The translations under genes were made by a program, and so were the position numbers. The notes under the pieces were generated by a model, which was not told where the DNA came from, made no database searches, and saw nothing but the letters and a program-made list of their open reading frames with translations. DNA of 64,000 nt from a virus (taxonomy: Duplodnaviria; Caudoviricetes), in the IMG/VR virus record IMGVR_UViG_3300023174_000162, positions 2,041 to 66,040 of that record. The stretch is one strand, 5' to 3'. How positions within the stretch are numbered: position 1 is the first letter of the stretch; the number at the start of each line of letters is the position of its first letter. Below are positions 1 to 64,000 of this stretch, piece by piece.

Positions 1-138
1 TAAGTGTGACATCTCTTTTGTCTTTTTCCTCTGCTCTAAAATCTTTTGATATCCTGTGTTATCAATATTTATAACCGCCTTGGTAGACTTATCGACAACA
101 TATCCTGGTGAAGATGTTTCAATATAACGATTTTTCAT
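1..138 (-). CDS. Small conserved T4-like protein downstream of VrlC module (partial, runs off window)
   Basis: ATG at 138 overlaps stop of upstream gene; reads MKNRYIETSSPGYVVDKSTKAVINIDNTGYQK... Confidence 0.6.
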   Translation of the reverse strand, partial: MKNRYIETSSPGYVVDKSTKAVINIDNTGYQKILEQRKKTKEMSHL

Positions 139-2474
139 TATGCAGATACCGCGATAACTCTAATATCATCTACTTCAGGAACTACTACTTTGCTGTCAGC
201 TAGGAATACAATCTTGATCGACATTGAATCATATCCATCAACTGGAGCCATTGAAGATGTAAAATATCTAACCACATTATCATTTAAGATGTTATTATAC
301 GCTACATTTTTAAACTTCAACTTATCAATCTTTAATGACGATCCAACTAATCCATTATTTGCAATAGTGTCTTGAATTACAACTGCAGTAGAATTTACTG
401 ATGCAACAGGAGATACAATATAGTTAGTCGTACTAAACAATGGATTATATACCTTAATCAGATCATTTGCAGCAAGATTTGCTGATAGATCATTATTAGT
501 TAATATTACGTTATTTGATATAGCTGTAGTAGCAGTTGCATTGCATGTAAATCTAGTAGCTGGGTAACTAGGGAAGCCATATTCAAATTCCTTAATATCA
601 TCCTTGTTTCCAGTAGCACTTACTTGATTTTGTCCAGAAACTAACTCAAGAGGAGACCAACTCTTAGTACTAAATGGTTCGCCATCCTTTGAGTTACCAA
701 TCTTAGCATAAACTAAAACATTTGTATTTGCTGGCTTATAAGCATTAATATAAACACGAATATCTTCAGCAAACAAATTATTTGCTAGATTAATTTTCTT
801 AGTAATATGCTTTGACTGTAAAGAACCTCGGCCAGTTTCACTTTCGGTATTTGCAGAGGTTGCATCAATTTTTTGTGTAAACGTAAACACATTTATTTTA
901 TTATCATATAGATATGGTGCAAAAAATGTAGGATTATTGCCAATATCTGCAATGTTAATACCTAAAGTTAATTTTATCATAGATGACTTATCAGCATTAT
1001 AAAAATTAGTTGAAGAAGCCACTTCATTTGATCTTGAATATATTTGTGCTACATAAGGAACGTTGATTGTATCAACATTGTCAGCATTATTAAATGTTTG
1101 AATATACCCAGAGGAATTAGATATAGCATATGACAGACTTGAATATCCTAATGATACAGACGATACATTAATATCAGGATCCATTATCTCAACGCTTAAA
1201 TTATCGATTGTCACGATATCTGCATTAGCGCCACTAATCTCTCCTTTCAAAGGAGTATTAATTACTGGAGTTAAACTAGCACTTGAACCAGTGCTTGTTG
1301 TGATAGTAACTACCGAATGTGTTGAATTTGGGAATTCACCGCCTGCTGAAGTCAATCTAATAGAAACAACATTTCCTGTAGCATTAGTTACTAATACTCC
1401 TGTAGCATTTACCGAACCGTTTGAAACTCTTACTGTGTCAGTATTTGAATAGCTAGCACCAGGATTAGATATTGTAAAATACTGTACCGAATTTTTAAAG
1501 AATCTAAGTGTGCTATTTGCTGCAGTAGAGCCTCTTAAATATAAAGTTTTTGCAATATAGTCCCGTTGGTATACCTCTCCAACAACAGTTGTGTTATGCC
1601 AGCAAGTATTTCCAAATGGGACTTCTGATGCAAGTCGTATACGTGTGTCACTAATAACAGTATCTACTGTAGCTATTGTTTGTTGATTATTATTAGAAGT
1701 ATTTGTTAAAATAATATTGTCACCTTCACCATATTGAGTTGTAAATGTAGTGTTAGTTCCAACTATAATATTATTTGATGTTTGAGTTTTAACTGTTCCA
1801 GCTTGACTAAAGAATGTATTAACAGTAGAGTTTGCTACTCTACCAAAATTTGGAAATACTAGTTCTCCACCTTTAAATTTAGCATCAGATGACATATTGG
1901 TGCATGTAAAGAACTCGTAGTCATCATTACATATATCAACCGTTACAGTATTTGCTGTAAATTTGGCAATTCTTAAATTAAATTTAATGTCACGATCAGA
2001 TAATGGTTTTAATGTATCATCAGCGCCATTCCTATAAAGTTTTCCATCGCCTTCACCAGAAGTTCCAGAATATTTACTAGTAGTATTTAAAACGATTTCA
2101 TTTTGTACTGCAGTAAATAATTCAAATGCGTTATCATCAAATACAACAACTATTCCATAGTATGTTCCAGTTTTAAGAATAATTGGTGACTCAAATGTAA
2201 ACTTTGTTGGGACTGTTGCATCTGCAACCAATGAAATAGCTCTCCATTCCGCACGTGCTGTAATATTTTGTAATTGGACATCTGGATTTGGGTTTTCACC
2301 AACAAACGGACAAATATGAACTGTTACACCAGGATTATTAATACCAGACGAATTATTTGTAGCACTAGGTTTATTTTTAAAATAAAGATCTACACTAGTA
2401 ACAAATATATTTGGGGCATTGTTAACCCTTGATGGTGTTATAATAAATGATTGAATATAGTTAAATGGTTTCAT
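138..2474 (-). CDS. Virion structural protein, similar to the C-terminal part of VrlC-like proteins
   Basis: Long T/N/S-rich ORF; motifs FVTSVDLYF, KHITKKINL, EFEYG, VPEVDDIRVIA; likely start MKPFNY at 2474. Confidence 0.7.
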   Translation of the reverse strand: MKPFNYIQSFIITPSRVNNAPNIFVTSVDLYFKNKPSATNNSSGINNPGVTVHICPFVGENPNPDVQLQNITARAEWRAISLVADATVPTKFTFESPIILKTGTYYGIVVVFDDNAFELFTAVQNEIVLNTTSKYSGTSGEGDGKLYRNGADDTLKPLSDRDIKFNLRIAKFTANTVTVDICNDDYEFFTCTNMSSDAKFKGGELVFPNFGRVANSTVNTFFSQAGTVKTQTSNNIIVGTNTTFTTQYGEGDNIILTNTSNNNQQTIATVDTVISDTRIRLASEVPFGNTCWHNTTVVGEVYQRDYIAKTLYLRGSTAANSTLRFFKNSVQYFTISNPGASYSNTDTVRVSNGSVNATGVLVTNATGNVVSIRLTSAGGEFPNSTHSVVTITTSTGSSASLTPVINTPLKGEISGANADIVTIDNLSVEIMDPDINVSSVSLGYSSLSYAISNSSGYIQTFNNADNVDTINVPYVAQIYSRSNEVASSTNFYNADKSSMIKLTLGINIADIGNNPTFFAPYLYDNKINVFTFTQKIDATSANTESETGRGSLQSKHITKKINLANNLFAEDIRVYINAYKPANTNVLVYAKIGNSKDGEPFSTKSWSPLELVSGQNQVSATGNKDDIKEFEYGFPSYPATRFTCNATATTAISNNVILTNNDLSANLAANDLIKVYNPLFSTTNYIVSPVASVNSTAVVIQDTIANNGLVGSSLKIDKLKFKNVAYNNILNDNVVRYFTSSMAPVDGYDSMSIKIVFLADSKVVVPEVDDIRVIAVSA

Positions 2475-2484
2475 TATTTTTCTC

Positions 2485-5400
2485 TTAAATCGTAAATTTT
2501 GTCGTTGTTGTGATAGTATATTCAGCTGTTGATAAACCATCAGACGATTTAAATGCAAAAGTCTTATTCGCGTTTACCCCTTTAATTAAAGCTTGAAGCT
2601 GCGAATATGTAGTATCTTGTATACTATCAGGGAAACCATTATCATAGTAAATATCTACATTTAATATACCAGTAATATCAGATACTAATGACGATGTAGA
2701 TTCTGTGTCTGTTCCAATAGTACCAGATTCAGGACCACTTTTTGCCAATGCCTTAGAATTTGACAGTACTTTATTAATATAGAAGTTATGTCTAGTTAAA
2801 GGACGAAGACCCGTAATTGATATTGATATTTTTGTCGGGCCTGCAGTAGAGTCTGAAACTTTAAGACCAGTATTATTTGATAAATTACTAAATTTAACGT
2901 TACCAACATTATCTGTAGTTATTCTACCTTTTGCATCTGTACCCGCTTTAATATATGCATTTATACCCAGATCCGCATGAACTTTAGCTACAACTTCAAA
3001 AACTTTAGGCGTAATAGCTATGATTTTTCCATTATATTCTTTTTTAGCTAATACACCAGCTAATACTAAAGGAGTAGTAGATGCATCTACTGGATATTCA
3101 AGTCTCCAATTATAATTTGGTGATCCTCTAATTTCTCTAACAGAATAATATCTACCTTTTGCTGGATCATGCGTCCAAGATATTTTTCCCCAACCCGTTA
3201 TCCAATATTTAGTATTTCCAGCTTTAGTTTCAAACCCAATAGTCTTTTTCCATGTGCGCAAATAATTATTATTTGCTTGAATTGAATCAGAATTTAATCT
3301 ATTAACTTCTTCATCTGTTAAAGCTATAGAAGACTCTGATGTTATTAAAAGATTTGATGGACTTGGTGTAAAATCAGCAGTAGTTGATTGATAAATTTCC
3401 CATCTATCTGCTCCACCTGCACCCATGTATAGCACTACTGGACCGCGGACTTCACTAAATGTAAAATTGACGTCTGGTGGTTGGCCACCTTGTGGATAAT
3501 CTGCGTAGTTACTTTCAGTTTCATATACTGCAGTTTGTTGTGCAATTTTAGTATTAGCTGCTGCTACATCTGGAGTTGTTCCAGTAGTTGTTGTTCCAGT
3601 AACTGTATTTGAAATAGTTGTTGTAGGTAATGTGCTTATTGCAGTAACAACTGTTGGTCCAGTGCCTGTATCAACCACTGGAGTTGAAATTGTAGTTATC
3701 GTTCCAGTAGCAGTATTTGTAATAGTTGTAGTTGTAGTTATTACTCCAGTAACTGTATTTGCAACAGATGTAATAACTGGAGCTACTGGAATTAATTTTG
3801 CAGTAGCGCTTAATTGTTTAACAATGCTGAACTCCTGATATGGAAGAGTTACCATATCACCTGTAACAACAGCTGCAGTAGTGCTATTTGCAGTATAGAA
3901 TCTATGCTTAATATTTCTTTGATTCTTTGCTGGTGTCATTCTATAGTTGAAATTCATTGCAGAATATTCAGGATCATCAATCTCACTATAATCCATAGAT
4001 GTAAAACTATCTACAAAGAACCCAAATTTAAAACGTTGCACCGCAGCATCAACTGAAGAGCCAATATTTTTATTCTTTATATTATCTTCAGTATCTTTAA
4101 GATCAATACGATATTCAATGTTCTTTAAACGGCGATCAAGCGATGCAATGTCAGTCATTTTATATGCAACCGGTTGTTCAAAAACAATATTGCCATTTGT
4201 TATGTTTTCAACTATAGAATAGTCTTTTTCACGTCTATTTGTATATTGAATATTCCCAACATTTGTATCTAGTAATTCAATCATATTGCCTGACTTGTTT
4301 TTAGGAAGAGACGGATATGGCGGAATATTTAAAATATTGATTGTTAGTGCGTCATTTGGTTGTTTTGGCGCAGTCGATTTACCTATTTCACCTGAAAGAG
4401 TTATAAAGTCACCGTTTGCATTAACAATAATTCTATCTGTTCGACCTTGATATGATTCAACATCATACGTTAAGTCACCTTGTGGTATTGGAAAATACTT
4501 CTCATCTGCACTATTATATCGTGTTGCGTATGCTGTTACAACAGGGTTTGTTGTGATGTTTACGCTTGTTGCAGTTGAAACAATATTTGCTTCTGTATTT
4601 GCTGTAATGCGGAAGTCAAGAGATTCAATTAGATCATAATACTTGCCAGAAGATGTATATGTCTCAGGAATCTCTAATGTGTGAACAGATGTAGATGTAG
4701 CAGTTAAAGTTGCAAGATTTGCTGTGTCATTTACATTATAACTAGATCTAGTATAAAGGCCACCAGTTTTATCATAAGCATCAAATCGAACTAATAGATA
4801 GTCACTAGAAGTTAGAGTGTATGTTGATGCTGGCTTCTTAATTAACTGACCACCTTCATATGAATTTTCTGCTTGACCATGGTCGATGAAGAATTCATTT
4901 GTAATATTTGTAGAATTTGTATTTACAGTAGAAGAATTTGAAGTATAAACAGCTCTTAATCTAAAGATGTCAGGAACACCTAGATACCATGGACCAACAG
5001 TGTTAGCTGCATTTGTTCCCAGATTTAACTTAACAAAGCAATTACGGAAAGTATTCTTTGTTGTTGGTGCAATAGCAGTTCTCTTAGCATTATATGATAC
5101 AGCAGCATCTGCACCTGAAGTGAAAGCAGCTGGTGGATTTACATATATGCGTAGGTATGATCCATTTATATTAGCTGATCTATCAGGACGGGTGCTTAAT
5201 TGAATAGGTGTGTATTTTGGAAGAATAAATGACACGTTTGAAGTAGCATTTGATAGCCCAACACCAGAGTCAATAGTAATATATGTGGAATTAGTTACGC
5301 CTGCAACTTTTCTAATCTTAGTAGACGTTCCGTAGATCTTAATATAATCACCTACAGACAATTTTGCACCAAACGCGGAGTTAGCTAACACGACTGTGAC

Positions 5401-7638
5401 ATTAGCAGTATTTCCTCCTGCTCCAACACTTGCAGTTCCTAAGTTTGCTGTTTCCATTGAAGCCAATGGCACAATAACTAATTCTGATTCTTGTGCAGTT
5501 GTAAGTTCTCCAGTATATGTCCAAGTTCCAGCTACTGGAGTAACATTTACAACACCAGAAGTGTTTGCTACAGCGACAGCATTTACTGAACGATATGTGT
5601 AGCTGACGTTTGCAGCAGATTTAACAGCGTTATACCCCGTGTCAAATATTAATTGACCTTTTGTATTATCATAAACCTGCGCGTTTCCAGCGTCAAGAAC
5701 AATATCAGCATAACCTTTATATGTTGTTCCATTATAGTAGATACTTCTTACATCAGCAAAATTTTTGCCAGCATTCATCTGAACTGCCCAGATATAAAGT
5801 CTGTATTTAGCACTTGAACCTGGTTCACCACTTTCATAAGCTAGAACTTTCATTCTTGCCTGGCCTATCTCAACACCAGGAGCAGCAGGTTCAGTTCCTG
5901 CTAAAGATGTGTTTGATGCATACTGCAATGCTACACTTCTTAATGAGATTACATCACCAGTATTGAACTTAAAATAACCACCTAATTCATTTAAACGAAT
6001 ATAATAGCCATAGTTAATATCAACAGTTGCCCCTGGTACAGATTTTACATCAATACCTTTATTTAAAGTTTGTTTATAGTCCGTTACACTTTCTACACGA
6101 TTTCCTAAAATATAAGCTATACCTGGATCCATAACAACATCAAATGAAGTATTTTCATTTGCATTAGAGGAAACAGTAGTAGATCTAAATGTGTCAACTA
6201 CATAATTTCCTGACTCTTCATATGTTCTTTGTGCAAGTTCTACTCCAAGTTTACTATATTGTGTGCCACGCAGTTGCTTAAATGGATTGCCTCTGTTAAA
6301 TTCAACAAGTGCTAAGAAGTCTGAGTTTGCATCTGCTACTACTTTGTCTAGAACGATAAGTGTTGGAGTTAATTTAACACGATCAGCACCTGGAGCAGTT
6401 TGATTATATGCACCAATAGCATTATCGAGCAGACTTTGATCATCATCAGAATTAATAAGTGATTCAATTGTATCAAAACCAACGACTTTATCATGAGGTG
6501 TTACATCTGTAGCATATTTTTCAACTACTATTAATTGTTCTTCAACTCTTGAGAAATAACCTTTTTGGTAGATAACACCTTGGCTAACAGACATACCATA
6601 TGAGTTACCTGTTGCAGCATCATCATTTTGAGTAGTAATTTTTGCTTGATAATTATATGCTTCAATATTAGCAGATTCAATTGCACCTGTAGTCGATGCA
6701 ACTGTTACGTGTGGAGGAACGTAATATCCTTCACCTGGTACAGACACTGCAACTTGAATTATCTTACCAGTTCCATCTGTTAATAGCGTTCCCTGAGCAC
6801 CATTTCCAACTACAGAAACAACTAAACCGTTTGCGCTAGAATTTGCTGTAGTTGCACCAAGTGTTGCTCCCGTGATTGTATATCCACTACTAATTGTCCA
6901 ATTGTTTGCATCAAACACGGTATCATCTAGATCTGTTTCTAATGGCCTAATATTAAGAATAAGAACTGAACTATTTGCTGTAGTATTTACTGCAAGAATC
7001 TCAGCTTCAGCACCTGTAGTGTCTTGTATAATCTTTGAATTAATTACCCAAGTATTAGCAGCAAAAAATGCACCGCCTGTAGTATTTTGCACCGCAATAG
7101 TTGGGTAGATAACTAATGTATCATTATTTGAGAATCCAGTCGATCCTTCATTGACAAGAGCTTTAGTAATTGTAAATTTGCCATCATATACTGTAAGTAT
7201 ATTATTTTTATCAAATTTATTTTTAGAATAATTTGATCCACTATTAGTATAACGAAGGTACAGAGTATTTAAGTCTGGACTTCTTGATTCAAAACCAGAA
7301 TCAACATCAATAACATATGCAGTCAAATTATCAGAATCTTTTACGTAAAGATTTTTATATACTTCTACATTAACAGGAGTTCCATCTACTTCGTTGTCTC
7401 TAATTCGCACATATTTTAGTGTATCAAAGAATGTAAAGTTGCATCCATCAATTACAGATCCACGTTTAAATATGGCGTCACCAAATTTTTCAACTTGAGC
7501 TTGTAGTATAGTTTGAAGTTGATTGAGTTCACGCACTTGAACTGCAACACTAGGTTTAAACAGAACTTTATAATAATTATTATTCTCTGAATAATCATCA
7601 AAGTATGGTGAAACTGATAGGTCAGTTTGAATAGGCAT
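2485..7638 (-). CDS. VrlC-like (DUF4815-type) large virion structural protein
   Basis: N-terminus DLSVSPYFDDY...YYKVLFKP..VQVRELNQLQTILQ, APGADR, RTYEESGNY, RFKFGFFVDSF. Confidence 0.8.
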   Translation of the reverse strand: MPIQTDLSVSPYFDDYSENNNYYKVLFKPSVAVQVRELNQLQTILQAQVEKFGDAIFKRGSVIDGCNFTFFDTLKYVRIRDNEVDGTPVNVEVYKNLYVKDSDNLTAYVIDVDSGFESRSPDLNTLYLRYTNSGSNYSKNKFDKNNILTVYDGKFTITKALVNEGSTGFSNNDTLVIYPTIAVQNTTGGAFFAANTWVINSKIIQDTTGAEAEILAVNTTANSSVLILNIRPLETDLDDTVFDANNWTISSGYTITGATLGATTANSSANGLVVSVVGNGAQGTLLTDGTGKIIQVAVSVPGEGYYVPPHVTVASTTGAIESANIEAYNYQAKITTQNDDAATGNSYGMSVSQGVIYQKGYFSRVEEQLIVVEKYATDVTPHDKVVGFDTIESLINSDDDQSLLDNAIGAYNQTAPGADRVKLTPTLIVLDKVVADANSDFLALVEFNRGNPFKQLRGTQYSKLGVELAQRTYEESGNYVVDTFRSTTVSSNANENTSFDVVMDPGIAYILGNRVESVTDYKQTLNKGIDVKSVPGATVDINYGYYIRLNELGGYFKFNTGDVISLRSVALQYASNTSLAGTEPAAPGVEIGQARMKVLAYESGEPGSSAKYRLYIWAVQMNAGKNFADVRSIYYNGTTYKGYADIVLDAGNAQVYDNTKGQLIFDTGYNAVKSAANVSYTYRSVNAVAVANTSGVVNVTPVAGTWTYTGELTTAQESELVIVPLASMETANLGTASVGAGGNTANVTVVLANSAFGAKLSVGDYIKIYGTSTKIRKVAGVTNSTYITIDSGVGLSNATSNVSFILPKYTPIQLSTRPDRSANINGSYLRIYVNPPAAFTSGADAAVSYNAKRTAIAPTTKNTFRNCFVKLNLGTNAANTVGPWYLGVPDIFRLRAVYTSNSSTVNTNSTNITNEFFIDHGQAENSYEGGQLIKKPASTYTLTSSDYLLVRFDAYDKTGGLYTRSSYNVNDTANLATLTATSTSVHTLEIPETYTSSGKYYDLIESLDFRITANTEANIVSTATSVNITTNPVVTAYATRYNSADEKYFPIPQGDLTYDVESYQGRTDRIIVNANGDFITLSGEIGKSTAPKQPNDALTINILNIPPYPSLPKNKSGNMIELLDTNVGNIQYTNRREKDYSIVENITNGNIVFEQPVAYKMTDIASLDRRLKNIEYRIDLKDTEDNIKNKNIGSSVDAAVQRFKFGFFVDSFTSMDYSEIDDPEYSAMNFNYRMTPAKNQRNIKHRFYTANSTTAAVVTGDMVTLPYQEFSIVKQLSATAKLIPVAPVITSVANTVTGVITTTTTITNTATGTITTISTPVVDTGTGPTVVTAISTLPTTTISNTVTGTTTTGTTPDVAAANTKIAQQTAVYETESNYADYPQGGQPPDVNFTFSEVRGPVVLYMGAGGADRWEIYQSTTADFTPSPSNLLITSESSIALTDEEVNRLNSDSIQANNNYLRTWKKTIGFETKAGNTKYWITGWGKISWTHDPAKGRYYSVREIRGSPNYNWRLEYPVDASTTPLVLAGVLAKKEYNGKIIAITPKVFEVVAKVHADLGINAYIKAGTDAKGRITTDNVGNVKFSNLSNNTGLKVSDSTAGPTKISISITGLRPLTRHNFYINKVLSNSKALAKSGPESGTIGTDTESTSSLVSDITGILNVDIYYDNGFPDSIQDTTYSQLQALIKGVNANKTFAFKSSDGLSTAEYTITTTTKFTI

Positions 7639-7641
7639 TAC

Positions 7642-9675
7642 TTAGTACTCCACTATTATCTTAAATGTTTCTGATTGAGCCGGTGATCTTGTAATTGGAT
7701 TGCCATTTTCTACATACAGCACTTTACCAGAACCTGGAACCAGATCTCCTGGCCATTGAGCATTAATTTCAGCTTCAGCCCCAGAAACAGTGCCAACAAC
7801 AGTGTTTCCGTTATTAAAGATGCCAAATTTATCTGTTACAAAAATAAATGTATTATTTGCAGAATGGTAGTATGACGTAGGATAAATGTTTGCGTTTTGA
7901 ACTTGATAAATTACTTCATCTTCATCAAACATATCAGTAATACTGGTATATTCCATTCTATGAAGTTGAGTAAAGGTATCAAATCCTTTCTGAATATTAT
8001 TTATTTTAATCCCATCAGAGTTAGTATTAACATAAGCGGTAGCTTTAGTCGTTAATCCAATAATCTTTTCACCCTTTTGAATAACACCATCTACGTTTGT
8101 TAGATCTAATACACCAACTGATATATTGCTAATATTTCCAGTGGCTATGGATTTTATTTTTGCTATAGTTGCAGCTGTATTAGAGAATCCACCATTAGTT
8201 ATAATAGACATCTGTGTAGCATTTGAAATAGATGCTACACTTGTAATGAAGTGTGTTGTTCCAGTTTTTATTACAACTTGTTCTCCAACATCTAATGCTG
8301 TATTAAATTCTGTACCAGATCCAACTATCGTAGAAGATGTTGTATTAATACTTACTGTGCCAGATAATGTGATTGGTTTATATTGGATAAATCCTTCATT
8401 ATCAATGAATGTCCCATCTGTACCAATACCACCATCATCTTTATACACTTTCACATTAACATTAGCAAATAATGGATTTTCAATTAAGCCAAATGTTCTA
8501 AAGTCATTATTTACTGAAATGGTAGAATTTTCAGTGTTTGATATTTTTAAAGATATACCAAGTGCTGATGCACCAAGTTCTCTGCTAACATCTGATCCAT
8601 GTCCACCATACGGAGAAAGTTCAACAGAAAGCGTAGCAGTATTTGTTACACCAACATTTGCGGCTGCAATTGCCGTAGCTATAGCTTTAAAATATCCTGC
8701 TCCACGATTTAAAATCTCAACACTCCATAGACTATTTGCAGCTGCAGAATTTACAAGCGCTCGAGCTACACAGTTAATATATTGTGTGCCATTGCCATCA
8801 ACTCTAACGGCTGGTGTTACTTCATATCTAGATGTAACATCTGGTGGAATAGTAAATTGTGTATTAACTGTAATTTTTTTAGAGGTACTTACTGCAGTAT
8901 AATCTGTGACTGTTCTATATTGACCTTTACCAGTGCCTTCAACGATGTTAACAATACAGCCTGTATAAAAACCATTTGTTGCAGTTGCATCTTTACCAAT
9001 ATTAAATGCTGTAGGATCTCCACCAATGTTTAAATCATCTGCATTAAATCTTCCATAATAGAAGTTATCATAACGAGCTCCACCAGAATCAACGTGAATA
9101 ACATCAATTGCTCCTGGTATCGCATTTGCTGCAACATACGAATTTGGAATTATTGGGATATAGTCATTTGTCGCAAATTTATCAAACGTTGAGCGATCAA
9201 TAGAATACATGTATTTCCATACGTATCCATCACTAGTTGAATAATAAACGTCATCTGCTGCTGTATCATTAAACCTTGGTTTATCAATTGATGGAGCATT
9301 ATTGTTATTGAATAAACATTTATATACATGCTGATACGTTGTTTCATCTACATTAACGTAAAAGTTAGCATTTTTAAAGATATCAGAATTTGCGTCATAT
9401 TCATCATATACTGATCCTGTTACCCAATCATTACGGCGTACCATTAATTTAATATCTAATGCACTTAATCTCTTTCCTGCCACCATCGATGAGTATGCAC
9501 GAGTAAATAATTCCTCATCAGCATTTGTTGGTGTAGGAACAATTGCGTCTTGACCCGGATACGGCGCATGTCTACCGAAGAATACGTAATAAGCAGTATT
9601 TGCTGGCTCACTAACAGCCTCTATTAGCTGTTGAGCGTTGTAGGTTTTAAAATTTTTGGTGATTAACTTAGTCAT
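7642..9675 (-). CDS. gp8: Baseplate wedge subunit gp8-like
   Basis: VYKCLFN, DGYVWKYMYSI, SPYGGHG, C-terminal SGKVLYVEN..PITRS..QSETFKIIVEY. Confidence 0.85.
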   Translation of the reverse strand: MTKLITKNFKTYNAQQLIEAVSEPANTAYYVFFGRHAPYPGQDAIVPTPTNADEELFTRAYSSMVAGKRLSALDIKLMVRRNDWVTGSVYDEYDANSDIFKNANFYVNVDETTYQHVYKCLFNNNNAPSIDKPRFNDTAADDVYYSTSDGYVWKYMYSIDRSTFDKFATNDYIPIIPNSYVAANAIPGAIDVIHVDSGGARYDNFYYGRFNADDLNIGGDPTAFNIGKDATATNGFYTGCIVNIVEGTGKGQYRTVTDYTAVSTSKKITVNTQFTIPPDVTSRYEVTPAVRVDGNGTQYINCVARALVNSAAANSLWSVEILNRGAGYFKAIATAIAAANVGVTNTATLSVELSPYGGHGSDVSRELGASALGISLKISNTENSTISVNNDFRTFGLIENPLFANVNVKVYKDDGGIGTDGTFIDNEGFIQYKPITLSGTVSINTTSSTIVGSGTEFNTALDVGEQVVIKTGTTHFITSVASISNATQMSIITNGGFSNTAATIAKIKSIATGNISNISVGVLDLTNVDGVIQKGEKIIGLTTKATAYVNTNSDGIKINNIQKGFDTFTQLHRMEYTSITDMFDEDEVIYQVQNANIYPTSYYHSANNTFIFVTDKFGIFNNGNTVVGTVSGAEAEINAQWPGDLVPGSGKVLYVENGNPITRSPAQSETFKIIVEY

Positions 9676-12600
9676 TATAGATATCTACATATAGTACGTT
9701 TGCAGTAGCGCCGTTATTGGCTCCAACGATTTGATAATTTGTCACAAACTGGCCAGACACATTTGCCACCAATAATGTATTTATTACACTAGAAACATTC
9801 GATGCCTGAGTAACATACAATGATTTTGAAATTGATGTAATGTTAGCAGCAACATTTGCACCATAAACATGTGTATTTGACTCAAAAACACCTACCATAT
9901 CTACTATTGTGATAGATGAAGTATTTGATGAAATTACATATCCAACAGCCGAATTTGACTTATCAATTCTAGAAATTCTAGCAGTTGCACCTGAAGTATT
10001 TCCAAATAATGTCATACCTCTATTGTATCCTGCAAATAGATCTTTTAATATTACTACAGTAGAATTTGCTGTGTAAACGGTGCCAATTCCACGCTTTTGA
10101 AATACTTGTCCTGCTGCAACAGCTTGTTCTTGTGTATATACCTGTTCATTTGCAAGGAATGGTCCATCTTCAACATTTTCAATAAACAAAGTTGTTATTG
10201 GATGATACACATAATTGCCAGTAGTCGCGGTTGTTCCCGATGTTGCATAGACGACTGCAGTGCAAAGACTTGTTGATCCAATTAAAATAGAGCCATTTGT
10301 CAATGTACCAGATACTGGAACAATCTCTACTTCAAAAACATTAGCATATCGAATTGTTCCAGTAAATCCACCTGCAGTTGTTACTGTTTCTCCAAAGATG
10401 AATGATCCGGTTGAAGGTTCTGGAGTAGTTACGTTAATAATATCAACTTCAAGATAATATGAAACACTCAGAACAGTATTTGTTGTGCCTTGAACATTTG
10501 CGGTATTAACAAACGCTCCTTTAACATCAGTCAAATACAACGTTAATGTATTTGCTGTTGTATTTGAAACTTTTCCTTTGATAGTACCTGATGCCGCATT
10601 TGTTGTAGCATCTGGTTGGTATAATATTGTATCTAGTTGGTATCTTGTATTTGCAGATGTTGTGAGAACAATTTCTGTTTCTCTTCCACCATAGTATTTT
10701 CCTGTTGCAACATTTGCTGAGCCATTGCTTTGATAGATAACTTCACCAATAGTAAGGTTTTCTGTGTTAGATAGGCTCGATGTACGCATTTTTGCAATCT
10801 TATTTCCAGTATGTCCTGGTGTTGCATTTACGGTGTCTAGGCTATACAGTGCAACTGCTCCAAATACTCGTGTTCCAGCAACATGAAGAACTTGTTTAAA
10901 GATGTCAGCATACTTCTCAAATGGAAGTTTTGAAATGATCTCATATGAATACTCTTGATAGTACTCACCATCAAATAACTTTTTATCAAAACTTAAGAAT
11001 CCATCTGTTGATGCATAATATCCTTCACCAATACCTTGCTGACCAAGCGATATCCTAGCAGTACCTACAGTTTTACCAGTCTTTTGATAACTAACAATTT
11101 GATTAGCCGTATATCCAAATCCAGAATCAAGTCGCTGTAAAGATGTTACTACACCATTTGCCGTTATAACGTTTGCTGAAACATCAGCATTAATTCCAGC
11201 CCACTTAGAATTTACAATCTCAGAAACATTTTGAACAGTACCATTGGCCCCTGAACTTGTACCAACAATACGCGATGCAGTAGATAAAAATTCAGTATTA
11301 AATGTAATTGGTTTTACAGTTAACTCAGTTGATGTTACAGTCTTAACAACACCTTTTGCTACAGTTGATATCGATATGCTAGAAGTATTAGATATAGTTC
11401 CATTAGCAGTAGAACTATATCCATATAATTTGCCAGCCGTATTAATGCCAGTATTAACAAAAGTTCCTTGAATATTTCTTAAAGTAAGAGTGCCAACGCC
11501 TCCAGAAATATCAATAGAGCGAACATATCCATTAGCAACTGCGCCTGATGAATTAGCAAGAGTAACTAACTCATTTACTATAAATGTATTAACTACTCCA
11601 GTTAAACTAATAACTGCAGTATTAGGAATAGTTACTGATTGAGTTATAATCTCATCTATAATAAAATTAGCAAGTGTTTCTTTACTATAGACAATTGATA
11701 AATCTTTTCTTCTAAATGGAGCAATATATGGGTCATAGATTACAACGTATGGATCAATGTTATAATCAGTTCCAGGATTAATATTACCAATTGAAGAAAC
11801 TGTTCCGATATTGCCAGAGAAGTATGTTAGCTGTTGCAGCAAAGTTGCATTTGTAAGATTTCCAGATGGCAATTTTGGAAGACCATAATATAACGAATTA
11901 ATATTCAACGTGTTATATGCAATACCTGAATTATTAAGGCCGGAAATAAGATCTGTTCCAATGACAATTTGTTCTTCATTATCAAAACTAGTGATACTAA
12001 ATGTTGCACCAGTTCCTGTACTTACTGATATTATATTTGCATATGTGTTAGATGATTTACCTGTTATATAATGTAAAGCAGTGTTAGTAAACGTATTATT
12101 AATATTATATACGCCTAGAGTCATTCCAAAGTGTTTAACATTACCAGATCCATTTACTGTGCTAGCAGTAGTCCCAACCTGAAATACACCTTTTACATCA
12201 GACACCGTGACATATACATTTGAACCATCTGCTGTGATGCTTGAAACAATTCCATTCGCTATACCAGTTTGACTTAATACTTCGTTTTGAGAAATTGCTG
12301 GAATATAATCAGAAAGATACAAAGTTACGGTATTTGAAATTCCCATAACATTTGCTGTAGCAGATACATTAGCATATGCATTTACAGTAAAGCGATATGT
12401 ATTTAATGATGCGGCTGTACCAACAAAAACGTTAGCCGTATAATTTGTATTACTAGAATTATTAAGGTTACCATTTGATAGTGCAACCTTCATAACTCCA
12501 ATGTATGGAGTTGAGTTAGTAAAGCTTTGAACAACAACACCTTGACCAGCTATTACATTATTTGTATAATAGTTTGTAAAGATACTTCCAACAGTTATAG

Positions 12601-13768
12601 AATCTGAAGGATCTGTAAAGTTTCCAATAATAGCATTAGCGCCAGATGTAGCGCCTTTAAGAGTTAATGCTGTTGTAAATGAACCAGTATTTGGATTTTT
12701 TAAAATTATTGTAGAAGAATTACTAAAAGAAACTGTAGCTTTAGCAGTATTTGAAGAACTAACAACTTGATATACCACTTCACCAGTTGTAAATGCACCC
12801 GTGTTTGAAACAATAGGAATGCTTAAAATTGGTTTATACGTAATATTTGCAATTGGTTGTACAACTGTTTCGAATAATTTAAATGGTGTAGAAAGAGACG
12901 TATTTGTAAAGTTAACATTCCCTAATGTTAATACTTTTTCTGACACAATAACATTTGCAGAAGAAGTGTAGCCAAATCCACCGTCAATCAATTGAAACTC
13001 AACAACACCAGTTGTATTTGAAATACTAATTACACGTGCTTTACCATATTCACCATTAGTCGTACTAACAATATTAACAATATCTCCAACTGCATACCCA
13101 GTTGCGCGCCCTACAACAGTAAGACCTGTAAACGATCCGATCATGATCGGCGCGTCATCAAACTGATTATCTATTAATATAACTTCATTACTAACAAAAT
13201 TACCACTTACAGTTGATACATAGAATATATCAATATACTGACCTTTGATTCTTCTTCTAACTAATTTTTCAACAAAAGCTGTCGCACTTGAAGATGCTCC
13301 AGTTATCTGCTTACCAACATAATCTATGTTTCTTGCTTGACGAGTGACTTCAAGATAAATTGGTTTTACATACTTTCCATCTGAAGCTTTAAAAATATCT
13401 TGTCCTGGAATATAAACTTTAGTCTCTACTCCATACACAAGTTTAAAGAAAAGATCAATTGCTCGTGGTGTACCTTTACTTCTATAGAGATCCTGAGCTT
13501 TTTTAATTAGAAGTTGTTTATTTGTTGCAGTTGTAAACTGAATATTATTTAAATATTTGTTTTTAAAGTTAACAACAAAGTCTTCTATAGTTTCATCAAT
13601 ATCTCTATAATTTAATAGACGGCGCCCATGATAAAGCGCATTATTTTCTTGCTCAAGCCATTCATAATACGCTTTTACAAATGCAATGAAATTCTCTCCT
13701 TCTTCATTGTAGAAGGAAGGAAATTGCGACTGAATTAACGGCGATATTTTTTTTTCAAAATCTTTCAT
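9668..13768 (-). CDS. Baseplate wedge protein (gp7-like)
   Basis: SQFPSF..EE..FIAFVKAYYEWLE, LYRSKGT, YYQEYSYEI, LHVAG; lies between gp6 and gp8. Confidence 0.75.
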   Translation of the reverse strand: MKDFEKKISPLIQSQFPSFYNEEGENFIAFVKAYYEWLEQENNALYHGRRLLNYRDIDETIEDFVVNFKNKYLNNIQFTTATNKQLLIKKAQDLYRSKGTPRAIDLFFKLVYGVETKVYIPGQDIFKASDGKYVKPIYLEVTRQARNIDYVGKQITGASSSATAFVEKLVRRRIKGQYIDIFYVSTVSGNFVSNEVILIDNQFDDAPIMIGSFTGLTVVGRATGYAVGDIVNIVSTTNGEYGKARVISISNTTGVVEFQLIDGGFGYTSSANVIVSEKVLTLGNVNFTNTSLSTPFKLFETVVQPIANITYKPILSIPIVSNTGAFTTGEVVYQVVSSSNTAKATVSFSNSSTIILKNPNTGSFTTALTLKGATSGANAIIGNFTDPSDSITVGSIFTNYYTNNVIAGQGVVVQSFTNSTPYIGVMKVALSNGNLNNSSNTNYTANVFVGTAASLNTYRFTVNAYANVSATANVMGISNTVTLYLSDYIPAISQNEVLSQTGIANGIVSSITADGSNVYVTVSDVKGVFQVGTTASTVNGSGNVKHFGMTLGVYNINNTFTNTALHYITGKSSNTYANIISVSTGTGATFSITSFDNEEQIVIGTDLISGLNNSGIAYNTLNINSLYYGLPKLPSGNLTNATLLQQLTYFSGNIGTVSSIGNINPGTDYNIDPYVVIYDPYIAPFRRKDLSIVYSKETLANFIIDEIITQSVTIPNTAVISLTGVVNTFIVNELVTLANSSGAVANGYVRSIDISGGVGTLTLRNIQGTFVNTGINTAGKLYGYSSTANGTISNTSSISISTVAKGVVKTVTSTELTVKPITFNTEFLSTASRIVGTSSGANGTVQNVSEIVNSKWAGINADVSANVITANGVVTSLQRLDSGFGYTANQIVSYQKTGKTVGTARISLGQQGIGEGYYASTDGFLSFDKKLFDGEYYQEYSYEIISKLPFEKYADIFKQVLHVAGTRVFGAVALYSLDTVNATPGHTGNKIAKMRTSSLSNTENLTIGEVIYQSNGSANVATGKYYGGRETEIVLTTSANTRYQLDTILYQPDATTNAASGTIKGKVSNTTANTLTLYLTDVKGAFVNTANVQGTTNTVLSVSYYLEVDIINVTTPEPSTGSFIFGETVTTAGGFTGTIRYANVFEVEIVPVSGTLTNGSILIGSTSLCTAVVYATSGTTATTGNYVYHPITTLFIENVEDGPFLANEQVYTQEQAVAAGQVFQKRGIGTVYTANSTVVILKDLFAGYNRGMTLFGNTSGATARISRIDKSNSAVGYVISSNTSSITIVDMVGVFESNTHVYGANVAANITSISKSLYVTQASNVSSVINTLLVANVSGQFVTNYQIVGANNGATANVLYVDIYND

Positions 13769-15613
13769 TTACATATTTCTAATAGTTGTTATTCCGCTTG
13801 ATACTAATGTATCCGGAGAATTCTTAGCACGAATAGCTGTTACTGCAATATCTTCAATTTTAATGGTTAAAATATTATTTTTAGTTGAATAGATATCATT
13901 ACTTGACGGTCTAGCATAGATCTTAATTCCTGTAGATGGATATGATGAAACTAAAAAGTTATTAATTATCAATTTACCAAGGCCATAATCAACTGTACCA
14001 ATATCTTTAATGATTGTATACGTATTGTTTTCTGAAATACCTGACAATACTAGAATACCATTTCCATCATCCTCAATAATTACATTTCTTCCTTGAAATG
14101 TAAAGACAGATGATTCAACACATCTTTTAACAGATGAATTATGTACAGATGAAATTCTTTGCTGTTTTTCATTTAGCAATGGAAAATCAAAATTGACCAA
14201 AATGTTTTGAGCAGAACTAATTGCTGGTCTAATAACCTTAATAGCTCTAACAGATGTTTCATTTGAAATGATAGATGGATGAGAACCATCAATAACATCT
14301 AATAGTCTAGAATAACGTAAAGTTTTCTTAAAATTATTAATATTTGCTGTATTAAAATTTGAGATAGCAGATATTACTAAAGCGCTAATATCAGATGGCT
14401 GTAGATTTGTTTTAGTAATATCATAATTTACAGAACTAGTAATATTAATATATGTAAATTCTGGATTTCTAAATACAGGCTCAATTGAAACTGGAGAACG
14501 GTCTTTTAAGAACCTATAGTATTCATTTATCTTAATATCAGGTAATCCTTCAACATCTTTAATATCTACGGATAAAATTACTTTGCCATATTGAGGAGGA
14601 GATTCTTGCTCACCACCATATGCAGAAACTGCATTAATCTCTGGATAGTTAATTTTTAGTAACGTTTCATAATCATCTGGAGTAATTGCTCGTTCTTGAG
14701 TTGTATAATGTCTAGGCGCATTAAACCTAATCGATTCTAGTGTTTCATTAACTGCTCCACCTGTTGCTGATAGAACTGTTGTAACAGTTACATTAGAAAA
14801 TGACTCAATTGGTCCATCACTTGTAAAGTTAAATGCTCCATTTGGCAATTCACCATTTGTTACACGGTATTCTACTATAACAATTGCATTATCTTTTGGT
14901 CTTCTTCCAGCAATTCCATCTCCAAATATAATTTCATATTTTTCATTTTCGGCTGGCTGTAAAAAGAAAACTTGAGATGCTGTTGTTAATCCTATTAATG
15001 ATGTAGCATATGAATACTCTAGAACTTGTGCACCATTATCCTCAACCACCGTGCAGGTAATAGAGTCTGTATCAATAGTAGGATTGCTTAATATGAATCG
15101 TTGATTAGTTGTAGTATAATCAATAGTATACGATTCATTAATATATTCACCTTCATATATTGAAGTTGATGACGCCGTAAATATACCATTGCTACCACTC
15201 AATACAATATTTTTATCTGTGCTAAATGTAAATGAATTAGATCCAATGCGTGTACTAAATGAAGTTCCTTTAGGCAACGTTAAACTGGTAATTGAAGGAC
15301 TACCTGTATTAATAGTAATGTTAACTACTGCTTCTGCAGAGTTAAATGATCTAGGAAGATAATTAAGTTCCTTAGCATGAGATACAACGCTATCACGCAA
15401 TTGAGCAGAATCTAAGAACATCTCAGATGCTACCATATTCGTATAGAACGAATTCAAATATGTATTATAAGATAGTACATCTAGGAGAACATTGATGTTA
15501 CTACCATCAAAGTCGTAATCTTTAAACTTATCTTGTGATTTAAGATAGGTCTTAAAATTATCCTTTATGGTATCAAAATCAAGATTGATTAAATTAATAT
15601 TGCTGTTTGCCAT
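13769..15613 (-). CDS. gp6: Baseplate wedge subunit gp6
   Basis: LDFDTIK..FK.YLKSQ..FKDYDFDGS, EMFLDSAQLRDSVVSHAKELNYLPRS, QERAIT..DY. Confidence 0.95.
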   Translation of the reverse strand: MANSNINLINLDFDTIKDNFKTYLKSQDKFKDYDFDGSNINVLLDVLSYNTYLNSFYTNMVASEMFLDSAQLRDSVVSHAKELNYLPRSFNSAEAVVNITINTGSPSITSLTLPKGTSFSTRIGSNSFTFSTDKNIVLSGSNGIFTASSTSIYEGEYINESYTIDYTTTNQRFILSNPTIDTDSITCTVVEDNGAQVLEYSYATSLIGLTTASQVFFLQPAENEKYEIIFGDGIAGRRPKDNAIVIVEYRVTNGELPNGAFNFTSDGPIESFSNVTVTTVLSATGGAVNETLESIRFNAPRHYTTQERAITPDDYETLLKINYPEINAVSAYGGEQESPPQYGKVILSVDIKDVEGLPDIKINEYYRFLKDRSPVSIEPVFRNPEFTYINITSSVNYDITKTNLQPSDISALVISAISNFNTANINNFKKTLRYSRLLDVIDGSHPSIISNETSVRAIKVIRPAISSAQNILVNFDFPLLNEKQQRISSVHNSSVKRCVESSVFTFQGRNVIIEDDGNGILVLSGISENNTYTIIKDIGTVDYGLGKLIINNFLVSSYPSTGIKIYARPSSNDIYSTKNNILTIKIEDIAVTAIRAKNSPDTLVSSGITTIRNM

Positions 15614-16041
15614 TATCGAACTCTTTCTAGAACGACTTTAAACGTTGTAGGTGTCTCTACGTTGACGGTATAAAAAACAATTGAAATAACATACATATTT
15701 CTGTCTTCTACTGGTGCTACCACCACTTCAAGCAATCGTGCTCGTGGTTCATGATCTTCAATTGTTTTAATTACTTCTTCTTCTATTGCTCTAGTGACTT
15801 GATCGGAAATATTTTCGAATAAGAAACTATTAAGTCTACTTCCAATTGATGGCCGAAAAGGTCTTTCAAATTTATTTGTAAGTAGTAAGTTACGAATAGA
15901 CCTCATGACAGCATCTTCGTTTTTATTGATTACGATTTGTTTGCTATCTGGATGTGGTGTTAAATTAGACAAAAAGTCGCTATAGAGAACAGTGTCATCT
16001 CTTCTTAACGTGAATCTGTCTGCTACACTTACTGTTGCCAT
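15613..16041 (-). CDS. gp25: Baseplate wedge subunit gp25
   Basis: AVMRSIRNLLLTNKFERPFRPSIGS, HEPRA, C-terminal LERVR. Confidence 0.95.
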   Translation of the reverse strand: MATVSVADRFTLRRDDTVLYSDFLSNLTPHPDSKQIVINKNEDAVMRSIRNLLLTNKFERPFRPSIGSRLNSFLFENISDQVTRAIEEEVIKTIEDHEPRARLLEVVVAPVEDRNMYVISIVFYTVNVETPTTFKVVLERVR

Positions 16042-16070
16042 CTATTACTCCATTTGTATTTAGTATTTAT

Positions 16071-16862
16071 TTAGCCACCAATAAACACACTGCTTGAACC
16101 GCTGCCGATACCTTGTGTACCATCTGATTCAGTATCTGGAACAGGATCACCAACACGCGCTGCACCTTTTGAACCATTATTTAAATTGATAGATCGTGCA
16201 GTTAAATTATAGTCTCCATTAACTTTAATATTAACATTACCATTAATAACTACATCCATATTCCCACCTATAGTAACTTTTTTATCTTTCATAGTCACTT
16301 CATAGTTTTCGCCTTCAACCTTAGTTACCATTCTTCCATCTTTATTCATCTCCACATACGTTCCTGTTTTGTGATATATGTGAATTCTTTCTTGTCCTGG
16401 TGTATCATCAAATTCTACTGCATGACCGCTCTTGGTTGTATATGTTTTATTATATGGATACTTGGCTTTATATGCAGAAGGCGGTTCAAATCCAAAAGGT
16501 TTTTTTCTTAATGACTGAGTTCCTCTTGCCAATTTGGAAACGTCATGTTTAGACTTATCATTCTCGTTGATCTTATTAATAGTTCCAATAACAATAGGAA
16601 TATTATGTTCATTGCCATCAGCAAAAAATCCAAATACCATAGAACCAACTTCAATGCCTGTTGGAGAAATTCCAACTTCATATAAACTTGCAGCGTGTGG
16701 AGGCATGACTAAAGTTGCCCATGGAATTTCTTCAGCTGCCATATTACCATGAATATGAGGGACACGCACTTTAACCATTCCAAGATTTTCGGTATCATTA
16801 GTATCGACAACATAGCCAAAGAACCATTTAAATCCTTCAGAACCAATATTTTTAGTTGTCAT
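16071..16862 (-). CDS. gp5: Baseplate hub/central spike gp5 (short form, no lysozyme domain)
   Basis: WFFGYV..LGMVKVR OB-fold, YPYNK...SGHAVEFDDTPGQERIHIYHKTGTY, beta-helix repeats. Confidence 0.9.
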   Translation of the reverse strand: MTTKNIGSEGFKWFFGYVVDTNDTENLGMVKVRVPHIHGNMAAEEIPWATLVMPPHAASLYEVGISPTGIEVGSMVFGFFADGNEHNIPIVIGTINKINENDKSKHDVSKLARGTQSLRKKPFGFEPPSAYKAKYPYNKTYTTKSGHAVEFDDTPGQERIHIYHKTGTYVEMNKDGRMVTKVEGENYEVTMKDKKVTIGGNMDVVINGNVNIKVNGDYNLTARSINLNNGSKGAARVGDPVPDTESDGTQGIGSGSSSVFIGG

Positions 16863-18133
16863 ACATCAGATTCTCCATATGAAGGTTTCAAGCATTCTAA
16901 CGACATTTTATACATAACTTTATCTCTCATAACAAATGAATGACGAACCTTAGATACTAAGTAATTACCTGAAGATAATTTACTGTCTTCTTTTTTATTT
17001 GTTGTTCCCTTTACTTCTGGAAACTTTATCTTAATAACATTTCCAACTGTAATTGCTGCATCACCATATATTAATATTCTTACTACATTCTGCATTAATT
17101 GATTAATATATGATTGCAAAAATCCTGCTGTTTCTTCTCTAAATGATTCTCCATTTACCGAGGATTTTGGTATAAGAGACGTTTTCATATTGTCAGATCC
17201 TGGTTTTGCTGCATACGTATTCATGAATGTATTAGTCCTAACAGCGCTTGCATTAGAAGGATCAGTTTGCGCAAATTTGCTAAGTTGTTGCGGCATATTA
17301 AAATCAACAGTATTTAATGTCCCAGTTCTAAGGTCAATAGAATAATTTCTATTTGACATCGCACCGTCTTGAACCATATCACCGATTGTACTATAGTTAA
17401 CTTGTTGATACGCTAATATGTTTCTTACGTTAATGTTCCTAACATCATCGTTAATGTTAGAGTCATAGAAAAATATTTTATCACCAATAGATGATTTCCC
17501 AGTTGCAATTAAATGTTCTATTGTTGTAAAATTAAAACCAGCTCTATTTTCAAAAAATACGTATGAAGAAGATTTATATTTTTTTGAAACAGCTCTTTTT
17601 CGTATCATATCAATTGCTTGCAAAGGAGCAAGCTGAGCGATAGCAATCTTGTCGATACCTCGTGCAGATTTGTCATCAGACCTTAAACTTTTTTTACTTT
17701 TAAGATCACGAGATATTATATCAGCAATCATAACATATGGGTTGCCTACATCATAACGTCTTTGGATATACTTAGTAGAATTTTCTAAACTTTCTTCGCT
17801 TGCTGCTTTAATTAGATAAAACAACTTATTACCTTGACCATCACTAAATTTATTAGTTACTGCCACAGTTTTAAATCTAAAGTTTTGAACAGAACTAAAT
17901 TCTGGATTTTTAAACTCAACCTCGATATACTCTTCACCTATAATTGGAAAGCTTTCAATTAAATTAATCGCATCATTGATAAGCATTTCGCAATACATCA
18001 ATGGCATCATCATGCTTTCATAGATGTCCATTGTAGTTACTTGCGAAATAATAGAGCGTCTTGATTTTCCGTCAAGACTTACTATATCAAGCTGGGTTAT
18101 TTGTACTTCACCGGCGTTATATGTTTTGACCAT
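16859..18133 (-). CDS. Baseplate hub/tail protein (gp27-like)
   Basis: IYES, PIIGEE, YVFFENRAGFNF, SGNYLVSKVRH; lies between gp53 and gp5. Confidence 0.65.
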   Translation of the reverse strand: MVKTYNAGEVQITQLDIVSLDGKSRRSIISQVTTMDIYESMMMPLMYCEMLINDAINLIESFPIIGEEYIEVEFKNPEFSSVQNFRFKTVAVTNKFSDGQGNKLFYLIKAASEESLENSTKYIQRRYDVGNPYVMIADIISRDLKSKKSLRSDDKSARGIDKIAIAQLAPLQAIDMIRKRAVSKKYKSSSYVFFENRAGFNFTTIEHLIATGKSSIGDKIFFYDSNINDDVRNINVRNILAYQQVNYSTIGDMVQDGAMSNRNYSIDLRTGTLNTVDFNMPQQLSKFAQTDPSNASAVRTNTFMNTYAAKPGSDNMKTSLIPKSSVNGESFREETAGFLQSYINQLMQNVVRILIYGDAAITVGNVIKIKFPEVKGTTNKKEDSKLSSGNYLVSKVRHSFVMRDKVMYKMSLECLKPSYGESDV

Positions 18134-18996
18134 TATTCACTTAGCAATTGTCTAAATTGTCTTTCGATAGTTGATGCATAACGATTATCAACTAAATTAA
18201 TTATAGCTTTTTGTCTATTCAATTCTTCTTCGTAGTCATATGCAGAATATGCAGAATAGTACAGTGTTTCATTGTTTGCAAAATTTTGTTTAATCAACAC
18301 TACATCTGTTGCAGCGGCAGTTGCTAATGATGTTTTACCAGTAATAGTATATTGAGTATTTGCTACAAAACCACCATCAGTATGCTGAACAGTTAGTACA
18401 GTACTATTAGCAAATGTTATTGTTGCGTTTGCATAGATCGTTGTACTATATGTTTGCTGTATTCTTTCTCCAACAATAAATTCAGTATTAGAGTTTAAAG
18501 ATATAGGTATAGTTACAATTCTATTTGTTGTTATATAACTATCTGACTTTGAGCGTTCATATCCAGTAATTGACCCTGAATATCCTATTACAGGAGCCCA
18601 ATGTTTCTTTAAATTTGTAGCTAATGCTTCATATTGAGTTGTTGTAAGTACTGTGTCATCTTCATACCAATTGTTTCTATATCCAAAGATCTGACTTTGA
18701 GCGTTGGCCATAGACCCATATTTTGAGTCGATGTATGTATCAAACTGGAGTGAATCTAAGAAATAATCATAGTATGGATCAACCATTTGATTTGCAAAAT
18801 ATACCATCCAATCATTATATGAATCATCATAGTAGCCGTATGCAATAACATCAGGTCTATCTCCTTGTTGTACATCATAAGGATAAAAGCTCTGAGTATA
18901 TTCTTTAAACTTTTTATCTAGTTTAACTTTTGCAAATATATTTCTGACTGCATTATTTGCGTAACTAATGATAGGGAAATTTGAAAAGTATTTCAT
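18133..18996 (-). CDS. gp53: Baseplate wedge component gp53
   Basis: MKYFSNFP, GDRPDVIAYGYY, AYDYEEELN. Confidence 0.9.
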   Translation of the reverse strand: MKYFSNFPIISYANNAVRNIFAKVKLDKKFKEYTQSFYPYDVQQGDRPDVIAYGYYDDSYNDWMVYFANQMVDPYYDYFLDSLQFDTYIDSKYGSMANAQSQIFGYRNNWYEDDTVLTTTQYEALATNLKKHWAPVIGYSGSITGYERSKSDSYITTNRIVTIPISLNSNTEFIVGERIQQTYSTTIYANATITFANSTVLTVQHTDGGFVANTQYTITGKTSLATAAATDVVLIKQNFANNETLYYSAYSAYDYEEELNRQKAIINLVDNRYASTIERQFRQLLSE

Positions 18997-20213
18997 TATT
19001 GTTTAGTTGGTGCAAGTGTTGTTTTTATACGATCTGTAAGACCAGCTAAGTTCTTTTCTAACTCGGGCGCTATATTCCCATTCTTGCCACCGTAATCTTG
19101 GCTTGTAAATATCTCTAGTTCTTGCAAATTAATTTGAAACTCAATTACAGTAGGATGTCTGCTGTTTGCAAAAAATGAAGGAATTCCATTTGGCGCATAA
19201 TTAACATTGACAGAGGATATCATACATTTTTTAAACATGTATAAAGTGTCTTCCATTTTAGGCTCTAATGTAATCTGAACCATGTTTGGATACCCAAGAA
19301 CATTGGCTGCACCCCATTTATAGTTAGGTAACATTCTCTTTTTAAATTCTCTAACTATAGTTTGAACTAATATAGATTCATTTTCATTTTTTGGTGCAAA
19401 TCTCCATGTAAATGAATGTGATCTTAGATCTACACCTTGAAAAAATACAGTGACATGTGGATTAGGAACTGCTCCAAATAATTGTCCTGCTGTTCCCATC
19501 ACGCTGTCTAATCCAGGGATTGCGCCGCCAACACTCATTACAGTATTATATACTGCTCCAACTCCTGTGTTTATAACAGCTTGTTTAGACCCAGCATTTG
19601 CATCTGGTCTAGTTTCACCTTTAATATCCTGCACAATTGCTGCGACATTTTCAGCTGCCCCGCCAATCACTCCACCCATCTCATTTGGATTTAACTTAAC
19701 TCCAGTTGGATCTAATAAGTTAGTTGGCATTGGAAGAGCTATATGAATTTGTGGTAAAAATTCAGTTTTTACATATGCACTAGGTCTTACATATTCACCT
19801 ATTGCAAAGTTAATATAATACTTTCTCATATCAGGTGGATATTGAAGTAGATCTACACCTCCTTGAGATTTCTTTGCCACAGATGTTTTTCTAGACGGCA
19901 TATGCGACTCAGCAAATGTTTCCTTATTGCCAGCGTCTGCTTTACGTTGTGCTGTCAACTGATTCGGACTTAAACGCTGTGTTACATTTTGAGATAGTTC
20001 ATCAATTCCACCACGAAGTTTTGAAGTTATGGAATCTAATGCTGTAGTTGTAGATGAAGATATAGATGAGAAACTTAATCCAGCTCCAGTTAAAGCACCA
20101 GATAACCTTTCAGTTATAGTACTTTGATTTCCAGAAACACCTGGAGTAGCCGCAGATGAAATTTTATCTGTAGGACTTTGATTAAAAGCTGAAACGTATT
20201 GGCCTGCTGGCAT
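18996..20213 (-). CDS. gp48: Baseplate tail tube cap gp48
   Basis: NPHVTVFFQGVDLRSHSFTWRFAPKN..ES, VNVNYAPNG, INLQELE. Confidence 0.85.
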   Translation of the reverse strand: MPAGQYVSAFNQSPTDKISSAATPGVSGNQSTITERLSGALTGAGLSFSSISSSTTTALDSITSKLRGGIDELSQNVTQRLSPNQLTAQRKADAGNKETFAESHMPSRKTSVAKKSQGGVDLLQYPPDMRKYYINFAIGEYVRPSAYVKTEFLPQIHIALPMPTNLLDPTGVKLNPNEMGGVIGGAAENVAAIVQDIKGETRPDANAGSKQAVINTGVGAVYNTVMSVGGAIPGLDSVMGTAGQLFGAVPNPHVTVFFQGVDLRSHSFTWRFAPKNENESILVQTIVREFKKRMLPNYKWGAANVLGYPNMVQITLEPKMEDTLYMFKKCMISSVNVNYAPNGIPSFFANSRHPTVIEFQINLQELEIFTSQDYGGKNGNIAPELEKNLAGLTDRIKTTLAPTKQ

Positions 20214-20224
20214 TAGGTTACCTC

Positions 20225-20232
20225 TATAAATA
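20225..20232 (+). promoter_or_regulatory. T4-type late promoter TATAAATA
   Basis: Exact TATAAATA upstream of gp4; AATAAATA variant on the opposite strand upstream of gp48. Confidence 0.75.
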
Positions 20233-20304
20233 TGTATGCAATAGTGTATTTATTGTTTCTGGTGACAATAAATACTTTAATACTTAACTATTTATTATCA
20301 GGAT

Positions 20305-20757
20305 ATGGCATATAAAGGTACATTTCAACCAAAGCATGCTGGAAAATATAGAGGAGACCCTAGCAAGATCGTCTATAGAAGCAGTTGGGAGTTGAAATTA
20401 ATGATGCATTTAGACTCTCATCCAGATGTTTTGGAATGGGCAAGTGAAGAGATTGTTATTCCATACAGATCTCCGGTTGATGGTAAGATTCACAGATATT
20501 TCCCTGACTTTTACGTAAAGAAAAGAAATACTAGTGGTGATATCGAAAAGGTAATCATAGAAGTTAAACCTGCCCATCAGGTAAAAGTGCCGACCATTCA
20601 AGAAACAAAGAACAGAAAACCAAGTAGGAAGTATATCAATGAAGTGTTGACTTATACAGTTAATCAGGCAAAATGGGAAGCCGCCAAAACCTACTGTCTA
20701 GATAGACAATGGAAGTTTATGATAATGACAGAAAAAGAACTAGGGATTAAATTTTAA
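20305..20757 (+). CDS. gp4: Head completion protein gp4 (TnsA-like nuclease fold)
   Basis: KYRGDPSKIVYRSSWE, WASEEIVIPY.SPVDGKIHRYFPDF, NQAKWEAA. Confidence 0.95.
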   Translation: MAYKGTFQPKHAGKYRGDPSKIVYRSSWELKLMMHLDSHPDVLEWASEEIVIPYRSPVDGKIHRYFPDFYVKKRNTSGDIEKVIIEVKPAHQVKVPTIQETKNRKPSRKYINEVLTYTVNQAKWEAAKTYCLDRQWKFMIMTEKELGIKF

Positions 20758-21359
20758 TGACCACAGCATTTCAGACTTTACTCGATAGAGCGGCTGCAGC
20801 TGATGTAGACTCTAAGAGTAGATCTTCATTAGATTGGTTTCGTACAGAAGCTGGTAAACTACCAAGTATTACTGGCACAAGAATTATGCGTGAAGAGGTG
20901 TCACAACTTGTCCCAAGGTTGAACATAAGAAGCATCGGTAAGATGTACATGTTTTTCTATAATCCAAAACATAAAGACACATTGCCTTATTATGATAGAT
21001 TTCCTTTAATCTTTCCTTTTAAAATGACTGGCGATGGGTTCTATGGTTTAAACATGCATTACATTCATCCAATGCTAAGAGCTAAATTAATGGATGCATT
21101 CCTTCAAATATTGAATAACACCATGTATGATGAAACTACAAGAGTTAGATTAAACTATAGCCTTCTATCTGCTTCATCAAAATATAGATGGTATAAGCCA
21201 TGTGTTAAAAGATATTTAAACAATCATGTAACATCAAAATTCTTATATGTTGACCCAAATAAATGGGCAACAGCATTATTTCTGCCAACTGAAAAGTTTG
21301 TAGGTGCCAAGAAGACAAGTGTCTTTATGGACAGCAGAGATATTATTTACGGAAAATAA
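20757..21359 (+). CDS. gp2: DNA end protector gp2
   Basis: GKMYMFFYNPKHKDTLPYYDRFPL, GLNMHY, KPCVKRYL. Confidence 0.95.
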   Translation: MTTAFQTLLDRAAAADVDSKSRSSLDWFRTEAGKLPSITGTRIMREEVSQLVPRLNIRSIGKMYMFFYNPKHKDTLPYYDRFPLIFPFKMTGDGFYGLNMHYIHPMLRAKLMDAFLQILNNTMYDETTRVRLNYSLLSASSKYRWYKPCVKRYLNNHVTSKFLYVDPNKWATALFLPTEKFVGAKKTSVFMDSRDIIYGK

Positions 21360-21362
21360 AAA

Positions 21363-22193
21363 ATGTCATTAATAGACACATTCACAACAAAATTAGCTGA
21401 TAAAATTGGTCTAAATACTAGCAACCTTAAAAAGGCGCCTGTAGGATTTGATATTAATGAATTTAGATCTAATATTCTTGGAGAGTCTGGATTACTAAAG
21501 ACCAATCTCTTCTTAGTTACGATTCAATTCCCAGCAGAGTTTGCTCAAACACAAACTCAGTTGATGAGAATAACTCCAAGAACGTTGATGATGTTTACAG
21601 ATCAAGTATCTTTACCTGGAATATCACTTGGTTCAGAAGATCAAGTTCGTAGATATGGAACTGGTGTTGCTGAAAAAATGCCATACGGAGTTTTCTTTAC
21701 TGATCTAAGTGTAAACTTCTTAGCAGATGGTCGTGGTGAGATTCTTAAGATGTTTCATAACTGGATGAAGTATATTGTTAACTTTGATTCAAGACGTAAT
21801 AATAATACTGGTTTTAACGGAGCTGATCCATATGAAGTAGCATATAAAGATGAGTACGCAGCAATTATGACTATTGATGTATTTAATGAAGGTGGAGATA
21901 AAGTTATTACATATACGCTTAATGATGTTTATCCTTTATTTTTAGGAGAAGTCGGTCTTTCATGGGCAGATAATGATAACATCATGAAGCTTCCAGTGAC
22001 GTTTACATATAGTGATTGGCAAACAGATTCAATGACAATAAATTCACCTAGTCCTGGAGTATCAAATAGATTAAACACATTACAGAAGATCTTGAAAATT
22101 GGAACAGTTATCCAAACTATATCATCACTAAAGAAACCACAAAATATAGGTGACGCAGTGAATGTACTTAACAACGCAAATATATTATTTTAA
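21363..22193 (+). CDS. gp54: Baseplate-tail tube initiator (gp54-like)
   Basis: Tail-tube-fold motifs VSLPG, L.DVYP, LSW, KLPVTFTY; lies between gp2 and gp26. Confidence 0.7.
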   Translation: MSLIDTFTTKLADKIGLNTSNLKKAPVGFDINEFRSNILGESGLLKTNLFLVTIQFPAEFAQTQTQLMRITPRTLMMFTDQVSLPGISLGSEDQVRRYGTGVAEKMPYGVFFTDLSVNFLADGRGEILKMFHNWMKYIVNFDSRRNNNTGFNGADPYEVAYKDEYAAIMTIDVFNEGGDKVITYTLNDVYPLFLGEVGLSWADNDNIMKLPVTFTYSDWQTDSMTINSPSPGVSNRLNTLQKILKIGTVIQTISSLKKPQNIGDAVNVLNNANILF

Positions 22194-22211
22194 ACAATAC
22201 TGGAGATTACT

Positions 22212-22916
22212 ATGGCATTACCAAAGATTTCGACCCCTATTTTGAGCTTCGTCATCCCTTCTACACAAGAGATTAAAAAGTTTAGACCATTCTTAGTGAA
22301 AGAAGAAAAAATTCTTTTATTGGCTCAACAAGGTGAAGACACTGATTCATTATTAGCTTTAAAGCAAGTTATTACTAACTGCTGTCATGATAGTATTGAT
22401 GTCGATAAGCTAACAACATTTGATATTGAATATCTTTTCTTGAAGCTAAGATCAAAGTCAGTTAATAACGTTGTCAAGTTACGTTATAGAGATAAAGAAG
22501 ATGATAAGATCTATGACTTTGAAGTTAATCTTGATGAAGTAGAGATTAAAATTAACCCTGAACACTCTAATAAAATTCAAATTAATGAAGAACTCGGTAT
22601 GATATTCAAATATCCAGACGTTAATTTAACAAATTCTATTGGAAAAGTTGAAACTGCAGATGATCTATTTACAAAGGTTGTTATCTATTGCATCGACTCA
22701 ATCTATGACAAAGATAAAGTCTATTCTCCTACAGAATACACTGAAGAAGAACTGATTGAGTTTATTGACCAACTTGACCATGCAACATTTGAAAAGATTC
22801 AGAAGTTCTTTGATACAATGCCAAAGTTATACCATGAATTAAATTATACAAATGAGATGGGTAATGCTCGTACTATTAAATTGGAGTCAGTGAAAGATTT
22901 TTTTATATTGGGCTGA
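22212..22916 (+). CDS. gp26: Baseplate hub subunit gp26-like
   Basis: MALPKI, FRPFLVKEEKILL, FDIEYLFLKLRSKSV, FFDTMPKL. Confidence 0.9.
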   Translation: MALPKISTPILSFVIPSTQEIKKFRPFLVKEEKILLLAQQGEDTDSLLALKQVITNCCHDSIDVDKLTTFDIEYLFLKLRSKSVNNVVKLRYRDKEDDKIYDFEVNLDEVEIKINPEHSNKIQINEELGMIFKYPDVNLTNSIGKVETADDLFTKVVIYCIDSIYDKDKVYSPTEYTEEELIEFIDQLDHATFEKIQKFFDTMPKLYHELNYTNEMGNARTIKLESVKDFFILG

Positions 22917-23089
22917 GCCATACTAATCTAAAGAATTATTATACTCTAATATTTTCTTTGGCTCAGCATCATAAATATTCAATTGATGACATTGAGAATT
23001 TATTTCCATTTGAAAGAGATATCTATGTAGAGATGTTGCTGGATTATTTAAAACAAGAAGAAGAAAGAAGAAAAGCGGCGTACAAATAA
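22898..23089 (+). CDS. gp51-like hub assembly ORF with no AUG start; probable -1 frameshift extension of gp26
   Basis: The -1 frame reads GLSHTNLKNYYTLIFSLAQHHKYSIDDIENLFPFERDIYVEMLLDYLKQEEERRKAAYK*; missing from the ORF track. Confidence 0.75.
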   Translation, partial: FFYIGLSHTNLKNYYTLIFSLAQHHKYSIDDIENLFPFERDIYVEMLLDYLKQEEERRKAAYK

Positions 23090-25099
23090 ATGTCTATTCT
23101 AGGAAAAATCAGATCAGTTATAGAAGGCTCTTCTTTTGGAAAAGTCGTAAGCACCCTTACAGATAAAAAAACTTATAGTAATGCATTTAAGACTACTCCA
23201 TTAGGCAACCTTATAGGTGGTGGTAAAGGTGAGTACTCTGGTGATGCTGAAAAATTAGGTGGAAGCAGCGCTGGCAGTTTAAACATAAACAAGGAAACAT
23301 TAAATTTTTTAAAGTCAATTGATGACAAATTAAAAACCCTTGTTGTTGATCTAGAAGATACAAAAGACGCTTTAGAAGAATCAAATCTAGAAGATATTAC
23401 ACCTAGTGAATTAGCAGGTGATGTAGCTGATGGTGATAGCAATAAAGTAATTGATAAACCAGTAAGTAATATGACTGGTGATAGTAATATATCTGCTAAA
23501 CCGGTAAGTGATGTGATTAGCGGTAGTAGCAATAAAATAGATGCTATAGCTATCGCACCTAGTAACTCAGTAGGTGGACTAGCAAGCAGTATAATGGGCA
23601 ATGATGATAAAGCCCAGAAAGATGATAAAGCTATTCCGCTTAGTGGTCCAGTAAGCGATGTGATGGGTAGTAATGATAAAGTCAAGAAAGATGATAGTAA
23701 ATCAGATGATGCCGAAAAAATAAGTGGAAGTTTTGCATCTAATGTAGTAGTAAGTAAAGAAACATTAGACTCTTTACAAGCAATAGATGGTAAATTAAAA
23801 ACTCTTATTAATTTTTTAGAAGATAAAAAAGACGCTGATAAACAACAAAAACAAAAAGCAGCAGCTGCAGCAGAAGAACAGAAAACAGAATCTAAAGTTA
23901 TAGACGCTGAACCTATGAAAACAGCAGGTGAAGGCGGAGGTGGTGGAGGTATGCTTAAGCAGTTCGGCAAACTTGCAGGAATGGTTGCAATTATTGTTGC
24001 TCAATTTGCATATCCTCTTTATAAAGCAGTAATGAATCTAAAAGATAAATTTATTGAAGGATTTACAACCGCAAAAGATTTCTTTGTAGAGAAGATCTTA
24101 CCGATATTTACTAAAGATATACCAGAATTCTTTACTGAGACTATTCCTAAATTCTTTACTGAAACATTACCTGAAAAATTTTTCGCTGGTATGAATTGGA
24201 TATCAGAAAAATTTTCATCAATAGCTGATTTATTCACAGGCACAGTTGCTGGCATTAAAAAGAAAATCGGTGAATTCATTGTTGGGTTATCTGAAACTAC
24301 TATATTTAAATTATTTCCTGAAACCCAAAAGAAAGTTAAAAGCTTTGGTGAAGACTTAATAAAGTCTGGAAATACTACCATTGATGAAATTTCGGCTAGA
24401 CAGAAACAAAGCGCAAGTGATGCTCAAGCTCAAACATCAGCTATGGTTGAGGCACAACCTAATGCAGCACCAGATAAAGCATCAGTACAATCTAAAGACT
24501 CTACTAAATCTAAGTTAACACCATTTGAAAAAGAGTTTGCAAAGCAACGTAATATTCAAGGACCTGGTGGAGTATTTTCATGGACAGATCCTGCTACTGG
24601 AAAAACTGGAAAATACACAACAGACTATGCAGAAGAAAATGCTGCATCTCCTGTTTCTAAAATAACTATTGAAAATAATGGACAATTAGGTAAAGAATAT
24701 GGATCTGCACCATCTAGTGATACTGTAGATACATCAAAACTTCCAACTCCTAGTAGTACTGATAATTCAACTTCAGGAAGTTCTTCTGCAGCAGCACCAG
24801 TAAATTCAACAACTACTTTAAATATTCCTAGCAGTGGAGGCAGTGGTGGAGGCAGTAGCGGTGGAAGTTCAGGCACTGCAGAACCATCTTCTCCAACTTC
24901 AGGTAATGCTGTATCTGCTGCATCAATGCAAGCCACTGCACCAACTCCTACTCCTAGCGCAGTTGCTCAACAAAATTCAAAAGGGATGAATATGTCTAAA
25001 GCTAAATCAGACGATGTCAATCCTGTTGCAAATGTTCCTGAAGTAGATGTGGACTTAGGATCAATTGCTAACCTTTGGTATCATAGAGCGGCGGTATAA
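23090..25099 (+). CDS. Tape-measure-like / baseplate hub protein
   Basis: Position after gp26/gp51, helical repeats, FFTETIPK repeats, hydrophobic segment, S/T/G-rich tail. Confidence 0.55.
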   Translation: MSILGKIRSVIEGSSFGKVVSTLTDKKTYSNAFKTTPLGNLIGGGKGEYSGDAEKLGGSSAGSLNINKETLNFLKSIDDKLKTLVVDLEDTKDALEESNLEDITPSELAGDVADGDSNKVIDKPVSNMTGDSNISAKPVSDVISGSSNKIDAIAIAPSNSVGGLASSIMGNDDKAQKDDKAIPLSGPVSDVMGSNDKVKKDDSKSDDAEKISGSFASNVVVSKETLDSLQAIDGKLKTLINFLEDKKDADKQQKQKAAAAAEEQKTESKVIDAEPMKTAGEGGGGGGMLKQFGKLAGMVAIIVAQFAYPLYKAVMNLKDKFIEGFTTAKDFFVEKILPIFTKDIPEFFTETIPKFFTETLPEKFFAGMNWISEKFSSIADLFTGTVAGIKKKIGEFIVGLSETTIFKLFPETQKKVKSFGEDLIKSGNTTIDEISARQKQSASDAQAQTSAMVEAQPNAAPDKASVQSKDSTKSKLTPFEKEFAKQRNIQGPGGVFSWTDPATGKTGKYTTDYAEENAASPVSKITIENNGQLGKEYGSAPSSDTVDTSKLPTPSSTDNSTSGSSSAAAPVNSTTTLNIPSSGGSGGGSSGGSSGTAEPSSPTSGNAVSAASMQATAPTPTPSAVAQQNSKGMNMSKAKSDDVNPVANVPEVDVDLGSIANLWYHRAAV

Positions 25100-26943
25100 T
25101 GGGCATACTATCTAAGCTTGGAGCTGTTGGTGATGTGCTACGAAATAAAATATCTGGTAGCGCTGAGGGTGAGACAGAAAAAAAAGATGCGTATAAAGAG
25201 CCTGATACTAAGAAAGAAAAAGACGCAGAGAAAGAACCTAATAAGAAAGAAAAAGACGCAGAGAAATTATCACCTAAAGATTCTGGCGATCCACTATATG
25301 ATATAGTAAAAAGTATTGAAGGATCTATTAATGACTTTGTAGAGTTAATAATTGGGGAAGGTCCTCAGGCAGAAGCTATTCCACCAACTGTTGACGGTAC
25401 TAAACAAGAAAAAAAACCTAAGCCTCCTAAGCCCCCTGAAGTTACAGAAATTCCTATTTTCAAAAAATTAAAAGCTTTAGCTGGAATACTAGTTGGGGTT
25501 GTTCTTCAATTTGCATATCCATTATATCTAAAAGCTAAAGAGATGTTCGAACAAACAAAGCTTTGGGTTGAAAAAGCACAGATACTTTTTGAAGAGAAAG
25601 TGTTAACATTCTTTACTGTAGATATTCCAAGGTATGTTGAAGACATCAAAGACTTCTTTGTAGTCAAAGTTCCAAGCTACTTTTCTCAGTTTACAGATAT
25701 GATTTCTGTTGGAATCCAGAACATTCTAGATATTCCAAAAGAAGTATTATATGCAATGGAGGGATTTTCTGTAAAATTTGGTCGAGATGTTATTGACACT
25801 ATATCTCCATGGCTGTCTAAAATTGGTATAGATCTAGATGATTACAGTAAAGAGCTTAAAAAACGTGAAGAAAAAATAAACCAAAAGAAAGAAACATTAG
25901 ACGCAACGCAAGCTAAACGTGAGAAAGAATATCAGGAAAGAAGTAAAGGACGTGACTCTGAAAGACTTGCATTAGATGCCGCCAAAGAAAATGAAAGGCA
26001 ACGTGAAGATAAATTAAGACAAGAAGAATTTGATAGAAGAAAAAAAGAAGTTGCTAATAAGCAGAAAATTCTAGATGAAAAACAGGCACCTACTGCTCCA
26101 GCTGCTCCTGTTCCTGCTCCAGCACCTGCTGCTCCTGTTTCAACTACAGATGCTAAACCAGTTACAATATCTGCAAGCACTGGTAAAGCAGCGATGATCA
26201 CAAAGTTAAATGAGAATAAAATAACAGATCCTACTGCAAGAGCTGCTATCATGGCTCAAGTAGGTCATGAATCAGGTGGTTTCACTACGCTTTCAGAAAA
26301 TCTTAGATATAGCGCAAAAGGTTTATTAAATACATTTAAGAAATATTTTAAGACTGAAGATGATGCACAGACATATGCTAGATTAGGTCCTGCTGCAATT
26401 GCTGATAAAGTATATGGAAATAGAATGGGAAATGCTCCTGAAGGTTCAGGAGATGGATTTAAATATCGTGGTAGAGGATTTATACAGTTAACAGGCAAAG
26501 ATAACTATACAAAATTTGGATATGGTGGTAACCCAGATGCTGTATCAAGCCCAGATGCTGCAGCTGAAACTGCTATTAAGTACATGCTTGGATATAAAGG
26601 TGATTGGTCAAATATTACCGCTGTGACTAAATTTGTTAATGGTGGCACAATTGGGTTAGAAGATAGAGAAAAACATTTTAAAGAATACTTACAAGATCCA
26701 AGTGTAACACAAGTTACAGCTGCTGCCGCAAGTCCAGCTCCTTCATCTGGTGGAACTGGTAATCAAGTTGCTGCTGCTACTAAAAATGCAGATATTAAAC
26801 CGCCAACACAACAGCAAACTGCTTCTATATCTACAAATAAACCACAGCAAGTTGCTTCAAATGGAAGTGGGGGAAGATCATCTCCCCCCAGCTCAGATGG
26901 TATTAATAAACAATACCATGATCACTTCGCTTTACCAGCTTAG
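25099..26943 (+). CDS. Tape-measure-like protein with GH19 (chitinase/lysozyme) domain
   Basis: Coiled coil followed by AQVGHESGGF..LSENL.YS, GDGFKYRGRGFIQLTGKDNY, NGGTIGLEDR. Confidence 0.75.
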   Translation: MGILSKLGAVGDVLRNKISGSAEGETEKKDAYKEPDTKKEKDAEKEPNKKEKDAEKLSPKDSGDPLYDIVKSIEGSINDFVELIIGEGPQAEAIPPTVDGTKQEKKPKPPKPPEVTEIPIFKKLKALAGILVGVVLQFAYPLYLKAKEMFEQTKLWVEKAQILFEEKVLTFFTVDIPRYVEDIKDFFVVKVPSYFSQFTDMISVGIQNILDIPKEVLYAMEGFSVKFGRDVIDTISPWLSKIGIDLDDYSKELKKREEKINQKKETLDATQAKREKEYQERSKGRDSERLALDAAKENERQREDKLRQEEFDRRKKEVANKQKILDEKQAPTAPAAPVPAPAPAAPVSTTDAKPVTISASTGKAAMITKLNENKITDPTARAAIMAQVGHESGGFTTLSENLRYSAKGLLNTFKKYFKTEDDAQTYARLGPAAIADKVYGNRMGNAPEGSGDGFKYRGRGFIQLTGKDNYTKFGYGGNPDAVSSPDAAAETAIKYMLGYKGDWSNITAVTKFVNGGTIGLEDREKHFKEYLQDPSVTQVTAAAASPAPSSGGTGNQVAAATKNADIKPPTQQQTASISTNKPQQVASNGSGGRSSPPSSDGINKQYHDHFALPA

Positions 26944-27839
26944 TTATCTTCTTCTGCAAGTTTCTTAAAGAAGTCTAGTGAGTCATCATCATCATCCAAA
27001 GATGGAGCCTTAGGTGCAGCTACAGTTTTGGCTTTTGGTGCAGGTGCTTCACGCTCTTCTTCAACTACACTATTTTTAGGTGCAGTACCAAGAGCAAGTA
27101 CCCGATAAAGTTTTGCTTTTAGTTCATCATAAGACTTGAACTTAGAAGGATGAATGAACTGCTGCAATGAATGCGCAGGACTCTTTGCATACGATTCCCA
27201 AACTGCTTCTAGTTGGTCATCATCTTCAAACAATGCTCCTGCTGTATCAAACGAAGAATTATCATAATTACGATAACCTTCAACATTACGAATCTTCACT
27301 TTAAAGTTAGCACCTTCCCATAGATCAAATGGGTTAATTGGCTTCTCATCTTCAAACTCAGGATTCATTGCAGCATTTAGTTTATCAAAGATCTTTTTGC
27401 CATACTTGAACATCATGACTTTACCTTCATTCTCTGGATGAAGAGTATCTTTGATAACGTATACGTTCGAGATGAAAGTCAAACGACGTTTCTGTTTACG
27501 AACGATTTCTTTATTGGATTCAACACCTGAATCCCACAACTGTTTGTTGTATTCTCCAACTGGATCGTTTTCACCGATAGTTGATAGAGACTTCTCGATG
27601 TACCAACCACCAGGACCTTGAAAACCGTGATCCCAAATACGAACGAATGGAACATCTTCGCCTTCAGGTGCAGGTAGAAAACGAATAACGCTAAAGCCGT
27701 TACCAGCTTTATCTACGTCAGGACGCCAGAAATTCTTGTCGTCATCATCGTTTGTGTAGGTCTTATTTAGTTTGGTAAGCTCTGAGTTGAGCTTTTCGAG
27801 AGAGGCTTTTGACTTGCGCTTGAGGTCAGCTAGTGACAT
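26940..27839 (-). CDS. gp32: Single-stranded DNA-binding protein gp32
   Basis: DKAGNGFSVIRFLPAP, HGFQGPGGWYIE, FDLWEGANFK, acidic tail DDDSLDFFKKLAEE. Confidence 0.97.
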   Translation of the reverse strand: MSLADLKRKSKASLEKLNSELTKLNKTYTNDDDDKNFWRPDVDKAGNGFSVIRFLPAPEGEDVPFVRIWDHGFQGPGGWYIEKSLSTIGENDPVGEYNKQLWDSGVESNKEIVRKQKRRLTFISNVYVIKDTLHPENEGKVMMFKYGKKIFDKLNAAMNPEFEDEKPINPFDLWEGANFKVKIRNVEGYRNYDNSSFDTAGALFEDDDQLEAVWESYAKSPAHSLQQFIHPSKFKSYDELKAKLYRVLALGTAPKNSVVEEEREAPAPKAKTVAAPKAPSLDDDDDSLDFFKKLAEEDN

Positions 27840-27907
27840 ATATGTAACTCCTTATAATTTGTATGCGTTGTATAATCGTCTTATTCACGTACTCATAATG
27901 TACATTT

Positions 27908-27915
27908 TATTTATA
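27908..27915 (-). promoter_or_regulatory. Late promoter TATAAATA upstream of gp32
   Basis: Exact match on the minus strand. Confidence 0.65.
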
Positions 27916-28416
27916 TTACTTACTTGAGGCGATCGACTGGTTTGCAAAGATAGAATTTGTGGTAATATGAGGATTCCGTCTTGCTTCGATCTTATCAGTT
28001 TCAGCATTATAAACTCTAGTCCTAAGACCTGAACTAGACATTTTGTGATCGCGTTTATTGAAATATAAAGCGATGTCACGTGATTTACAGATATCCCTAC
28101 CTGTAAAATTCGTATGTCGATATTCTTCACCAAGAATACGAACATTAATTGGATATGCACGAAGGACTTCTTCAAGGTCTGCTTCAGTAATATATGGAAT
28201 AATCTCATCTACATACTTACATGCAGATAATTGGATGAATCGTTCTGTCAATGTTTGAATAGGTTGATTCTTATTATCACGATCAATAGTTGGATCTACC
28301 TGTAATCCACAGATTAGATATTCACAATGCTCTTTTGCTTCACGCAACATAAGAATATGACCTGCATGTAGAAGATCAAACGTTGATGCTGTAAAACCTA
28401 TTTTATGCTTCTGCAT
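27916..28416 (-). CDS. Cytidylyltransferase-family nucleotidyltransferase (TagD/HldE-C-like)
   Basis: TFDLLHAGH (HxGH motif), KYVDEIIPY, SSSGLR. Confidence 0.9.
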   Translation of the reverse strand: MQKHKIGFTASTFDLLHAGHILMLREAKEHCEYLICGLQVDPTIDRDNKNQPIQTLTERFIQLSACKYVDEIIPYITEADLEEVLRAYPINVRILGEEYRHTNFTGRDICKSRDIALYFNKRDHKMSSSGLRTRVYNAETDKIEARRNPHITTNSIFANQSIASSK

Positions 28417-28990
28417 AGAACTTCTCCTTTAGAATCTTTCTCATCTTAAACTTATCGTACTTTAAGAACGGCCGATATTTGTTCATCTTCATATGTACTC
28501 CAGGCCAGATGATTGTATCAGCGATGTTCTTGTCAAAGTATTTAGCGAACTTCAAAATATCATCAATGATCACAAATGTGTCTAATGAGATGTTCTTTCG
28601 AAGATACTGTTTTAAGATATAAGGATGTTGTCCATCTTCTACTACAAAGTTCTTATTAAGATCTTCATGTAACGCATTCAACTCAGTTTTAAAAAGATAT
28701 GACAAAGACTCTTGTCGTTTCTTCCATTCTAAATAATTAGAATCACCATCATGATGTTCATCAAACAGTTGACCAATCCATACTTGAGGATTATCGATGA
28801 GATTCACCATTAAGAAGTTCTCTATATCATCTTTCTTAGCGAGCTTATGAAAATAATACTTATCTTTTCTTGTTTCAAAAGAAGTGACAGACGCATTAGT
28901 CTTTCCATTGTACTTGAAGTAGTCATATCCCTTTTGCGTGAAGTGTTGCTTCATCGCCAGGTATTTCATGTAAGCTTCAAATGGATTCAT
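28403..28990 (-). CDS. gp59: Helicase loader gp59
   Basis: YLAMKQHF...YDYFKYNGK, FETRKDKYYFHKLA; lies between gp33 and gp32. Confidence 0.9.
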   Translation of the reverse strand: MNPFEAYMKYLAMKQHFTQKGYDYFKYNGKTNASVTSFETRKDKYYFHKLAKKDDIENFLMVNLIDNPQVWIGQLFDEHHDGDSNYLEWKKRQESLSYLFKTELNALHEDLNKNFVVEDGQHPYILKQYLRKNISLDTFVIIDDILKFAKYFDKNIADTIIWPGVHMKMNKYRPFLKYDKFKMRKILKEKFYAEA

Positions 28991-29234
28991 TGAATGGAAG
29001 TTTTGCTTTCTTTGGAAGATAGTTTAGATTCTCGGCTTCTGCTTGAAGCTTTGATTTTAGTACCATACTAGATTTAACTATTGATGCTGCTGTTTCAATC
29101 TCAATACCGTTCTTTTGAGCTAGATGTACAATAGCATCTAGATACGGTTCTTTAGTTCGTAATACAAACTCTTCTACTTCTTTGATAAACTTCGAGGACG
29201 TGATTACATTTTCCAACTGTTCTTCATGATTCAT
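28977..29234 (-). CDS. gp33: Late transcription coactivator gp33
   Basis: YLDAIVH..KNGIEIETAA...LKSKLQAEAENLNYLPK. Confidence 0.9.
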   Translation of the reverse strand: MNHEEQLENVITSSKFIKEVEEFVLRTKEPYLDAIVHLAQKNGIEIETAASIVKSSMVLKSKLQAEAENLNYLPKKAKLPFNESI

Positions 29235-29266
29235 AGTATTCCTAAACAATAAATAACCATATGATT

Positions 29267-29296
29267 ATTATAATCTAACTTACAAAATAAGTACAC
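29267..29296 (-). promoter_or_regulatory. Early-type promoter (GTGTAC...TATAAT)
   Basis: Same -35/-10 motif recurs about 12 times in the window. Confidence 0.7.
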
Positions 29297-29317
29297 ACTT
29301 TTAAAAGAGGAATTATT

Positions 29318-29779
29318 ATGGACTTAGTATCTGCAATGAAAGCTGCTCTAGCTGACACATATTCATTTTACCTGAAAGCTCATTACTATCATTGGAACGT
29401 AGAAGGACCAGACTTTAAACAATACCATGAACTATTTCAAATGGTTTATGAAATTGCATATGGAAGTGTAGACCAATATGGTGAAGAGATTCGTGCTTTA
29501 GACGCATATGCACCAGGTTCTTTATCTCGTTTTGCTGAACTAACAAAGATTACAGATGATAATACAGTTCCTGTAGCTTTAGAGATGGTAAGACGTTTAG
29601 CAGCTTCTAATGATGTAGTATTATCATCCATTGAAACTGCATACGAGTTAGCAGAAGCAGCGCATCAACACGGTCTAAGTAACTTCTTAGCTGAACGCCA
29701 AGATGATCATAGGAAGCTGCGCTGGATGCTCAATGCTACACTAAAAACACAACCATTAGAATCAACATCACTAAAATAA
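29318..29779 (+). CDS. dps: Dps ferritin-like DNA protection protein
   Basis: HYYHWNVEGPDF.QYHELF, D..GEEIRAL, H.KL.WML. Confidence 0.95.
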   Translation: MDLVSAMKAALADTYSFYLKAHYYHWNVEGPDFKQYHELFQMVYEIAYGSVDQYGEEIRALDAYAPGSLSRFAELTKITDDNTVPVALEMVRRLAASNDVVLSSIETAYELAEAAHQHGLSNFLAERQDDHRKLRWMLNATLKTQPLESTSLK

Positions 29780-30004
29780 TTACTTATGATTCATGATGTA
29801 TGTAATGCATACATCATTCTTAGCTTCACCATAAGCACATTTAATGGCGATTGGATCAACACCTTTTCCAATCGCCATTTCCATATTCTTCGCAAATAGT
29901 TCATCTTGTTTAACATTACGGCTATATGTAGCAAGAGAAAAAAATACAACCATAATTACTATTGCAGAAATTACTGTAAATAGATTGAGATCTAACTGTT
30001 TCAT
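29780..30004 (-). CDS. Small membrane protein
   Basis: N-terminal TM helix, GVDPIAIKCAY. Confidence 0.7.
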   Translation of the reverse strand: MKQLDLNLFTVISAIVIMVVFFSLATYSRNVKQDELFAKNMEMAIGKGVDPIAIKCAYGEAKNDVCITYIMNHK

Positions 30005-30543
30005 ATTTTGTACTCCCTCTTCAATTCAGGATCTTTCGATCGTTTATAAAATACATGATTGCCAATCCTTGCTGTAACATTTAATTTCCAGCCAGGTCTT
30101 ATATAATTGGCATGATAATACATAGCACCTTTAGTGCTGTCCTCTATATTCTCATAGTTCATCATGGCGTAAATAGCAATATTTCTTATCTCATTATATA
30201 GAGGAGTTCCTACTATTTTTTTTCTTCTTATCAAGAAACTTTGATCGCAGTACCAAGAAAATTGGCATACGCCTGCAGTTTTCTGTTGCACTACTTCACA
30301 GATGGTATCTGGAAAAGATGGCGATGAAACACGATTTAATGTTACCATCGCAACAGCAAGTTTACCTTCATCTGGTTCATAACCAGCTTCAAATAAAATA
30401 TTCTCTGTCAAACAGTTAACTTGCTTTTTAGCTTCATTAGAAAGCTGATAGTACTCTACAACCATTGGTGTTGTTGTATCAGCGGCTGTAAAATTAAATA
30501 ATAATATTGATAGAATGCTTGTTAATATTAACAATTTACGCAT
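30001..30543 (-). CDS. SleB-like cell wall hydrolase (Hydrolase_2)
   Basis: CLTENILFEA, VTLNRV, CQFSWYC, YYHANY, IGNHVFY. Confidence 0.9.
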   Translation of the reverse strand: MRKLLILTSILSILLFNFTAADTTTPMVVEYYQLSNEAKKQVNCLTENILFEAGYEPDEGKLAVAMVTLNRVSSPSFPDTICEVVQQKTAGVCQFSWYCDQSFLIRRKKIVGTPLYNEIRNIAIYAMMNYENIEDSTKGAMYYHANYIRPGWKLNVTARIGNHVFYKRSKDPELKREYKI

Positions 30544-30591
30544 AGTATCTCCTTAATTAGTTAGGAGAGGGCATACCCTCTCGTTCCCGGA

Positions 30592-30864
30592 TCAGGTAGA
30601 CTTTTTGCTAGTAGTCTTTTCTGGAGTAATGTTCGAAACAAAACCATTCAAGATTTGAGCCTTGTTAATGATATCTGTTTCTGTAGGATAGGCTGGGAAA
30701 CCTGGATGGTCTGGAGGTGTTTGTCCAGCGTGACGAGCATTTTCAACTTTGACTGACCAGTCGCTTGAAATTTGCTCACGTCGGCCAAAGTGATCTTCAG
30801 CTAACATATCTTTGGCCATTTTTAAAAGTTCGAGGCGAATCTCGAAAGGTGACATATTACTCAT
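30592..30864 (-). CDS. Conserved phage hypothetical protein
   Basis: PFEIRLELLKMAKDML; strong RBS and late promoter at 30927-30934. Confidence 0.8.
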   Translation of the reverse strand: MSNMSPFEIRLELLKMAKDMLAEDHFGRREQISSDWSVKVENARHAGQTPPDHPGFPAYPTETDIINKAQILNGFVSNITPEKTTSKKST

Positions 30865-30926
30865 GTGTTTCTCCTGTGTTATGTGTATGTGATGGTAGTT
30901 TTAATCGGATCTACCAACCGATATTT

Positions 30927-30934
30927 TATTTATA
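30927..30934 (-). promoter_or_regulatory. Late promoter TATAAATA
   Basis: Exact match on the minus strand. Confidence 0.65.
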
Positions 30935-30936
30935 TA

Positions 30937-31008
30937 TTAGCGATTCGCAATATACATCGTGATCTCGAACCCAAAGCGTAGATCAGTTGCTGACGGTTTT
31001 GTCCACAT
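30937..31008 (-). CDS. pqqA: Pyrroloquinoline quinone precursor peptide PqqA
   Basis: 23-aa MWTKPSATDLRFGFEITMYIANR with ExxxY motif; RBS AGGAGA; missing from the ORF track. Confidence 0.95.
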   Translation of the reverse strand: MWTKPSATDLRFGFEITMYIANR

Positions 31009-31094
31009 AATTTTCTCCTAGTTATTAATAAAGCTACTACATATAGATCAGTAGTTGAAGATGCTATAGCAAAAGTTCAACATGAGACCATTAA

Positions 31095-31400
31095 TTCGGA
31101 CCGACTGATTGGGTGATAAGGACAGTCGGTGAAAACCTCATCTAGAGCTTAAGCTGCTAGAGCGTAATCGCTATCGTTTGCGTTTACTTGTTTTGCTTGA
31201 TTTACGGTCATCGCCTACCGTGTTGCCTTCTCTACTATCTCACCCTGTCGAAACCTGGTCATCCCCATCAGAAGTACACAATCCCCGCTAGAGCCCTCAG
31301 AGGTTTCTTTCATCTAGGACAACTATGCACTTCTGGTGGAGATGGAGGGAATCGAACCCTCGTCCAGAATGCCTTCGCTTTGAAGGAATTACAACAATTC
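31095..31400 (-). ncRNA. ssrA: Circularly permuted (two-piece) tmRNA; outer boundaries approximate
   Basis: Acceptor piece ends GGTTCGATTCCCTCCATCTCCACCA (31334); 67-nt intervening segment; coding piece starts GGGGATGACCAGGTTTCGAC (31266); tag ANDSDYALAA* at 31181-31149. Confidence 0.92.
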
Positions 31401-31408
31401 TTTTTATC

Positions 31409-31510
31409 TTACTTATAAGTTGAACAGTAAAATAATACAATACAAACACCGACCATTAATGCTCCAATCAAACCTACAAAATATCCAGCAAAAAAACATG
31501 AAGCAGACAT
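31409..31510 (-). CDS. Small hydrophobic peptide (33 aa)
   Basis: MSASCFFAGYFVGLIGALMVGVCIVLFYCSTYK*, coupled to the upstream stop. Confidence 0.45.
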   Translation of the reverse strand: MSASCFFAGYFVGLIGALMVGVCIVLFYCSTYK

Positions 31511-31647
31511 TATCTAATATAATTACCTGTTGTTACAACGTAAATGAAAAATGCCCAACCAAAGCGTAAGGCAATATCAAACCAACGTTCGAAATGATCG
31601 AGTTTGGTTTTCTTTTTAGGTGTAAGATCGTCTTTAAAGTCTAACAT
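31510..31647 (-). CDS. Small membrane peptide (45 aa)
   Basis: MLDFKDDLTPKKKTKLDHFERWFDIALRFGWAFFIYVVTTGNYIR*. Confidence 0.5.
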   Translation of the reverse strand: MLDFKDDLTPKKKTKLDHFERWFDIALRFGWAFFIYVVTTGNYIR

Positions 31648-31662
31648 AGTTTATTATATATC

Positions 31663-32298
31663 CTATTCGTACATAACAGTTGAAGAGTCACCTAGTGCCC
31701 ATTTAGGATTTGTTTCTACTACATACTTCTTAGTACAAACTTTAAAGTCAGGGAACTTTAGCTCTTTTGGATTACTCGCTGCATCCATAAAGATACAACG
31801 ATTATTTGGTTGTGCTGCATATTGACCATTTTCTAGTTCAATAAAATTGAACGACTTATGATCTTCAGGCCACTCACTATAACTTGTATCTAATACATTC
31901 AAATCAGGTGAAGCATTATCTACAGTGAACATGTAATCTCCACCATAGAACTTCTTATCTTTAGCATAGAACTTACAGCTTAGATTACGAAGGAATGCTT
32001 TTTGAATGACTGCTATATCATAACTAAAACAATCCCAGATCTGTAGAGTATCTAGCTCAAGAAATTTCTTAGGATCTAGATTTGTATTTCTACTTACATA
32101 TGCATTCAATGGAAGCTTATCATATAACGCTCCATAGTTGGGAAGATACGCCTCAATACGAAATGCTTGACTACGAAGACTTTTGATAGAAACCCAAATG
32201 CAAGGTTCGTATTCTCCGTGTCCTTTCTGAAAATCGTATAAAAATTCCTTTCTGACAAAACAATGTACAGGTGGAATATTTGCTACTAAAAATGACAT
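31663..32298 (-). CDS. Conserved T4-like hypothetical protein
   Basis: 211-aa ORF; GALYDKLP, LQIWDCFSY, GQYAAQPNNR. Confidence 0.8.
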   Translation of the reverse strand: MSFLVANIPPVHCFVRKEFLYDFQKGHGEYEPCIWVSIKSLRSQAFRIEAYLPNYGALYDKLPLNAYVSRNTNLDPKKFLELDTLQIWDCFSYDIAVIQKAFLRNLSCKFYAKDKKFYGGDYMFTVDNASPDLNVLDTSYSEWPEDHKSFNFIELENGQYAAQPNNRCIFMDAASNPKELKFPDFKVCTKKYVVETNPKWALGDSSTVMYE

Positions 32299-32322
32299 AG
32301 TTTGCTCCAGTAAGAACTATTC

Positions 32323-32417
32323 AGGGCCTCCCAGAGAGGCCCGGACCGTGGTTGATGTATTTCTATATGACCTACCGTGCCCGGACATCTCTGGGAGGCT
32401 CCGACCGGAGTCGGAGT
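32323..32417. repeat. GC-rich intergenic palindromic element, copy 1
   Basis: GCCTCCCAGAGA/TCTCTGGGAGGC arms; its reverse complement aligns with the copies at 34.8 and 49.2 kb. Confidence 0.65.
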
Positions 32418-32438
32418 TAACTATCTGATAACTACAGA

Positions 32439-32702
32439 TTAGTTAAAAGGTTGATAACCCATGCTCGAGAGTGTTGCGTAACCAGCTGCAACTACTGCAC
32501 GTGTAGGCTTACCAAGACGATACTTGATACGCTGTTCACCTTTTGAGTTTGTCGACTTGTTTGCATAAACAGCAAAACCTTCAGTGCGTAGTTGATGCAC
32601 AAGCGCTGAAGGATTACCAACTTGGAAACGTGCTTGGATCTGTTTAGCTGTCAAGTCTTCACCATTTTGAAGAGCTTCAAGAACACGATCAATCTTAGTC
32701 AT
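32439..32702 (-). CDS. Putative winged-HTH DNA-binding protein
   Basis: LTAKQIQARFQVGNPSALVHQLRTEGFAVY, YRLGKP. Confidence 0.65.
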   Translation of the reverse strand: MTKIDRVLEALQNGEDLTAKQIQARFQVGNPSALVHQLRTEGFAVYANKSTNSKGEQRIKYRLGKPTRAVVAAGYATLSSMGYQPFN

Positions 32703-32793
32703 AAGAAAAAACTCCATATTAAATTGTGACCCGCTGATTATATATCTGTCGGAAACCGCGGGATCACTTTAGTTTCCGACAGATGATTTGAAT

Positions 32794-33735
32794 TTATGCT
32801 ACTTCTGCAAATTCTACTGCATTCTCGAGAGCTTTGATTTTCTTGTCTCGAGTTGTACCATACCAACTGTTGTAAACTCGGGTATCTTGATCACGACCAA
32901 GATGGTGGTCACAGAGGTAAGTAACTGCATTGAAAGCCTGCCACCAAGAACCGCGTGCAAAGTTTGCACCTGGCTGAGATTCCATAACTTCCAAGCATGC
33001 TTTTGCATTCTTCGAGATCTTCGCTTCATCGCCTTTGGCGTTCGAAGTCATCGGGAATACAGAGTTGAAGTACTCAATCAGAGAATCAGATTTGTAGAAG
33101 CGAGTACCCAAGAACTGAGCCATCTCCTTGTACTGATCCAGCTTGTCTTTAGCAATACCAAGAGCAAGCTTTGCCTGATTTGCATCGAAGACATTACGAT
33201 GCGACATGTTGAACTGCATTTCTGCTTTCTGATTTAAAGACAGAGTCAACGTGTTATTACATACAACTCGGATTGGAGTGAAACGAATATCAATCGATTT
33301 ACCAAATTGATGTGGATTAGTGAAAAGCAAGTAGCTATCCACTTGATCACCTTTAAACAAGTCGAAGGATTCCTTGACCTTAGCCAAAGCCCAAACAACT
33401 TTACCATTCTTCAGAGATCCAGCAGTATGCATCTCCATATCACCAGCATGAACGAAGTCATTAAAGAATTCAAATGCTGTTTCGTTTTGAACAGGATTCC
33501 ATGAATCGGAAACCATAGTGAGGATGCTCATGTCGTTATCACGAACGAGAGCTTCAGTACCAGTAGCAACTTTCTTGCCACCCATTTCTACAAACGCGGG
33601 AACTTTGTGTACTTCCCAATCAAGACCAGCTTTTTCCAACATCTGTGCAGGAGAAAGATCGTTAGGAACTTTCTCGCCCAGACCATGCCAAGGTACTTCA
33701 CCAGCGTATGCCATTGTTTCAATTAAGTGTGCCAT
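32794..33735 (-). CDS. DUF932 / phage-plasmid-like protein (TIGR03299 type)
   Basis: MAYAGEVPWHGLG, AGLDWEV, TAGSLKNG, TPIRVVCNNTL. Confidence 0.9.
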   Translation of the reverse strand: MAHLIETMAYAGEVPWHGLGEKVPNDLSPAQMLEKAGLDWEVHKVPAFVEMGGKKVATGTEALVRDNDMSILTMVSDSWNPVQNETAFEFFNDFVHAGDMEMHTAGSLKNGKVVWALAKVKESFDLFKGDQVDSYLLFTNPHQFGKSIDIRFTPIRVVCNNTLTLSLNQKAEMQFNMSHRNVFDANQAKLALGIAKDKLDQYKEMAQFLGTRFYKSDSLIEYFNSVFPMTSNAKGDEAKISKNAKACLEVMESQPGANFARGSWWQAFNAVTYLCDHHLGRDQDTRVYNSWYGTTRDKKIKALENAVEFAEVA

Positions 33736-33765
33736 AATTTATATCCTTCATCAAGTTAGAATGCT

Positions 33766-33795
33766 ATTATATATTACTGCTAAAAATAAGTACAC
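33766..33795 (-). promoter_or_regulatory. Early-type promoter
   Basis: GTGTAC-N18-TATAAT. Confidence 0.7.
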
Positions 33796-33814
33796 TGTTT
33801 CTTTTTGACAACAG

Positions 33815-34000
33815 TTATCCAATTGTACCCTGAACTCCACCAACTCCACGCGCCATGCGACTAACGCCTTGTGCCCACTGAGAATACTTACCACGAGAAG
33901 GATCGTAAGTGCGTTCACCTTTGCGAGGTTTACGCGGTGCGCACAGAGTAACCTTTACACCGTCCTCATTAACAAAAACTACATCATTCCGCTTCTTCAT
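33815..34000 (-). CDS. Hypothetical basic protein
   Basis: Likely start MKKRNDVV, coupled to the upstream ORF. Confidence 0.55.
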   Translation of the reverse strand: MKKRNDVVFVNEDGVKVTLCAPRKPRKGERTYDPSRGKYSQWAQGVSRMARGVGGVQGTIG

Positions 34001-34133
34001 TAAGCTTCTCCACATTATCAAATTCATCTTCAAGGAAGATAGTACCACCATACAACTCTTTGTACATCACAGCAACATTTAAAATATAGAACATCATAAT
34101 TTTACCGTCTTTTGTGATGAGCACATATTTCAT
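33984..34133 (-). CDS. Hypothetical protein (49 aa)
   Basis: MKYVLITKDGKIMMFYILNVAVMYKELYGGTIF...; missing from the ORF track. Confidence 0.55.
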   Translation of the reverse strand: MKYVLITKDGKIMMFYILNVAVMYKELYGGTIFLEDEFDNVEKLNEEAE

Positions 34134-34430
34134 TTAGTCCCTACGATCATAGACGTATACGTCGATTTTAGTTGCATTCTTAATACCACCTACGATGTTT
34201 CCAGCCCAATCATAACTTACTGGACCTTTGCAAGTTTCTCTTGTCCAGAAATTAGGTTTAATTTCCATCTTCACTTCAGGTTTACGACCACGAAGCACAA
34301 CACGCTTTTTATTAGGATTACGATAGTTGATCGATTTGACTACTTTCTTGATCAATGCTAGGTTTTCCATGTCGCTGGCAGAGTTCACGTCGAGGGTAGT
34401 CACATAAGAAGTCGAGGTACGTTTTGTCAT
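34134..34430 (-). CDS. Hypothetical protein
   Basis: Start MTKRTSTSYV with RBS AAGGA. Confidence 0.65.
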   Translation of the reverse strand: MTKRTSTSYVTTLDVNSASDMENLALIKKVVKSINYRNPNKKRVVLRGRKPEVKMEIKPNFWTRETCKGPVSYDWAGNIVGGIKNATKIDVYVYDRRD

Positions 34431-34441
34431 AATGTTTATCC

Positions 34442-34666
34442 TTAAGCGTATGTGCAAAAATTTTGTGCAGACTCTTCTTTAGTCTTCTGTTCTGACCAGT
34501 TACGCATCAATTCCAGCATTCCAGATTTAGTTTCAACACGATTAATTTCAGTTCCTTTCGCGTTGAAAAGAGTCCAATACTTGTCACCAGACATTTTCTC
34601 TAGAGTGAATGAGCAATTATTAAGAGTGATTATGTAATTACCTGATCTAAATCTGCTTACTTTCAT
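34442..34666 (-). CDS. Hypothetical early protein
   Basis: First gene after early promoter; RBS GAGGA. Confidence 0.65.
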   Translation of the reverse strand: MKVSRFRSGNYIITLNNCSFTLEKMSGDKYWTLFNAKGTEINRVETKSGMLELMRNWSEQKTKEESAQNFCTYA

Positions 34667-34698
34667 TTTGTTTCCTCATTTATTTAATCGATAGAGAC

Positions 34699-34762
34699 AT
34701 TATACCATACAATGAGGAAAAAGTACACAGTTTCTTTTTGACAATGTGTACGGAATGATACA
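34699..34762 (-). promoter_or_regulatory. Early promoter cassette with upstream 18-bp box
   Basis: TATAAT 34704-34699, GTGTAC 34728-34723, box TGTGTACGGAATGATACA 34745-34762. Confidence 0.8.
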
Positions 34763-34809
34763 CTTTCAGAATAGTGCAGAATGTTTCCTAAAAGAAACAA
34801 TTCAGAGGT

Positions 34810-34900
34810 CTACCAGGGGTCCCTGGAGCTCTCCAGGCAGGCAGGACATATGTTTATACATCCAACAGGACCCGCAGTCACTGGGAGGTCCTGGTTTGTT
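34810..34900. repeat. GC-rich intergenic element, copy 2
   Basis: CTACCAGGG..CCTGG..CTCC.GGC.GGC.GGA plus AT-rich core; aligns with the 49231 copy. Confidence 0.65.
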
Positions 34901-34918
34901 TCCCAAATGATAATGTTA

Positions 34919-35155
34919 TCATAATGGTATATTGAACTCATTGTAGATGTTCGCAATCACACTTACCAGCATAGCATTATAAACAAAATCAGTTTGTGCT
35001 TCATTGCTCATCTGTTTGCGTATCATCGAAATGCAATGTTCAGCTATTAACTTAGCATATTGCTCATTGTAGTTGTTGACCCAATTTTCAACGTTTAGGC
35101 CATGAGGAACTTTGTTTTTAGCTTCTTCACCAAGTTTTTTAATGAGTTCGTTCAT
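34919..35155 (-). CDS. Hypothetical protein
   Basis: ORF in tightly packed early operon. Confidence 0.6.
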   Translation of the reverse strand: MNELIKKLGEEAKNKVPHGLNVENWVNNYNEQYAKLIAEHCISMIRKQMSNEAQTDFVYNAMLVSVIANIYNEFNIPL

Positions 35156-35158
35156 TTT

Positions 35159-35416
35159 CTATCCTTCAATCAGAGTGCGATTCTGAACATCCCAATAAAA
35201 CTCGATAGCCTTCTTCGCGTGTTCCAATGATATATATTGACCTAGATGACCTTCATCAGCTACAGTAAATGTGAAGTCTCCAGTGTACACTACTGCATAG
35301 AAGATCTCTTGAAGTGCTGCTTTGCCAGCATGACCAACGATCTTACCAGTAGATACGTTATAAAAATAATACTTGTCAGAAATACTTCTCCAAGCATACG
35401 AAATTTTATTTGTCAT
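35159..35416 (-). CDS. Hypothetical protein
   Basis: GQYISLEHAKKAIE; start probably MTNKIS. Confidence 0.6.
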   Translation of the reverse strand: MTNKISYAWRSISDKYYFYNVSTGKIVGHAGKAALQEIFYAVVYTGDFTFTVADEGHLGQYISLEHAKKAIEFYWDVQNRTLIEG

Positions 35417-35633
35417 ATTCAATTCCAAGCTGATTTAAGATCGCACGAGCAAATTCAATCGCACCATCACTACTCCCAGCGTCGTATGCATCATCGATAT
35501 CTCCATCAAAATAATCTCTAAAATCAATACCATCTTCGTCAGGATTTGAAAGCTGATAATACTCTACAATAGATTCATATGTTGTTTTTTTTGTAGCTGT
35601 GTTTTTCAATGTTTGAAGGACTTGCTCGTTCAT
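35406..35633 (-). CDS. Hypothetical acidic protein
   Basis: GDIDDAYDAG motif; RBS present. Confidence 0.6.
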   Translation of the reverse strand: MNEQVLQTLKNTATKKTTYESIVEYYQLSNPDEDGIDFRDYFDGDIDDAYDAGSSDGAIEFARAILNQLGIEYDK

Positions 35634-35654
35634 ATAAATTCCTATCAGTTTCTA

Positions 35655-35807
35655 TTAGTGAAATACTTCATCTTGTACAGCATAGTTCTTCAGGATATCA
35701 AAGACAACATCTGGTGGAAGACCTGTGCTATCTGATATCGTGTTGATGGAGATTCCATCTTGATGCATCTCGATAATGTCAAAAATTAAATCTTTGAACT
35801 TACTCAT
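35655..35807 (-). CDS. Small HTH-like protein (50 aa)
   Basis: MSKFKDLIFDIIEMHQDGISINTISDSTGLPPDVVFDIL; missing from the ORF track. Confidence 0.5.
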   Translation of the reverse strand: MSKFKDLIFDIIEMHQDGISINTISDSTGLPPDVVFDILKNYAVQDEVFH

Positions 35808-36018
35808 GTGTTTCACCTTCTTTTTCAAGTTGGATCAATGCGCGTGATGCTGCAGAGTTTGCATTTGTCATCGCGTAATCATCGCTAAGACTATTAAAAC
35901 CTGAGAACAACTGCCACTCACCTTCTATCAACCACTCTACTCGAATGTCATATACTACTTCGAAAGGACTGCCATCATGAACGATCCGAACTTTACCCCA
36001 ATCTGCTGATACTCTCAT
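35800..36018 (-). CDS. Hypothetical protein
   Basis: Start MRVSADWG with RBS AAGGAG. Confidence 0.6.
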   Translation of the reverse strand: MRVSADWGKVRIVHDGSPFEVVYDIRVEWLIEGEWQLFSGFNSLSDDYAMTNANSAASRALIQLEKEGETHE

Positions 36019-36028
36019 TTTTTTCTCC

Positions 36029-36271
36029 TTAAAATTCTGCGACAATTACACCGGCATCATTGAACTTTACAAAAAGTTTGCCATAACTCCAGCTTTCGTC
36101 TTCACGATACGTATACTTGTAGCTGAACTCTCCACCGTTGGTAATGCCCAGAAACTCTGCGGCCATGACTCGCTCAAGATCTTTATAACCAGCATTGATC
36201 AAAGCTTGATCTAGAGCGCGAGTGTTGAGGTTAGCTAATGTCTTAATAGTGTCTGCTGTAATCACGTTCAC
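36029..36271 (-). CDS. Hypothetical protein
   Basis: FLGITNGGEF.Y motif. Confidence 0.6.
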   Translation of the reverse strand: MNVITADTIKTLANLNTRALDQALINAGYKDLERVMAAEFLGITNGGEFSYKYTYREDESWSYGKLFVKFNDAGVIVAEF

Positions 36272-36274
36272 TCC

Positions 36275-36595
36275 TTAAACGTATTCTACTTCAGTTGCAG
36301 GGAACATGATCGTACCGTCAAACTCGAGCTGATCACGTTCGAACTGTGTGAGGTAATCATCAGCGACGATTTTCCAATCGACGATGTGTTCACGATAAGC
36401 ATCGTTGTCGCATTCGATCTTTTCGCGAAGACTCATGATCGCGACAGTCGCTGCTGAGTTACCACCTTTGAACTTCTTGACGACGTAGTCGCTTCCGCCT
36501 TTAGCTTTCCAGTAAGCATTTTCGCCTACACCCAAAGTACCATTTTTGTCAATTGCGTAGTTCTCGTAAACCTGAGTGCTGATAAGTAATTTCAT
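36275..36595 (-). CDS. Conserved phage hypothetical early protein
   Basis: TQVYENY, YWKAKGGSDY, LTQFERDQLEFDG. Confidence 0.7.
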   Translation of the reverse strand: MKLLISTQVYENYAIDKNGTLGVGENAYWKAKGGSDYVVKKFKGGNSAATVAIMSLREKIECDNDAYREHIVDWKIVADDYLTQFERDQLEFDGTIMFPATEVEYV

Positions 36596-36625
36596 AATGT
36601 CCTCATTTATTTAATCAATAGAGTC

Positions 36626-36686
36626 ATTATATACTAATGGCCAGGAAAGTACACTGTTTTTTCGAAAGTGTATCATTCCGTACACA
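36626..36686 (-). promoter_or_regulatory. Early promoter cassette with inverted 18-bp box
   Basis: TATAAT, GTGTAC, and box TGTATCATTCCGTACACA at 36669-36686. Confidence 0.8.
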
Positions 36687-36719
36687 GTTCCTGATTGATA
36701 ACTGTTTCCGGCAGGAAAC

Positions 36720-37088
36720 TTACCCTCTCCGCATCTTAGTTATCTCTTTTGCACTATCTGTAGAGAACACGGGGACTGAATTAGATTTATGCATTACAGC
36801 GATACCGATCATCTTATCGCCAGTATACACTTTTTGGTGATCGATAGGTTTAGTGGCATTTCCACCAGTATCGAGAGAAGGATATTTAGGAGTCTCCCGA
36901 CGTGCAACAACAGGAGGAGTATACACCTTACGCTTTATATTGCGTGTAGGTTTTGTTTCATACTTCTTCATTAGATCATTCCACTCATTCTGAAGTTGAA
37001 TCGATTTTTGCTTTTGCTCAGAAGAAGTAAATTTAGTCTTACGCTTCTTAGTAGAAGTAGTAGTAAAATATACGGGCATAAGAGCCAT
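36720..37088 (-). CDS. Conserved T4-like hypothetical basic protein
   Basis: YTGDKMIGIAVMHKSNSVPVF motif. Confidence 0.8.
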   Translation of the reverse strand: MALMPVYFTTTSTKKRKTKFTSSEQKQKSIQLQNEWNDLMKKYETKPTRNIKRKVYTPPVVARRETPKYPSLDTGGNATKPIDHQKVYTGDKMIGIAVMHKSNSVPVFSTDSAKEITKMRRG

Positions 37089-37300
37089 TATTCATCCTTA
37101 TCAATAGTAACATCTACACGCTTAATCTTATGAATGGTTCTATTACCATCATCGTCATAATCAACTAACAACATCTCATTATCTTCCAATAGCTGAAGAG
37201 TAATATCGATACCTCTGCACATTCCTGTCTTCCATAGATCGAACATAGAATACAACCAAAGGATAAACAATACGAACAACATCCAGTCTTCTAAGTACAT
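37088..37300 (-). CDS. Small membrane protein
   Basis: Start MYLEDW with RBS AGGAG after early promoter 37323-37352. Confidence 0.6.
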   Translation of the reverse strand: MYLEDWMLFVLFILWLYSMFDLWKTGMCRGIDITLQLLEDNEMLLVDYDDDGNRTIHKIKRVDVTIDKDE

Positions 37301-37381
37301 CCTGTGCTCTCCTGTTAAAACAATTATACCACAAGCGCAGAAAAAAGTACACACTTGTTTGCAAATAATTAGTTTACAAAA

Positions 37382-38056
37382 TTATAATTTTCTTTCTTGC
37401 AACTTGTAATAATTTGATATCGCTTCTGCCGCTTTGGAGATATACTCTTTGCGGTCAGCCACGAAGACGAGTGGATCTTCATGATCAACACCCATGATGA
37501 CGACTAATTGTTTACACTTGATGCTGGTCATATCTTCAAACATCAACGAATACAAAGTCATTTGAACGAAGTAGCTCTCGATATCTTCTTTGTCTTTAAG
37601 TCTTCGAGAGGTTTTATAGTCGATGATAGAAGGATATCCATCGAACTGAGCAATACAATCTACACGACCAGCACATCTAGTCTTCTCTGAAAAGAGAGGA
37701 GCTTCGATAGCATAGACATTATTAATACGGTGAAGATGTTGCTTCATGCTATTAAACATCTGAATATTTACTGGGACATGATCCTTTGTATAATCAGAGT
37801 TATTCATTATGTAGTCTTCACACATCTTGTGGATAGCTGTACCGCGTCTTGCTGCTTGTGTTGATATTCTATTGGCGACTTCTTCTCCTACCTGCGCACG
37901 CCACTCATGGACCCATCCACCATAGATAGTTCCAAGAATTGATGTTACTGAAGGGAGTTTCTTACCGTTAGTTCCAACATAGTATCGCTTCCCATCGATA
38001 CTTTCAGTCAGTAATTCGGGAAGCGATACTAATTCATGATTAAATGTTTTATCCAT
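37382..38056 (-). CDS. PD-(D/E)XK exonuclease (Cas4/RecB-like)
   Basis: PSVTSIL, RGTAIH, AGRVDCIA, IIDYKTS, YFVQ...Y. Confidence 0.9.
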   Translation of the reverse strand: MDKTFNHELVSLPELLTESIDGKRYYVGTNGKKLPSVTSILGTIYGGWVHEWRAQVGEEVANRISTQAARRGTAIHKMCEDYIMNNSDYTKDHVPVNIQMFNSMKQHLHRINNVYAIEAPLFSEKTRCAGRVDCIAQFDGYPSIIDYKTSRRLKDKEDIESYFVQMTLYSLMFEDMTSIKCKQLVVIMGVDHEDPLVFVADRKEYISKAAEAISNYYKLQERKL

Positions 38057-38813
38057 ATCCTAATCTGGTTTTTTCAATGATGTAATTTTTCACAAACCCA
38101 GATCGTACAATATCTTCTTCAAGGAACTCTACATGAGAGAACCCTCGTATACGATCTAGGATCTTCATAATATCTATAATGCCTGATTTTTCTTTTCCTG
38201 ATAGATCGCCTTGACGGAAGTCTCCACATAAGATAAGTTGACAGTTTCTACCGATACGAGTAATTACAGAATCAAGTTCATGAAACGTCATGTTCTGCAC
38301 TTCATCTACAATAACAATAGAATCATTTAGTGTCGTACCTCTGACGAAAGAGGTAGATAGAAAATCAATAGTGCGTCGTGTCTTTAAGATCTCATACGCA
38401 TCGCCACGTCCAAATAGTTCTTCACAGATAGCACGATAAGGAGCTTCATATACTTTAGTCTTCTCTTTGTCATTCCCAGGTAGGAAACCCATATCCCTTG
38501 TTGGAACAACACTTCGAATAATAATAATTCGCTTCTTTGTTGACGTTCTATCGGTGATCTCCTTTAAAGCCAAATAAAGCGAGATAAACGTTTTACCTGT
38601 TCCTGCTACACCATGCAGTACAACGTTCTTATCATCTTCAATTATATCAAACGCTTTTCTTTGTGCTTCTGTTTTTGCTACAACATTATCTAGTTTCATA
38701 TGATTCTTAATAACAACTACATTGTTACTAGAACTATATTGTTCAATTGTTTTGGGTACTCTCTTAAGTTTTCTTGGGAGAGGCTTTTCTTCTTGGTATT
38801 CTCTTCTACCCAT
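38049..38813 (-). CDS. phoH: PhoH-family ATPase
   Basis: GVAGTGKT, GFLPG, RGTTL, IVDEVQN, DIVRSG. Confidence 0.95.
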   Translation of the reverse strand: MGRREYQEEKPLPRKLKRVPKTIEQYSSSNNVVVIKNHMKLDNVVAKTEAQRKAFDIIEDDKNVVLHGVAGTGKTFISLYLALKEITDRTSTKKRIIIIRSVVPTRDMGFLPGNDKEKTKVYEAPYRAICEELFGRGDAYEILKTRRTIDFLSTSFVRGTTLNDSIVIVDEVQNMTFHELDSVITRIGRNCQLILCGDFRQGDLSGKEKSGIIDIMKILDRIRGFSHVEFLEEDIVRSGFVKNYIIEKTRLGYG

Positions 38814-38834
38814 GTGTTTCCCTGTAAAATGTTG

Positions 38835-39074
38835 TTATGAGAACGTGTTAAACTTCGAGCGCGGACTTCCTTTCTTAATTTTACGTAAAAGTTCTCTAAA
38901 ACCCTCTGAAGGTTTCACGAGGCCAAGTCGAACAGGATCACTCATACCTGGTGTCCCATCGATAAATCGTTCTAAATGTGGATTGTCTTCTTTGAACTTA
39001 TCATACTCAGAGATACGAAACATATGTTCCTCTATCTCATCTGTATCTTTATTCTTAAACGTGTACGTTGGCAT
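38835..39074 (-). CDS. FmdB-like small protein
   Basis: MPTYTF..., GFRELLRKIKK. Confidence 0.7.
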   Translation of the reverse strand: MPTYTFKNKDTDEIEEHMFRISEYDKFKEDNPHLERFIDGTPGMSDPVRLGLVKPSEGFRELLRKIKKGSPRSKFNTFS

Positions 39075-39256
39075 TAATATTCCTCTTCCAACTTTATAAG
39101 TTCTTTAACATCTTTTATTTTGATGGCGTGTTCTAATCGTTTGTCATAGAACTTATTATTACGATTAGACTTATGATATTCTTCTTCATCATAGTGCCTC
39201 ATCTCTTTATACGTCTTACGGTTATTTCCGAACTTAAGATTTTGATGTTTGCTCAT
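39074..39256 (-). CDS. Hypothetical protein
   Basis: Translationally coupled small ORF. Confidence 0.55.
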   Translation of the reverse strand: MSKHQNLKFGNNRKTYKEMRHYDEEEYHKSNRNNKFYDKRLEHAIKIKDVKELIKLEEEY

Positions 39257-39671
39257 TTGCTGGAAGGAGGTCAGGGAAAGCCTCTTGTACTAGTTTATAG
39301 GTGATTCCTTTATAAGGCATCTTCTTGTCTTTTACTGCAAGCATAAGTTTAGCGTCATCTTTATCTAAACTCTCTATGAGTCCAATAAAGAGAACTTCTT
39401 TCTTAAGCTTTGTGAGTTCTGGTTTCCGCCCTTTTAGGAACATCCACAGACGCCTAGTTTCTTGATAGAGACGACCTTGCATATCATCATACACGCAAGG
39501 TTTATATGGAGGATCTCCTTCTGGAAGATCCCATTCTATAGTTGGATCGAACGCACCTCGTAGGATTGTTCGTAAAGTGACTCCATCATGCTGACGTAGA
39601 ACTTCAATTTTTTCTGCTTTTGTTTCTTTCTTAGAAGTTATTTCTAAGATTTCAGCTATTCCAAGTTTCAT
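39234..39671 (-). CDS. Conserved T4-like hypothetical protein adjacent to rnh
   Basis: LPEGDPPYKP, LVQEAFPDLL. Confidence 0.8.
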   Translation of the reverse strand: MKLGIAEILEITSKKETKAEKIEVLRQHDGVTLRTILRGAFDPTIEWDLPEGDPPYKPCVYDDMQGRLYQETRRLWMFLKGRKPELTKLKKEVLFIGLIESLDKDDAKLMLAVKDKKMPYKGITYKLVQEAFPDLLPANEQTSKS

Positions 39672-39673
39672 AT

Positions 39674-40540
39674 TTAGAAGTCATTAATTGACTCCATCAA
39701 GCCCTTCAATTTGAACTTGATAAAGTAGTTAAATATATGTTGACGACTTTTATTAGATTGAGCTTCATACTCAGTCATAACATTATCACGCACATACTGC
39801 GGAATAAATGTAAGGTCGATCAACTGCCTATTGCGATGATAGTTACGTAGCATATTCTCATCACAAAACTCTTCAGGTTCCTGATTAAGCCATAGTTCCA
39901 ATTTCTTGGAAGATACAGACTTCTGACGTTCACCTACGATGATACAATTATCGGCTGATAGGAAGTTAGGAATACCATCTCCTTTATCGCCTCTAATGAT
40001 ATGTTCAAGGATGAACTTTTCAGGTTTTTTATTCTTTATATATTTTTTTCTAACAGGATCGAACTGCTCTACATTAGAATATATTTGCAGTTGGATAAAA
40101 TCTTTATCTCCAGAAAGAATCAATATCTTCTCATCTGACTTTGACATCAGTTGTTTACCATATTTATGAACCAGAGTTCCTATGACGTCATCTGCTTCAG
40201 CGCCATGTGCTTGGATAACACGATAAGGAAGATATTCTTTAAGCTCATCACGAATCTTGTTAAGCGATTCAAAGACTGTAGTCCAATCGATCTCAGACTC
40301 TTCACGAGCTTTCTTACGATGAGCTTTATAGTAAGGGAATATATCACGTCTCCAGTAATTGCGATCATCACAGGCAATTACCATTTCACCGTAATCCTTA
40401 CTGAACTTAGTATTGTAGGATCTGAGAGAATTCAGAACCATATGACGAATAAGACCTTCTTCAATCTTGATGTTAGTGTATGATCCGAGTTGAGCCATCA
40501 GATTCGAGATCATAACTTGGCTTAGGTCGACGATAATCAT
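39674..40540 (-). CDS. rnh: T4-type RNase H (5'-3' exonuclease)
   Basis: YWRRDIFPYYKAHR, EADDVIG, SGDKDFIQL, GDKGDGIPN. Confidence 0.95.
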   Translation of the reverse strand: MIIVDLSQVMISNLMAQLGSYTNIKIEEGLIRHMVLNSLRSYNTKFSKDYGEMVIACDDRNYWRRDIFPYYKAHRKKAREESEIDWTTVFESLNKIRDELKEYLPYRVIQAHGAEADDVIGTLVHKYGKQLMSKSDEKILILSGDKDFIQLQIYSNVEQFDPVRKKYIKNKKPEKFILEHIIRGDKGDGIPNFLSADNCIIVGERQKSVSSKKLELWLNQEPEEFCDENMLRNYHRNRQLIDLTFIPQYVRDNVMTEYEAQSNKSRQHIFNYFIKFKLKGLMESINDF

Positions 40541-41655
40541 TATGTGAATGCCTTCAAAATAACCGTGTCTTCATTGAGACGGCCATTTAAAGTGGCTGCC
40601 TTTCCATTTATGTTTTCTAAAAATTTACGAAGTGTAACTTTGTTTGCATTTGTAAATTCATTAAGCTGAATTTCAGGTTTACGAAGAGTCTTATGTATCG
40701 ATAGCTCTTCATTATAGTTGATGATCGTAGTTCCTTTAATAGACAGCGTCTGATTAGGACCAGCGATGTACACACCCAGCTTTCTGTACTTAGTATTATA
40801 TATCCAAACTGATTGTGCTCCAACGATAGAAGTTGGATCCGTACTAACAAGTTTCAACTCAGGGAATGATTTACAGAACTTCACCTTAGTCGTAAGCTGT
40901 GATGCTGATTTAACTTTAGCTTTACGTGGCTTACGTACCTTCATAGCTTTAACGTTCTGTGTATACTTCTTAGTAGACGTAAGAATGTTCTCTACGAATC
41001 CTATAAACTTCTTTAGATCAGTACGCTTGAAATTGCTATAACCTTCTACTAACTGTTCATCTGCTTTTTCATACGTAAGTAGCAATTCACTTAGAAGATT
41101 AGAATACGTATCCTCGATATACTTTGCAACTGCAGGTGTTGCTTGATTTAGTTGCATGCATTCATATACATCAAATTCCCAGTTGCGTTCATCGATACAA
41201 AAATCAATGTCGTTGATAATGACTAATGCTTTTTTTGCGCCTGAATCTACTTTAGGAACTGGTGGTTGTACTTCTTCTTTATCAGCAAGAAGTACTTCTT
41301 TGCCGCGTTCTATGCATCGATCGAGGTCAGCTTTAAGATTGATGATAGCACTTTTAGACAATGCAACTTCACCACTTTTATTGATGACAGCTGCAAGTTT
41401 AGCGGAGGTCATAGGTAATCTCCAATCCTCACACGCATTGAATTGAAGAATATTATCTTTGGAATATCCAGACTTTCTCATGAACGTAATGATATGTTTT
41501 TCTAAATCTTTACGTGAGAAGCTGTTGTAGAATGTTAGAGCATTGATCAATTCCATCTTTGTCATTTCACGATCATATTGACGCTCTTTACCATAGATCT
41601 TTGCATCTATAGCTGCTGCTTTTTCTTGATTACTCTTGGGTTTTCTTGTAGCCAT
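40540..41655 (-). CDS. Conserved T4-like hypothetical protein
   Basis: EQLVEGYS, YNTKYRKL, KTLRKPE, NGRLNE. Confidence 0.8.
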   Translation of the reverse strand: MATRKPKSNQEKAAAIDAKIYGKERQYDREMTKMELINALTFYNSFSRKDLEKHIITFMRKSGYSKDNILQFNACEDWRLPMTSAKLAAVINKSGEVALSKSAIINLKADLDRCIERGKEVLLADKEEVQPPVPKVDSGAKKALVIINDIDFCIDERNWEFDVYECMQLNQATPAVAKYIEDTYSNLLSELLLTYEKADEQLVEGYSNFKRTDLKKFIGFVENILTSTKKYTQNVKAMKVRKPRKAKVKSASQLTTKVKFCKSFPELKLVSTDPTSIVGAQSVWIYNTKYRKLGVYIAGPNQTLSIKGTTIINYNEELSIHKTLRKPEIQLNEFTNANKVTLRKFLENINGKAATLNGRLNEDTVILKAFT

Positions 41656-41683
41656 AATGTGTCCTTATTCAATTTGAATAAAC

Positions 41684-41713
41684 ATTATAACATAAGGGCC
41701 AAAAAATGTACAC
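41684..41713 (-). promoter_or_regulatory. Early-type promoter
   Basis: GTGTAC-N18-TATAAT. Confidence 0.7.
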
Positions 41714-41763
41714 CGTTTCTTTTTGACAACTATTTTGTTCTATTGACAACGACTTTATTAAAG

Positions 41764-41855
41764 TGGCAGAGAGTGTGGGATTCGAACCCACGGACCAATT
41801 TTTATCAGTCGACGGTTTAGCAAACCGTTGATTTAAGCCACTCATCCAACTCTCC
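41764..41855 (-). tRNA. tRNA-Ser(GCT)
   Basis: Cloverleaf with long variable arm, loop TTGCTAA, CCA encoded. Confidence 0.93.
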
Positions 41856-41856
41856 A

Positions 41857-42498
41857 CTATTCATTCATTAGATCATCAACGAAATTTAAAAGATATTGCT
41901 GATGAGTGTTATGATGCCAATGCTTTCTCATCCAAGTATAATTATCATACCAACTTTTCTGACTTTCAGGATGACATCCTATTAATCCAACTTTACCTTG
42001 TATGATAGCCATAGCATCACCATTTGGATATGTGGCTATAGTCTCATATTCACCATCTCCTGTAAATGCACATCCATCGTAGAAGAACATATTTTGGGAA
42101 TAACCATTCCATGATATAGGCATCGCTTTAGCATGAGGACGTCTAGTGCATGTGTTAGGTCTAGTTATGTATTGCTCGGCTTTGACAGAGTCAAGTATGT
42201 CAAAATAATCAGATCCCGCCCAATATGCTCCCATGCATATACCCAAGTAATGCCCACCGTTATTAACGAAGCTACGGATGCGTTCAACATGAGATCTAAG
42301 TAGATAATTCCAGCTATCGGCATCGCCAACACCACCAGGAAAAGCAACCATATCAACATCATCAAAAAAATCATCTTCTAACTCCTGTTTGGTAAAAATT
42401 TTAAAGTCATAGTGCGGTGTAAGAGCTTGCATTATACCATTCACCGACTGAATCGAGCACTTTGGCTGATGAACGAATAAAGCAATTTTACGACGCAT
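41857..42498 (-). CDS. Class I glutamine amidotransferase-like (BPL_N-like) protein
   Basis: FPGG, YLGICMGAY, GCHPE. Confidence 0.8.
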   Translation of the reverse strand: MRRKIALFVHQPKCSIQSVNGIMQALTPHYDFKIFTKQELEDDFFDDVDMVAFPGGVGDADSWNYLLRSHVERIRSFVNNGGHYLGICMGAYWAGSDYFDILDSVKAEQYITRPNTCTRRPHAKAMPISWNGYSQNMFFYDGCAFTGDGEYETIATYPNGDAMAIIQGKVGLIGCHPESQKSWYDNYTWMRKHWHHNTHQQYLLNFVDDLMNE

Positions 42499-43057
42499 AA
42501 TTACCAATTATCTCCTTAAATCCAACTGTTCCACCTTGCTCTTGTATCTTCTTGATTGCATCTTCAAACAAGATAGGTCTAAAGTCTGTTTGCTCTACAC
42601 ATACACAATAATATCGAGGATCAATTTCACCTGATTCATTTAGTACTCTATTACTATGAGTATGACCATGAATGTTAGTTCCAAATCGATATAGCGCGGA
42701 TGGATGAAGAGGTATATGAGAAAGAATCATACCATTCATTACATGATATCCACGGACATCTTTAAAGAAAGGAGTATATTCTTCTAGTTTAAAGATATCA
42801 TGATTACCTTTAATGAGAACTTTTTCACCGTTCAAAAGACCCAGTATCTTCAAAGCTTTACGATTAATGACTACATCACCAAGATGATATACCTTATCTT
42901 TAGGACGAACAGTATCATTCCAACGTCTCACCATCTCCTCATCCATATCAGCTGGATCATCCCATGGACGAAGCTTAGTGACACCATCATTCCTCATGAA
43001 CTTGCAAACTCCCGCATGACCAAAATGTGAATCACTTGTAAGAAAAACTGCTGGCAT
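42488..43057 (-). CDS. Metallophosphoesterase
   Basis: SDSHFGH, HLGD, GNHD, NIHGHTH. Confidence 0.9.
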   Translation of the reverse strand: MPAVFLTSDSHFGHAGVCKFMRNDGVTKLRPWDDPADMDEEMVRRWNDTVRPKDKVYHLGDVVINRKALKILGLLNGEKVLIKGNHDIFKLEEYTPFFKDVRGYHVMNGMILSHIPLHPSALYRFGTNIHGHTHSNRVLNESGEIDPRYYCVCVEQTDFRPILFEDAIKKIQEQGGTVGFKEIIGNYAS

Positions 43058-43245
43058 TACCATCCACCTTCGCTATGTTGCATTAGATAACTATATACGC
43101 TTTCATGATCTTTAATCCATTGACCTGCAGGAGTCATATCATTAAAAGCTTTATTTGGACTACTCCACCACGTATCAGCAAGATCTTTACCTACCAGAGC
43201 AATAACCAATGCTACAGATCTTTGCTTCATAATATGTTCATTCAT
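43057..43245 (-). CDS. Small protein resembling Xre/MbcA/ParS antitoxin C-terminal domain
   Basis: ADTWWSSPNKAFNDMTP motif. Confidence 0.55.
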   Translation of the reverse strand: MNEHIMKQRSVALVIALVGKDLADTWWSSPNKAFNDMTPAGQWIKDHESVYSYLMQHSEGGW

Positions 43246-43254
43246 AATAATCCT

Positions 43255-43346
43255 TGGTGGAAGCGGTGAGATTCGAACTCACGGACCCATTTCTGAGTCG
43301 ACAGTTTTCAAGACTGTTCCGATAAACCGGACTCTGGCACGCTTCC
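43255..43346 (-). tRNA. tRNA-Ser(TGA)
   Basis: Loop CTTGAAA, long variable arm, CCA. Confidence 0.93.
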
Positions 43347-43351
43347 ATGTT

Positions 43352-43609
43352 TTAGTCAAAAACACCTACAACATCTTCTTCTGTAAGGATATAGATTGGA
43401 ATATTATCTATAGTCGTAGATGTTGCTTTGTTCCAATTAATTAAAATCGTTTCACCAACTTTTACATCTACAACATCCGGCCCAATTGCTATAACTTTTG
43501 CTTTATCAACAGTTTCTATACCTTTAGCAATATAGATTCCAGATCCTGTAGTCGTCTCACTTTTCAATTTTACTGCTGCAAGCTTTTTACCAATCGGTTT
43601 AATTTTCAT
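43352..43609 (-). CDS. groES: Co-chaperonin GroES-like protein
   Basis: MKIKPIG, TTGSGIYI, VIAIGPDV.DVKVG, EEDVVGV. Confidence 0.85.
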   Translation of the reverse strand: MKIKPIGKKLAAVKLKSETTTGSGIYIAKGIETVDKAKVIAIGPDVVDVKVGETILINWNKATSTTIDNIPIYILTEEDVVGVFD

Positions 43610-43633
43610 TCTGAATCCTTATATATGTAAAAT

Positions 43634-43708
43634 TGGTCCGGCCGCCAGGAATCAAACCTGGATCGCAAGATTAGAAGTCATGTGTACTATTCATTGTACT
43701 ACGGCCAG
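43634..43708 (-). tRNA. tRNA-Arg(TCT), atypical
   Basis: Loop CTTCTAA, CCA; mismatch in anticodon stem, T-loop TTTGA. Confidence 0.75.
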
Positions 43709-43755
43709 ATTTATAATTATAAGTCAAATGCATTAAAAAGTACAACGTTTATTTG

Positions 43756-43763
43756 TATAAATA
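43756..43763 (+). promoter_or_regulatory. Late promoter TATAAATA driving the plus-strand cluster
   Basis: Exact match upstream of 43807. Confidence 0.7.
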
Positions 43764-43806
43764 CTGATAATAGCTATATGCTATTTATTATAAAAAGGTA
43801 AACATA

Positions 43807-44028
43807 ATGTTACACAACTATCAACCTGTATTTAATATCAATATGATAATAGAAAAGCAACAAACGTTCTTATGCGAATTTGTTGATCTAAAACGTAATG
43901 GTTGGTTACATTATTCAAAAGCTTTAAACAACATGACCGGCGATTTTTGGCAGCTATGGATGGATGAAGCTGATAAGCAAGTTAGTAATCTAGCTGAAAG
44001 CATGAAGCTGACAATTAGATCTAAGTAG
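43807..44028 (+). CDS. Hypothetical protein
   Basis: RBS AAGG, follows late promoter. Confidence 0.6.
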   Translation: MLHNYQPVFNINMIIEKQQTFLCEFVDLKRNGWLHYSKALNNMTGDFWQLWMDEADKQVSNLAESMKLTIRSK

Positions 44029-44140
44029 TACCGCAGTTTATGTATACATCATCTTGAGGATTCATCCTTATCAATTGTCATTGACTTGACGTCTTGTAGT
44101 GCAATATAATTTTTAAACATACTAGAGTGGGGAGTGGGGT

Positions 44141-44311
44141 ATGAAATTCCTGAGCATCATAATGCTCCCATTGCTATTTCTTGGTTGTGAGCAGTATTAT
44201 CGTTATCCATGCCAAGATCCAGCAAAATGGGAAACCGAAGAATGTAAAAAGCCAATCTGTGAAGTGAACAGAGATTGTCCTGAGCTTATTTTTAATAAGG
44301 AGAAAAAATGA
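44141..44311 (+). CDS. Small Cys-rich lipoprotein (56 aa)
   Basis: MKFLSIIMLPLLFLGC lipobox, then YRYPCQDPAKW..ECKKPICEVNRDCPE; missing from the ORF track. Confidence 0.75.
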   Translation: MKFLSIIMLPLLFLGCEQYYRYPCQDPAKWETEECKKPICEVNRDCPELIFNKEKK

Positions 44312-44667
44312 AAAACACAAAAACTAAAACAAGTAAACCTGGAGAAAGGTATACTGAACAAGAGCTAATGGTTAGACTAAAAGTTTTCATTGGAACATGT
44401 TTAGCATGCACACTTATTGGTATCGTATTTGTAGTTCTTTATTCACTAATATTTGTAGTTCAACCTCTAGATGCAATAAGTCCAATCGACGCAAAGTTCT
44501 TTGAGTTGATTATTCCTCTTGCTACATTCTTAACTGGTACATTATCAGGTATTATGTTAGCTGGAACTGGACGTGAAGCTGCAATGGCTGGAGCAGAAAT
44601 GCAACGAAATGCCATGGCAGTAGATGAACCTCAACCAGACCCAGAACCAGAAGAAACCCAAAAGTAA
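44308..44667 (+). CDS. Two-TM membrane protein
   Basis: Two hydrophobic helices; coupled to the lipoprotein gene. Confidence 0.75.
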   Translation: MKNTKTKTSKPGERYTEQELMVRLKVFIGTCLACTLIGIVFVVLYSLIFVVQPLDAISPIDAKFFELIIPLATFLTGTLSGIMLAGTGREAAMAGAEMQRNAMAVDEPQPDPEPEETQK

Positions 44668-44671
44668 AAAC

Positions 44672-44692
44672 AAGGGGGTCTAGAACCCCCTT
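44672..44692 (+). terminator. Hairpin, possible terminator
   Basis: AAGGGGGT-CTAGA-ACCCCCTT. Confidence 0.45.
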
Positions 44693-44702
44693 ATAAACTA
44701 TC

Positions 44703-45479
44703 ATGGATCCGTTAACACTCTTTGCACTTGCTAATGGCGCAGTAAAACTTGTAAAGGAAGGTTGTAAACTTTACAAGGATATTAAAAGTGCTGCGGGCGA
44801 CGTAACAGATGTATTAAAAGATCTTGATGATCAATTTCATAACAGGTTTAAAGATCGTGCACCAACTATTGCTGAGAAAAATCAGTACGTAGAAGAAAAA
44901 AATCGCGTCATTGAACTAAATAAGAAGAAGGGTGAGACAGCCAATATCTATACAGAGATTGGTCAACATCTAGGCGTATACTTTGATAACTATTATAAGT
45001 GCTTAGCAGTATTTGAAGAAGAAGAACGCCGTAGTAAAACTGAAGTATATCATGGTGAAGACAGCGTGGGTAAACGTGCACTACAACGTGTTCTACTTCA
45101 AAAGCAATTAAAATCAATGTGGTCAGAGTTACGTGAGATTATGGTATATCAAAGTCCTCCAGAATTAGGCGCACTTTGGACAGAAGTTGAAGAAATGATG
45201 AAAATAGTTGGTAAAGAACAAACCATAGCAATTGCTCAAGAAATGCAACGTGATAGAATACGCGCAAAACAGAATGCACGAAAAAGAAAAAAACTTAAAT
45301 ACAAAATTGCGTGTTGGAGTGTAGCTACTTTATCGATAATTTATCTAATTGCATTAGTCTGGAGCGTCGTTGAAATAAGAAAAGAAGTAAAACCGGAATT
45401 AGGAAAATGCCTAATTCCGAAAGGTGCTTGGGGCTATAAGCAATATAATAACTTAAAGTGGGTAGAGTGCGAGATTTAA
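44703..45479 (+). CDS. Hypothetical coiled-coil protein with C-terminal TM
   Basis: MDPLTLFALANGAV; 258 aa. Confidence 0.75.
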   Translation: MDPLTLFALANGAVKLVKEGCKLYKDIKSAAGDVTDVLKDLDDQFHNRFKDRAPTIAEKNQYVEEKNRVIELNKKKGETANIYTEIGQHLGVYFDNYYKCLAVFEEEERRSKTEVYHGEDSVGKRALQRVLLQKQLKSMWSELREIMVYQSPPELGALWTEVEEMMKIVGKEQTIAIAQEMQRDRIRAKQNARKRKKLKYKIACWSVATLSIIYLIALVWSVVEIRKEVKPELGKCLIPKGAWGYKQYNNLKWVECEI

Positions 45480-46141
45480 GTCCATAAACTTGAGAAGTGT
45501 TTTGCAAATAGATTGATACCTTCTTGCATTCTATCCCAGTGTTTTTGACGACCTTCCCAATCGCATTCACGAGTACCAGTCGATTTTAGCTCAAACAGCT
45601 GTTCATCTTTTTTCGTGATAGGATTCCAGTGTGTTTCACCGCTTGCAATTGATTCGCACTCTCCGCGTTCACCTGTCCAATATGGATCATCCCAATTATC
45701 TTTATTATACTCTTCAAATGCCCATATCATATGATCGAGAGCTTTATTCCACTCATCTTCTGCTTGCTTGAAAAGCACATCAGCATGATCGTGAAGAGGT
45801 CCATCGCCTTTTTCAGCCCAAAACTCATTACTAGATACAAGATCACTATATTCTTTACCAAGAAATTCACATGGAACTCCATGCTTATCTTCTTTTACTT
45901 TATGAAGAAGAGGAGCAATGATCTTAGCAAGAGTATGATCAGCTGACCACGCATCATAGTTATGAATAACTATTTTTTCTTTCCGCTCGCCTCTCATCTT
46001 CTCTAGCCAAAGAAAAGGTGCAGTAGGAATTAAGATTGCAATCTTATCACGCAAGTATTCTGAGACTCCTACATATTTCAGGAGTTCTACAAGTTGATAT
46101 GGTCCAACCCAGTTTTTATATGGTCCTAGATTAACTCGCAT
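45476..46141 (-). CDS. Conserved phage hypothetical protein
   Basis: YDAWSADHTLAKII.PLL, W..ALDHMIWAF; start MRVNLG. Confidence 0.75.
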   Translation of the reverse strand: MRVNLGPYKNWVGPYQLVELLKYVGVSEYLRDKIAILIPTAPFLWLEKMRGERKEKIVIHNYDAWSADHTLAKIIAPLLHKVKEDKHGVPCEFLGKEYSDLVSSNEFWAEKGDGPLHDHADVLFKQAEDEWNKALDHMIWAFEEYNKDNWDDPYWTGERGECESIASGETHWNPITKKDEQLFELKSTGTRECDWEGRQKHWDRMQEGINLFAKHFSSLWT

Positions 46142-46304
46142 CTTCTGTCTCTTTATTTTTCTTAGTTGAAGAATGTTTACTGCCGTCAATTTGAGCTTTA
46201 ATCATTGATTCTTTAAATACATTACGACGATCTTTATCCAAGATAGTAGTCATTGCACGTTTTGTTTGTTTTGAGATCTTAAAAGTTGAATCACGACGCT
46301 GCAT
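46131..46304 (-). CDS. Small basic protein (57 aa)
   Basis: MQRRDSTFKISKQTKRAMTT...; missing from the ORF track. Confidence 0.55.
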   Translation of the reverse strand: MQRRDSTFKISKQTKRAMTTILDKDRRNVFKESMIKAQIDGSKHSSTKKNKETEDAS

Positions 46305-46305
46305 A

Positions 46306-47178
46306 TTATACCTCTACATATTTAAGTTTAAAATTATCAGCACGATCTTCATAACCATCATAGCCACGAGGATTGCACACAACACGAGTAGTACCAATCA
46401 TATAGTCAAATTCTTCATGTGTATGACCATGAGTCCACAGTTTGATCTGACGATTATTCAAGATGAACTCATTCAGATCTGAACTATAAGCACCATTTGT
46501 TACCTTCTCATCCTTATATTTAGGATGAGTACTGAACTTAGATGGAGAGTGATGTCCAACTACAACAAATGGAGTAACAGAATTATGCTCTAAACATGTG
46601 CTTAGTTTCACAAGAAATTTCTTATGATCTTCTACAGAATCTTCTGGTGTGAACTTAGCTGGACGCTCTCTAAATACGATTTTACCTCCATCATCATACA
46701 CTTTAAATGACACCATATTATGCGAATTATTGACAAGCTGAAAGTCACTCATAAAACTAGCAATTGACTTCATAGTATATCTATCTTCGTCGTTCATATC
46801 AGTCCATAGAGAACCGCCAAAGAACATATGCCCATCAATCAACATTGACTCTTTATCAAGCAAAAAGAAGTTCTCTAGATCTTTAGTTGCATTGCTGATA
46901 TAATCAAATGAATACTTGAAGTCTCCATGATAGTGCTCATGATTACCCATCACCATAAGAACCTTTTGGAATTCTGCGCAGCAGTTCTTTAGGAAGTCGT
47001 AGTATCTACGTCCTCTAGCTTCTTGTGTAGTGTAATCTGCTAGATTAGGATTGAAGTACTCGAGTTCATAAGCAATGAGAATATCCCCACCTAGGATGAG
47101 GACATCTGCATTCTCTTCGTTTTTAAGTGTCAGATCACCGAACTCGAGGTGAAGATCTGAGCACACAGCTACTTTCAT
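46306..47178 (-). CDS. Metallophosphoesterase
   Basis: SDLHLE, GGDI, GNHE, HHSPS, HGHTH, NPRGY. Confidence 0.9.
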   Translation of the reverse strand: MKVAVCSDLHLEFGDLTLKNEENADVLILGGDILIAYELEYFNPNLADYTTQEARGRRYYDFLKNCCAEFQKVLMVMGNHEHYHGDFKYSFDYISNATKDLENFFLLDKESMLIDGHMFFGGSLWTDMNDEDRYTMKSIASFMSDFQLVNNSHNMVSFKVYDDGGKIVFRERPAKFTPEDSVEDHKKFLVKLSTCLEHNSVTPFVVVGHHSPSKFSTHPKYKDEKVTNGAYSSDLNEFILNNRQIKLWTHGHTHEEFDYMIGTTRVVCNPRGYDGYEDRADNFKLKYVEV

Positions 47179-47188
47179 TGTTATTCCT

Positions 47189-47326
47189 TTAATTAAACAC
47201 TCTTTTCTTTTTTAAACGATTAGGATCTTTCATACACCAAATACAACGCTTTGATGGCGTATCATAAAAATATAGCTTACAATCAGGATACGTGTCTCCA
47301 CAATTGACACATGTATAGAGCTTCAT
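47189..47326 (-). CDS. Small zinc-finger peptide (45 aa)
   Basis: MKLYTCVNCG...RCIWC; missing from the ORF track. Confidence 0.5.
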   Translation of the reverse strand: MKLYTCVNCGDTYPDCKLYFYDTPSKRCIWCMKDPNRLKKKRVFN

Positions 47327-47339
47327 CTCTGGACCAAGA

Positions 47340-47792
47340 TCATCGTCCTGCTTTTTTGTCTTTGTCATAGATGTTCTCAGTTACAAATACTTCAAACTTC
47401 TTATCATCTGCCCATGTCTTTACGTAATCATTGTCTTCATCACAGAGCTTGATGATATGCTCTTGTGTGATCTCATGAGTACTTATAACTGTTTCACCCA
47501 ACCATTTTTGTGAGAATTCTTTTGCTTCTTTACATACGACAGTATCTTCTGCATGTTCTGCGCATTTAGCTTTCACTACATAACGCATACGATAGGTAGA
47601 AGTGCATTCAACAAGATAGTATTTTTCCTCTTCTTGTTTCTCAACTTTACGCATAGTATAAGAGCCATTTTTATTATCAATGAACTCGATGTCGTCACCA
47701 ACATTCCAACCGGCTTCCATGAGGATCTCATCAGTAAGCGGAAGAATGGTATCATCACCATCTTGAATCAAATCAATAGTATATCTTTTCAT
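47340..47792 (-). CDS. Protein with N-terminal AbrB/MazE-like domain
   Basis: ILPLTDEILMEAGWNVGDDIEF motif. Confidence 0.65.
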   Translation of the reverse strand: MKRYTIDLIQDGDDTILPLTDEILMEAGWNVGDDIEFIDNKNGSYTMRKVEKQEEEKYYLVECTSTYRMRYVVKAKCAEHAEDTVVCKEAKEFSQKWLGETVISTHEITQEHIIKLCDEDNDYVKTWADDKKFEVFVTENIYDKDKKAGR

Positions 47793-48040
47793 CCTATCCT
47801 CATCTGCAATAACTGTTTAGCTTCACGTACGGACTTAGTCTTCATTCCATTGATGACGATGTTCTTGTCAGAATAAACCAATACATTACCACCATTAAAA
47901 CGAAGCAGATAGCAATCTTTGCCATTACTATCTGTAGCTTTCTCGCTAATACGATCAAAAGAGTCTACAAAGCCACCAAATTTCAGAGTGTCTTCGAGCT
48001 CTTCAGCCGCTAGCTTACGTATATATCCAATTGGCATCAT
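47789..48040 (-). CDS. Hypothetical protein
   Basis: Follows early promoter 48046-48075; possibly leaderless. Confidence 0.6.
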   Translation of the reverse strand: MMPIGYIRKLAAEELEDTLKFGGFVDSFDRISEKATDSNGKDCYLLRFNGGNVLVYSDKNIVINGMKTKSVREAKQLLQMRIG

Positions 48041-48078
48041 AATGTATTATACTCCATATAAAGAATTAAGTACACATT

Positions 48079-48507
48079 TTATTCGTAATCGTAGTCTTCC
48101 TCTTCGTACGAAGGATTCGTTTCGATCAGAACTCTACCGAACTGGATGATGCCCTCCCAATCAGGAGTTCCACGACCACCACCAGTTACAAAATCTGTTT
48201 GAAAATCTACAATCGCACCTAAACTTTCAATGTCATAAAATGAACGTGCGCGGATATCGCGGATATCTTCAACGCGAATGCATCCAATACTACCAGAATC
48301 CACAGAGTGTTTAGTTCTGATGTTCGATCGATACTCGCCATCACCGTATACGGTACCGTACGTAGCAAATCGACGACCATCTGCAAATTGAAATTCACCA
48401 TCTAAGCATTCATTGCCCTTGATGGTTAGAGAGCAAAATTCATCCCACTCTTCATCTGTCATAACGTAGCAGAGGTCACCAATGTAGTACTTTCCAGCTT
48501 GCATCAT
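48079..48507 (-). CDS. Conserved phage hypothetical protein
   Basis: YYIGDLCYV, YGDGEY, VDSGSIG. Confidence 0.75.
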   Translation of the reverse strand: MMQAGKYYIGDLCYVMTDEEWDEFCSLTIKGNECLDGEFQFADGRRFATYGTVYGDGEYRSNIRTKHSVDSGSIGCIRVEDIRDIRARSFYDIESLGAIVDFQTDFVTGGGRGTPDWEGIIQFGRVLIETNPSYEEEDYDYE

Positions 48508-48677
48508 ACTTTTTCTCCGTAATATTGTGCATCATTATCGTATGATGCAGCCGCATAGTTCATCATCTCAAACTCCGCAGAGAACTCAGCGACCATCTCG
48601 TCATGCTGAACTTCCGCTAGAGATTCGTAGTGATCATCAGCGATGAGCTGAAGAAGGCCGTTGAGTTCGTCTATCAT
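48504..48677 (-). CDS. Small acidic protein
   Basis: Start probably MIDELN; SYDNDAQYYG. Confidence 0.55.
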   Translation of the reverse strand: MIDELNGLLQLIADDHYESLAEVQHDEMVAEFSAEFEMMNYAAASYDNDAQYYGEKV

Positions 48678-48678
48678 A

Positions 48679-49044
48679 TTACACTCCAACGTTAGTAACT
48701 TTGGAAGGTTTGCGAGAAGCTTGACGTGCTTTCTTACCAACCGGTTTTGACATCAACTTTTGCAGACGCTCTTGAACTCGAGCGATCGCTTGTTCTTTAC
48801 GAGCTTCACGTTCGACTTTCTTTTGAGCACGAATTGCTTCGCGTTCTGCTTTCTTAGCTTCACGAGCTTTGATCTTTTCGGTACGAGCAGCTTCTTTATT
48901 TGCACGAGCACTCGATTTTTCGATCTTCGCATCGTTGCGAGCTTGTTTGAGTTGAGCTTGGAAGTACTGTACATTACCACGTGCAAAATTCAGAGCTTCT
49001 TTAGCTTGAGCAAGTTCTTGCTTCAGGGATTCGATCTTAGTCAT
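48679..49044 (-). CDS. Lys/Ala/Arg/Glu-rich coiled-coil early protein
   Basis: First gene after early promoter; RBS GGAG. Confidence 0.7.
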   Translation of the reverse strand: MTKIESLKQELAQAKEALNFARGNVQYFQAQLKQARNDAKIEKSSARANKEAARTEKIKAREAKKAEREAIRAQKKVEREARKEQAIARVQERLQKLMSKPVGKKARQASRKPSKVTNVGV

Positions 49045-49121
49045 ATAATTCTCCAAAAAATTAACATAATATAAAAGTTATCAACCGAATATTTTTGCTT
49101 TGTTATTCAATCGATAGAGTA

Positions 49122-49182
49122 ATTATACCCTAAGCGCAAAAGAATGTACACTACTTTTTTCAACTGTGTACGGAATGATACA
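49122..49182 (-). promoter_or_regulatory. Early promoter cassette with 18-bp box
   Basis: TATAAT, GTGTAC, box at 49165-49182. Confidence 0.8.
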
Positions 49183-49227
49183 CTTTTGTGGTTTTGATGG
49201 TTTATTACATTCTGGAAACAATTCCGT

Positions 49228-49325
49228 GTCCTACCAGGGCCTCCTGGGGACCTCCGGGCCGGCCGGATGATAGGATATTCATCCCCCAGATGGCAAAACA
49301 CCCCAGGACTTCTCCCAGGGTGTTA
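49228..49325. repeat. GC-rich intergenic element, copy 3
   Basis: CTACCAGGGCCTCCTGGGG...CCCCAGGA; aligns with copies 1 and 2. Confidence 0.65.
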
Positions 49326-49352
49326 CTTTTTGATAATATTTCCTACCGGAAA

Positions 49353-49805
49353 CTAGTTGCTTTCTTTGTATTCGTAGATTGGTTCATCTGGAACCGTATA
49401 CGGAAAGGTCACTGGAGTCCTAGATTCAGATGAGGTGTAATACGACTTATGCTTCTCACCAGTTTCTTTATCGGTATACCATTCCCAGAACACCTTACCA
49501 TCAATATTGTATACTTTACCATCACCGTCTTTAAAAACACTGAAGCATCGTTTGTTCTGCCACAATGGACTACTACTAACATCAGAAACATTTCCCCATT
49601 CATCATCTTCACCAGTAAGTGGAGTAATGGGTTTATAAGCTAATAGACGTTTAAGAATGGAGAGTGCATAACTAGCAGAGAATCCAGAATGTCCTTCATC
49701 AGCAAACTCTTTAACCATATGAAGTAGATGTTTGTTCATCGTATCCTGCATCTCATCATCACCTAATCGTTTCAATTCATTTTCTGCAAAACTAACTAAG
49801 CTCAA
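49353..49805 (-). CDS. Conserved phage hypothetical protein
   Basis: EGHSGFSA, PLTGEDDEW, QNKRC. Confidence 0.75.
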   Translation of the reverse strand: MSLVSFAENELKRLGDDEMQDTMNKHLLHMVKEFADEGHSGFSASYALSILKRLLAYKPITPLTGEDDEWGNVSDVSSSPLWQNKRCFSVFKDGDGKVYNIDGKVFWEWYTDKETGEKHKSYYTSSESRTPVTFPYTVPDEPIYEYKESN

Positions 49806-50158
49806 TTGTATTCTCCCTTATGATTTTTCAATGCGGGCTTACGACGTAGCATACGACCAATTTTGTATAACCATGTCCAATGCCACATATGATGAAAGCC
49901 AATAAACACTCTCAGATATGGAACAACGAAACCAATCGATATACTATCTGGTGCTAGATTGACTTCAGCACTAAATGAGAAACTTTCTAATGTCCAAATA
50001 CGAAATATCAACCAATGTAATGACCAGCCATTTGCATTCCACTCGTCACCTGGACGATACTCATATCGAGGAAAGAGCGGGCAAGCATCGTTGCACCATA
50101 ATTGATGAAGTGGATAGTGCTCCCACCAATATTTTTCTCTAACAGGACCTTCACTCAT
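49802..50158 (-). CDS. Hypothetical Trp-rich protein
   Basis: RBS GAGG, coupled ORF. Confidence 0.6.
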   Translation of the reverse strand: MSEGPVREKYWWEHYPLHQLWCNDACPLFPRYEYRPGDEWNANGWSLHWLIFRIWTLESFSFSAEVNLAPDSISIGFVVPYLRVFIGFHHMWHWTWLYKIGRMLRRKPALKNHKGEYN

Positions 50159-50166
50159 ATAGCACC

Positions 50167-50352
50167 TCAGTCAATTGCTTTTAAAAATCCAACGACTTCC
50201 AAATAATTTGTGCGAACCACAAGCATATCACCTGCTGCAGTAACAACTACACACTTATCTGATTCTTGATGCTCTAACACGTACAAGATCTGATCGCAAT
50301 TGATTGATACACTCTTACCACTATTATCTACTGTTGCTGTTAAAATTTTCAT
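50167..50352 (-). CDS. Hypothetical protein
   Basis: Coupled ORF. Confidence 0.55.
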   Translation of the reverse strand: MKILTATVDNSGKSVSINCDQILYVLEHQESDKCVVVTAAGDMLVVRTNYLEVVGFLKAID

Positions 50353-50573
50353 AATATTTTTCCTAACACTTTATCAAAGAGTTCATCAAGCTCGGATTGG
50401 TAATCATTTCCAATCCTACGTTTTTCATAGATAGTTCGAATAAATGCTTTAAATTCAGTATCTTCGAACTCATCTTCCACTATAGAATATCCTCGACCCT
50501 CTAGCTCATTAATCAGATCATCTGTGTCGAAGTCATCTAAGTCTACGTCTACATCTACTGTAATATATGTCAT
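50349..50573 (-). CDS. Hypothetical acidic protein
   Basis: VDVDLDDFDTDDLINELEGRG. Confidence 0.6.
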   Translation of the reverse strand: MTYITVDVDVDLDDFDTDDLINELEGRGYSIVEDEFEDTEFKAFIRTIYEKRRIGNDYQSELDELFDKVLGKIL

Positions 50574-50755
50574 GCTTCCACCTCAGGAACATCTTTCCAC
50601 TCTGACCATTCCAGATATGGATTAAATCGACCTACATTAACATTAGTATGACCTTCTATTTTTACAGTTGGATCATACTTAACACGATATTGAAGAGTTC
50701 TCTTTCCACTAATACCGACAAAATCTTTCTGCACTACCCATCTCAACTCAAACAT
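50570..50755 (-). CDS. Hypothetical protein
   Basis: ELRW..LQYR..WSEWKDVP. Confidence 0.6.
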   Translation of the reverse strand: MFELRWVVQKDFVGISGKRTLQYRVKYDPTVKIEGHTNVNVGRFNPYLEWSEWKDVPEVEA

Positions 50756-51035
50756 CACCAATTCTCCCTTGTTTGACGATCTCACGAGTTTTCATTCCAC
50801 GATTGACATACATTAATGCAGCTTCTTCTGTATCGAAATGCATAATGGTTTTATAGGGATGACCCATCGCTTCATGATGTTCTTTCACGGCTGGTTCCCA
50901 GAAAGTTCCTCTTTCAACTCCCATCATCTCAAATTGCACCTCATAATGTACTTCATTTTTGATGTTGGTTTCTTTGATGATTCTATAAGAACCGGTGTGT
51001 CGAGTGACATCGAAGGCTAAATCAAATTTATTCAT
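50748..51035 (-). CDS. Hypothetical protein
   Basis: ORF directly after the tRNA cluster. Confidence 0.55.
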   Translation of the reverse strand: MNKFDLAFDVTRHTGSYRIIKETNIKNEVHYEVQFEMMGVERGTFWEPAVKEHHEAMGHPYKTIMHFDTEEAALMYVNRGMKTREIVKQGRIGDV

Positions 51036-51053
51036 AGGCGTATCAATATAAAG

Positions 51054-51128
51054 TGGAGTACGGGACAGGAATCAAACCTGCATGGGACAGTTTTGCAGAC
51101 TGCCGCCTGATCACTCGGCCACCCGTAC
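51054..51128 (-). tRNA. tRNA-Cys(GCA)
   Basis: Loop CTGCAAA, U73, CCA. Confidence 0.88.
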
Positions 51129-51133
51129 GTAGG

Positions 51134-51209
51134 TGGAAGCGGGTGCTGGATTCGAACCAACGATCTTCAGTTTATGAGACTGATGGGATGACCACTTCCC
51201 CAACCCGCA
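51134..51209 (-). tRNA. tRNA-Met(CAT), initiator-like
   Basis: Loop CTCATAA; 1:72 mismatch, but lacks the three G-C anticodon-stem pairs. Confidence 0.8.
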
Positions 51210-51217
51210 ATAAAACA

Positions 51218-51294
51218 TGGTGCCCAGGGCGAGACTCGAACTCGCAAAATTCGGCTTCTAAGACCGACACGTATACCAATTCCATCACCTGGGC
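51218..51294 (-). tRNA. tRNA-Leu(TAG), short variable arm
   Basis: Loop CTTAGAA, CCA. Confidence 0.88.
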
Positions 51295-51301
51295 AAAACT
51301 T

Positions 51302-51376
51302 TGGTGGAAGTAGAGAGATTTGAACTCCCGACCAACTCCGTATGAAGGAGCTGCACTACCACTGTGCTATACTTCC
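51302..51376 (-). tRNA. tRNA(CAT): Ile2 or elongator Met
   Basis: Loop TTCATAC, CCA. Confidence 0.85.
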
Positions 51377-51377
51377 G

Positions 51378-51452
51378 TGGTACCCTGTCGTGGGAACGAT
51401 CCACGGACCCTCACCTTATCAAGATGATGCTCTACCACTGAGCTAACAGGGC
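51378..51452 (-). tRNA. tRNA-Ile(GAT)
   Basis: Loop TTGATAA, CCA; T-loop ATCGTTC. Confidence 0.85.
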
Positions 51453-51453
51453 A

Positions 51454-51699
51454 TTATTCAACTTGTTTTTTATCTACACACGTATCACCAACAAAAACAT
51501 AAACATCAGAATCGATTCTTAATTGCTCGAATACCTGATTGTTTACACAGATATAAGGATCCTTATGATTTTCCATGTAATAAAAAACACCATAACCAAT
51601 ACCTCCCAATACCATAAGGATAGGGATATACTTGAGATACTTAACGATCTCAGGCAATGCAGAAAGAATCTGCGGTAGATTTTTTAATAGCTCTTTCAT
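51454..51699 (-). CDS. Small membrane protein inside tRNA cluster
   Basis: Start MKELLK; one TM helix. Confidence 0.6.
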   Translation of the reverse strand: MKELLKNLPQILSALPEIVKYLKYIPILMVLGGIGYGVFYYMENHKDPYICVNNQVFEQLRIDSDVYVFVGDTCVDKKQVE

Positions 51700-51711
51700 A
51701 CTACTATATAT

Positions 51712-51787
51712 TGGTGCAGACTGATGGAATCGAACCACCTTCATCGGCTCTTCAGGCCGCTGCTATGACCACATCAGCTAAGTCTGC
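51712..51787 (-). tRNA. tRNA-Phe(GAA)
   Basis: Loop CTGAAGA, CCA. Confidence 0.88.
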
Positions 51788-51846
51788 AAGATGTTGACAA
51801 TTTATTTTACTCTACGCCGTCAACAAAGGCGAGTCCTCACACGCGA

Positions 51847-52233
51847 TTAAATACACCACTCCTTCAGTTTATCCATAGTTAGAGTCTTTCTAACTTCATA
51901 TGAAGGATGATACTTCTTTACCATCTCCAACACTCTAGGAAGAACTTTGCAGATGAATTCATAATGCTTATCATCTCTACGACTAGCTTCTACCTTGAGA
52001 TAAGGAGTACCAGTGATATATGCTCTTGCTAAGAACGTTGCTCTGTTCTCTCTACCTACTACAAATTTACGATGATCAGAAAGTGAACAGAGTTTACGTT
52101 GCACTTCATACAAACTCTTCGATTCATTTCTTTCTAACCAATCAATCTGCTTCTTTAACTTTGCTTCTTCAAAACGGATTACTTTTGCTTCTAACGTCAG
52201 GTGCTTCGATTTGATTTTTAATTCGATACTCAT
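51847..52233 (-). CDS. Conserved phage basic hypothetical protein with hairpin-sequestered RBS
   Basis: ELKIKSKHL..EAKVIRFEE, HRKFVVGRENRATFLARAY; SD AAGGAG at 52245-52240. Confidence 0.85.
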   Translation of the reverse strand: MSIELKIKSKHLTLEAKVIRFEEAKLKKQIDWLERNESKSLYEVQRKLCSLSDHRKFVVGRENRATFLARAYITGTPYLKVEASRRDDKHYEFICKVLPRVLEMVKKYHPSYEVRKTLTMDKLKEWCI

Positions 52234-52239
52234 ATTGTT

Positions 52240-52279
52240 CTCCTTGTTTAAAAATTAGACATACAATTTAAACAAGAAG
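52240..52279 (-). promoter_or_regulatory. SD-sequestering hairpin
   Basis: CTTCTTGTTTAAA pairs with TTTAAACAAGGAG (13 bp, one G-U). Confidence 0.8.
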
Positions 52280-52281
52280 TT

Positions 52282-52317
52282 TTATGGAGGTCGAATGATC
52301 TAGCCAATATACCTCAT
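52282..52317 (-). CDS. Leader peptide with in-frame amber: MRYIG(UAG)IIRPP*
   Basis: AAGGAG-7nt-ATG AGG TAT ATT GGC TAG ATC ATT CGA CCT CCA TAA. Confidence 0.7.
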
Positions 52318-52341
52318 TACTAGTCTCCTTTTCAAAGTTTA

Positions 52342-52416
52342 TGGTGACTCTAGTAGGAATTGAACCTACATTAAACATTTTAGAGATGCTCGCATTAACC
52401 ATTATGCTATAGAGTC
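52342..52416 (-). tRNA. Amber suppressor tRNA (anticodon CTA)
   Basis: Acceptor GACTCTA/TAGAGTC, anticodon arm AGCAT-CTCTAAA-ATGTT, T arm GTAGG-TTCAATT-CCTAC, ACCA. Confidence 0.88.
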
Positions 52417-52433
52417 ATAATTATATATCTGAA

Positions 52434-52507
52434 GGGGTGTCCAACGAGTATCGACCTCGTACCTACTCTTTCACAGAGAGTAATGCTTCCACTACACCAT
52501 GGACACC
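52434..52507 (-). tRNA. tRNA-His(GTG)
   Basis: Loop CTGTGAA, G-1 encoded, CCA not fully encoded. Confidence 0.85.
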
Positions 52508-52509
52508 AT

Positions 52510-52584
52510 TGGCAGGGATGCTAGGATTCGAACCTAGTCTAGTTGAGTCAAAGTCAACGGTGCTCGCCGATACACTACATCCCA
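52510..52584 (-). tRNA. tRNA-Gln(TTG)
   Basis: Loop CTTTGAC, CCA. Confidence 0.88.
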
Positions 52585-52591
52585 ATAAATC

Positions 52592-52667
52592 TGGTGGAGA
52601 TGACAGGACTCGAACCCGCTACCTACTGCTTGCAAAGCAGCCGCTCTCCCAGCTGAGCTACATCCCC
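52592..52667 (-). tRNA. tRNA-Ala(TGC)
   Basis: G3-U70, loop TTTGCAA, CCA. Confidence 0.95.
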
Positions 52668-52760
52668 ATATTGAAACACACTGCGGGAATCGAACCCATC
52701 GGCCGGAATATAGGCCTACAGCCACCCCTCGTACCCTTGGGATTCAATGTGTTTCAATAT
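52668..52760 (-). ncRNA. Stem-closed RNA cassette A with tRNA-like T arm
   Basis: TATTGAAACACA...TGTGTTTCAATA enclosing GGGTTCGATTCCC. Confidence 0.6.
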
Positions 52761-52834
52761 GGCCGGTCCTGAAGGAATCGAACCTCCACTTAGTGGTCCG
52801 TAGCCACTCGTAATATCCATTTTACTAAAGACCG
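52760..52834 (-). tRNA. tRNA-Arg(ACG)
   Basis: Loop CTACGGA, CCA. Confidence 0.88.
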
Positions 52835-53001
52835 ATAATGAATTATAGCCGGTGTAGACACATCAAGGCATCACCCTATCCCGCTACTCCGTTTACTAAG
52901 AAGGCTTTTCGCTACTCAATGATTGATGATCATCTTTCACTACTTTGTTTTTAAAGGCCTCTAGTTGTCCATCCCACTAGACTCTGCTCCTACTATAAAT
53001 G

Positions 53002-53094
53002 TGGTGGGTGTCCACGGAGTCGAACCGCGAATGTTTACCACGAGGGACCTGATTTACAGTCAGGTGATGCACACGCCTTAGCATCAAGACACCC
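53002..53094 (-). tRNA. tRNA-Tyr(GTA)
   Basis: Loop CTGTAAA, long variable arm, CCA. Confidence 0.88.
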
Positions 53095-53157
53095 ATATAG
53101 AAGCACACCAGCCTGGCCAGCTTTCGTATCGAATACATTAACGATGTGCTTTTATAT
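53095..53157 (-). ncRNA. Stem-closed RNA cassette B
   Basis: TATAAAAGCACA...TGTGCTTCTATA. Confidence 0.5.
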
Positions 53158-53233
53158 GGTAGGTGCGGTGAGATTCGAACTCACGACCAATAGATTAAAA
53201 GTCTACTGCTCTAACCATCTGAGCTACGCACCT
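53157..53233 (-). tRNA. tRNA-Lys(TTT)
   Basis: Loop CTTTTAA, CCA. Confidence 0.93.
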
Positions 53234-53348
53234 TCTGATTTTCTGCTTTTCGAAGAGCTTTATTACTCTTTCTATGTGTACCCGCTTTTCTAAATAACGC
53301 CATCTTCACGAACGGATTACGTGGAGAGGCGATGCGTTTTCGTTTCAT
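53211..53348 (-). CDS. 45-aa very basic peptide whose stop lies inside tRNA-Lys
   Basis: RBS AGGAG; MKRKRIASPRNPFVKMALFRKAGTHRKSNKALRKAENQKVRSSDG*; missing from the ORF track. Confidence 0.7.
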   Translation of the reverse strand: MKRKRIASPRNPFVKMALFRKAGTHRKSNKALRKAENQKVRSSDG

Positions 53349-53369
53349 ACTCATCTCCTATAAAAAATC

Positions 53370-53444
53370 TGGCGGTCTCAAGGGGTAACGATCCCCTTCT
53401 TCATGCGTGACAGGCATGTGTGCGTCCATGAACACTTTGAGACC
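53370..53444 (-). tRNA. tRNA-Asp(GTC)
   Basis: Loop CTGTCAC, GCCA; T-loop ATCGTTA. Confidence 0.85.
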
Positions 53445-53450
53445 AGAATT

Positions 53451-53526
53451 TGGCTGCCAAGGTAGGGATCGAACCTACGACCAATTGATTAACAGTCAAC
53501 TGCTACTACCACTGAGCTACTTGGCA
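53451..53526 (-). tRNA. tRNA-Asn(GTT)
   Basis: Loop CTGTTAA, GCCA. Confidence 0.9.
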
Positions 53527-53656
53527 ATATTAGTTTTGCAGTCTGCACTATTTGCTATGTTTCAACGGATTAGCCTGCAGGACTTCGTTTACCGTCTATA
53601 TTCATAGTTACTCAGGCATGATCAAGCCCATGGCTTACAAACTGCAAAATTAATAT
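53527..53656 (-). ncRNA. Putative ~130-nt structured RNA
   Basis: Closing stem ATATTAATTTTGCAGT / ACTGCAAAACTAATAT. Confidence 0.5.
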
Positions 53657-53874
53657 GCTTAGGCTACGTGTTTTCCAATCATCGCCCCTAAGCTGAGTTG
53701 TTACCCTGTCCGAACACTAATCGACGCCTTGTCACGTAGTGTCCACGCTGCTATGTTGTCTGAGAAACCGGAGACGCCACTTGCGTAGTGTCTATATCTC
53801 GCTAACGGTGCCATAGCCACCGGGACAGTTATCGTCGCCACACGCTACTTTCAGGAAAGTAGTAACCGGAAACC
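53657..53874 (-). ncRNA. Putative ~220-nt multi-hairpin RNA
   Basis: GC-rich; stems CTACTTT/AAAGTAG, CTGTCC/GGACAG, CGGTG/CACCG, GCTTAGG/CCTAAGC. Confidence 0.55.
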
Positions 53875-53947
53875 ATATTGAAACACACTACAAAACGCTG
53901 TCACGCTCAGAGTTCGTCCATTAGCGAAGCAATGTGCTTCAATATGG
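53873..53947 (-). ncRNA. Stem-closed RNA cassette C
   Basis: CCATATTGAAGCACA...TGTGTTTCAATATGG. Confidence 0.55.
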
Positions 53948-54048
53948 CAACAATGTTGACTACCCTTCTAGCCCACGGTCAAGTTCTGCTAGTCGCTCTA
54001 GGGTCACCAGTAGGTCCTGTTGCAACAGGTTACCGATCATTGTTTACC
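53945..54048 (-). ncRNA. Putative CCA-terminated non-tRNA RNA
   Basis: AACAATG/CATTGTT-GCCA with internal hairpins. Confidence 0.5.
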
Positions 54049-54203
54049 ATATTAAAACACACTAATGAATCAGTCTGACGCAGCCGTACGCTTGGCAAAT
54101 CGTTTCCAATTTGTTTCTCGCTTTTCTAGGTACTCTGTATGTTCAGAATTCCGCAGTCCTCAATATAATTGCTTATAAGGGCAACTAATGTGTTTTAATA
54201 TGG
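54047..54203 (-). ncRNA. Stem-closed RNA cassette D
   Basis: CCATATTAAAACACA...TGTGTTTTAATATGG. Confidence 0.55.
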
Positions 54204-54275
54204 TACACCGTAGGAGAATCGAACTCCTCTTACTGCCGTGAAAGGGCAATGTCCTAACCGATAGACGAACGGTGC
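54201..54275 (-). tRNA. tRNA-Glu(TTC)
   Basis: Loop CTTTCAC, CCA. Confidence 0.92.
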
Positions 54276-54326
54276 ATTAAACTTTTTAAATTGTAAAAGA
54301 GCACTACTTAATCAATCAATAGAGTC

Positions 54327-54388
54327 ATTATACACTGAACTCTATAATTTGTACACTGTTTTTTTCAGACTGTGTCAAAAAAGATACA
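54327..54388 (-). promoter_or_regulatory. Early promoter cassette driving the tRNA/ncRNA array
   Basis: TATAAT, GTGTAC, variant box TGTGTCAAAAAAGATACA. Confidence 0.75.
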
Positions 54389-54412
54389 GTAACAAACAAA
54401 CAACTATGATTC

Positions 54413-54565
54413 TTATTTATACATAGAAGGGAAGTTGACAACATTTCCATTCATAAGATTACCAACAAATTCAGTGGTTTCATCTTTAATTTTTTTATCA
54501 TGCTCATTCATCGCTGCTTGAGTCATTAGTTGGAATACGGTCCAAGTCCACACATTGTTATTCAT
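54413..54565 (-). CDS. Hypothetical protein
   Basis: Likely start MNNNVW. Confidence 0.45.
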   Translation of the reverse strand: MNNNVWTWTVFQLMTQAAMNEHDKKIKDETTEFVGNLMNGNVVNFPSMYK

Positions 54566-54776
54566 AGCTTTTCTTATCTCCAAATTTTTCGTTTTCTTCG
54601 TAACCTGCCATATACTCTGCAACTTCTTCTTCAGTCAAATTCGTTGCTCGTTCACCGTACCCAGTTCCACGAGGATCGGGATACCAGTGCGGATCAGGTG
54701 AACGATTGTAATAGCTATCTGCACTACCACGATCGAACAAACCGCCATGACGACTGCGATCAAATTGGTCTTTCAT
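54558..54776 (-). CDS. Conserved phage hypothetical protein
   Basis: RHGGLFDRGSADSYY.R..DPH. Confidence 0.75.
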   Translation of the reverse strand: MKDQFDRSRHGGLFDRGSADSYYNRSPDPHWYPDPRGTGYGERATNLTEEEVAEYMAGYEENEKFGDKKSYE

Positions 54777-54973
54777 GCTTCCTCCAAATCTTGATAGTTC
54801 ATACAAGCTTCGTTAAATGCATCTAATGCTTCGTAGTACTCCGTCTCGTAGAACTTCAGACTTTTCTTGTAGATACCCGCACCAATTTCAAGTTCGTACG
54901 TGTATTCATTAAGTCTCCAAAGTACCACACGTTCACCACGACCATTCCTACCATCATTAATATGTTGCAGCAT
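54773..54973 (-). CDS. Hypothetical protein
   Basis: Start probably MLQHIND. Confidence 0.55.
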   Translation of the reverse strand: MLQHINDGRNGRGERVVLWRLNEYTYELEIGAGIYKKSLKFYETEYYEALDAFNEACMNYQDLEEA

Positions 54974-55127
54974 TTTCAGTTTCCTCAATCATCTTAGCAC
55001 ACATGTTCATAGTGATTTGTGCTACTGTAAGAGCTATTGCTTTTTCTTGACCAGTAAACCGCTCACAAAACTCCATCAACTCTTCAGGGTTTTTAGGGGT
55101 AAAAAACAATCCAGAAGTTGGTATCAT
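54957..55127 (-). CDS. Hypothetical protein (56 aa)
   Basis: MIPTSGLFFTPKNPEELMEFCERF...; RBS AGGAG; missing from the ORF track. Confidence 0.6.
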   Translation of the reverse strand: MIPTSGLFFTPKNPEELMEFCERFTGQEKAIALTVAQITMNMCAKMIEETENAATY

Positions 55128-55324
55128 TATGCATTCTCCTTAAATATTGCTGTGTAAACGTACTCACGAACCGCTGTGTCACCTGCTTCATGAAGACCTC
55201 GAACAGTCGAGATATCATCTAAGATGTCACGAATTTCTGCGGGTGACCAGTTGAGTTGTTTTGCTGCAATTACTACACCATCGATTACGCGATTACCGTA
55301 ATCACTAAACATTCCGTAATTCAT
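55127..55324 (-). CDS. Hypothetical protein
   Basis: YGMFSDYGN, EAGDTAVRE. Confidence 0.65.
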   Translation of the reverse strand: MNYGMFSDYGNRVIDGVVIAAKQLNWSPAEIRDILDDISTVRGLHEAGDTAVREYVYTAIFKENA

Positions 55325-55617
55325 TATGCAATCTCCTTACCATCAGAACTTACTAACACTGTCTCTTCGCTTTCACGCTGATCCATCATTTCAAACAAGA
55401 TGAACTTAGCTATGTTCAACTGTTTGCGGATCAACTCATCAGGATTTGTGTTTGCTGAACTCTTCATGGCCAGCAATTCCTGACAATCACTTAAAATTCC
55501 TGCAATTACCATTTCTTGACCACTGAGCTTTGCAGTGATAGAATTCATGTACTGCTCACGGATATCGTTTGTAGACATTCCAAACATTTGCAAATCACCA
55601 CTAGTTGCTTTACTCAT
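55324..55617 (-). CDS. Hypothetical early protein
   Basis: First gene after early promoter; RBS AAGGAG. Confidence 0.7.
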   Translation of the reverse strand: MSKATSGDLQMFGMSTNDIREQYMNSITAKLSGQEMVIAGILSDCQELLAMKSSANTNPDELIRKQLNIAKFILFEMMDQRESEETVLVSSDGKEIA

Positions 55618-55649
55618 TTATTACTCCTTGTTGTTTAATCGATAGAGTA

Positions 55650-55710
55650 ATTATACACTAATGGCCAGAAATGTACACTCTTTTTTTCAAACTGTGTACG
55701 GAATGATACA
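55650..55710 (-). promoter_or_regulatory. Early promoter cassette with 18-bp box
   Basis: TATAAT, GTGTAC, box at 55693-55710. Confidence 0.8.
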
Positions 55711-55795
55711 GTATCAAGTTGATAACAAAAAGGATTCATCAAAAGCATTATATACCAATGCTTCTGGAATGTACAATGTTTCTTTTGGGAAACAG

Positions 55796-56788
55796 TTACT
55801 TTAAGACAACTTTTGATCCTTCCCACGAGAACTTAAAGTTATAAACTTTGCAACCGACAAATTTGTTTATCTCATTGATAACATTCTGTCGTTTCTCTGG
55901 GGAAACATAAAAGAGGAAGAATCCACCTCCACCAGCTCCTAGGAGTTTTCCTCCAATCGAACCAGCTTTAATGGCTTTATCATAGACGTCGTCGAAGAAC
56001 GACTGGGATATTCCTTTAGCGATCTCTTTCTTTTCCATCCACGCTTCATGAAAGAGATTACCAAAATCGTCGATCTTACCTTCACCTAAGTAGGTAGCAG
56101 CAACAAAGGCGCGATCAACTGCTTTTTTAATTAATTTAAATTTATCACCACCTGATTTGATGGCATCGTTGTGCTTCTTAAGTATCTCATTAGCAGATCG
56201 AGAAACTCCACTGTATACTAGCAGAAGATTATTTTCTAGAGTTTGTAGATCTTTTGAATTTGTTGTGGGTTTTAAGACGTTGACAGTTTCATTCGAATTG
56301 AATTGAAATAGGTTTAGACCACCAAATGCAGCAGCATATTGATCTTGTTTACCTATAGGATATCCACATCTATCTATCTCAACTTCACATGCAGTTTCTG
56401 CTAACGCATTAGGACTAGAAATATTAAGACCGTTATAAGCAGCATCGCAACCATTGACTAACCCCACTGTAAATGCAGAAGAAGACCCTAAGCCAGATCC
56501 TTTTGATGGGATATCGCTTAGGGACGCAATTGTGATCTCACGATCAACTTTAAAATATTGTAACGTCTGTTTAGTAATCTCATGGTTCATCATATCTAGA
56601 TTATCGAGATCTTGTATCTCATCATACATGATTCGAATACCACGATTAGGAGTCTTATGGATACAGACGTTGATGTACTTATCAATTGTAACAGATAGAG
56701 CTGCTCCAGGAGATTTACTATAAAACGATTTCATATCACTTCCTCCTGAGAAGAAGGATATGCGTAATGGTGTTTTTGTTACTATCAT
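55796..56788 (-). CDS. hddA: GHMP kinase, D-glycero-alpha-D-manno-heptose-7-phosphate kinase-like
   Basis: TPLRISF..GGSD, GSGLGSS, GKQDQY, GGKLLGAGGGG. Confidence 0.88.
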   Translation of the reverse strand: MIVTKTPLRISFFSGGSDMKSFYSKSPGAALSVTIDKYINVCIHKTPNRGIRIMYDEIQDLDNLDMMNHEITKQTLQYFKVDREITIASLSDIPSKGSGLGSSSAFTVGLVNGCDAAYNGLNISSPNALAETACEVEIDRCGYPIGKQDQYAAAFGGLNLFQFNSNETVNVLKPTTNSKDLQTLENNLLLVYSGVSRSANEILKKHNDAIKSGGDKFKLIKKAVDRAFVAATYLGEGKIDDFGNLFHEAWMEKKEIAKGISQSFFDDVYDKAIKAGSIGGKLLGAGGGGFFLFYVSPEKRQNVINEINKFVGCKVYNFKFSWEGSKVVLK

Positions 56789-57783
56789 GTTCTATACGTA
56801 AACATCTGTTCAGCTTTAGTGATCTTACGACTCTCAACAGTTGGATATTTTTCTTTTAGTTGTGTTAATAGGTTAGTCCACTTGGCTGCAATCTTACCCC
56901 AACTATAACGATGATCAGTGTAGGATTTTACAAACTTACTATAAGCTTGAATATCATCCTCTAGTACATTGCCAATAGCAAAGTCAAGCGCATTATAGAA
57001 CTGCTGAGCATGGATGTTCTTATCTTGATCTCCTTGATACATAAGATTCAATCCACCTGACGTCTCATATAGAGCACCATAGTTAGGATGAACACATATC
57101 AATCCAGCTGACATAGCTTCTAACATAGCACGACATGATGTTTCAAGCCATGTGGATGGATATGCATGAATGTGACACTTCTTTAGATGCTCATGTAGTT
57201 CAGTATTAGGCACAAAGCCGTGATAGTTGATCTTTGGATGTTTACGACATGCCTCATAAAGAGGTTCAAACTGTTTATCAGCTTCTGGCCATCCATAGAT
57301 CTGAAAGCTAGAGAATACGTCTAACTCGATGTTATCATACTTCTCACACAGCTTATCAAATACGGGAATTAGAATGTCCAATCCACGTTGAGGTGTAGAA
57401 GAATAGACAAGACGAATCTTATCCTTAGGTTTCTCTACCCATTCTATTGGTTGAATACCAGAATCAATAACAGTATTTTCAGTATTGTATGGCATATTGC
57501 ATAACAACTGAAAACGACTATATTGCCAATCTGAGATATAAACAAAGTGATGAAACTTATTACGATATGCCTCATCCTTTAGTTTATTACACTCAGGATC
57601 TTCTGGCATATCATGCAACCAGTAAACCCTGATCTTTGTTTCATCTAGATCTCTTACACGAGAACATATAATTTGAAAATCATCTAGCAGTTCGGATGGA
57701 ATGAGTTGCGCTAACTTACGTTTAGCGATCTCTGTTCCACCATTTGCATTTTTACTAATTTCATTTTCTTCAAATCCGGCCAT
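56785..57783 (-). CDS. Glycosyltransferase (GT-B/GT4-like)
   Basis: NGGTE, STPQRGL, ETSC..MLEAMSAG. Confidence 0.88.
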   Translation of the reverse strand: MAGFEENEISKNANGGTEIAKRKLAQLIPSELLDDFQIICSRVRDLDETKIRVYWLHDMPEDPECNKLKDEAYRNKFHHFVYISDWQYSRFQLLCNMPYNTENTVIDSGIQPIEWVEKPKDKIRLVYSSTPQRGLDILIPVFDKLCEKYDNIELDVFSSFQIYGWPEADKQFEPLYEACRKHPKINYHGFVPNTELHEHLKKCHIHAYPSTWLETSCRAMLEAMSAGLICVHPNYGALYETSGGLNLMYQGDQDKNIHAQQFYNALDFAIGNVLEDDIQAYSKFVKSYTDHRYSWGKIAAKWTNLLTQLKEKYPTVESRKITKAEQMFTYRT

Positions 57784-57792
57784 TTTATATCC

Positions 57793-58521
57793 TTAAATCT
57801 TAAATCCACTTTTCATAGAGTCATCATAGAACATCTGCACAGTCTCACGTGAGAACTCACGAAGATCTTTACCGATAGTAGGTAACTTGTAGATCATATC
57901 GGGTGTCATAGTAATAATATCTACACCAAGTTCCTTTGCTTGAATATAATTATAGATCTCTCTAGGTGATGCCCAAAGAAATTCAAGGTTTGGATATCGT
58001 GCACCACGAAGATTAATACCATCTTGGAAGATAGGAATAGGATCAACGCCTGCATCTGCAATACGACCAGCAAAGATCGAGATGATCGATGGGATATGCA
58101 TGTTTATATTCTGAATAGCACTACGTACTTGATCGATCGTAAACACTGCAGTGATGTTCATAGGAACTTCTTGCAAGCTTAAACTACGAATTAGATCATA
58201 GCTATCATATCCCTTTGTATTCATAATAGGGATCTTAACATATACTTTTGCACCTGCTTCTTTTGCCCATGATTTAATAAGCAAAGCTTGACGTTCCATC
58301 TCATCAAATTCATCAGCAAATACTTCTAAACTAATACTCTTCTCAGGACAGTTTAGTGCAATATGCTTAAGAGCGTCTTTAGCGAACTGCTCGTAATCCG
58401 TCACTCCGCTCTTCGCCATTAATGTTGGGTTCGTCGTGAATCCTTTTATCATAGGATCTTGTGCCATTCGGATTATGTCGCTCCACTTGGCGCTGTCTGA
58501 GAATACTTTGATGTCTTTCAT
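57793..58521 (-). CDS. tal: Transaldolase (short TalC/FSA-like)
   Basis: GFTTNPTLM, VYVKIP, NITAVFT, SIFAGRIAD, LWASPRE. Confidence 0.9.
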   Translation of the reverse strand: MKDIKVFSDSAKWSDIIRMAQDPMIKGFTTNPTLMAKSGVTDYEQFAKDALKHIALNCPEKSISLEVFADEFDEMERQALLIKSWAKEAGAKVYVKIPIMNTKGYDSYDLIRSLSLQEVPMNITAVFTIDQVRSAIQNINMHIPSIISIFAGRIADAGVDPIPIFQDGINLRGARYPNLEFLWASPREIYNYIQAKELGVDIITMTPDMIYKLPTIGKDLREFSRETVQMFYDDSMKSGFKI

Positions 58522-59044
58522 GATCTAACTCCGCAATAAGTTTTACAGCTCTAGTAATAGTTCTAACTATATAATCTGGTTTAATATTAATATGTTCTTC
58601 TGGCCAATCAGTCTGTGTTTCACCATTCATGATTAAGATAGTTGTCAACCCAACTCGTTTACCACAAACAATATCTCTCCAACGATCGCCAACAAAAAAA
58701 CTTTGCTTTACGTCTATTTTATAATCTGTGATTAACTCATCTACCATTCCTGTATTAGGTTTATACCGATAAGAACCCCGCTCTGAACATACTTTAATGT
58801 TATCAATCGGCAATCGCTTTATCATTAAAGAATTCATTCGATGAAGATCTTCAAGTTTTAATTTACCATCAAGCACGTCTGGCTGATTAGTAACTACAAA
58901 GTTTTTAAATCCATGATTTTTAGTTTCATTCAAAGCAGCTCTTGCAGTAGGATATAGTTCAAAGTCTTCATACTTCCATGCTGCATGCTTATCAACTAAT
59001 TTAGAGATAACTCCATCTCTATCAAAGATAACAGCTTTTACCAT
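58379..59044 (-). CDS. gmhB: Heptose-1,7-bisphosphate phosphatase (HAD)
   Basis: FDRDGV, VTNQ, KPNTGM, FVGDRWRD. Confidence 0.88.
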   Translation of the reverse strand: MVKAVIFDRDGVISKLVDKHAAWKYEDFELYPTARAALNETKNHGFKNFVVTNQPDVLDGKLKLEDLHRMNSLMIKRLPIDNIKVCSERGSYRYKPNTGMVDELITDYKIDVKQSFFVGDRWRDIVCGKRVGLTTILIMNGETQTDWPEEHINIKPDYIVRTITRAVKLIAELDHERHQSILRQRQVERHNPNGTRSYDKRIHDEPNINGEERSDGLRAVR

Positions 59045-59625
59045 GTTGTTGCTTTCTCTTGAAGATCGGGATGAGATACCATACAATGCCAAACAACAGC
59101 TTGAAATGCTTCTGATATTGGTGTAACTAGCTTTTCATCAGTGTAAGGTATAACAATAGCTACATCAGATTTCTGCGCAGCATAACCATCAGGCTTACCT
59201 ACGATAGATACAATAGGACATCCAATATCTAATGCGTGATCAATAGCATGAACTAGATTCATAGAGATATTACGCTCTTTAGATCCACCACCTACAGATA
59301 GAACAACAATACAATCTCCAGCAGATAGACAACTAATTTTTAACCACTCTTTAAATACTGTTTCCCAACCTTCATCATTAGTACGTGCAGTAAGTTCTGA
59401 CACATTATCAGTAGGAGCATATGCTTGAATGCTACATAGTTTACGAAGATCGTTAACCATATGAGATGCATTACCAGCAGAACCACCAACTCCTAGAACA
59501 AATACACGGCCTCCTATCTCACGTGTGTTTGCAAGAATTTCTACTGCTGTATCAATCTTGATATTATCAAGGGAAAGAGCCGTCTTAGAAGAAGAGGCCA
59601 TAAAATGTTTAACATGATCTGTCAT
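59038..59625 (-). CDS. gmhA: Phosphoheptose isomerase (SIS domain)
   Basis: GVGGSAGNASH, LTARTND, SVGGGS. Confidence 0.88.
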   Translation of the reverse strand: MTDHVKHFMASSSKTALSLDNIKIDTAVEILANTREIGGRVFVLGVGGSAGNASHMVNDLRKLCSIQAYAPTDNVSELTARTNDEGWETVFKEWLKISCLSAGDCIVVLSVGGGSKERNISMNLVHAIDHALDIGCPIVSIVGKPDGYAAQKSDVAIVIPYTDEKLVTPISEAFQAVVWHCMVSHPDLQEKATTW

Positions 59626-59654
59626 TTGAAACTCCAATTCACTTTAACTATATT

Positions 59655-59684
59655 ATTATATATCAGTACTTTTATTAAGTACAC
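59655..59684 (-). promoter_or_regulatory. Early-type promoter driving the heptose cluster
   Basis: GTGTAC-N18-TATAAT. Confidence 0.65.
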
Positions 59685-60084
59685 TCTTTATTACATGTGC
59701 TTTTCTTATCTTACACGAAACCCATTCGTTATAGTAACTATCAGACAATAACGCATGACGAGAAAATATCTCAAATGTTTCCCAATAAGAACACTCTGAT
59801 CTTGATTTACAAAGATGCAAGACTTCTCTTATATACTGATCTTCACCGTTTTGCTTAACTTCTTCTTGAAGTGTCGTGCTTGAAGACCAATAATCCATCC
59901 AACCAGAATCTACTCTAAGTCTTTTCTTCTTACCTTTAACCATCTTGGTTTTGGCTTTTGTGAAGAACTTCTTTCCTACATACCTTCTTCCAGTTAATGT
60001 GTGAGTTATAAGATAAACAAACCCGAAGTATCCTTCGACATCTTCGGGTTTTACTTCTTCATTCGTATGTTGATAAAGCCACAT
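59656..60084 (-). CDS. GIY-YIG-like nuclease
   Basis: GFVYLIT...GRRYVGKK, YWSSS, YYNEW. Confidence 0.8.
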   Translation of the reverse strand: MWLYQHTNEEVKPEDVEGYFGFVYLITHTLTGRRYVGKKFFTKAKTKMVKGKKKRLRVDSGWMDYWSSSTTLQEEVKQNGEDQYIREVLHLCKSRSECSYWETFEIFSRHALLSDSYYNEWVSCKIRKAHVIKSVLNKSTDI

Positions 60085-60269
60085 TACCACTCTTCTTCAT
60101 CGTCATTATCTTCATCTTCCTCATCTTCTTCATCAAACTCTTCATAAAGAGAATGACCACAGAACGGGCAAAATGATACTTCTTCTTCATCAATACCAAA
60201 CTGTGCAACTGAGAACTCAGAAGTGCATGACTCGCATATGATGATATCATCATTATCGGAAAAGTTCAT
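60084..60269 (-). CDS. Small zinc-ribbon protein with acidic tail
   Basis: CESC...CPFCG followed by a D/E run. Confidence 0.7.
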   Translation of the reverse strand: MNFSDNDDIIICESCTSEFSVAQFGIDEEEVSFCPFCGHSLYEEFDEEDEEDEDNDDEEEW

Positions 60270-60277
60270 AGCATTCC

Positions 60278-60697
60278 TTATTCACACCAAGATTTCTTGG
60301 CTTCACCAAAATACGGACGAGCATGACCATTTGCAATCAACTCTTTACTTAGTGACTTACCATCGATGATAACATCACCTAAGACTCTTCCCCCAAACTT
60401 ATCCCACTCTTTTAATTCAATTTGAATGGTCTTAGCATTTGCTACTGACTTTTTTGTAAACTCAGATGCAGCTGCTGCAAGTTTTGCTTCTTTATCGCAT
60501 TTAGCTCTACCACCTTTTTCTGGTGTATCTACACCTAGAACTCTAATAGATAATTTCTTAGGAAGTGGATCAGGAAGAAAATTTGCTTCAAACTCAACCG
60601 TGTCACCATCTACAACCCGAGTAACTTTATAGTCATATAGATTTCCAGCAAATGCGCTTGTACTCATTAGCATGAGCATAAAAAATAATTTTTTCAT
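60278..60697 (-). CDS. Thermonuclease (SNase-like) with signal peptide
   Basis: RVVDGDT, IRVLGVDTPE, DKFGGRVLG. Confidence 0.9.
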   Translation of the reverse strand: MKKLFFMLMLMSTSAFAGNLYDYKVTRVVDGDTVEFEANFLPDPLPKKLSIRVLGVDTPEKGGRAKCDKEAKLAAAASEFTKKSVANAKTIQIELKEWDKFGGRVLGDVIIDGKSLSKELIANGHARPYFGEAKKSWCE

Positions 60698-60705
60698 AAT
60701 AATCC

Positions 60706-61314
60706 TTATAGAACTTGTTTAGCTTTTTCGTAGTGTGCTTTACGATCTTCTAAACCAATTGTGCCACCATTAATCTTCTTAGTCATAGCTACTACATCGT
60801 CTTTATCTGCAATAGCATTTAACCCATTTGTTTTCCAGAACCAGCATGCAGATTCAATAGCACCATCTAGTGTTTCTAGGTGAGTGATCGTCTCATCAAT
60901 TGTTTTACCAATAGCTGTAGAAAATCTAGTGTAATTATCTTTACCAGTAAGTTGAATAGCGCCTCTACCTCTGTGCTTCCATCCATCACCAGAAGCTTCA
61001 TCACCATTACTCATACGATTAGCATAAACTTTATTTGCGATCTTTTCTGGTTGACGCTCATATTTTAATGCTGTTGCTTCATCTGGAAAATACTTCTTAA
61101 ATGTTCCAACTAATCCCTTTGCACCATAATTAAGATTCTCTTTCAATACGGTGAAGTCAACCGACTCATGTCCACATTGAGCTAAGAATCCAGCTACACG
61201 ATTCTTAGTATTGATTTCATACTTATCTAAGTACTTATTTAATGCTTCAGCAAGAGCGGCATTATTCTTATTTCTTGTTGTAATTTTATCTAGTTGCTCT
61301 TTCGTTACCTTCAT
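60706..61314 (-). CDS. GH19-family endolysin
   Basis: FLAQCGHES, ENLNY, RGRGAIQLTGKDNY, SACWFW, INGGTIGLEDR. Confidence 0.92.
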   Translation of the reverse strand: MKVTKEQLDKITTRNKNNAALAEALNKYLDKYEINTKNRVAGFLAQCGHESVDFTVLKENLNYGAKGLVGTFKKYFPDEATALKYERQPEKIANKVYANRMSNGDEASGDGWKHRGRGAIQLTGKDNYTRFSTAIGKTIDETITHLETLDGAIESACWFWKTNGLNAIADKDDVVAMTKKINGGTIGLEDRKAHYEKAKQVL

Positions 61315-61364
61315 GACTTCTCCTATTTTTTATTATCATTAATTTTAAACTGCGCTGTCTCCCA

Positions 61365-61823
61365 TTATATATGCTTTCCTTCACACATTAATTTATATAC
61401 CTTACCTCTTGGTGAATCTTCAGGAACATCAGCTATAAACTGACCAAACTCATACTTGTTTACCCAAATAACTTTATGGTTTATATCAGTAAAAAAATCT
61501 TTTAATAAAAATATACGATCGTTTCCACAATCAGCTAGACCATAATTAAATATTCTATGGATAAAATCATTTGTAGTGGTGCTTTTTACAAGCTTATCAT
61601 ATACTATCATCGTATGCATAACAGTCATACCGTTGATCTTATCTGTTTCTCCTCTAGATAGATATAGTTCCCAATCATTATGGCGTCCTACAAATTCCCA
61701 TTCAGTTTTATCATACTTGACATATATGTCATCAGATTCAGTTTTATCAAATTTAAGTCTAAACGGCTCAGCACCAGCCGTGAGTGTTATAAACATCAAT
61801 AGTGATGCGATCAACCGTTTCAT
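61365..61823 (-). CDS. Hypothetical exported protein
   Basis: Signal peptide MKRLIASLLMFITLTAGA. Confidence 0.7.
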   Translation of the reverse strand: MKRLIASLLMFITLTAGAEPFRLKFDKTESDDIYVKYDKTEWEFVGRHNDWELYLSRGETDKINGMTVMHTMIVYDKLVKSTTTNDFIHRIFNYGLADCGNDRIFLLKDFFTDINHKVIWVNKYEFGQFIADVPEDSPRGKVYKLMCEGKHI

Positions 61824-61847
61824 AGTAGCTCCTTATTTTATAATCTA

Positions 61848-62825
61848 TTAAGCCCAAACGTCTTCCCATGTTCCACTCAATGCACCTTTAGCATAATCAG
61901 TGGCTCTATTCTCAAAGAAGTTAGTATGCGTTGGTGCATTAATCATCTCCTCAACCCAAGGTAAAGGGTTCTTCTTGACTTTGAATATACCTTTGAGACC
62001 CAAACTAATAAGGCGACGATCAGCAATATAACGTATGTATTTTTTAACGTCATCAGCAGAAAGATCTGGCATATTACCCATGCCAAAAGCAAGATCGATA
62101 AACTTATCTTCAAGTTCAACCATTCTTTCAGCGATGCTATAGATCTTTCCTTTAAGCTCATCATTCCAGATTTCTCTATTCTCTTCGATATAAGTTCTAA
62201 ACAACTTAATCATGGATTCAGCATGCATAGTCTCATCAACAATAGACCATGTAACTATCTGACCCATTCCCTTCATCATCCCGTGGCGTGGGAAATTAAG
62301 TAACATGATAAAGGAACTAAATAGTTGCATTCCTTCGGTGAAAGCAGAGAATACTGCAATGTGAGTAGCAGTAGAAGCCCTATCGCCATTCTGTGAACTA
62401 ATATCAAGAACATAATCATGTTTATCCTTCATCTCCTGATAAGCTAGGAATTCATTATATGTTGTATCTGGAAGTCCTAATGTTTCAATTAGATGACTGT
62501 ACGCAGCTACATGTAGAGCCTCCCGAGCAGCAAACCCTAGAAGCATCATCCTCACTTCTGGTTGTGGAAAGTACGGGAGATAATTCTTTACATAACCGCC
62601 CGCCACATCCACATCCCCTTGAGTGAAGAAACGAAATATGTGAGTTAGAAACTGCTTCTGCTCTGGAGTTAATTTCTTCTTCCAATCTTTTACATCCTCC
62701 AACATAGGGACTTCTGTATGCAGCCAGTGCGACTGCTCATGCTTCAACCATGCATCATATGCCCATGGATAGTTGAAGGGCTTGAACGATGAACGTTCAT
62801 CTGTTAGTACACTTTTCTTAGACAT
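61848..62825 (-). CDS. nrdB: Ribonucleotide reductase class Ia beta subunit
   Basis: FFTQGD, EALHVAAYS, EGMQLFSSF, DETMH, NFFENR. Confidence 0.97.
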   Translation of the reverse strand: MSKKSVLTDERSSFKPFNYPWAYDAWLKHEQSHWLHTEVPMLEDVKDWKKKLTPEQKQFLTHIFRFFTQGDVDVAGGYVKNYLPYFPQPEVRMMLLGFAAREALHVAAYSHLIETLGLPDTTYNEFLAYQEMKDKHDYVLDISSQNGDRASTATHIAVFSAFTEGMQLFSSFIMLLNFPRHGMMKGMGQIVTWSIVDETMHAESMIKLFRTYIEENREIWNDELKGKIYSIAERMVELEDKFIDLAFGMGNMPDLSADDVKKYIRYIADRRLISLGLKGIFKVKKNPLPWVEEMINAPTHTNFFENRATDYAKGALSGTWEDVWA

Positions 62826-62832
62826 ATATATT

Positions 62833-63369
62833 TTATGTTTTATTTGTGATTTTAACTGCAAAAGTGGTGTTTGCAAATTGAGCAAGCTCTTCATATGACA
62901 GTCCTGTTGCATCTAGGAATTCCATAAACGCCTTATGTTCATGCTCTTCCCATTCTGGATATCCTTTTAGTTCATCGAAGATAATAACGGTTCCTGGTAC
63001 TATCCTATCTTTTAACCTATCAAGGACAAATTTAGTTGAAGAATAGATATCACAATCAATATGAAGAATAGATACTTTTTCTAGATGACTAATTAGAAAA
63101 TTATCTAAAGTATCTTGGAACAATCCGATAACTAACTCTACATTTGGACCACATGATGGAACATCACACGCAAATCCACCAACTGGTTGATCGTACCACG
63201 CTTCAGGTAAACCTTTAAACGAATCAAATCCATACCATTTACTATTTGTTAAGGTAGCTAATGTATCAATTGATGACCCAGTTGCTACTCCAAATTCTAA
63301 ACACATACCTTCTATTTTTGCTGCATCTACAGCATTACTCCAAACAGATCCTCTACTTCCTCTACTCAT
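62833..63369 (-). CDS. Class I SAM methyltransferase-like (TylF/MycF type)
   Basis: LEFGVATG, GFDSFKGLPE, HIDCDIYSS, IIFDE. Confidence 0.85.
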   Translation of the reverse strand: MSRGSRGSVWSNAVDAAKIEGMCLEFGVATGSSIDTLATLTNSKWYGFDSFKGLPEAWYDQPVGGFACDVPSCGPNVELVIGLFQDTLDNFLISHLEKVSILHIDCDIYSSTKFVLDRLKDRIVPGTVIIFDELKGYPEWEEHEHKAFMEFLDATGLSYEELAQFANTTFAVKITNKT

Positions 63370-63373
63370 ATTA

Positions 63374-64000
63374 TCACTCGCATGCTAAACAGACTTCTTC
63401 TGTAGCTAGTTGTTTTAAATTAATTTCTTGCATAACTTCACGTTCAATTCTACGTGATACTTTATCAGCTTTTGCAAGTTTCTCTGAACGGCAATAATAT
63501 AGAGTCTTCAATCCTTGTTTCCATGCTTGGAAATGAACAGCATGAAGATATTTGACATTAGTATCAGGACGGAAAAATATATTAACTGATTGAGCTTGAT
63601 CAATATAATTTTGACGATCTGCTGCATGCTGAATAATCCAGCGTTGATCGATCTCCATCGCAGTCTTAAATACATCTTTTATATATTCATCCATCCAATC
63701 TAGATGTTGACATGATCCATCATTTGCAATAATAGAAGACCACACCTCATCATACAACATACCAAGTTTATTTCCAACAGGAGGACTATCGCAATACTTT
63801 TTAATGATAGCATCTAAGAACTTATTCTTATTTAATGACGATCCTGAGAGTGTGTCTTGTCTATATGCATTTGCTCTATATGGCTCAATACTAGGAGAAG
63901 TGTTGCCCATGATAATAGAAGAGCTAGCATTGGGTGCAATAGCCATGAGATGGCTGAAGCGAAGACCAGTACCTGCAGCATCCGGCGCTTCACCACGTTC
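63374..64000 (-). CDS. nrdA: Ribonucleotide reductase alpha subunit, 3' part
   Basis: AIAPNASSS, IDQAQSVN, KTLYYCR, C-terminal CLACE. Confidence 0.97.
   Translation of the reverse strand, partial: ERGEAPDAAGTGLRFSHLMAIAPNASSSIIMGNTSPSIEPYRANAYRQDTLSGSSLNKNKFLDAIIKKYCDSPPVGNKLGMLYDEVWSSIIANDGSCQHLDWMDEYIKDVFKTAMEIDQRWIIQHAADRQNYIDQAQSVNIFFRPDTNVKYLHAVHFQAWKQGLKTLYYCRSEKLAKADKVSRRIEREVMQEINLKQLATEEVCLACE

What the first reader, a model, noticed from the sequence alone, without database searches (positions are those of the whole stretch)
51847..52416. Candidate amber-readthrough-gated switch: suppressor tRNA, leader MRYIG(UAG)IIRPP*, SD-hiding hairpin, conserved gene
Seen on the minus strand, in order: an intact tRNA(CUA) (52416-52342); then, 11 nt later, a strong RBS AAGGAG and ATG AGG TAT ATT GGC TAG ATC ATT CGA CCT CCA TAA (52317-52282). 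Two nt after the TAA, a 13-bp hairpin starts whose 3' arm contains the entire SD of the 128-aa gene at 52233. Established: C-terminal Pro-Pro before a stop slows termination, and leader-peptide stalling opens SD hairpins (ermC/secM-type attenuation). Inference: a ribosome ending at the UAG stops about 20 nt short of the hairpin. A ribosome that reads through UAG, via the adjacent suppressor or low RF1 activity, pauses at RPP-UAA on top of the 5' arm and frees the SD. The gene would then report amber suppression or RF1 status. This explains a suppressor tRNA in a genome that is not TAG-recoded. The gated basic protein may act on translation, but this is speculative.
Basis: partly seen in the sequence, partly recalled or inferred. 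Interest (0 to 1): 0.92.

Follow-up and report, generated by a model that had tools for sequence, protein, structure and literature searches.

The report
Suppressor-tRNA-gated leader switch in phage
A lake phage places a UAG stop codon inside a tiny leader gene right behind its own UAG-reading tRNA, so that the next, very widespread unknown gene is probably translated only when that tRNA overrides the stop; about eighty related phage loci keep the same design.

Summary
On the minus strand lie tRNA(CUA), an AAGGAG-ATG leader MRYIG-UAG-IIRPP-UAA, a 13-bp hairpin holding the next gene's Shine-Dalgarno, and a 128-aa gene.

Alone it is weak: shuffled windows give 0.13 such leaders, and the 117-nt fold has z -1.15. 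Comparison settles it. Of 80 distinct upstream regions of homologues (31-61% identity to the window protein in the first scan), 77 keep start, internal stop, in-frame Pro-Pro and SD hairpin. A further one does so after a four-base step.

- Pro-Pro uses 14 synonymous codon pairs.
- Hairpin arms co-vary.
- The internal stop follows the tRNA: 71 TAG leaders, 61 with ARAGORN-called CUA; 2 TGA leaders, both with UCA.
- Two phages whose gated proteins are 98% identical carry TAG/CUA and TGA/UCA.
- Five leaders need a four-base step (UGAA, UAGA) to reach RAPP/RGPP/RSPP.

The window uses the standard code.

The gated protein is a confident helical hairpin of unknown function, from a family of 3221 cluster representatives.

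Four literature searches found no description. This scan noted the same design earlier on other DNA.

The parts
52342..52416 (-). tRNA with anticodon CUA (amber suppressor), encoded CCA end
   Evidence: ARAGORN, (labelled 'tRNA-Pyl', anticodon cta at position 34). A CUA tRNA is called upstream of 61 of 71 TAG leaders in relatives.
52325..52330 (-). Shine-Dalgarno AAGGAG of the leader ORF, 11 nt after the tRNA 3' end
   Evidence: Sequence. The leader start codon lies a median of 23 nt after the tRNA 3' end in 69 relatives.
52282..52317 (-). Leader ORF MRYIG-UAG-IIRPP-UAA: ATG 52317-52315, internal TAG 52302-52300, Pro-Pro codons 52290-52285, TAA 52284-52282
   Evidence: Sequence. It is the only in-frame ATG..TAG..PP pattern in the window. 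The design is kept in 77 of 80 distinct upstream regions.
52240..52279 (-). 13-bp hairpin: 5' arm 52279-52267, loop 52266-52253, 3' arm 52252-52240. The 3' arm contains the gene's SD AAGGAG (52245-52240).
   Evidence: RNAfold. SD pairing is kept in 69 of 77 relatives against 29.4 expected. Arms co-vary: own duplex -13.8, foreign -7.85 kcal/mol.
51847..52233 (-). Gated gene: 128-aa basic protein, helical hairpin plus small helical domain, no named family
   Evidence: ORF. AlphaFold2 pLDDT 95.9. 3221 cluster representatives at E <= 0.001. No Pfam, PHROG, NCBIfam or PADLOC match.
51712..51787 (-). tRNA-Phe(GAA), 60 nt after the gene's stop. It bounds the unit inside the tRNA array (context only).
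   Evidence: ARAGORN; distance.

Best explanation
This is a translational switch whose input is the phage's own suppressor tRNA. The tRNA, the leader and the gene lie in one tRNA array and are probably made as one precursor RNA (inferred).

OFF state: a ribosome starting at the leader's strong SD meets UAG at codon 6. If release factor wins, it terminates about 20 nt before the hairpin. The hairpin stays closed and hides the SD of the 128-aa gene.

ON state: if charged tRNA(CUA) wins, the ribosome goes on for five codons and pauses on Arg-Pro-Pro-UAA. Its footprint then covers the 5' arm, which starts 2 nt after the UAA. The SD is freed and the gene is translated.

Shown here: the anatomy, its conservation, selection on the reading frame through the stop, co-variation of the hairpin arms, and co-variation of the leader's stop with the tRNA's anticodon.

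Inferred: the pause, the unmasking, co-transcription, and which amino acid the tRNA carries.

What the gated helical-hairpin protein does is unknown. It serves amber, opal and four-base versions alike. My best guess (about 0.3) is that it acts on a consequence or on the level of stop-codon override in general, not on one release factor.
For: 1. Conservation. 151 loci were examined (window, 3 phage records, 147 IMG/VR loci) and gave 80 distinct upstream regions. Of these, 77 have start, internal signal, in-frame CCN-CCN and hairpin. The strict TAG pattern fits 67 of 80 against 0.41 in shuffles; TAA as the signal fits 0 of 80.

2. The stretch after the stop is read as codons.
- Pro-Pro uses 14 different codon pairs.
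- The spacing from stop to Pro-Pro varies (1-17 codons, and 79-81 in two leaders) but is always in frame.
- There are 43 distinct post-stop peptides.

3. The stop follows the tRNA.
- 71 TAG leaders: 61 have an ARAGORN CUA tRNA and 5 have odd loops that contain CUA. Three more were seen by eye. None was found for 2.
- 2 TGA leaders: both have a UCA tRNA.
- L143 (TAG/CUA) and L147 (TGA/UCA) have gated proteins 98% identical.
- Five leaders reach RGPP, RAPP or RSPP only after a four-base step at TGAA or TAGA. Shuffles give 0.14 of 80.

4. Stall motif.
- 46 of 77 leaders have R, K or H directly before Pro-Pro, and 44 of those have a stop directly after it.
- 21 of 77 are R-x-P-P.
- 14 of the 19 leaders with no stop after Pro-Pro are R-x-P-P.
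- RAPP and RGPP are robust arrest motifs and RSPP and RDPP are partly permissive (PMC12992588, sections 8, 12 and 15 read).
- Poly-Pro C-termini lower termination efficiency (passage in PMC6412442).

5. Hairpin.
- At least 6 of 12 SD-window bases pair with a partner within 28 nt of Pro-Pro in 69 of 77 loci, against 29.4 expected.
- MFE z is below -2 in 60 of 77.
- A locus's own arms pair better than the mean of foreign arms in 74 of 77.
- The Pro-Pro-to-ATG distance is 51-71 nt in all but one locus.

6. A gene-blind scan for SD-ATG..TAG ATT CGN CCN CCN TAA found 17 stretches. I read the 5 on contigs new to the set: 3 have tRNA(CUA) and a family gene. The other 2 are one sequence where the TAG is out of frame inside an ORF. 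The remaining 12 are on contigs already in the set, matched by contig name only and not re-read.

7. The window is not recoded. TAG ends 5 of 68 long ORFs, and reading through TAG gains no more coding sequence than reading through TGA.
Against: - There is no experimental or expression evidence. The four runs laid on the region covered only the tRNAs.
- In the window alone the fold is not exceptional (z -1.15 over 117 nt), and the leader pattern alone has about a 1-in-8 chance per window.
- The loci are related and were found through the gated gene. The first two scans used the N-terminal motif MSIELKI(K), so the counts are not independent events. 43 distinct post-stop peptides is a better guide than 77.
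- Leaders are very short (7-20 residues as a rule), shorter than characterised arrest peptides. Whether x-R-P-P-stop pauses long enough is unproven.
- In shuffled spacers the A/G-rich SD still finds a partner in 29 of 77 loci, so the pairing count alone is a modest signal.
- Two TAG leaders (L168, L012/L204) have no suppressor tRNA in the DNA fetched. Phage NCTB has a TGAA leader but no tRNA within 2.5 kb.
- The four-base reading rests on the leader frames. The neighbouring tRNA-like genes have loops that ARAGORN cannot type.
Confidence: 0.7

Rival explanations
1. The leader senses release-factor activity (RF1 for UAG), not the phage tRNA. Readthrough by host near-cognate tRNAs when RF1 is scarce would open the hairpin, and the adjacent tRNA would be there for other reasons.
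For: The design is a kinetic competition at a stop codon, so any drop in RF1 would raise output (inference). Two TAG leaders have no suppressor tRNA in the DNA fetched (L168, L012/L204).
Against: The stop in the leader changes with the anticodon next door: 2 of 2 TGA leaders have UCA tRNAs, and no TAG leader does. L143 and L147 differ in tRNA and stop together while their gated proteins are 98% identical. Four-base leaders cannot be read by a lack of release factor alone. The tRNA ends a median of 23 nt before the leader start.
Confidence: 0.1
2. The mini-ORF truly ends at TAG. The conserved CCNCC behind it would be an RNA element (an anti-SD-like sequence or part of the hairpin), not Pro-Pro codons. 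The hairpin would then be opened by something else, such as RNA processing of the tRNA precursor or a late transcript.
For: CCUCC is the anti-SD sequence. In some loci the Pro codons are themselves part of the stem (L011, L059, L003). In the window's MFE the leader's own GGAG pairs with CCUCC.
Against: All four bases occur at both third positions (14 codon pairs; CCA CCN is commonest), which fits selection for protein and not for RNA. CCN-CCN is in frame with the stop at every spacing from 1 to 17 codons, and at 79-81. In most loci the 5' arm starts 7-12 nt after the first Pro codon, beyond the Pro-Pro codons. A basic residue precedes Pro-Pro in 46 of 77 leaders, and R-x-P-P goes with the absence of a following stop.
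Confidence: 0.07
3. TAG is simply a sense codon late in infection, a partial 'code 15' lifestyle. The leader would be an ordinary Pro-Pro or RAPP-type arrest leader that senses something else, such as EF-P, prolyl-tRNA or a small molecule.
For: Phages with suppressor tRNAs and recoded late genes are documented (search listings only: bioRxiv 10.1101/2021.08.26.457843, PMC9523058). The window holds about 40% of the genome, so recoded genes could lie outside it.
Against: In the window, standard-code ORFs of 80 aa or more already cover 51 of 64 kb. TAG ends 5 of 68 long ORFs, and no gene with a strong SD and an early TAG was found. A sense-like TAG would not need to be kept at this one spot in 71 leaders, nor swapped for TGA with the tRNA.
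Confidence: 0.08
4. Chance: a short ORF, a TAG and an AT-rich hairpin that happen to lie between a tRNA and a gene.
For: In the window alone the fold z-score is -1.15. A shuffled window yields 0.13 such leaders.
Against: 77 of 80 distinct upstream regions keep the design, against fewer than 1 expected.
Confidence: 0.01

Closest known systems
RAPP-like and SecM-type ribosome-arrest leader peptides (ApdA, ApdP, ApcA; SecM R-A-G-P) upstream of sec/yidC genes
   Same: A short upstream ORF ends in or carries R-x-P-P or Pro-Pro. A stalled ribosome is thought to melt a stem that hides the next gene's SD. In this family 21 of 77 leaders carry R-[AGSDE]-P-P. RAPP and RGPP are robust arrest motifs (PMC12992588, section 8 read; PMC10951233, abstract read).
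   Different: Known ones are much longer secretory or membrane peptides (the exact lengths are recalled, from no call), and the arrest is relieved by Sec or YidC pulling on the chain. Here the leader has about 7-20 residues and no targeting signal. The regulated step is whether the ribosome reaches the motif at all, which is decided at an internal stop codon by a tRNA encoded next door. The window's motif is I-R-P-P-stop, not RAPP.
ErmCL/ermC-type translational attenuation and TnaC (Pro-stop stalling); recalled, not read here apart from the TnaC reference titles shown in PMC6412442
   Same: A leader-peptide stall changes mRNA pairing or access downstream. TnaC stalls at termination with peptidyl-tRNA(Pro).
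   Different: Their inputs are small molecules (macrolide, tryptophan). Here the input is stop-codon override.
Engineered UAG-in-leader switches of genetic code expansion
   Same: A TAG placed in a leader peptide makes downstream expression depend on tRNA(CUA) (PMC6412442, section 6 and the Figure 8 legend, passages read). The logic is the same as proposed here.
   Different: Those are synthetic, act on transcription termination (tna or trp leaders), and use an orthogonal synthetase with an unnatural amino acid. This one is natural, translational, and carries its tRNA in cis.
Stop-codon-recoded phages ('code 15', TAG read as Gln) with suppressor tRNAs
   Same: A phage-encoded tRNA(CUA) in a host that uses the standard code.
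   Different: There TAG is inside many, mostly late, genes (search listings of 10.1101/2021.08.26.457843 and PMC9523058 only). In this window no gene is recoded, and the only in-frame TAG target seen is the leader.
prfB (RF2) autoregulation by +1 frameshift at an in-frame UGA (recalled)
   Same: Competition at a stop codon between termination and an alternative decoding event sets expression. The four-base leaders also shift frame at a stop.
   Different: In prfB the stop is inside the regulated gene and senses the gene's own product. Here the stop is in a separate leader and the competitor is a dedicated tRNA.

Membership tests
RAPP-like / SecM-type regulatory arrest peptides | Short ORF directly upstream of the regulated gene, on the same strand | tested here: met
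   Leader at 52317-52282, gene at 52233. The same holds in 77 of 80 relatives.
RAPP-like / SecM-type regulatory arrest peptides | C-terminal R-A/G-P-P (or R-A-G-P) core motif | tested here: inconclusive
   The window has I-R-P-P-stop, not R-x-P-P. In the family, 21 of 77 leaders are R-x-P-P (RGPP 8, RSPP 6, RDPP 3, RAPP 3, REPP 1) and 46 of 77 are x-[RKH]-P-P.
RAPP-like / SecM-type regulatory arrest peptides | Stem-loop that sequesters the downstream SD and lies within reach of the stalled ribosome | tested here: met
   13-bp stem that starts 2 nt after the leader's stop. Kept in 69 of 77 loci, with the partner of the SD starting 0-12 nt after the first Pro codon.
RAPP-like / SecM-type regulatory arrest peptides | Leader is a secretory or membrane peptide and the regulated gene is part of the localisation machinery | tested here: not met
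   The leader has 11 residues when read through. The gated protein has no Pfam or NCBIfam match and is an all-helical soluble-looking hairpin.
RAPP-like / SecM-type regulatory arrest peptides | Translation arrest shown biochemically (toeprint, peptidyl-tRNA) | not testable with these tools
Stop-codon-recoded phage (TAG as a sense codon) | Many genes with in-frame TAG; coding density recovers only when TAG is read through | tested here: not met
   Standard-code ORFs of 80 aa or more cover 51,084 of 64,000 bases. Reading through TAG gives 54,834 and reading through TGA gives 53,499. TAG ends 5 of 68 long ORFs. The window is about 40% of the genome.
Stop-codon-recoded phage (TAG as a sense codon) | Phage-encoded suppressor tRNA | tested here: met
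   ARAGORN, anticodon cta, 52342-52416(-).
Amber suppressor tRNA | Cloverleaf with a 7-nt anticodon loop carrying CUA | tested here: met
   ARAGORN. The loop reads CUCUAAA in the sequence printed. Charging identity was not determined; the best identity to another tRNA of the window is 69% (Phe), which is not informative.

The most novel reading that the evidence does not exclude
The tRNA, the leader and the helical-hairpin protein form a portable three-part circuit that measures and sets how far the infected cell's ribosomes override stop signals. The leader is the meter. The protein, shared by amber, opal and four-base versions, would be the actuator: a general antagonist of termination, a rescue factor for ribosomes that have run through stops, or a brake on the tRNA. 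The circuit would then be a feedback loop that reprograms decoding. Natural four-base decoding tRNAs (UGAA, UAGA) would be in routine regulatory use in phages.
Probability: 0.2. Interest if true: 0.95.

Novelty: new variant of a known kind. Interest (0 to 1): 0.85.

Why it matters
Many phages that use the standard code carry a suppressor tRNA with no known target. This design gives that tRNA a natural, conserved target.

It would also be a natural example of a gene controlled by stop-codon override through a tRNA encoded in cis. Synthetic biologists built the same logic by hand (UAG in a leader peptide). My four searches found no description of a natural one.

It offers a compact, host-independent reporter of suppression, since the design is found in phages of cyanobacteria and alphaproteobacteria. 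It provides a set of minimal natural Pro-Pro and R-x-P-P stall leaders. It may also provide natural four-base decoders.

It singles out a very large uncharacterised phage protein family (3221 cluster representatives) as functionally tied to decoding.

Tried and rejected
Searches and tests that led nowhere:
- Megablast of the region against phage records: no match.
- Family libraries for the gated protein: Pfam none; PHROGs only E 0.55; NCBIfam none; PADLOC none.
- PDB by profile: best E 0.31.
- Foldseek against PDB: nothing at E <= 0.001.
- VIA wide: only generic helical hairpins, best Z 9.3, which is below the level the tool itself calls meaningful for helical folds.
- BFVD: only uncharacterised relatives.
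- ESM Atlas: no usable hit.
- Genes downstream of the gated gene differ from locus to locus (HNH, NUDIX, ferritin-like, methyltransferase, DUF7788), so there is no conserved third gene.
- ORFs nested in or placed before some leaders (L012/L204, L188, L033, L216): no family.
- PTH2 (PF01981), which earlier notes of this scan linked to such switches: none in the 66-kb record.
- Other genes in the window with a strong SD and an early TAG: none convincing.
- RNAalifold on a MAFFT alignment of 34 leaders gave no consensus structure, because the alignment is not in structural register. I replaced it with per-locus folds and an own-versus-foreign arm duplex test.
- Promoter and terminator scan: at chance level.
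- Ancestry or charging identity of the tRNA: not resolved.
- tmRNA next to the module: 3 of 80 loci, no more than expected inside tRNA arrays.
- Sequencing runs: only the likely source sample holds the stretch. One metatranscriptome and three DNA runs, all contigs, covered the tRNAs but not the leader or the gene. This gives no evidence on expression either way.
- Genome contigs: one hit, on a 1.8-kb MAG contig. The scan used the single pattern MSIELKIK, so this does not show absence from cells.
- Complex prediction was not used. The host is unknown and I do not claim any binding.

Considered and rejected: a true pyrrolysine tRNA (the label is only ARAGORN's name for CUA); chance; an RNA-only meaning of CCNCC (see the rivals).

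The lists of RAPP/RGPP-containing ORFs (PMC12992588, PMC10987492) and the suppressor-tRNA tables of the recoding surveys could hold phage examples that I could not see.
Full report
**What is there.**
The window is a fragment of a T4-like lake phage. It lies in a 66-kb IMG/VR record estimated at about 40% complete. It has baseplate-wedge and tail PHROGs, and the only run that holds the stretch in full is a lake-water metagenome.

Its minus strand carries 19 tRNA genes and a tmRNA. One tRNA has the anticodon CUA (52342-52416). Eleven nt after its CCA end comes AAGGAG. Then comes the ORF ATG AGG TAT ATT GGC TAG ATC ATT CGA CCT CCA TAA (52317-52282).

Two nt after that ORF a 13-bp stem begins. Its 5' arm is 52279-52267 and its 3' arm is 52252-52240. 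The 3' arm ends in the AAGGAG that serves the 128-aa ORF starting at 52233. tRNA-Phe follows 60 nt after that ORF.

**Is it more than chance?**
In the window alone, only mildly.
- The in-frame pattern ATG..TAG..Pro-Pro occurs once in 64 kb, at the finding. Shuffled windows give 2.8, or 0.13 when a stop must follow Pro-Pro.
- The 117-nt RNA as a whole folds no better than shuffles (z -1.15). The 13-bp stem is, however, the only helix of the centroid.

**Relatives.**
tblastn of the 128-aa protein against 50,697 phage records found three: Synechococcus phage BUCT-ZZ01 (49% identity), phage DSS3_MAL1 (41%) and Phage NCTB (36%).
- In the first two a tRNA(CUA) lies directly upstream.
- The intergenic DNA there reads MGGDAS-TAG-INLKPP-stop and MKS-TAG-IRPPP-stop.
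- Each is followed by a stem that pairs with the gene's SD region.

Two scans of IMG/VR with the protein and its alignment gave the same 67 loci; both used the N-terminal word MSIELKI(K). A scan with an alignment of ten divergent family members gave 80 loci, of which 41 were not in the first set.

In all, 151 loci were examined. They gave 80 distinct upstream regions, judged by the last 130 nt, with at least 140 nt available.

**Census.**
77 of the 80 have a start codon behind an SD, an internal signal, an in-frame CCN-CCN and the hairpin.
- The signal is TAG in 71, TGA in 2, and TGAA followed by a +1 frame in 4.
- The strict TAG pattern fits 67 of 80, against 0.41 (maximum 3) in 100 shuffles. 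TAA as the signal fits 0 of 80.
- There are 1-10 codons before the signal (two leaders have 49 and 61).
- There are 1-17 codons between the signal and Pro-Pro (two have 79 and 81), always in frame.
- The Pro-Pro codons come in 14 synonymous pairs.
- There are 43 distinct post-signal peptides.
- The base after the signal triplet is A in 56, G in 16, C in 5 and T in none.
- The residue before Pro-Pro is R, K or H in 46 of 77. R stands two places before it in 21 of 77 (RGPP 8, RSPP 6, RDPP 3, RAPP 3, REPP 1).
- A stop follows Pro-Pro directly in 58.
- Of the 19 leaders that run on after Pro-Pro, 14 are R-x-P-P, 3 are IGPP and 2 are IRPP-P. By contrast 44 of the 46 x-[RKH]-P-P leaders stop at once.
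- In three run-on leaders the stop overlaps the gene's ATG. In two, the leader frame is open into the gene.

The three loci outside the 77:
- L066 yields MT-[TAGA]-CRSPP after a four-base step.
- L141/L060 has TAG and a CUA tRNA but ends in IRDGPS-stop, with no Pro-Pro.
- L065 has neither a tRNA nor a leader.

**The stop follows the tRNA.**
- Of the 71 TAG leaders, ARAGORN calls a CUA tRNA upstream on the same strand in 61. It calls a tRNA with an odd loop containing CUA in 5.
- In three more (L145, L063, L216) I could see a CUA-bearing tRNA by eye.
- L168 and L012/L204 have none in the DNA fetched.
- Both TGA leaders (L147, L218) have a UCA tRNA, 153 and 108 nt before the gene.
- L147 (TGA/UCA) and L143 (TAG/CUA) have gated proteins that are 98% identical and similar hairpin regions, but different tRNAs and leaders. 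This is a natural swap of the tRNA and the stop together.
- Next to three of the four TGAA leaders lies a tRNA-like gene with the loop CUUUCAA(A/U). ARAGORN cannot type it, or at a relaxed threshold types it as Glu.
- Phage NCTB has the TGAA leader but no tRNA nearby.
- The TAGA leader of L066 has a tRNA-like gene with the loop UUCUAAAC 349 nt upstream.
- The four-base reading is an inference from the frames. Shuffles give 0.14 TGAA cases in 80 loci.

**Hairpin.**
- In 69 of 77 loci at least 6 of the 12 SD-window bases pair with a partner within 28 nt of the first Pro codon. 29.4 loci are expected when the spacer is shuffled and the SD is kept.
- The median MFE z is -3.25, and z is below -2 in 60 of 77.
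- The partner of the SD starts 0-12 nt (median 8) after the first Pro codon. That is at or just after the leader's stop.
- The arms differ widely in sequence. The duplex energy of a locus's own arms averages -13.8 kcal/mol, against -7.85 for foreign arms, and the own arms are better in 74 of 77.
- RNAalifold on a MAFFT alignment found nothing, because the alignment was out of register.

**Gene-blind check.**
A pattern for SD-ATG..TAG ATT CGN CCN CCN TAA found 17 stretches in IMG/VR.
- Twelve are on contigs already in the set. They were matched by contig name only and I did not re-read them.
- Three new ones have tRNA(CUA), the hairpin and a family gene.
- Two (one sequence) are an out-of-frame coincidence inside an ORF.

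**Genetic code.**
The window uses the standard code.
- ORFs of 80 aa or more cover 51 of 64 kb.
- Stops of 68 long ORFs are TAA 51, TGA 12 and TAG 5.
- Reading through TAG adds no more coding sequence than reading through TGA.
- No other gene with an SD and an early TAG was seen.

**How it most likely works.**
Shown: the leader is read through its internal stop often enough for selection to keep the frame, the Pro-Pro, the basic residue and the position of the hairpin. The stop is also matched to the neighbouring tRNA.

Inferred, from the usual ribosome footprint of about 12-13 nt beyond the A-site codon (recalled):
- A ribosome ending at UAG does not reach the 5' arm.
- A ribosome held at Pro-Pro-stop, or at R-x-P-P with prolyl-tRNA in the A site, covers the 5' arm and so frees the SD.

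Support from papers:
- RAPP and RGPP arrest robustly, and RSPP and RDPP are partly permissive (PMC12992588; abstract, section 8 and passages of sections 12 and 15 read).
- RAP in the P site blocks peptide-bond formation with the A-site Pro-tRNA (PMC10951233, abstract read).
- Poly-Pro C-termini lower termination efficiency, and the base after UAG affects RF1 (PMC6412442, passage read).

That a purine after UAG favours suppression is recalled, and comes from no call here.

**The gated protein.**
- AlphaFold2 with 32 homologues gives pLDDT 95.9. The model has two long antiparallel helices (3-36, 41-74) and a small helical C-terminal part.
- The first eight residues, MSIELKIK, are invariant in the alignment, and there is a conserved block HR...VRNE.RAT.LARA. 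That alignment was collected through the N-terminal motif. Divergent members vary in it.
- No library names the protein and no specific fold match was found.
- The profile finds 3221 cluster representatives at E <= 0.001 in 1.84 billion.
- The function is unknown. Because one family serves amber, opal and four-base switches, a role tied to one release factor is unlikely.

**Known or new.**
The parts are known: a stalling leader and an SD-hiding stem. The input is not: a stop codon in the leader, read by a tRNA encoded in cis.
- Engineered switches use the same logic (PMC6412442, section 6).
- My searches found no description of a natural one. One search found no paper on the three named phages that mentions it in the listing.
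- About 1.7 million PMC articles and all supplements were not searchable.
- This scan noted the same design earlier on other genomes. The pointer to RAPP-type arrest peptides came from those notes. I had seen the four-base frames before reading them.

**Verdict.**
- It is a new variant of leader-peptide translational control.
A survey of the whole family therefore remains to be done.

Noticed in passing
L143:1285-1358 and L147 (tRNA 153 nt before the gene): Two IMG/VR phages whose gated proteins are 98% identical carry different suppressor cassettes: tRNA(CUA) with a TAG leader, and tRNA(UCA) with a TGA leader. The tRNAs are not simple anticodon mutants of each other.
   Followed up: partly
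L004 (Phage NCTB, LT598654), L068, L069, L070, L066; leaders within 110 nt upstream of the gene: Leaders with TGAA (four loci) or TAGA (one locus) reach RGPP, RAPP or RSPP only after a four-base step. Neighbouring tRNA-like genes have loops CUUUCAA(A/U) or UUCUAAAC that ARAGORN cannot type. These are possible natural four-base decoders.
   Followed up: partly
L204:1192-1446 (= L012) and L188:1183-1446: A conserved 81-83-codon ORF with no family match is nested between the leader's TAG (codon 3 or 4) and the Pro-Pro-stop. A whole small protein may therefore also depend on readthrough.
   Followed up: partly
L033:2736-2942 and L216:1281-1451: A 61- or 49-codon ORF ends in TAG and is followed in frame by KVFKPP-stop or KAREPP-stop. 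Here the 'leader' is the readthrough extension of a real gene.
   Followed up: no
L167 and L171, from the leader into the gene: The leader frame (MFKNFFR-TAG-VSRSPPKF...) has no stop before the gene's ATG and is in frame with it. Readthrough would give an N-terminally extended fusion.
   Followed up: no
L037, L045, L063, L145, L192, L219 (tRNA upstream of the leader): A sub-class of the CUA tRNAs has non-standard anticodon loops (CCCCUAAU, GCCCUAAC, CCUCUAAC) that ARAGORN reports as 'ct' or 'ccta'. Their leaders still keep Pro-Pro in the triplet frame.
   Followed up: no
window 31058-31426 (-): A phage-encoded tmRNA with tag peptide ANDSDYALAA. tmRNA genes also lie within about 1 kb of the module in L002 (BUCT-ZZ01), L013 and L068.
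   Followed up: partly
window 41764-54275 (-): An array of 19 tRNA genes interspersed with small ORFs. No tRNA for Gly, Pro, Thr, Trp or Val lies in the window. All have an encoded CCA or near-CCA end in the sequences printed.
   Followed up: no
window 52285-52328 (-): In the MFE of the 117-nt leader RNA, the leader's own SD (GGAG) pairs with the CCUCC of the Pro-Pro codons. The helix is weak, is absent from the centroid, and is not possible in relatives with CCA CCN.
   Followed up: no
L141 / L060, leader upstream of the gene: A TAG leader with a CUA tRNA ends in ..YIRDGPS-stop. It has an R-x-G-P motif like SecM's in place of Pro-Pro.
   Followed up: no

Follow-up and report, generated by a model that had tools for sequence, protein, structure and literature searches.

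A family of structured, strand-specific RNA cassettes has been found in phage tRNA arrays. A long helix starts at the 3' end of an upstream tRNA, takes the CCA end into its first base pairs and closes around an interior, here called the cargo, that differs from one cassette to the next; individual cargos are conserved in related phages, and the same cassette recurs in unrelated surroundings. The element is widespread, is tied to tRNA 3' ends, has no family in Rfam and carries many independently conserved small RNAs. We propose that the cassettes are co-transcribed RNA modules in which the stem would be the site of a double-strand-specific nuclease, probably the host RNase III, and the arms would in addition provide homology for recombination, a reading on which our own confidence is evenly balanced.

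Cassettes in the tRNA array of a lake phage

The window analyzed here is a stretch of 64,000 nucleotides (positions 2,041 to 66,040 of the IMG/VR record IMGVR_UViG_3300023174_000162). The source phage is uncultured and comes from lake water, and the hairpins sit inside its own tRNA gene cluster (Table 1). The initial annotation, made from the letters of the window, had described four segments with a common closing stem and unrelated interiors, and all four are present, on the minus strand, which is the sense of the tRNAs; their cargos show no mutual similarity. The count of four was too low, however, as a fifth cassette with another stem sequence had been overlooked. The placement between tRNAs holds for cassette 1 (tRNA-Arg and tRNA-Ala) and cassette 2 (tRNA-Lys and tRNA-Tyr), whereas cassettes 3 and 4 border non-tRNA RNAs; the stem, estimated at about 15 bp, does keep its pairing but is longer, approximately 19-24 bp, when followed from the discriminator base with the ACCA/UGGU box included.

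Table 1. Features of the array in the window, listed in the order of the minus strand
Feature	Position	Strand	Description
Sigma-70-like promoter candidate	54327..54355	-	~50 nt upstream of tRNA-Glu; 10/12 consensus positions
tRNA-Glu(UUC)	54201..54275	-	cassette 4 stem begins with pairs made by its discriminator and CCA
Cassette 4	54047..54203	-	~23-24 bp stem; multi-helix cargo of ~120 nt
Non-tRNA RNA, 99 nt	53948..54046	-	between cassettes 4 and 3; GCCA end
Cassette 3	53873..53947	-	~19-20 bp stem; cargo of ~40 nt
Conserved RNA, 218 nt	53655..53872	-	between cassettes 3 and 5
Cassette 5	53527..53654	-	17-20-bp stem, sequence unlike the other four; conserved cargo of ~95 nt
tRNA-Lys(UUU)	53157..53233	-	upstream of cassette 2
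Cassette 2	53095..53157	-	17-18-bp stem; cargo of ~35 nt
tRNA-Tyr(GUA)	53002..53094	-	begins 1 nt past the cassette 2 arm
tRNA-Arg(ACG)	52760..52834	-	upstream of cassette 1
Cassette 1	52668..52760	-	18-bp stem; cloverleaf-like cargo
tRNA-Ala(UGC)	52592..52667	-	first two G pair, at the foot of cassette 1, with CC of the CCA of tRNA-Arg

With at most one mismatch, a 12-nt arm motif matches the window six times, always within 52669-54200, and the whole 66-kb record eight times, compared to none for the reversed control. The four cassettes described initially fold with the closing stem at z-scores from -3.5 to -6.3 (cassette 1, -4.35; cassette 2, -3.50; cassette 3, -5.79; cassette 4, -6.33), and 0 of 200 shuffles fold as well; the score of cassette 5 is -3.13. 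The interior of cassette 1 adopts a three-arm fold, and its cargo is probably tRNA-derived, with an apparent T-arm that abuts the 3' arm. Compared with cassettes 1, 3 and 4, the stem of cassette 2 has changes that compensate each other, and the cargo of cassette 2 has no homolog among the fetched loci. Three G.U pairs on the minus strand are found in the stem of cassette 3, and the arms of cassette 4 form an inverted-repeat pair at 54042-54064 and 54186-54208; cassettes 1, 3 and 5 likewise have inverted-repeat arms.

The two RNAs that separate cassettes 4, 3 and 5 are called tRNA by neither ARAGORN nor Rfam. The 99-nt RNA has an acceptor-like terminal stem of 7 bp, its fold by itself is not significant (z -1.18), and a homolog with 93% identity is present in the locus L086, which also contains a homolog of cassette 3 (96%) followed by an unrelated downstream flank. 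The 218-nt RNA has no Rfam match and no significant single-sequence fold (z -0.43); its homologs in four loci (L110, L021, L085 and L079) are 70-83% identical over the full length. The promoter candidate upstream of tRNA-Glu might mark the start of the array transcript, a weak assignment because the region holds 10 such sites, not above shuffles (8.9). A small ORF that was tried as an ArfA homolog has no match in Pfam, PHROG, NCBIfam or PDB. An ORF extends into tRNA-Lys.

Stem anatomy and distribution of the family

The first paired base of the helix is the discriminator of the preceding tRNA, or of some other RNA that ends in CCA, and its first pairs are made between the ACCA of that RNA and a UGGU lying downstream. 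The outer part is rich in AU pairs, the inner part has a conserved U.G wobble, and the helix ends in a tiny loop or encloses a structured cargo of 25-125 nt; counted from the discriminator, the 17-24 paired positions amount to a continuous helix of about two turns. CCA precedes 143 of the 189 oriented cassettes and UGGU follows in 145, the distance to the 3' end of a tRNA called by ARAGORN being 0 in 74. The ACCA/UGGU box is paired in most of the 177 unique cassettes on which pairing outside the search motif was scored (discriminator, A-U 107 and G.U 25; the two C positions, C-G 150 and 145; terminal A, A-U 169). In the same set, position 13 is U.G in 141 cassettes, position 15 accommodates four pair types (48, 29, 26 and 17), and the position preceding the discriminator is paired in only about 40%. 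The tally of wobbles on the tRNA-sense strand, 333 G.U cells versus 55 A.C cells, favors this strand; an A.C at stem position 5, found in approximately 25 of the 177 cassettes, pairs only on the opposite strand. Stems with at least 19 paired positions from the tRNA 3' end accompany 84 of 1229 tRNAs, against 5 in the reversed, 3 in the shifted and 16 in the complementary-strand controls.

Covariation is seen in the family of cassette 5, where 15 of the 16 pairs of the closing stem have changes on both sides and at least eight stem sequences occur; 5 of 21 closing stems, including that of the window, lack the C-G/G-C box at the base. In the family of cassette 4 (homologs L094, L084 and L081), both-side changes affect 16 of 60 pairs, some of them inside the cargo. 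The stem is also encountered without a cargo: an 18-bp hairpin with a 3-nt loop follows tRNA-Lys in the locus L039, at the position of cassette 2. In one relative, the outer arm of cassette 4 is separated from that of cassette 3 by just 10 letters.

An exact 15-mer of the arm has at least 120 matches in IMG/VR. By the criterion of paired arms there are 197 cassettes, spread over 98 of 121 sources, among them the window, counts that are inflated because many contigs are kin; as the arm motif itself was used to collect the loci, some of the conservation at arm positions 1-12 is built in. The architecture thus recurs in no fewer than 97 IMG/VR contigs besides that of the window, nearly always within a tRNA array. 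A tRNA lies within 500 nt of 175 of the 197 cassettes, and in four complete relatives the paired arms are confined to one region each, the tRNA array, the other arm matches being singletons at about the frequency of the reversed control. A stem of 17 or more paired positions is carried by only 111 of the 1229 tRNAs of these arrays; maturation of tRNAs therefore does not generally depend on the hairpin, whose uneven spread over tRNA types (Lys 20/48, Glu 25/65, Met 0/100) may reflect shared synteny.

Comparison of cassette 3, and of cassette 5 with the 218-nt RNA, to 50,697 GenBank phage records by blastn yielded nothing relevant; judged by gp6, the closest cultured phages are Caulobacter Cr30 and Sinorhizobium phiM12 (42%). 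The gapped arm pattern matches once in 185,579 bacterial species genomes, at an unrelated palindrome with no tRNA nearby. The Rfam gathering cut-off is reached in the window only by tRNA and tmRNA, the element is absent from Rfam, and no description of it was found in the open-access literature.

Conserved cargos and portable cassettes

The 166 unique cargos belong to 124 families, and the cassettes span 51 to about 150 nt. Related phages carry individual cargos in conserved, structured form, and the core of cassette 5 is near-invariant across 21 unique loci while the closing stem changes. Most cargos are plain hairpins or multi-helix RNAs without tRNA features. A T-loop-like motif is present in 21 of the 166 (shuffle mean 1.6, reverse strand 0), and in 11 of these 21 it ends 3-6 nt before the 3' arm. 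The Rfam comparison that had been suggested for the cargos returned no match to any family, the best score being that of the tRNA-Sec model for the cargo of cassette 1 (24.5 bits, below the cut-off of 47). This cargo receives no ARAGORN call and no CCA follows its stem, and the program places no tRNA within any of the 197 cassettes; in L039, a genuine tRNA-His is enclosed by a 24-bp leader/trailer stem. Antisense targets of the cargos elsewhere in the window do not exceed chance-level 13-15-mers, and the single clear cargo match in the window connects the T-arm of cassette 1 with the T-arm of the tmRNA.

The 57 pairs of homologous cassettes, from 29 families, have a median cargo identity of 91%. 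In 46 of the 57 pairs neither 72-nt flank shows more than random similarity, and the cassettes hence behave as portable modules; cargo identity is above that of both flanks in 53. Cassette 1 is 98.9% identical to its counterpart in L039, the flanking tRNAs are 85% and 69% identical, and the gp6 proteins of the two phages share 37% identity. One relative lacks cassette 1 exactly (joint 52670 to 52760), and the 99-nt RNA together with cassette 3 is missing as one unit from a relative (joint 53871 to 54046), with indel junctions that fall in the arms. By these sequence comparisons, related phages appear to swap the hairpin units like cassettes. Gain, loss and exchange of cassettes as units constitute a DNA-level side that was absent from the initial annotation. 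Its idea of a modular carrier agrees with the covarying stems, with the conserved and structured cargos of relatives and with the occurrence of an identical cargo type in unrelated contexts; it had looked to related phages for conservation and covariation of the cargos, and as both were found, the idea is not refuted by that standard.

Possible release of the cargos and known parallels

Release by RNase III or by tRNA-processing enzymes, as envisaged initially, is predicted from the anatomy of the cassettes, and the nuclease, the cut sites and the stability and action of the cargos are accordingly given here in the conditional. The cassettes would be transcribed together with the phage tRNAs, and the helix would stack on the acceptor and T stems, resulting in a continuous duplex centered on the ACCA/UGGU box. 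This duplex would be offered to a double-strand-specific nuclease, most likely host RNase III, and a staggered cut at or near the box would free the tRNA 3' end, on which exonucleases or a CCA-adding enzyme would complete the maturation. The same cut would free the 5' end of the next RNA as well as the cargo, in the form of a small RNA that, being stem-capped, is proposed to resist exonucleases. At the DNA level, the near-identical arms would provide short portable homology through which cargos could be exchanged, and RNA-plus-hairpin units gained or lost, among co-infecting phages, a step for which the exchanges described above supply part of the evidence.

In E. coli in vivo, RNase III prefers a helix of about 22 bp, with a W-S-S-W pattern at and beside the two pairs between the cuts that is likened to the 'ACC U' of Mini-III (PMC6212723); the phage helices agree with this in length, and the ACCA/UGGU box may fit the pattern. 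Neither RNase III (PF14622) nor a CCA-adding enzyme (PF01743) was found in the record of the window or in the four complete relatives, so host enzymes must be assumed. In the RNA run X20 (share 0.05), pieces of contigs from relatives cover 54045-54133 and 52846-52999, and one RNA-run contig crosses a cassette arm into the downstream sequence, as either an uncut precursor or DNA would explain. The conserved UAUU after the CCA resembles what we take to be an RNase E site. Cleavage by RNase E, which is reported to cut 1-3 nt past the CCA in E. coli (PMC2190699), is an alternative to cleavage by RNase III.

Several other explanations have to be weighed against these co-transcribed modules. The hairpins could be mere processing or insulating structures of the tRNA precursor with interiors of neutral filler, as suggested by cargo-less hairpins at the same positions in relatives, which indicate that the stem works without a cargo, by the wide spread of cassette lengths, and by cargos that have neither an Rfam family nor an antisense target in the window. 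Filler, however, is not expected to be more conserved than its flanks in 53 of 57 pairs, to keep the core of cassette 5 near-invariant across 21 loci under a changing closing stem, to keep the cargo helices of the cassette 4 family paired through both-side changes, or to display T-loop-like motifs far above shuffles and on one strand only, and we consider this explanation unlikely. The terminal inverted repeats, the presence or absence exactly at cassette boundaries, the same cassette in unrelated contexts and the 99% identity of cassette 1 between phages with gp6 proteins only 37% identical would all suit mobile or recombination elements of DNA, either MITE- or PATE-like or similar to attC sites folded in single-stranded DNA, for which the hairpin matters at the DNA level. 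Yet the stem begins exactly at the tRNA discriminator and pairs with the CCA, the flanks are the complementary CCA and UGG with no target-site duplication, copies are found only in the tRNA array (four complete genomes), the interiors are not replicas of a single element (124 families for 166 cargos), and the G.U pairs are strongly biased to the transcribed sense, although a G.T bias on one DNA strand might have the same appearance; a purely DNA-level role is thus judged quite unlikely.

The cloverleaf-like interior of cassette 1, with its T-arm and weak tRNA-Sec match, the T-loop-like motifs in 21 cargos, 11 of them close to the 3' arm, and the real tRNA-His inside the long stem of L039 recall tRNA genes that are decayed or in disguise and have an unusually long acceptor stem; such molecules could serve as decoys for tRNA-binding enzymes or anticodon nucleases. 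This would explain only about 13% of the cargos, and with no ARAGORN tRNA in 197 cassettes and no free CCA end it is very unlikely as a general account. A resemblance of the 5' arm 8-mer to what we assume to be a common crRNA 5' handle, together with the 3' arm being its complement, is all that speaks for arms that mimic the ends of CRISPR repeats around crRNA-like decoys. Direct repeats are lacking, as the two arms are inverted copies that base-pair with one another, the cargos of 25-125 nt are structured and unlike spacers, which are unstructured and about 30-40 nt long, the arms of the cassette 5 family are replaced by unrelated sequences, and no bacterial array with the arm motif was found in the 185,579 species genomes; this idea is hardly credible and has been rejected.

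For the proposed nuclease-cut modules, the closest parallels come from stable-RNA operons, where RNase III stems enclose mature RNAs, such as 16S and 23S rRNA, and from the RNase III sites of phage T7 early transcripts. There too a long helix is formed by flanking sequences in a polycistronic transcript, and tRNAs lie between the stems. The phage helix differs in starting at the tRNA discriminator and using the CCA itself, and a single type of stem closes around over 100 small cargos with no relation to one another; cleavage here is putative. Modular shuffling in T4-like phages involves PeSLs, composite terminator/promoter stem-loops that are reported to act as conserved points of exchange (PMC4122927, PMC2839356) between unrelated sequences, much as the cassettes have unrelated flanks and indels that end in arms. 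PeSLs join an early sigma-70-type promoter and flank protein genes, whereas the cassettes are non-coding RNAs in a tRNA array with arms that pair with each other around a cargo. A promoter-like site within 80 nt downstream is found for 7 of 177 cassettes, which is not an enrichment (upstream control 7, shuffles 3).

Small RNAs among phage tRNAs are familiar from the tRNA cluster of phage T4, where the stable non-tRNA RNAs species 1 and 2 are transcribed along with the tRNAs and matured by tRNA-processing enzymes. The CCA-ended 99-nt RNA resembles that kind by description; the T4 RNAs are not known to have a common carrier stem. Murine gammaherpesvirus 68 places pre-miRNA hairpins directly 3' of a tRNA-like unit in its TMERs, from which they are freed by tRNA 3'-end processing. 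This is an analogy of design only, as TMERs belong to a eukaryotic virus and depend on RNA polymerase III and tRNase Z, and their cargo is microRNA. In E. coli, leuX-type transcripts have a stem-loop right after the encoded CCA that nucleases must remove (PMC2811032 and PMC2190699). Those hairpins serve as Rho-independent terminators and have a U tract, whereas what comes after the phage stems is UGGU and further RNAs. A Rho-independent terminator was ruled out, with UGGU after the 3' arm in 145 of 189 cassettes and no U tract. No terminator-like site occurs on the minus strand between 50900 and 54600.

Phage tRNA clusters have usually been read as codon-usage or anti-defense sets, with the spacers ignored. 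A broader and tentative view, which we regard as unlikely, is that the tRNA arrays of a large group of uncultured freshwater T4-like phages are integron-like platforms for expression and exchange, in which a common stock of more than 100 families of small structured RNAs, docked on the CCA by a hairpin 'socket', cut by a host double-strand nuclease and recombined through the arms, would act on host translation or defense. Cargo kinds that come into question here are tRNA mimics and protein- or ligand-binding folds, for example the invariant core of cassette 5. If the cargos are released, the cassettes would amount to an extensive and so far unexploited reservoir of phage non-coding RNAs that share a predictable maturation signal, and to a natural counterpart of the tRNA-flanked arrays engineered for RNA expression. 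Their cassette-like exchange would extend the modular shuffling of T4-like phages from protein genes to RNA genes.

The tRNA array and its cassettes

The source record of 66 kb, 64 kb of which form the window, is estimated to be ~40% complete. T4-type baseplate proteins are encoded in the window, lake-water metagenomes contain near-identical DNA, and comparison of the gp6 protein identified Caulobacter phage Cr30 and Sinorhizobium phage phiM12 as the nearest cultured relatives (42% identity). Because all 19 tRNAs and the single tmRNA detected with ARAGORN are located on the minus strand, the cassettes are to be read in the minus-strand sense. In this sense, the array comprises tRNA-Glu, cassette 4, a 99-nt RNA ending in CCA, cassette 3, a 218-nt RNA, cassette 5, tRNA-Asn, tRNA-Asp, a small ORF, tRNA-Lys, cassette 2, tRNA-Tyr, a 167-nt spacer, tRNA-Arg, cassette 1, tRNA-Ala and more tRNAs. 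A weak scan detected a promoter-like site upstream of tRNA-Glu and no terminator-like sites on the minus strand within the array, which fits co-transcription. The phage tmRNA may hint at a betaproteobacterial host, and the tRNA with the CUA anticodon, labelled Pyl by ARAGORN from the anticodon alone, would be an amber suppressor.

Features of the window and of one related contig discussed in the text
Feature	Position (strand)	Observation
tmRNA	31058-31447 (-)	161 bits against the Rfam Betaproteobacteria tmRNA model; tag peptide C-terminus YALAA
CUA tRNA	52342-52416 (-)	68.5 bits as tRNA (Rfam)
Cassette 1	52668-52760 (-)	Cargo homologs in L039 (99%) and L027 (82%)
167-nt spacer	52835-53001 (-)	84% identity over 147 nt in L027
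Cassette 2	53095-53157 (-)	No cargo homolog among fetched loci
tRNA-Lys(UUU)	53157-53233 (-)	
Small ORF	53211-53354 (-)	47 codons, basic peptide
Cassette 5	53527-53654 (-)	Cargo homologs in 20 further unique loci
Cassette 5 core	53565-53632 and 53545-53564 (-)	Identical or nearly so across 21 unique loci
218-nt stretch	53655-53872 (-)	Non-coding; 70-83% conserved from end to end in at least 4 further contigs, in part in more
Cassette 3	53873-53947 (-)	Cargo homolog in L086 (96%)
Cassette 4/3 cross-pairing	53928-54066 (-)	Cassette 4 3' arm can pair with cassette 3 5' arm (22 pairs), enclosing the 99-nt RNA
Cassette 4	54047-54203 (-)	Cargo homologs in L094 and L084 (92%) and L081 (78%)
tRNA-His in stem, contig L039	4179-4282	24-bp leader/trailer stem, CCA included

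The four cassettes of the initial annotation are found where it had placed them, and folding positions the closing stem as described there (z -3.5 to -6.3), with a helix of about 19-24 bp in place of the estimated ~15 bp. A 12-nt arm motif (at most one mismatch) has 6 matches in the window, all within 52669-54200, and 8 in the whole record, against none in the reversed control. A fifth cassette shares the architecture of the other four and differs in stem sequence. Exact slotting between tRNAs does not extend to the whole set, as cassettes 3 and 4 adjoin RNAs identified as tRNAs by neither ARAGORN nor Rfam.

No stop codon of the small ORF precedes tRNA-Lys(UUU): its conserved portion extends as far as the 5' end of the tRNA, within which the reading frame then terminates, and all 4 homologs, in L144, L090, L019 and L068, likewise run into a tRNA-Lys(UUU) gene. 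RNase P cleavage would therefore yield a non-stop mRNA. This would be the logic by which ArfA is regulated, here in a phage with its own tmRNA. The peptide has no match in Pfam, PHROG, NCBIfam or PDB, and a profile search retrieved 1,369 proteins, all unnamed and 38-72 aa long. In several phages, the 218-nt stretch immediately precedes the cassette 5 RNA; it matches no Rfam family and has no significant single-sequence fold. The 167-nt spacer between tRNA-Tyr and tRNA-Arg, which may be another small RNA, is covered by a depth-107 contig of an RNA run, although such a contig is no proof of transcription.

Stem anatomy and selection for an RNA helix

A search of IMG/VR with an exact 15-mer of the arm yielded at least 120 loci, ~23 of which have a single arm match that may be due to chance. 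Among 121 sources (the 120 listed loci and the window), 98 contain a total of 197 arm pairs and 97 contain tRNAs (1,279 in total); a tRNA lies within 500 nt of 175 of the 197 cassettes. In four complete relatives (168-400 kb), paired arms are confined to one region apiece, the remaining matches being singletons at about the frequency of the reversed control. No Rfam family covers the element, it was not found in GenBank phages, and a gapped arm pattern produced one match in 185,579 species genomes, an unrelated palindrome.

When 189 cassettes were oriented by the nearest tRNA, CCA was found directly before 143 and UGGU directly after 145; the cassette starts exactly at the 3' end of an ARAGORN tRNA in 74, and a tRNA starts 1-2 nt past the cassette in just 21. 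Pairing was tallied over 177 unique cassettes at positions outside the search motif. The discriminator base pairs with U (A-U in 107, G.U in 25), both C positions with G (150 and 145) and A76 with U (169), whereas the base preceding the discriminator is paired in ~40%; the helix therefore starts exactly at the discriminator, and could stack on the tRNA acceptor stem. On the inner side of the helix, U.G occupies position 13 in 141 cassettes and U-A position 14 in 164; position 15 is paired, by four different pair types. The 3' arm of cassette 4 is also able to pair with the 5' arm of cassette 3, and a related cross-pair appears among the inverted repeats of the window; neighbouring cassettes therefore have alternative folds that exclude each other.

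Formally, the stem could be a hairpin of one DNA strand. The stem cells contain 333 G.U pairs on the tRNA-sense strand as against 55 A.C combinations, which pair only on the opposite strand, and ~25 of these 55 fall at one stem position. In a motif-independent scan of all 1,229 tRNA 3' ends in the fetched loci, 84 proved to have a stem of 19 or more paired positions, as against 5 for reversed sequence, 3 when the start was shifted and 16 for the complementary strand; many of the stems found differ in sequence and have the same architecture. The best test is provided by the cassette 5 family, fetched with a cargo 19-mer and hence independently of stem sequence: in its 21 unique loci, the core of the cargo hardly varies, at least 8 closing-stem sequences occur, including the canonical one of the window, and both sides have changed in 15 of 16 closing-stem pairs. 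From these sequence comparisons, we conclude that the stem is under selection as an RNA helix.

Cargos and apparent exchange between phages

The 189 cassettes carry 166 unique cargos, which fall into 124 BLAST families, short sequences limiting the sensitivity of clustering. Cargo helices of the cassette 4 family are retained despite changes on both sides. In cassette 5, the enclosing stem and apical hairpin vary around the conserved core, which matches no known family and whose conservation suggests sequence-specific interaction, for instance with a protein or a ligand, or a role in catalysis. A T-loop-like motif occurs in 21 of the 166 unique cargos (shuffles, mean 1.6, maximum 6; reverse strand, 0), and in 11 of these, including cassette 1, it ends 3-6 nt 5' of the 3' arm. 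The interior of cassette 1 has a cloverleaf-like fold; as a tRNA, it is rejected by ARAGORN and Rfam (24.5 bits vs the cut-off of 47). In L039, a stem beginning immediately 3' of an RNA ending in ACCA encloses a genuine tRNA-His, so real tRNAs can serve as cargo too. Cargo is optional: in L039, tRNA-Lys is followed by an 18-bp hairpin whose loop is 3 nt, and in a metagenomic relative the outer arm of cassette 4 is 10 letters away from that of cassette 3 (joint 53890 to 54186).

Between homologous cassettes on different contigs (57 pairs from 29 families), cargos share a median identity of 91%. In 46 pairs, neither of the 72-nt flanks is more similar than unrelated sequence would be (<61.7% identity; random mean 49%), and in 53 the cargo is more similar than either flank. 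Cassette 1 and its L039 counterpart are 98.9% identical, with flanking tRNAs at 85% and 69% and gp6 proteins at 37%. One relative's contig lacks exactly cassette 1 (joint 52670 to 52760, 4 letters between), and one lacks the 99-nt RNA and cassette 3 as a unit (joint 53871 to 54046). These cassette-bounded gains and losses, together with the unrelated flanks, thus indicate that the arms are exchange boundaries. In this they resemble the promoter-early stem-loop (PeSL) motifs of T4-like phages, for which such a role is proposed in PMC4122927, but cassettes show no promoter enrichment (7 of 177 vs 7 in the upstream control).

Proposed processing and candidate small RNAs

The modular carrier for variable small RNAs envisaged in the initial annotation is partly supported, namely in its stem structure, its conserved cargos and its modularity, whereas release and cargo function stay proposals. 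The stem spans about two helical turns and has a paired A-C-C-A/U-G-G-U box at its base. According to PMC6212723, E. coli RNase III in vivo acts on substrates of about 22 bp, the two pairs between its staggered cuts are usually G-C or C-G, and its W-S-S-W preference is likened by the authors to the Mini-III motif 'ACC U'. Judged by sequence, the stems of the phages would fit these preferences. Cleavage at the box would bring the tRNA to within one or a few nucleotides of its mature CCA end, free the cargo as a stem-capped hairpin with blunt-ish ends and leave a short leader on the next RNA. Neither RNase III nor a CCA-adding enzyme was found in the record of the window or the four complete relatives, so the proposed processing would need host enzymes.

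A live alternative is that RNase E cuts directly after the CCA, where the conserved UAUU resembles an RNase E site. The enzyme is reported to make such cuts in E. coli (PMC2190699). Stems with at least 17 paired positions follow just 111 of the 1,229 tRNAs. In loci L009-L128 (other phage contigs), hairpins are common after Lys(UUU) (20/48), Glu(UUC) (25/65), Gln(UUG) (12/44) and Leu(UAG) (11/48) and absent after Met (0/100), Asp (0/53) and Cys (0/52), a bias that could be due to common gene order or to an association with these particular tRNAs.

We rate the element as akin to known kinds, namely processing stems, stable RNAs of phage tRNA clusters and shuffling motifs, and not as categorically new. 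Its practical interest is high because the cassettes define a large group of candidate small RNAs of phages that is easy to recognise.

What the first reader, a model, noticed from the sequence alone, without database searches (positions are those of the whole stretch)
53157..53348. Basic 45-aa ORF whose stop lies inside tRNA-Lys: a built-in non-stop mRNA, ArfA-like logic
The ORF has a good RBS and runs 23 nt into tRNA-Lys, ending at a TAG in the D arm. RNase P cleavage at the tRNA 5' end (53233) would leave a stop-less mRNA. Established: arfA is controlled this way, since its truncated mRNA is tmRNA-tagged and the protein accumulates only when trans-translation fails. The peptide is small and K/R-rich (RNPF...LFRKAGTHRKS), like ribosome-channel binders. 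This phage also carries its own tmRNA, suggesting a ribosome-rescue circuit. The ArfA relationship is an inference, not a detected homology.
Basis: partly seen in the sequence, partly recalled or inferred. Interest (0 to 1): 0.7.

Follow-up and report, generated by a model that had tools for sequence, protein, structure and literature searches.

The report
Stop-less phage peptide gene abutting tRNA-Lys
A small, conserved, very basic phage protein gene has no stop codon of its own and runs into the neighbouring tRNA-Lys gene, so tRNA processing should leave a stop-less message, the design bacteria use for back-up ribosome-rescue factors.

Summary
On the minus strand, a 45-codon ORF (53348..53214, stop TAG 53213..53211) has AGGAG 6 nt upstream. 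It ends 23 nt inside tRNA-Lys(UUU) (53233..53157).

It is a real gene of a large unnamed family: 192 cluster representatives, median dN/dS 0.115. No Pfam, NCBIfam, PHROG or PDB match.

In 68 of 81 phage loci the ORF has no stop before tRNA-Lys(UUU) and ends inside it, in all three frames. In a sister subfamily, 41 loci carry a long hairpin in the 3' part of the ORF. The stop never lies before it. Of 30 Burkholderiales chromosomal copies, 9 have a terminator-like hairpin plus T-run before or at the stop; 21 have an ordinary stop.

Homology to ArfA or ArfB is not detectable, and the rescue function is untested.

tmRNA genes occur in 22 of 39 tRNA-Lys-type phage records, against 0 of 9 other records.

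Earlier notes of this scan (e1-6017385, e1-6068930) reported the same family on other DNA. My four literature searches found no paper on it.

Verdict: a new variant of a known kind, and interesting.

The parts
53214..53348 (-). Coding part of the 45-codon ORF (MKRKRIASPRNPFVKMALFRKAGTHRKSNKALRKAENQKVRSSDG). Codons 1-38 (53348..53235) lie before the tRNA. Codon 39 straddles the tRNA 5' end, and codons 40-45 are read from tRNA-Lys sequence.
   Evidence: family conservation; dN/dS
53211..53213 (-). TAG stop, tRNA-Lys positions 21-23.
53355..53359 (-). Shine-Dalgarno AGGAG, 6 nt before the ATG at 53348.
   Evidence: an SD-like motif is present in 81 of 81 loci
53349..53369 (-). 21-nt leader between the 3' CCA of tRNA-Asp and the start codon. 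Together with the ORF it forms a ~136-nt spacer bounded by two tRNAs.
   Evidence: the leader is 15-26 nt in 46 of 66 loci with an upstream tRNA
53157..53233 (-). tRNA-Lys(UUU). The predicted RNase P cut lies between 53234 and 53233 and removes the ORF's stop codon.
   Evidence: the cleavage is inferred from the known action of RNase P
53370..53444 (-). tRNA-Asp(GUC), upstream boundary of the mini-message.
31058..31447 (-). Phage tmRNA of the betaproteobacterial type, tag ANDSDYALAA. It is the likely tagging partner of stop-less products.

Best explanation
The ORF is a real gene for a ~38-45-residue, strongly basic peptide of a large unnamed family with the core RNPFV..LFRKAGxH(R/K)KSNKALR(K/R).

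In this phage and most phage relatives the gene has no stop codon of its own. The conserved coding part ends a few codons before tRNA-Lys(UUU), and the frame closes only at whatever stop the tRNA sequence happens to offer.

The tRNA must be freed by RNase P. Each processed transcript therefore leaves a ~136-nt message (21-nt leader with SD, plus 38 codons) that ends without a stop.

Inferred steps: ribosomes run to its 3' end; while trans-translation (host tmRNA plus the phage's own tmRNA) has spare capacity, the peptide is tagged and degraded; when that capacity is exhausted, the untagged 38-residue peptide accumulates.

Shown here: the gene, its conservation, the conserved lack of a stop, and the alternative truncation devices in relatives. 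Inferred: the cleavage product, the tagging and the rescue activity.
For: (1) It is a real gene.
- 192 representatives at E<=1e-3 and 194 viral stretches.
- Median dN/dS 0.115 over 1060 pairs.
- Codon-position entropy 0.57/0.38/1.20.
- SD-like motif in 81 of 81 loci, ATG start in 80 of 81.

(2) The junction is conserved.
- In 68 of 81 loci (80 viral plus the window) the stop lies inside tRNA-Lys(ttt).
- The overlaps are 8, 10, 13, 16, 21, 23, 26 or 30 nt, in all three frames. The upstream tRNA varies among 11 kinds.
- The same junction occurs in the cultured Synechococcus phage BUCT-ZZ01 and in three bacterial tRNA arrays.

(3) There is selection against a stop.
- 0 of 47 distinct junction DNAs hold an in-frame stop, against 26.5% of shuffles.
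- 125 of 237 junction codons are one substitution from a stop.

(4) A second device exists: a long hairpin.
- In 41 hairpin-type phage loci the stop lies in the 3' arm (24), in the loop (6) or after the hairpin (11), and never before it.
- 23 of 32 distinct segments have uninterrupted stems of 16 bp or more, against 0 of 960 dinucleotide shuffles. Median z is -5.15.

(5) A third device exists: a terminator.
- 9 of 30 Burkholderiales chromosomal copies have a GC hairpin plus T-run before or at the stop (one search finds one independently in L186).
- The same holds for L099 and L103.

(6) arfA is truncated by a hairpin that terminates transcription or is cut by RNase III. brfA is truncated by a terminator before its stop (passages of PMC8012679).

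(7) The peptide has 12-15 K+R in about 40 residues. The AlphaFold2 model has mean pLDDT 82 and a charged C-terminal helix at residues 29-44.

(8) tmRNA (RF01850) occurs in 22 of 39 tRNA-Lys-type records and 0 of 9 others.
Against: There are no RNA or protein data. The RNA contigs laid on the region cover only tRNA parts.

No sequence or profile similarity was found to ArfA or ArfB, or to anything in Pfam, NCBIfam, PHROGs or the PDB. The Foldseek search also found nothing.

Stop-less design is not universal. ACP17 and V45v66 copies sit in ordinary operons with their own stops. 21 of 30 Burkholderiales copies and the Thiomonas group have their own stops. Three phage loci (L051, L052, L079) show no device.

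If only truncation mattered, any tRNA would do. Yet the partner is tRNA-Lys(UUU) in 68 loci and another tRNA in only one (L080), which is unexplained.

A ribosome coupled closely to RNA polymerase could reach the stop inside the tRNA before RNase P acts.

The terminators of several Burkholderiales copies are alike (GGGCGGGA...TCCCGCCC), so independent origins are fewer than the loci.

The tmRNA association is confounded by phage lineage and by fragmentary contigs.
Confidence: 0.6

Rival explanations
1. It is an ordinary small basic protein, for example a nucleic-acid- or ribosome-associated peptide. Its overlap with the tRNA is only tight packing in a crowded tRNA island. The peptide is made mainly from unprocessed transcripts and ends at the stop inside the tRNA.
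For: Other notes of this scan report that ORF/tRNA overlaps are common in phage tRNA islands and are mostly unstable by-products (e1-3278837, e1-5687205, e1-5743594; I did not test these). Many relatives have ordinary stops. A stop is reached within 8-30 nt of the tRNA start in 68 phage loci.
Against: The overlap is conserved across deep divergence (dS about 1) and in all three frames. 0 of 47 distinct junctions acquired a stop, against 26.5% expected. In some relatives the frame runs through the whole tRNA and beyond. Members without the tRNA junction carry hairpins or terminators that also cut off the stop. Packing does not explain this.
Confidence: 0.2
2. The peptide works with or for tRNA-Lys. 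It could be a counter-measure against host nucleases that cut tRNA-Lys(UUU), delivered together with a replacement tRNA. Or it could be a lysine-rich leader whose translation tunes maturation of the tRNA-Lys behind it.
For: The partner is tRNA-Lys(UUU) in 68 of 69 loci whose ORF ends inside a tRNA, while the upstream tRNA varies. The same pairing is seen in a cyanophage and in bacterial tRNA arrays. One bacterial copy lies directly after the RNA ligase gene rtcB (L102). From recall, not from any call: tRNA-Lys is the target of anticodon nucleases such as PrrC and of the PARIS system.
Against: The amino-acid sequence, not just the lysine codons, is conserved. The family thrives without any tRNA nearby: in ACP17-like phages, in the hairpin subfamily (next tRNA Cys, Met, Thr, His, Arg or Gly) and in 69 of 401 Burkholderiales genomes. 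Inheritance of one ancestral ORF-tRNA-Lys module would explain the specificity.
Confidence: 0.12
3. It is a chance ORF in a tRNA spacer, or a conserved RNA element rather than a protein.
For: It is short (45 codons) and unannotated in ACP17. No family library knows it.
Against: Median dN/dS is 0.115, variation is dominated by the third codon position, and SD plus ATG are conserved in 81 of 81 and 80 of 81 loci. Protein-level hits extend across phages and bacteria with quite different DNA.
Confidence: 0.02

Closest known systems
ArfA (alternative ribosome-rescue factor A, Pfam PF03889; E. coli yhdL)
   Same: It is a small basic protein. Its message is truncated before the stop codon by a hairpin that is cut by RNase III or terminates transcription, so trans-translation represses the product (passages of PMC8012679). 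The hairpin subfamily and the terminator-bearing bacterial copies of the present family have the same gene anatomy.
   Different: No sequence or profile similarity and no KGKGS motif. Here the main truncating device is a tRNA 5' end, that is RNase P. Many members have an ordinary stop. The function is untested.
BrfA (Bacillus subtilis YqkK)
   Same: A 72-codon gene with a rho-independent terminator before the stop, with the active product made from a stop-less message (passages of PMC8012679). This matches 9 of 30 Burkholderiales copies, and also L099 and L103.
   Different: It belongs to an unrelated lineage (Bacillus). I held no BrfA sequence or profile, so the only sequence comparison was that 0 of 54 members matched any rescue-factor family in NCBIfam.
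ArfT (Francisella, about 40 aa)
   Same: Similar size, a basic C-terminal stretch containing S/T-N-K (KKGGSTNKK in ArfT; K-S/T-N-K here), and a charged helix (passages of 10.1101/465609 and PMC6514570).
   Different: arfT has no terminator or RNase III site before its stop. No Pfam family was shared by the 54 members scanned. The resemblance is a few residues only.
smpB-ssrA overlap in Carsonella, and CDS/t(m)RNA overlaps as sources of non-stop mRNA (Hudson, Lau and Williams 2014, PMC4131195)
   Same: The same idea: maturation of a tRNA-like gene that overlaps the 3' end of a CDS leaves a stop-less message (passages).
   Different: That survey counted only Pfam-positive bacterial CDSs. It found 379 same-strand overlaps, about 1 in 15000, from few evolutionary events. 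It named no family built around the overlap and did not cover phage tRNA arrays.
tRNA punctuation of mitochondrial messages
   Same: Messages are delimited on both sides by tRNAs and released by tRNA processing. Some lack a complete stop (from my own knowledge; for PMC9674279 I saw only the search listing and the start of the abstract).
   Different: That is an organelle-wide way of making all messages. Here a single small gene sits inside a phage tRNA array.

Membership tests
ArfA (PF03889) | Sequence match to the Pfam ArfA profile | tested here: not met
   No match in the 66-kb record at E<=10. 0 of 54 family members matched at E<=1. hhalign of the family profile against E. coli ArfA gave probability 0.1%. 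Against a 14-sequence ArfA profile it gave 0.08%.
ArfA (PF03889) | Conserved KGKGS stretch and KH motif in the C-terminal tail | tested here: not met
   The family consensus is ..FRKAGxHRKSNKAxRK.., with G23 and H25 invariant. There is no KGKGS. The residue before the invariant H is variable, and K or R only in some members.
ArfA (PF03889) | Message truncated before the stop codon, so the product is controlled by trans-translation | tested here: inconclusive
   The gene anatomy fits: tRNA junction in 68 of 81 loci; hairpin over the stop in 41 loci; terminator before the stop in 9 of 30 bacterial loci. No transcript ends or protein levels could be measured.
ArfA (PF03889) | Binds non-stop ribosomes and recruits RF2 | not testable with these tools
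   This needs biochemistry or cryo-EM.
ArfB (YaeJ) C-terminal tail | Similarity to the basic tail that follows a GGQ domain | tested here: not met
   hhalign of the family profile against E. coli ArfB aligned 4 columns (KALR/KAMR) at probability 0.3%. There is no RF-1 domain in the record.
ArfT / KGG-repeat family | Sequence match (KKGGSTNKK-type helix; Pfam family of the repeat) | tested here: not met
   No Pfam family was shared by the 54 members at E<=1. I held no ArfT sequence for a direct comparison.
BrfA | Sequence match | not tested
   No BrfA sequence or profile was in hand. NCBIfam gave no rescue-factor hit for 54 members.
Unnamed family defined here (core RNPFV..FRKAGxH(R/K)KSNKA) | Match to the family profile and its invariant residues N11, G23, H25, R33 | tested here: met
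   The window protein is the first row of alignments A1 and A2 and carries all the invariant residues.

The most novel reading that the evidence does not exclude
[quoted passage not shown] It is common in Burkholderiales chromosomes (69 of 401 genomes sampled) and in uncultured tRNA-rich phages. The phages pair it with their own tmRNA as a two-tier rescue kit and use RNase P processing of tRNA-Lys as the device that makes its message stop-less. The signature 'small basic ORF that loses its stop by a tRNA, a hairpin or a terminator' would then be a general way to find rescue factors that sequence similarity cannot find.
Probability: 0.35. Interest if true: 0.85.

Novelty: new variant of a known kind. 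Interest (0 to 1): 0.75.

Why it matters
Back-up ribosome-rescue factors (ArfA, BrfA, ArfT) are tiny, unrelated in sequence, and so far found only by genetic screens. A 2021 review (PMC8012679, passages) states that more may exist but would be hard to find by similarity.

Here a large unnamed family shows the one hallmark that can be read from DNA: a gene that sheds its own stop codon. It does so in three mechanically different ways.

If the family rescues ribosomes, three things follow:
- It fills a gap for Burkholderiales, where ArfA was found in 3 of 300 genomes sampled from the class.
- It shows that phages carry a rescue kit (tmRNA plus a back-up factor) alongside their tRNAs.
- It adds RNase P/tRNA processing to RNase III and terminators as a way to wire a gene to the state of trans-translation.

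If it does something else, it is still a widespread phage peptide under strong selection, with an unusual expression design.

Tried and rejected
- **ArfA/ArfB homology:** Pfam, hhalign and a PDB profile search were all negative.
- **Other libraries:** NCBIfam, PHROGs, Foldseek against the PDB, and the ESM Atlas gave nothing or only 'hypothetical protein' clusters.
- **Complex prediction:** the Saezia copy (L103 ORF, residues 1-59) with that genome's own RF2 (L157) gave no verdict, with scores 0.00 and 0.00. This counts neither for nor against binding.
- **Anticorrelation with ArfA:** 0 of 18 bacterial genomes with the family have PF03889. The base rate in a sample of the same class is only 3 of 300, so the test is uninformative.
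- **RNA evidence:** 17 runs were listed, all holding 8% or less of the words. Four RNA runs were laid, and their contigs cover only the tRNA parts and nothing of 53251..53358. No conclusion follows.
- **tmRNA search with RF00023:** 0 of 48 records scored over the cut-off and there were many tRNA cross-hits. I replaced it with RF01850.
- **First hairpin control:** the version that allowed bulges, with mononucleotide shuffles, did not discriminate. I replaced it with uninterrupted stems and dinucleotide shuffles.
- **Gene neighbourhood of bacterial copies:** not conserved.
- **P0129:** this 594-aa 'hit' with 9 stretches is a translated tandem repeat, not a relative.
- **Hidden tRNA in the long tails of L056 and L061:** Rfam finds none.
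- **SmpB and RF-1 domains:** none in the 66-kb record, which is about 40% complete.

Full report
**Observation**

The window is 64 kb of a 66,040-bp IMG/VR virus record that CheckV rates about 40% complete. ARAGORN finds 19 tRNA genes and one tmRNA, all on the minus strand.

tRNA-Lys(UUU) lies at 53233..53157. Rfam scores it 75.1 bits. A minus-strand ORF runs 53354..53211.

The sequence shows AGGAG at 53359..53355, six bases, then ATG at 53348.

Codons 1-38 lie before the tRNA, and codon 39 straddles its first base. The TAG stop (53213..53211) is tRNA positions 21-23.

tRNA-Asp ends at 53370, 21 nt before the start codon. A simple scan finds no promoter-like site in 52900..53700 and no terminator on the ORF's strand. 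The ORF therefore sits inside the tRNA transcription unit.

**It is a real gene**

- tblastn against cultured phages found relatives in Acidovorax phage ACP17 (E 4e-8; two accessions of one phage), Variovorax phage V45v66 and Synechococcus phage BUCT-ZZ01.
- A word-indexed search gave 5 proteins among 6 candidates.
- An exhaustive phmmer search of 1.84 billion representatives gave 192 at E<=1e-3, none at 1e-10 or better.
- A scan of IMG/VR gave 194 confirmed stretches, of which the best 80 loci were fetched.
- The core is RNPFV..(A)LFRKAGxH(R/K)KSNKAxR(K/R), with N11, G23, H25 and R33 invariant in 54 short members.
- Over 62 distinct 90-nt cores the median dN/dS is 0.115 (1060 pairs). Variation is concentrated at the third codon position, with entropies 0.57/0.38/1.20.
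- All 81 loci (80 plus the window) have an SD-like motif within 18 nt of the start. The start is ATG in 80 and GTG in 1.
- AlphaFold2, run with the family alignment, gives mean pLDDT 82. It predicts a short hydrophobic helix (residues 12-18), an extended basic linker, and a charged helix (29-44).

**The junction with tRNA-Lys is the rule**

- In 68 of the 81 loci the ORF's stop lies inside a tRNA-Lys(UUU) gene. One ORF ends inside tRNA-Arg(UCU), and 12 stop before the next detected tRNA. At the level of distinct proteins the count is 52 of 61.
- The overlap is 8, 10, 13, 16, 21, 23, 26 or 30 nt, so all three frames relative to the tRNA occur.
- The number of complete codons before the tRNA is 37-45 (38 in the window).
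- The upstream tRNA is of 11 different kinds. The leader is 15-26 nt in 46 of the 66 loci that have an upstream same-strand tRNA.
- The same arrangement is found in BUCT-ZZ01, with a 21-nt overlap.
- It is also found in three tRNA arrays in Burkholderia and Achromobacter assemblies. There the frame runs through the whole tRNA.
- Many cluster representatives of 60-120 residues have tails that read like translated tRNA (for example ..AFNVKVQSS....AQLVEQ) (this is my reading of the sequences).
- Wherever tRNA-Lys(UUU) is the next tRNA, no locus has a stop before it (68 of 68).
- Among the 47 distinct junction DNAs none has an in-frame stop, whereas 26.5% of their shuffles do. 125 of 237 junction codons are one substitution away from a stop.
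- The sequences are related, so this is not a clean probability. Still, it points to selection against a stop.

**Members without the tRNA junction**

I folded 9 of the 13 loci whose stop is not inside tRNA-Lys (12 stopping before the next tRNA, plus L080). Seven showed long hairpins over the 3' end of the ORF. L051 and L079 did not, nor should L052, which has the same tail as L051.

A second IMG/VR scan used one of these ORFs as query and gave 52 loci. Twelve lie on contigs already seen, and in four my motif search found no ORF.

- 41 loci are of the hairpin type. The stop lies in the 3' arm in 24, in the loop in 6, and after the hairpin in 11. It is never before the hairpin.
- The other 7 loci are tRNA-Lys junctions.
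- Of 32 distinct hairpin segments, 23 have an uninterrupted stem of 16 bp or more, against 0 of 960 dinucleotide shuffles. The median z-score of folding energy is -5.15.
- The stems differ in sequence between sub-lineages and encode unrelated, mostly hydrophobic tails (LYPIMCINLGYCL, YFGIFCYNH, CHLIHICGV..). The stems are not followed by T-runs.
- Such stems are the kind of substrate RNase III cuts (established knowledge). A hairpin is also what truncates the E. coli arfA message (passages of PMC8012679).

**Bacterial copies**

- A pattern-limited scan of one genome per species gave 18 loci, mostly Betaproteobacteria.
- A profile search of 401 Burkholderiales genomes found the family in 69. 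All had one match except one genome, whose second match was weak (E 4.8e-4).
- Of the 30 best loci, 9 have a GC-rich hairpin plus T-run before or at the stop. 5 have a terminator after their own stop. 16 have their own stop and no such signal. Two more are borderline.
- The independent scan tool finds the site in L186.
- Several of these terminators are alike, so they are not nine independent events. Even so, at least five different terminator sequences occur, counting L099, where the TAA stop begins at the last T of the T-run.
- L097 and L102 have long hairpins that embrace the stop.
- The Thiomonas group and the ACP17 and V45v66 copies have ordinary stops.

**Mechanism**

Established: RNase P cuts at the 5' end of every tRNA.

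Inferred: every transcript that yields a tRNA-Lys also yields an upstream fragment ending at 53234. That fragment is a 136-nt message with an SD and 38 codons but no stop.

Inferred by analogy with arfA and brfA:
- Its product is tagged by tmRNA and degraded while trans-translation has capacity.
- The product accumulates when it has not.

The tails beyond the cut are unconserved, or are simply tRNA or hairpin sequence. This fits a functional product that ends at the cut.

A protein wired like this is most plausibly a back-up rescue factor. Its charge (12-15 K+R) and its charged C-terminal helix fit a binder of the mRNA channel. Neither feature is a test.

**Comparison with known factors**

- No match to ArfA in the record, in 54 members, or by profile-profile comparison.
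- No match to E. coli ArfB.
- No match to any PDB chain by profile or by fold.
- No match to NCBIfam or PHROGs.
- ArfT shares only a K-S/T-N-K-like stretch and is not truncated (passages of 10.1101/465609). Its wider family is described as charged helices, often repeated (passages of PMC6514570).
- The family is therefore not a member of any of these. It works like ArfA and BrfA only in gene design.

**tmRNA context**

The window's tmRNA is of the betaproteobacterial type. This, together with the Burkholderiales relatives, suggests a betaproteobacterial host.

I handed 48 of the 83 phage records in for an RF01850 search. These were 45 of the 80 viral loci, mostly on contigs of about 20 kb or more, plus three cultured phages.

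- 22 records have a match at E<=1e-12, and 16 of them are over the cut-off.
- All 22 are among the 39 tRNA-Lys-type records.
- None is among the 9 others: 7 hairpin or other types, ACP17 and V45v66.
- Among records rated at least 90% complete, 5 of 6 have a match.

Lineage and fragment size confound this. No SmpB or RF-1 domain is in the record.

**Rivals**

- Tight packing alone is made unlikely by the conservation and by the alternative devices.
- A role tied to tRNA-Lys cannot be excluded. It is the only reading that explains why the partner is almost always tRNA-Lys(UUU). However, the family prospers without any tRNA nearby.
- A chance ORF is excluded.

**Novelty**

Four literature searches found no paper on this family or on a phage peptide gene ending in tRNA-Lys.

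Hudson et al. 2014 proposed that CDS/t(m)RNA overlaps give non-stop messages, but examined only Pfam-positive bacterial genes (passages).

Earlier notes of this scan on other genomes (e1-6017385, e1-6068930) describe the same family and the terminator-bearing bacterial relatives. I re-derived both points independently and added three things: the hairpin subfamily count, the Burkholderiales census with its many ordinary-stop members, and the tmRNA association.

**Limits**

Everything beyond gene anatomy is inference. The supplements of the cited papers could not be seen.

Noticed in passing
window 52342..52416 (-): There is a tRNA with anticodon CUA (ARAGORN calls it 'tRNA-Pyl'; Rfam tRNA 68.5 bits), that is, an amber-suppressor-type tRNA. 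The peptide ORF's stop inside tRNA-Lys is a TAG. TAG ends only 3 of 43 ORFs of 150 aa or more in the window. No such tRNA lies within 1.5 kb of the peptide gene in the other 80 loci.
   Followed up: partly
window 53527..54200: A ~670-nt gap lies between tRNA-Asn and tRNA-Glu, with no ORF over 66 aa and no Rfam hit at E<=1. Earlier scan notes describe uncatalogued ~235-nt knotted RNAs in such phage tRNA arrays.
   Followed up: no
window 52675..52753 (-): A weak tRNA-Sec-like Rfam match (24.5 bits, E 0.13) lies in the 92-nt gap between tRNA-Ala and tRNA-Arg. It may be a decayed or odd tRNA.
   Followed up: no
L102 271..1473 (+): In a gammaproteobacterial symbiont MAG the peptide gene directly follows an RtcB RNA ligase gene (Pfam E 1e-127). 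This is a single case. Neighbours of the other bacterial copies are unrelated.
   Followed up: partly
L001 1501..1653 (Acidovorax phage ACP17): The ACP17 homologue is unannotated. It has no ATG/GTG/TTG at the point where the similarity begins: a CTG overlaps the stop of the upstream gene, and the first GTG is 15 codons in.
   Followed up: no
window 52900..53700 vs Ralstonia phage RSP15: The only near-identical DNA among cultured phages is a 69-nt stretch (91.5%) that lies within tRNA-Asp and matches an unannotated region of RSP15. The ORF itself has no near-identical DNA match.
   Followed up: no
P0129 (594 aa): This 'hit' has nine matched stretches and is a translated tandem repeat (..KKALWRKLGLHRINPKGQ..), not a family member.
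   Followed up: yes
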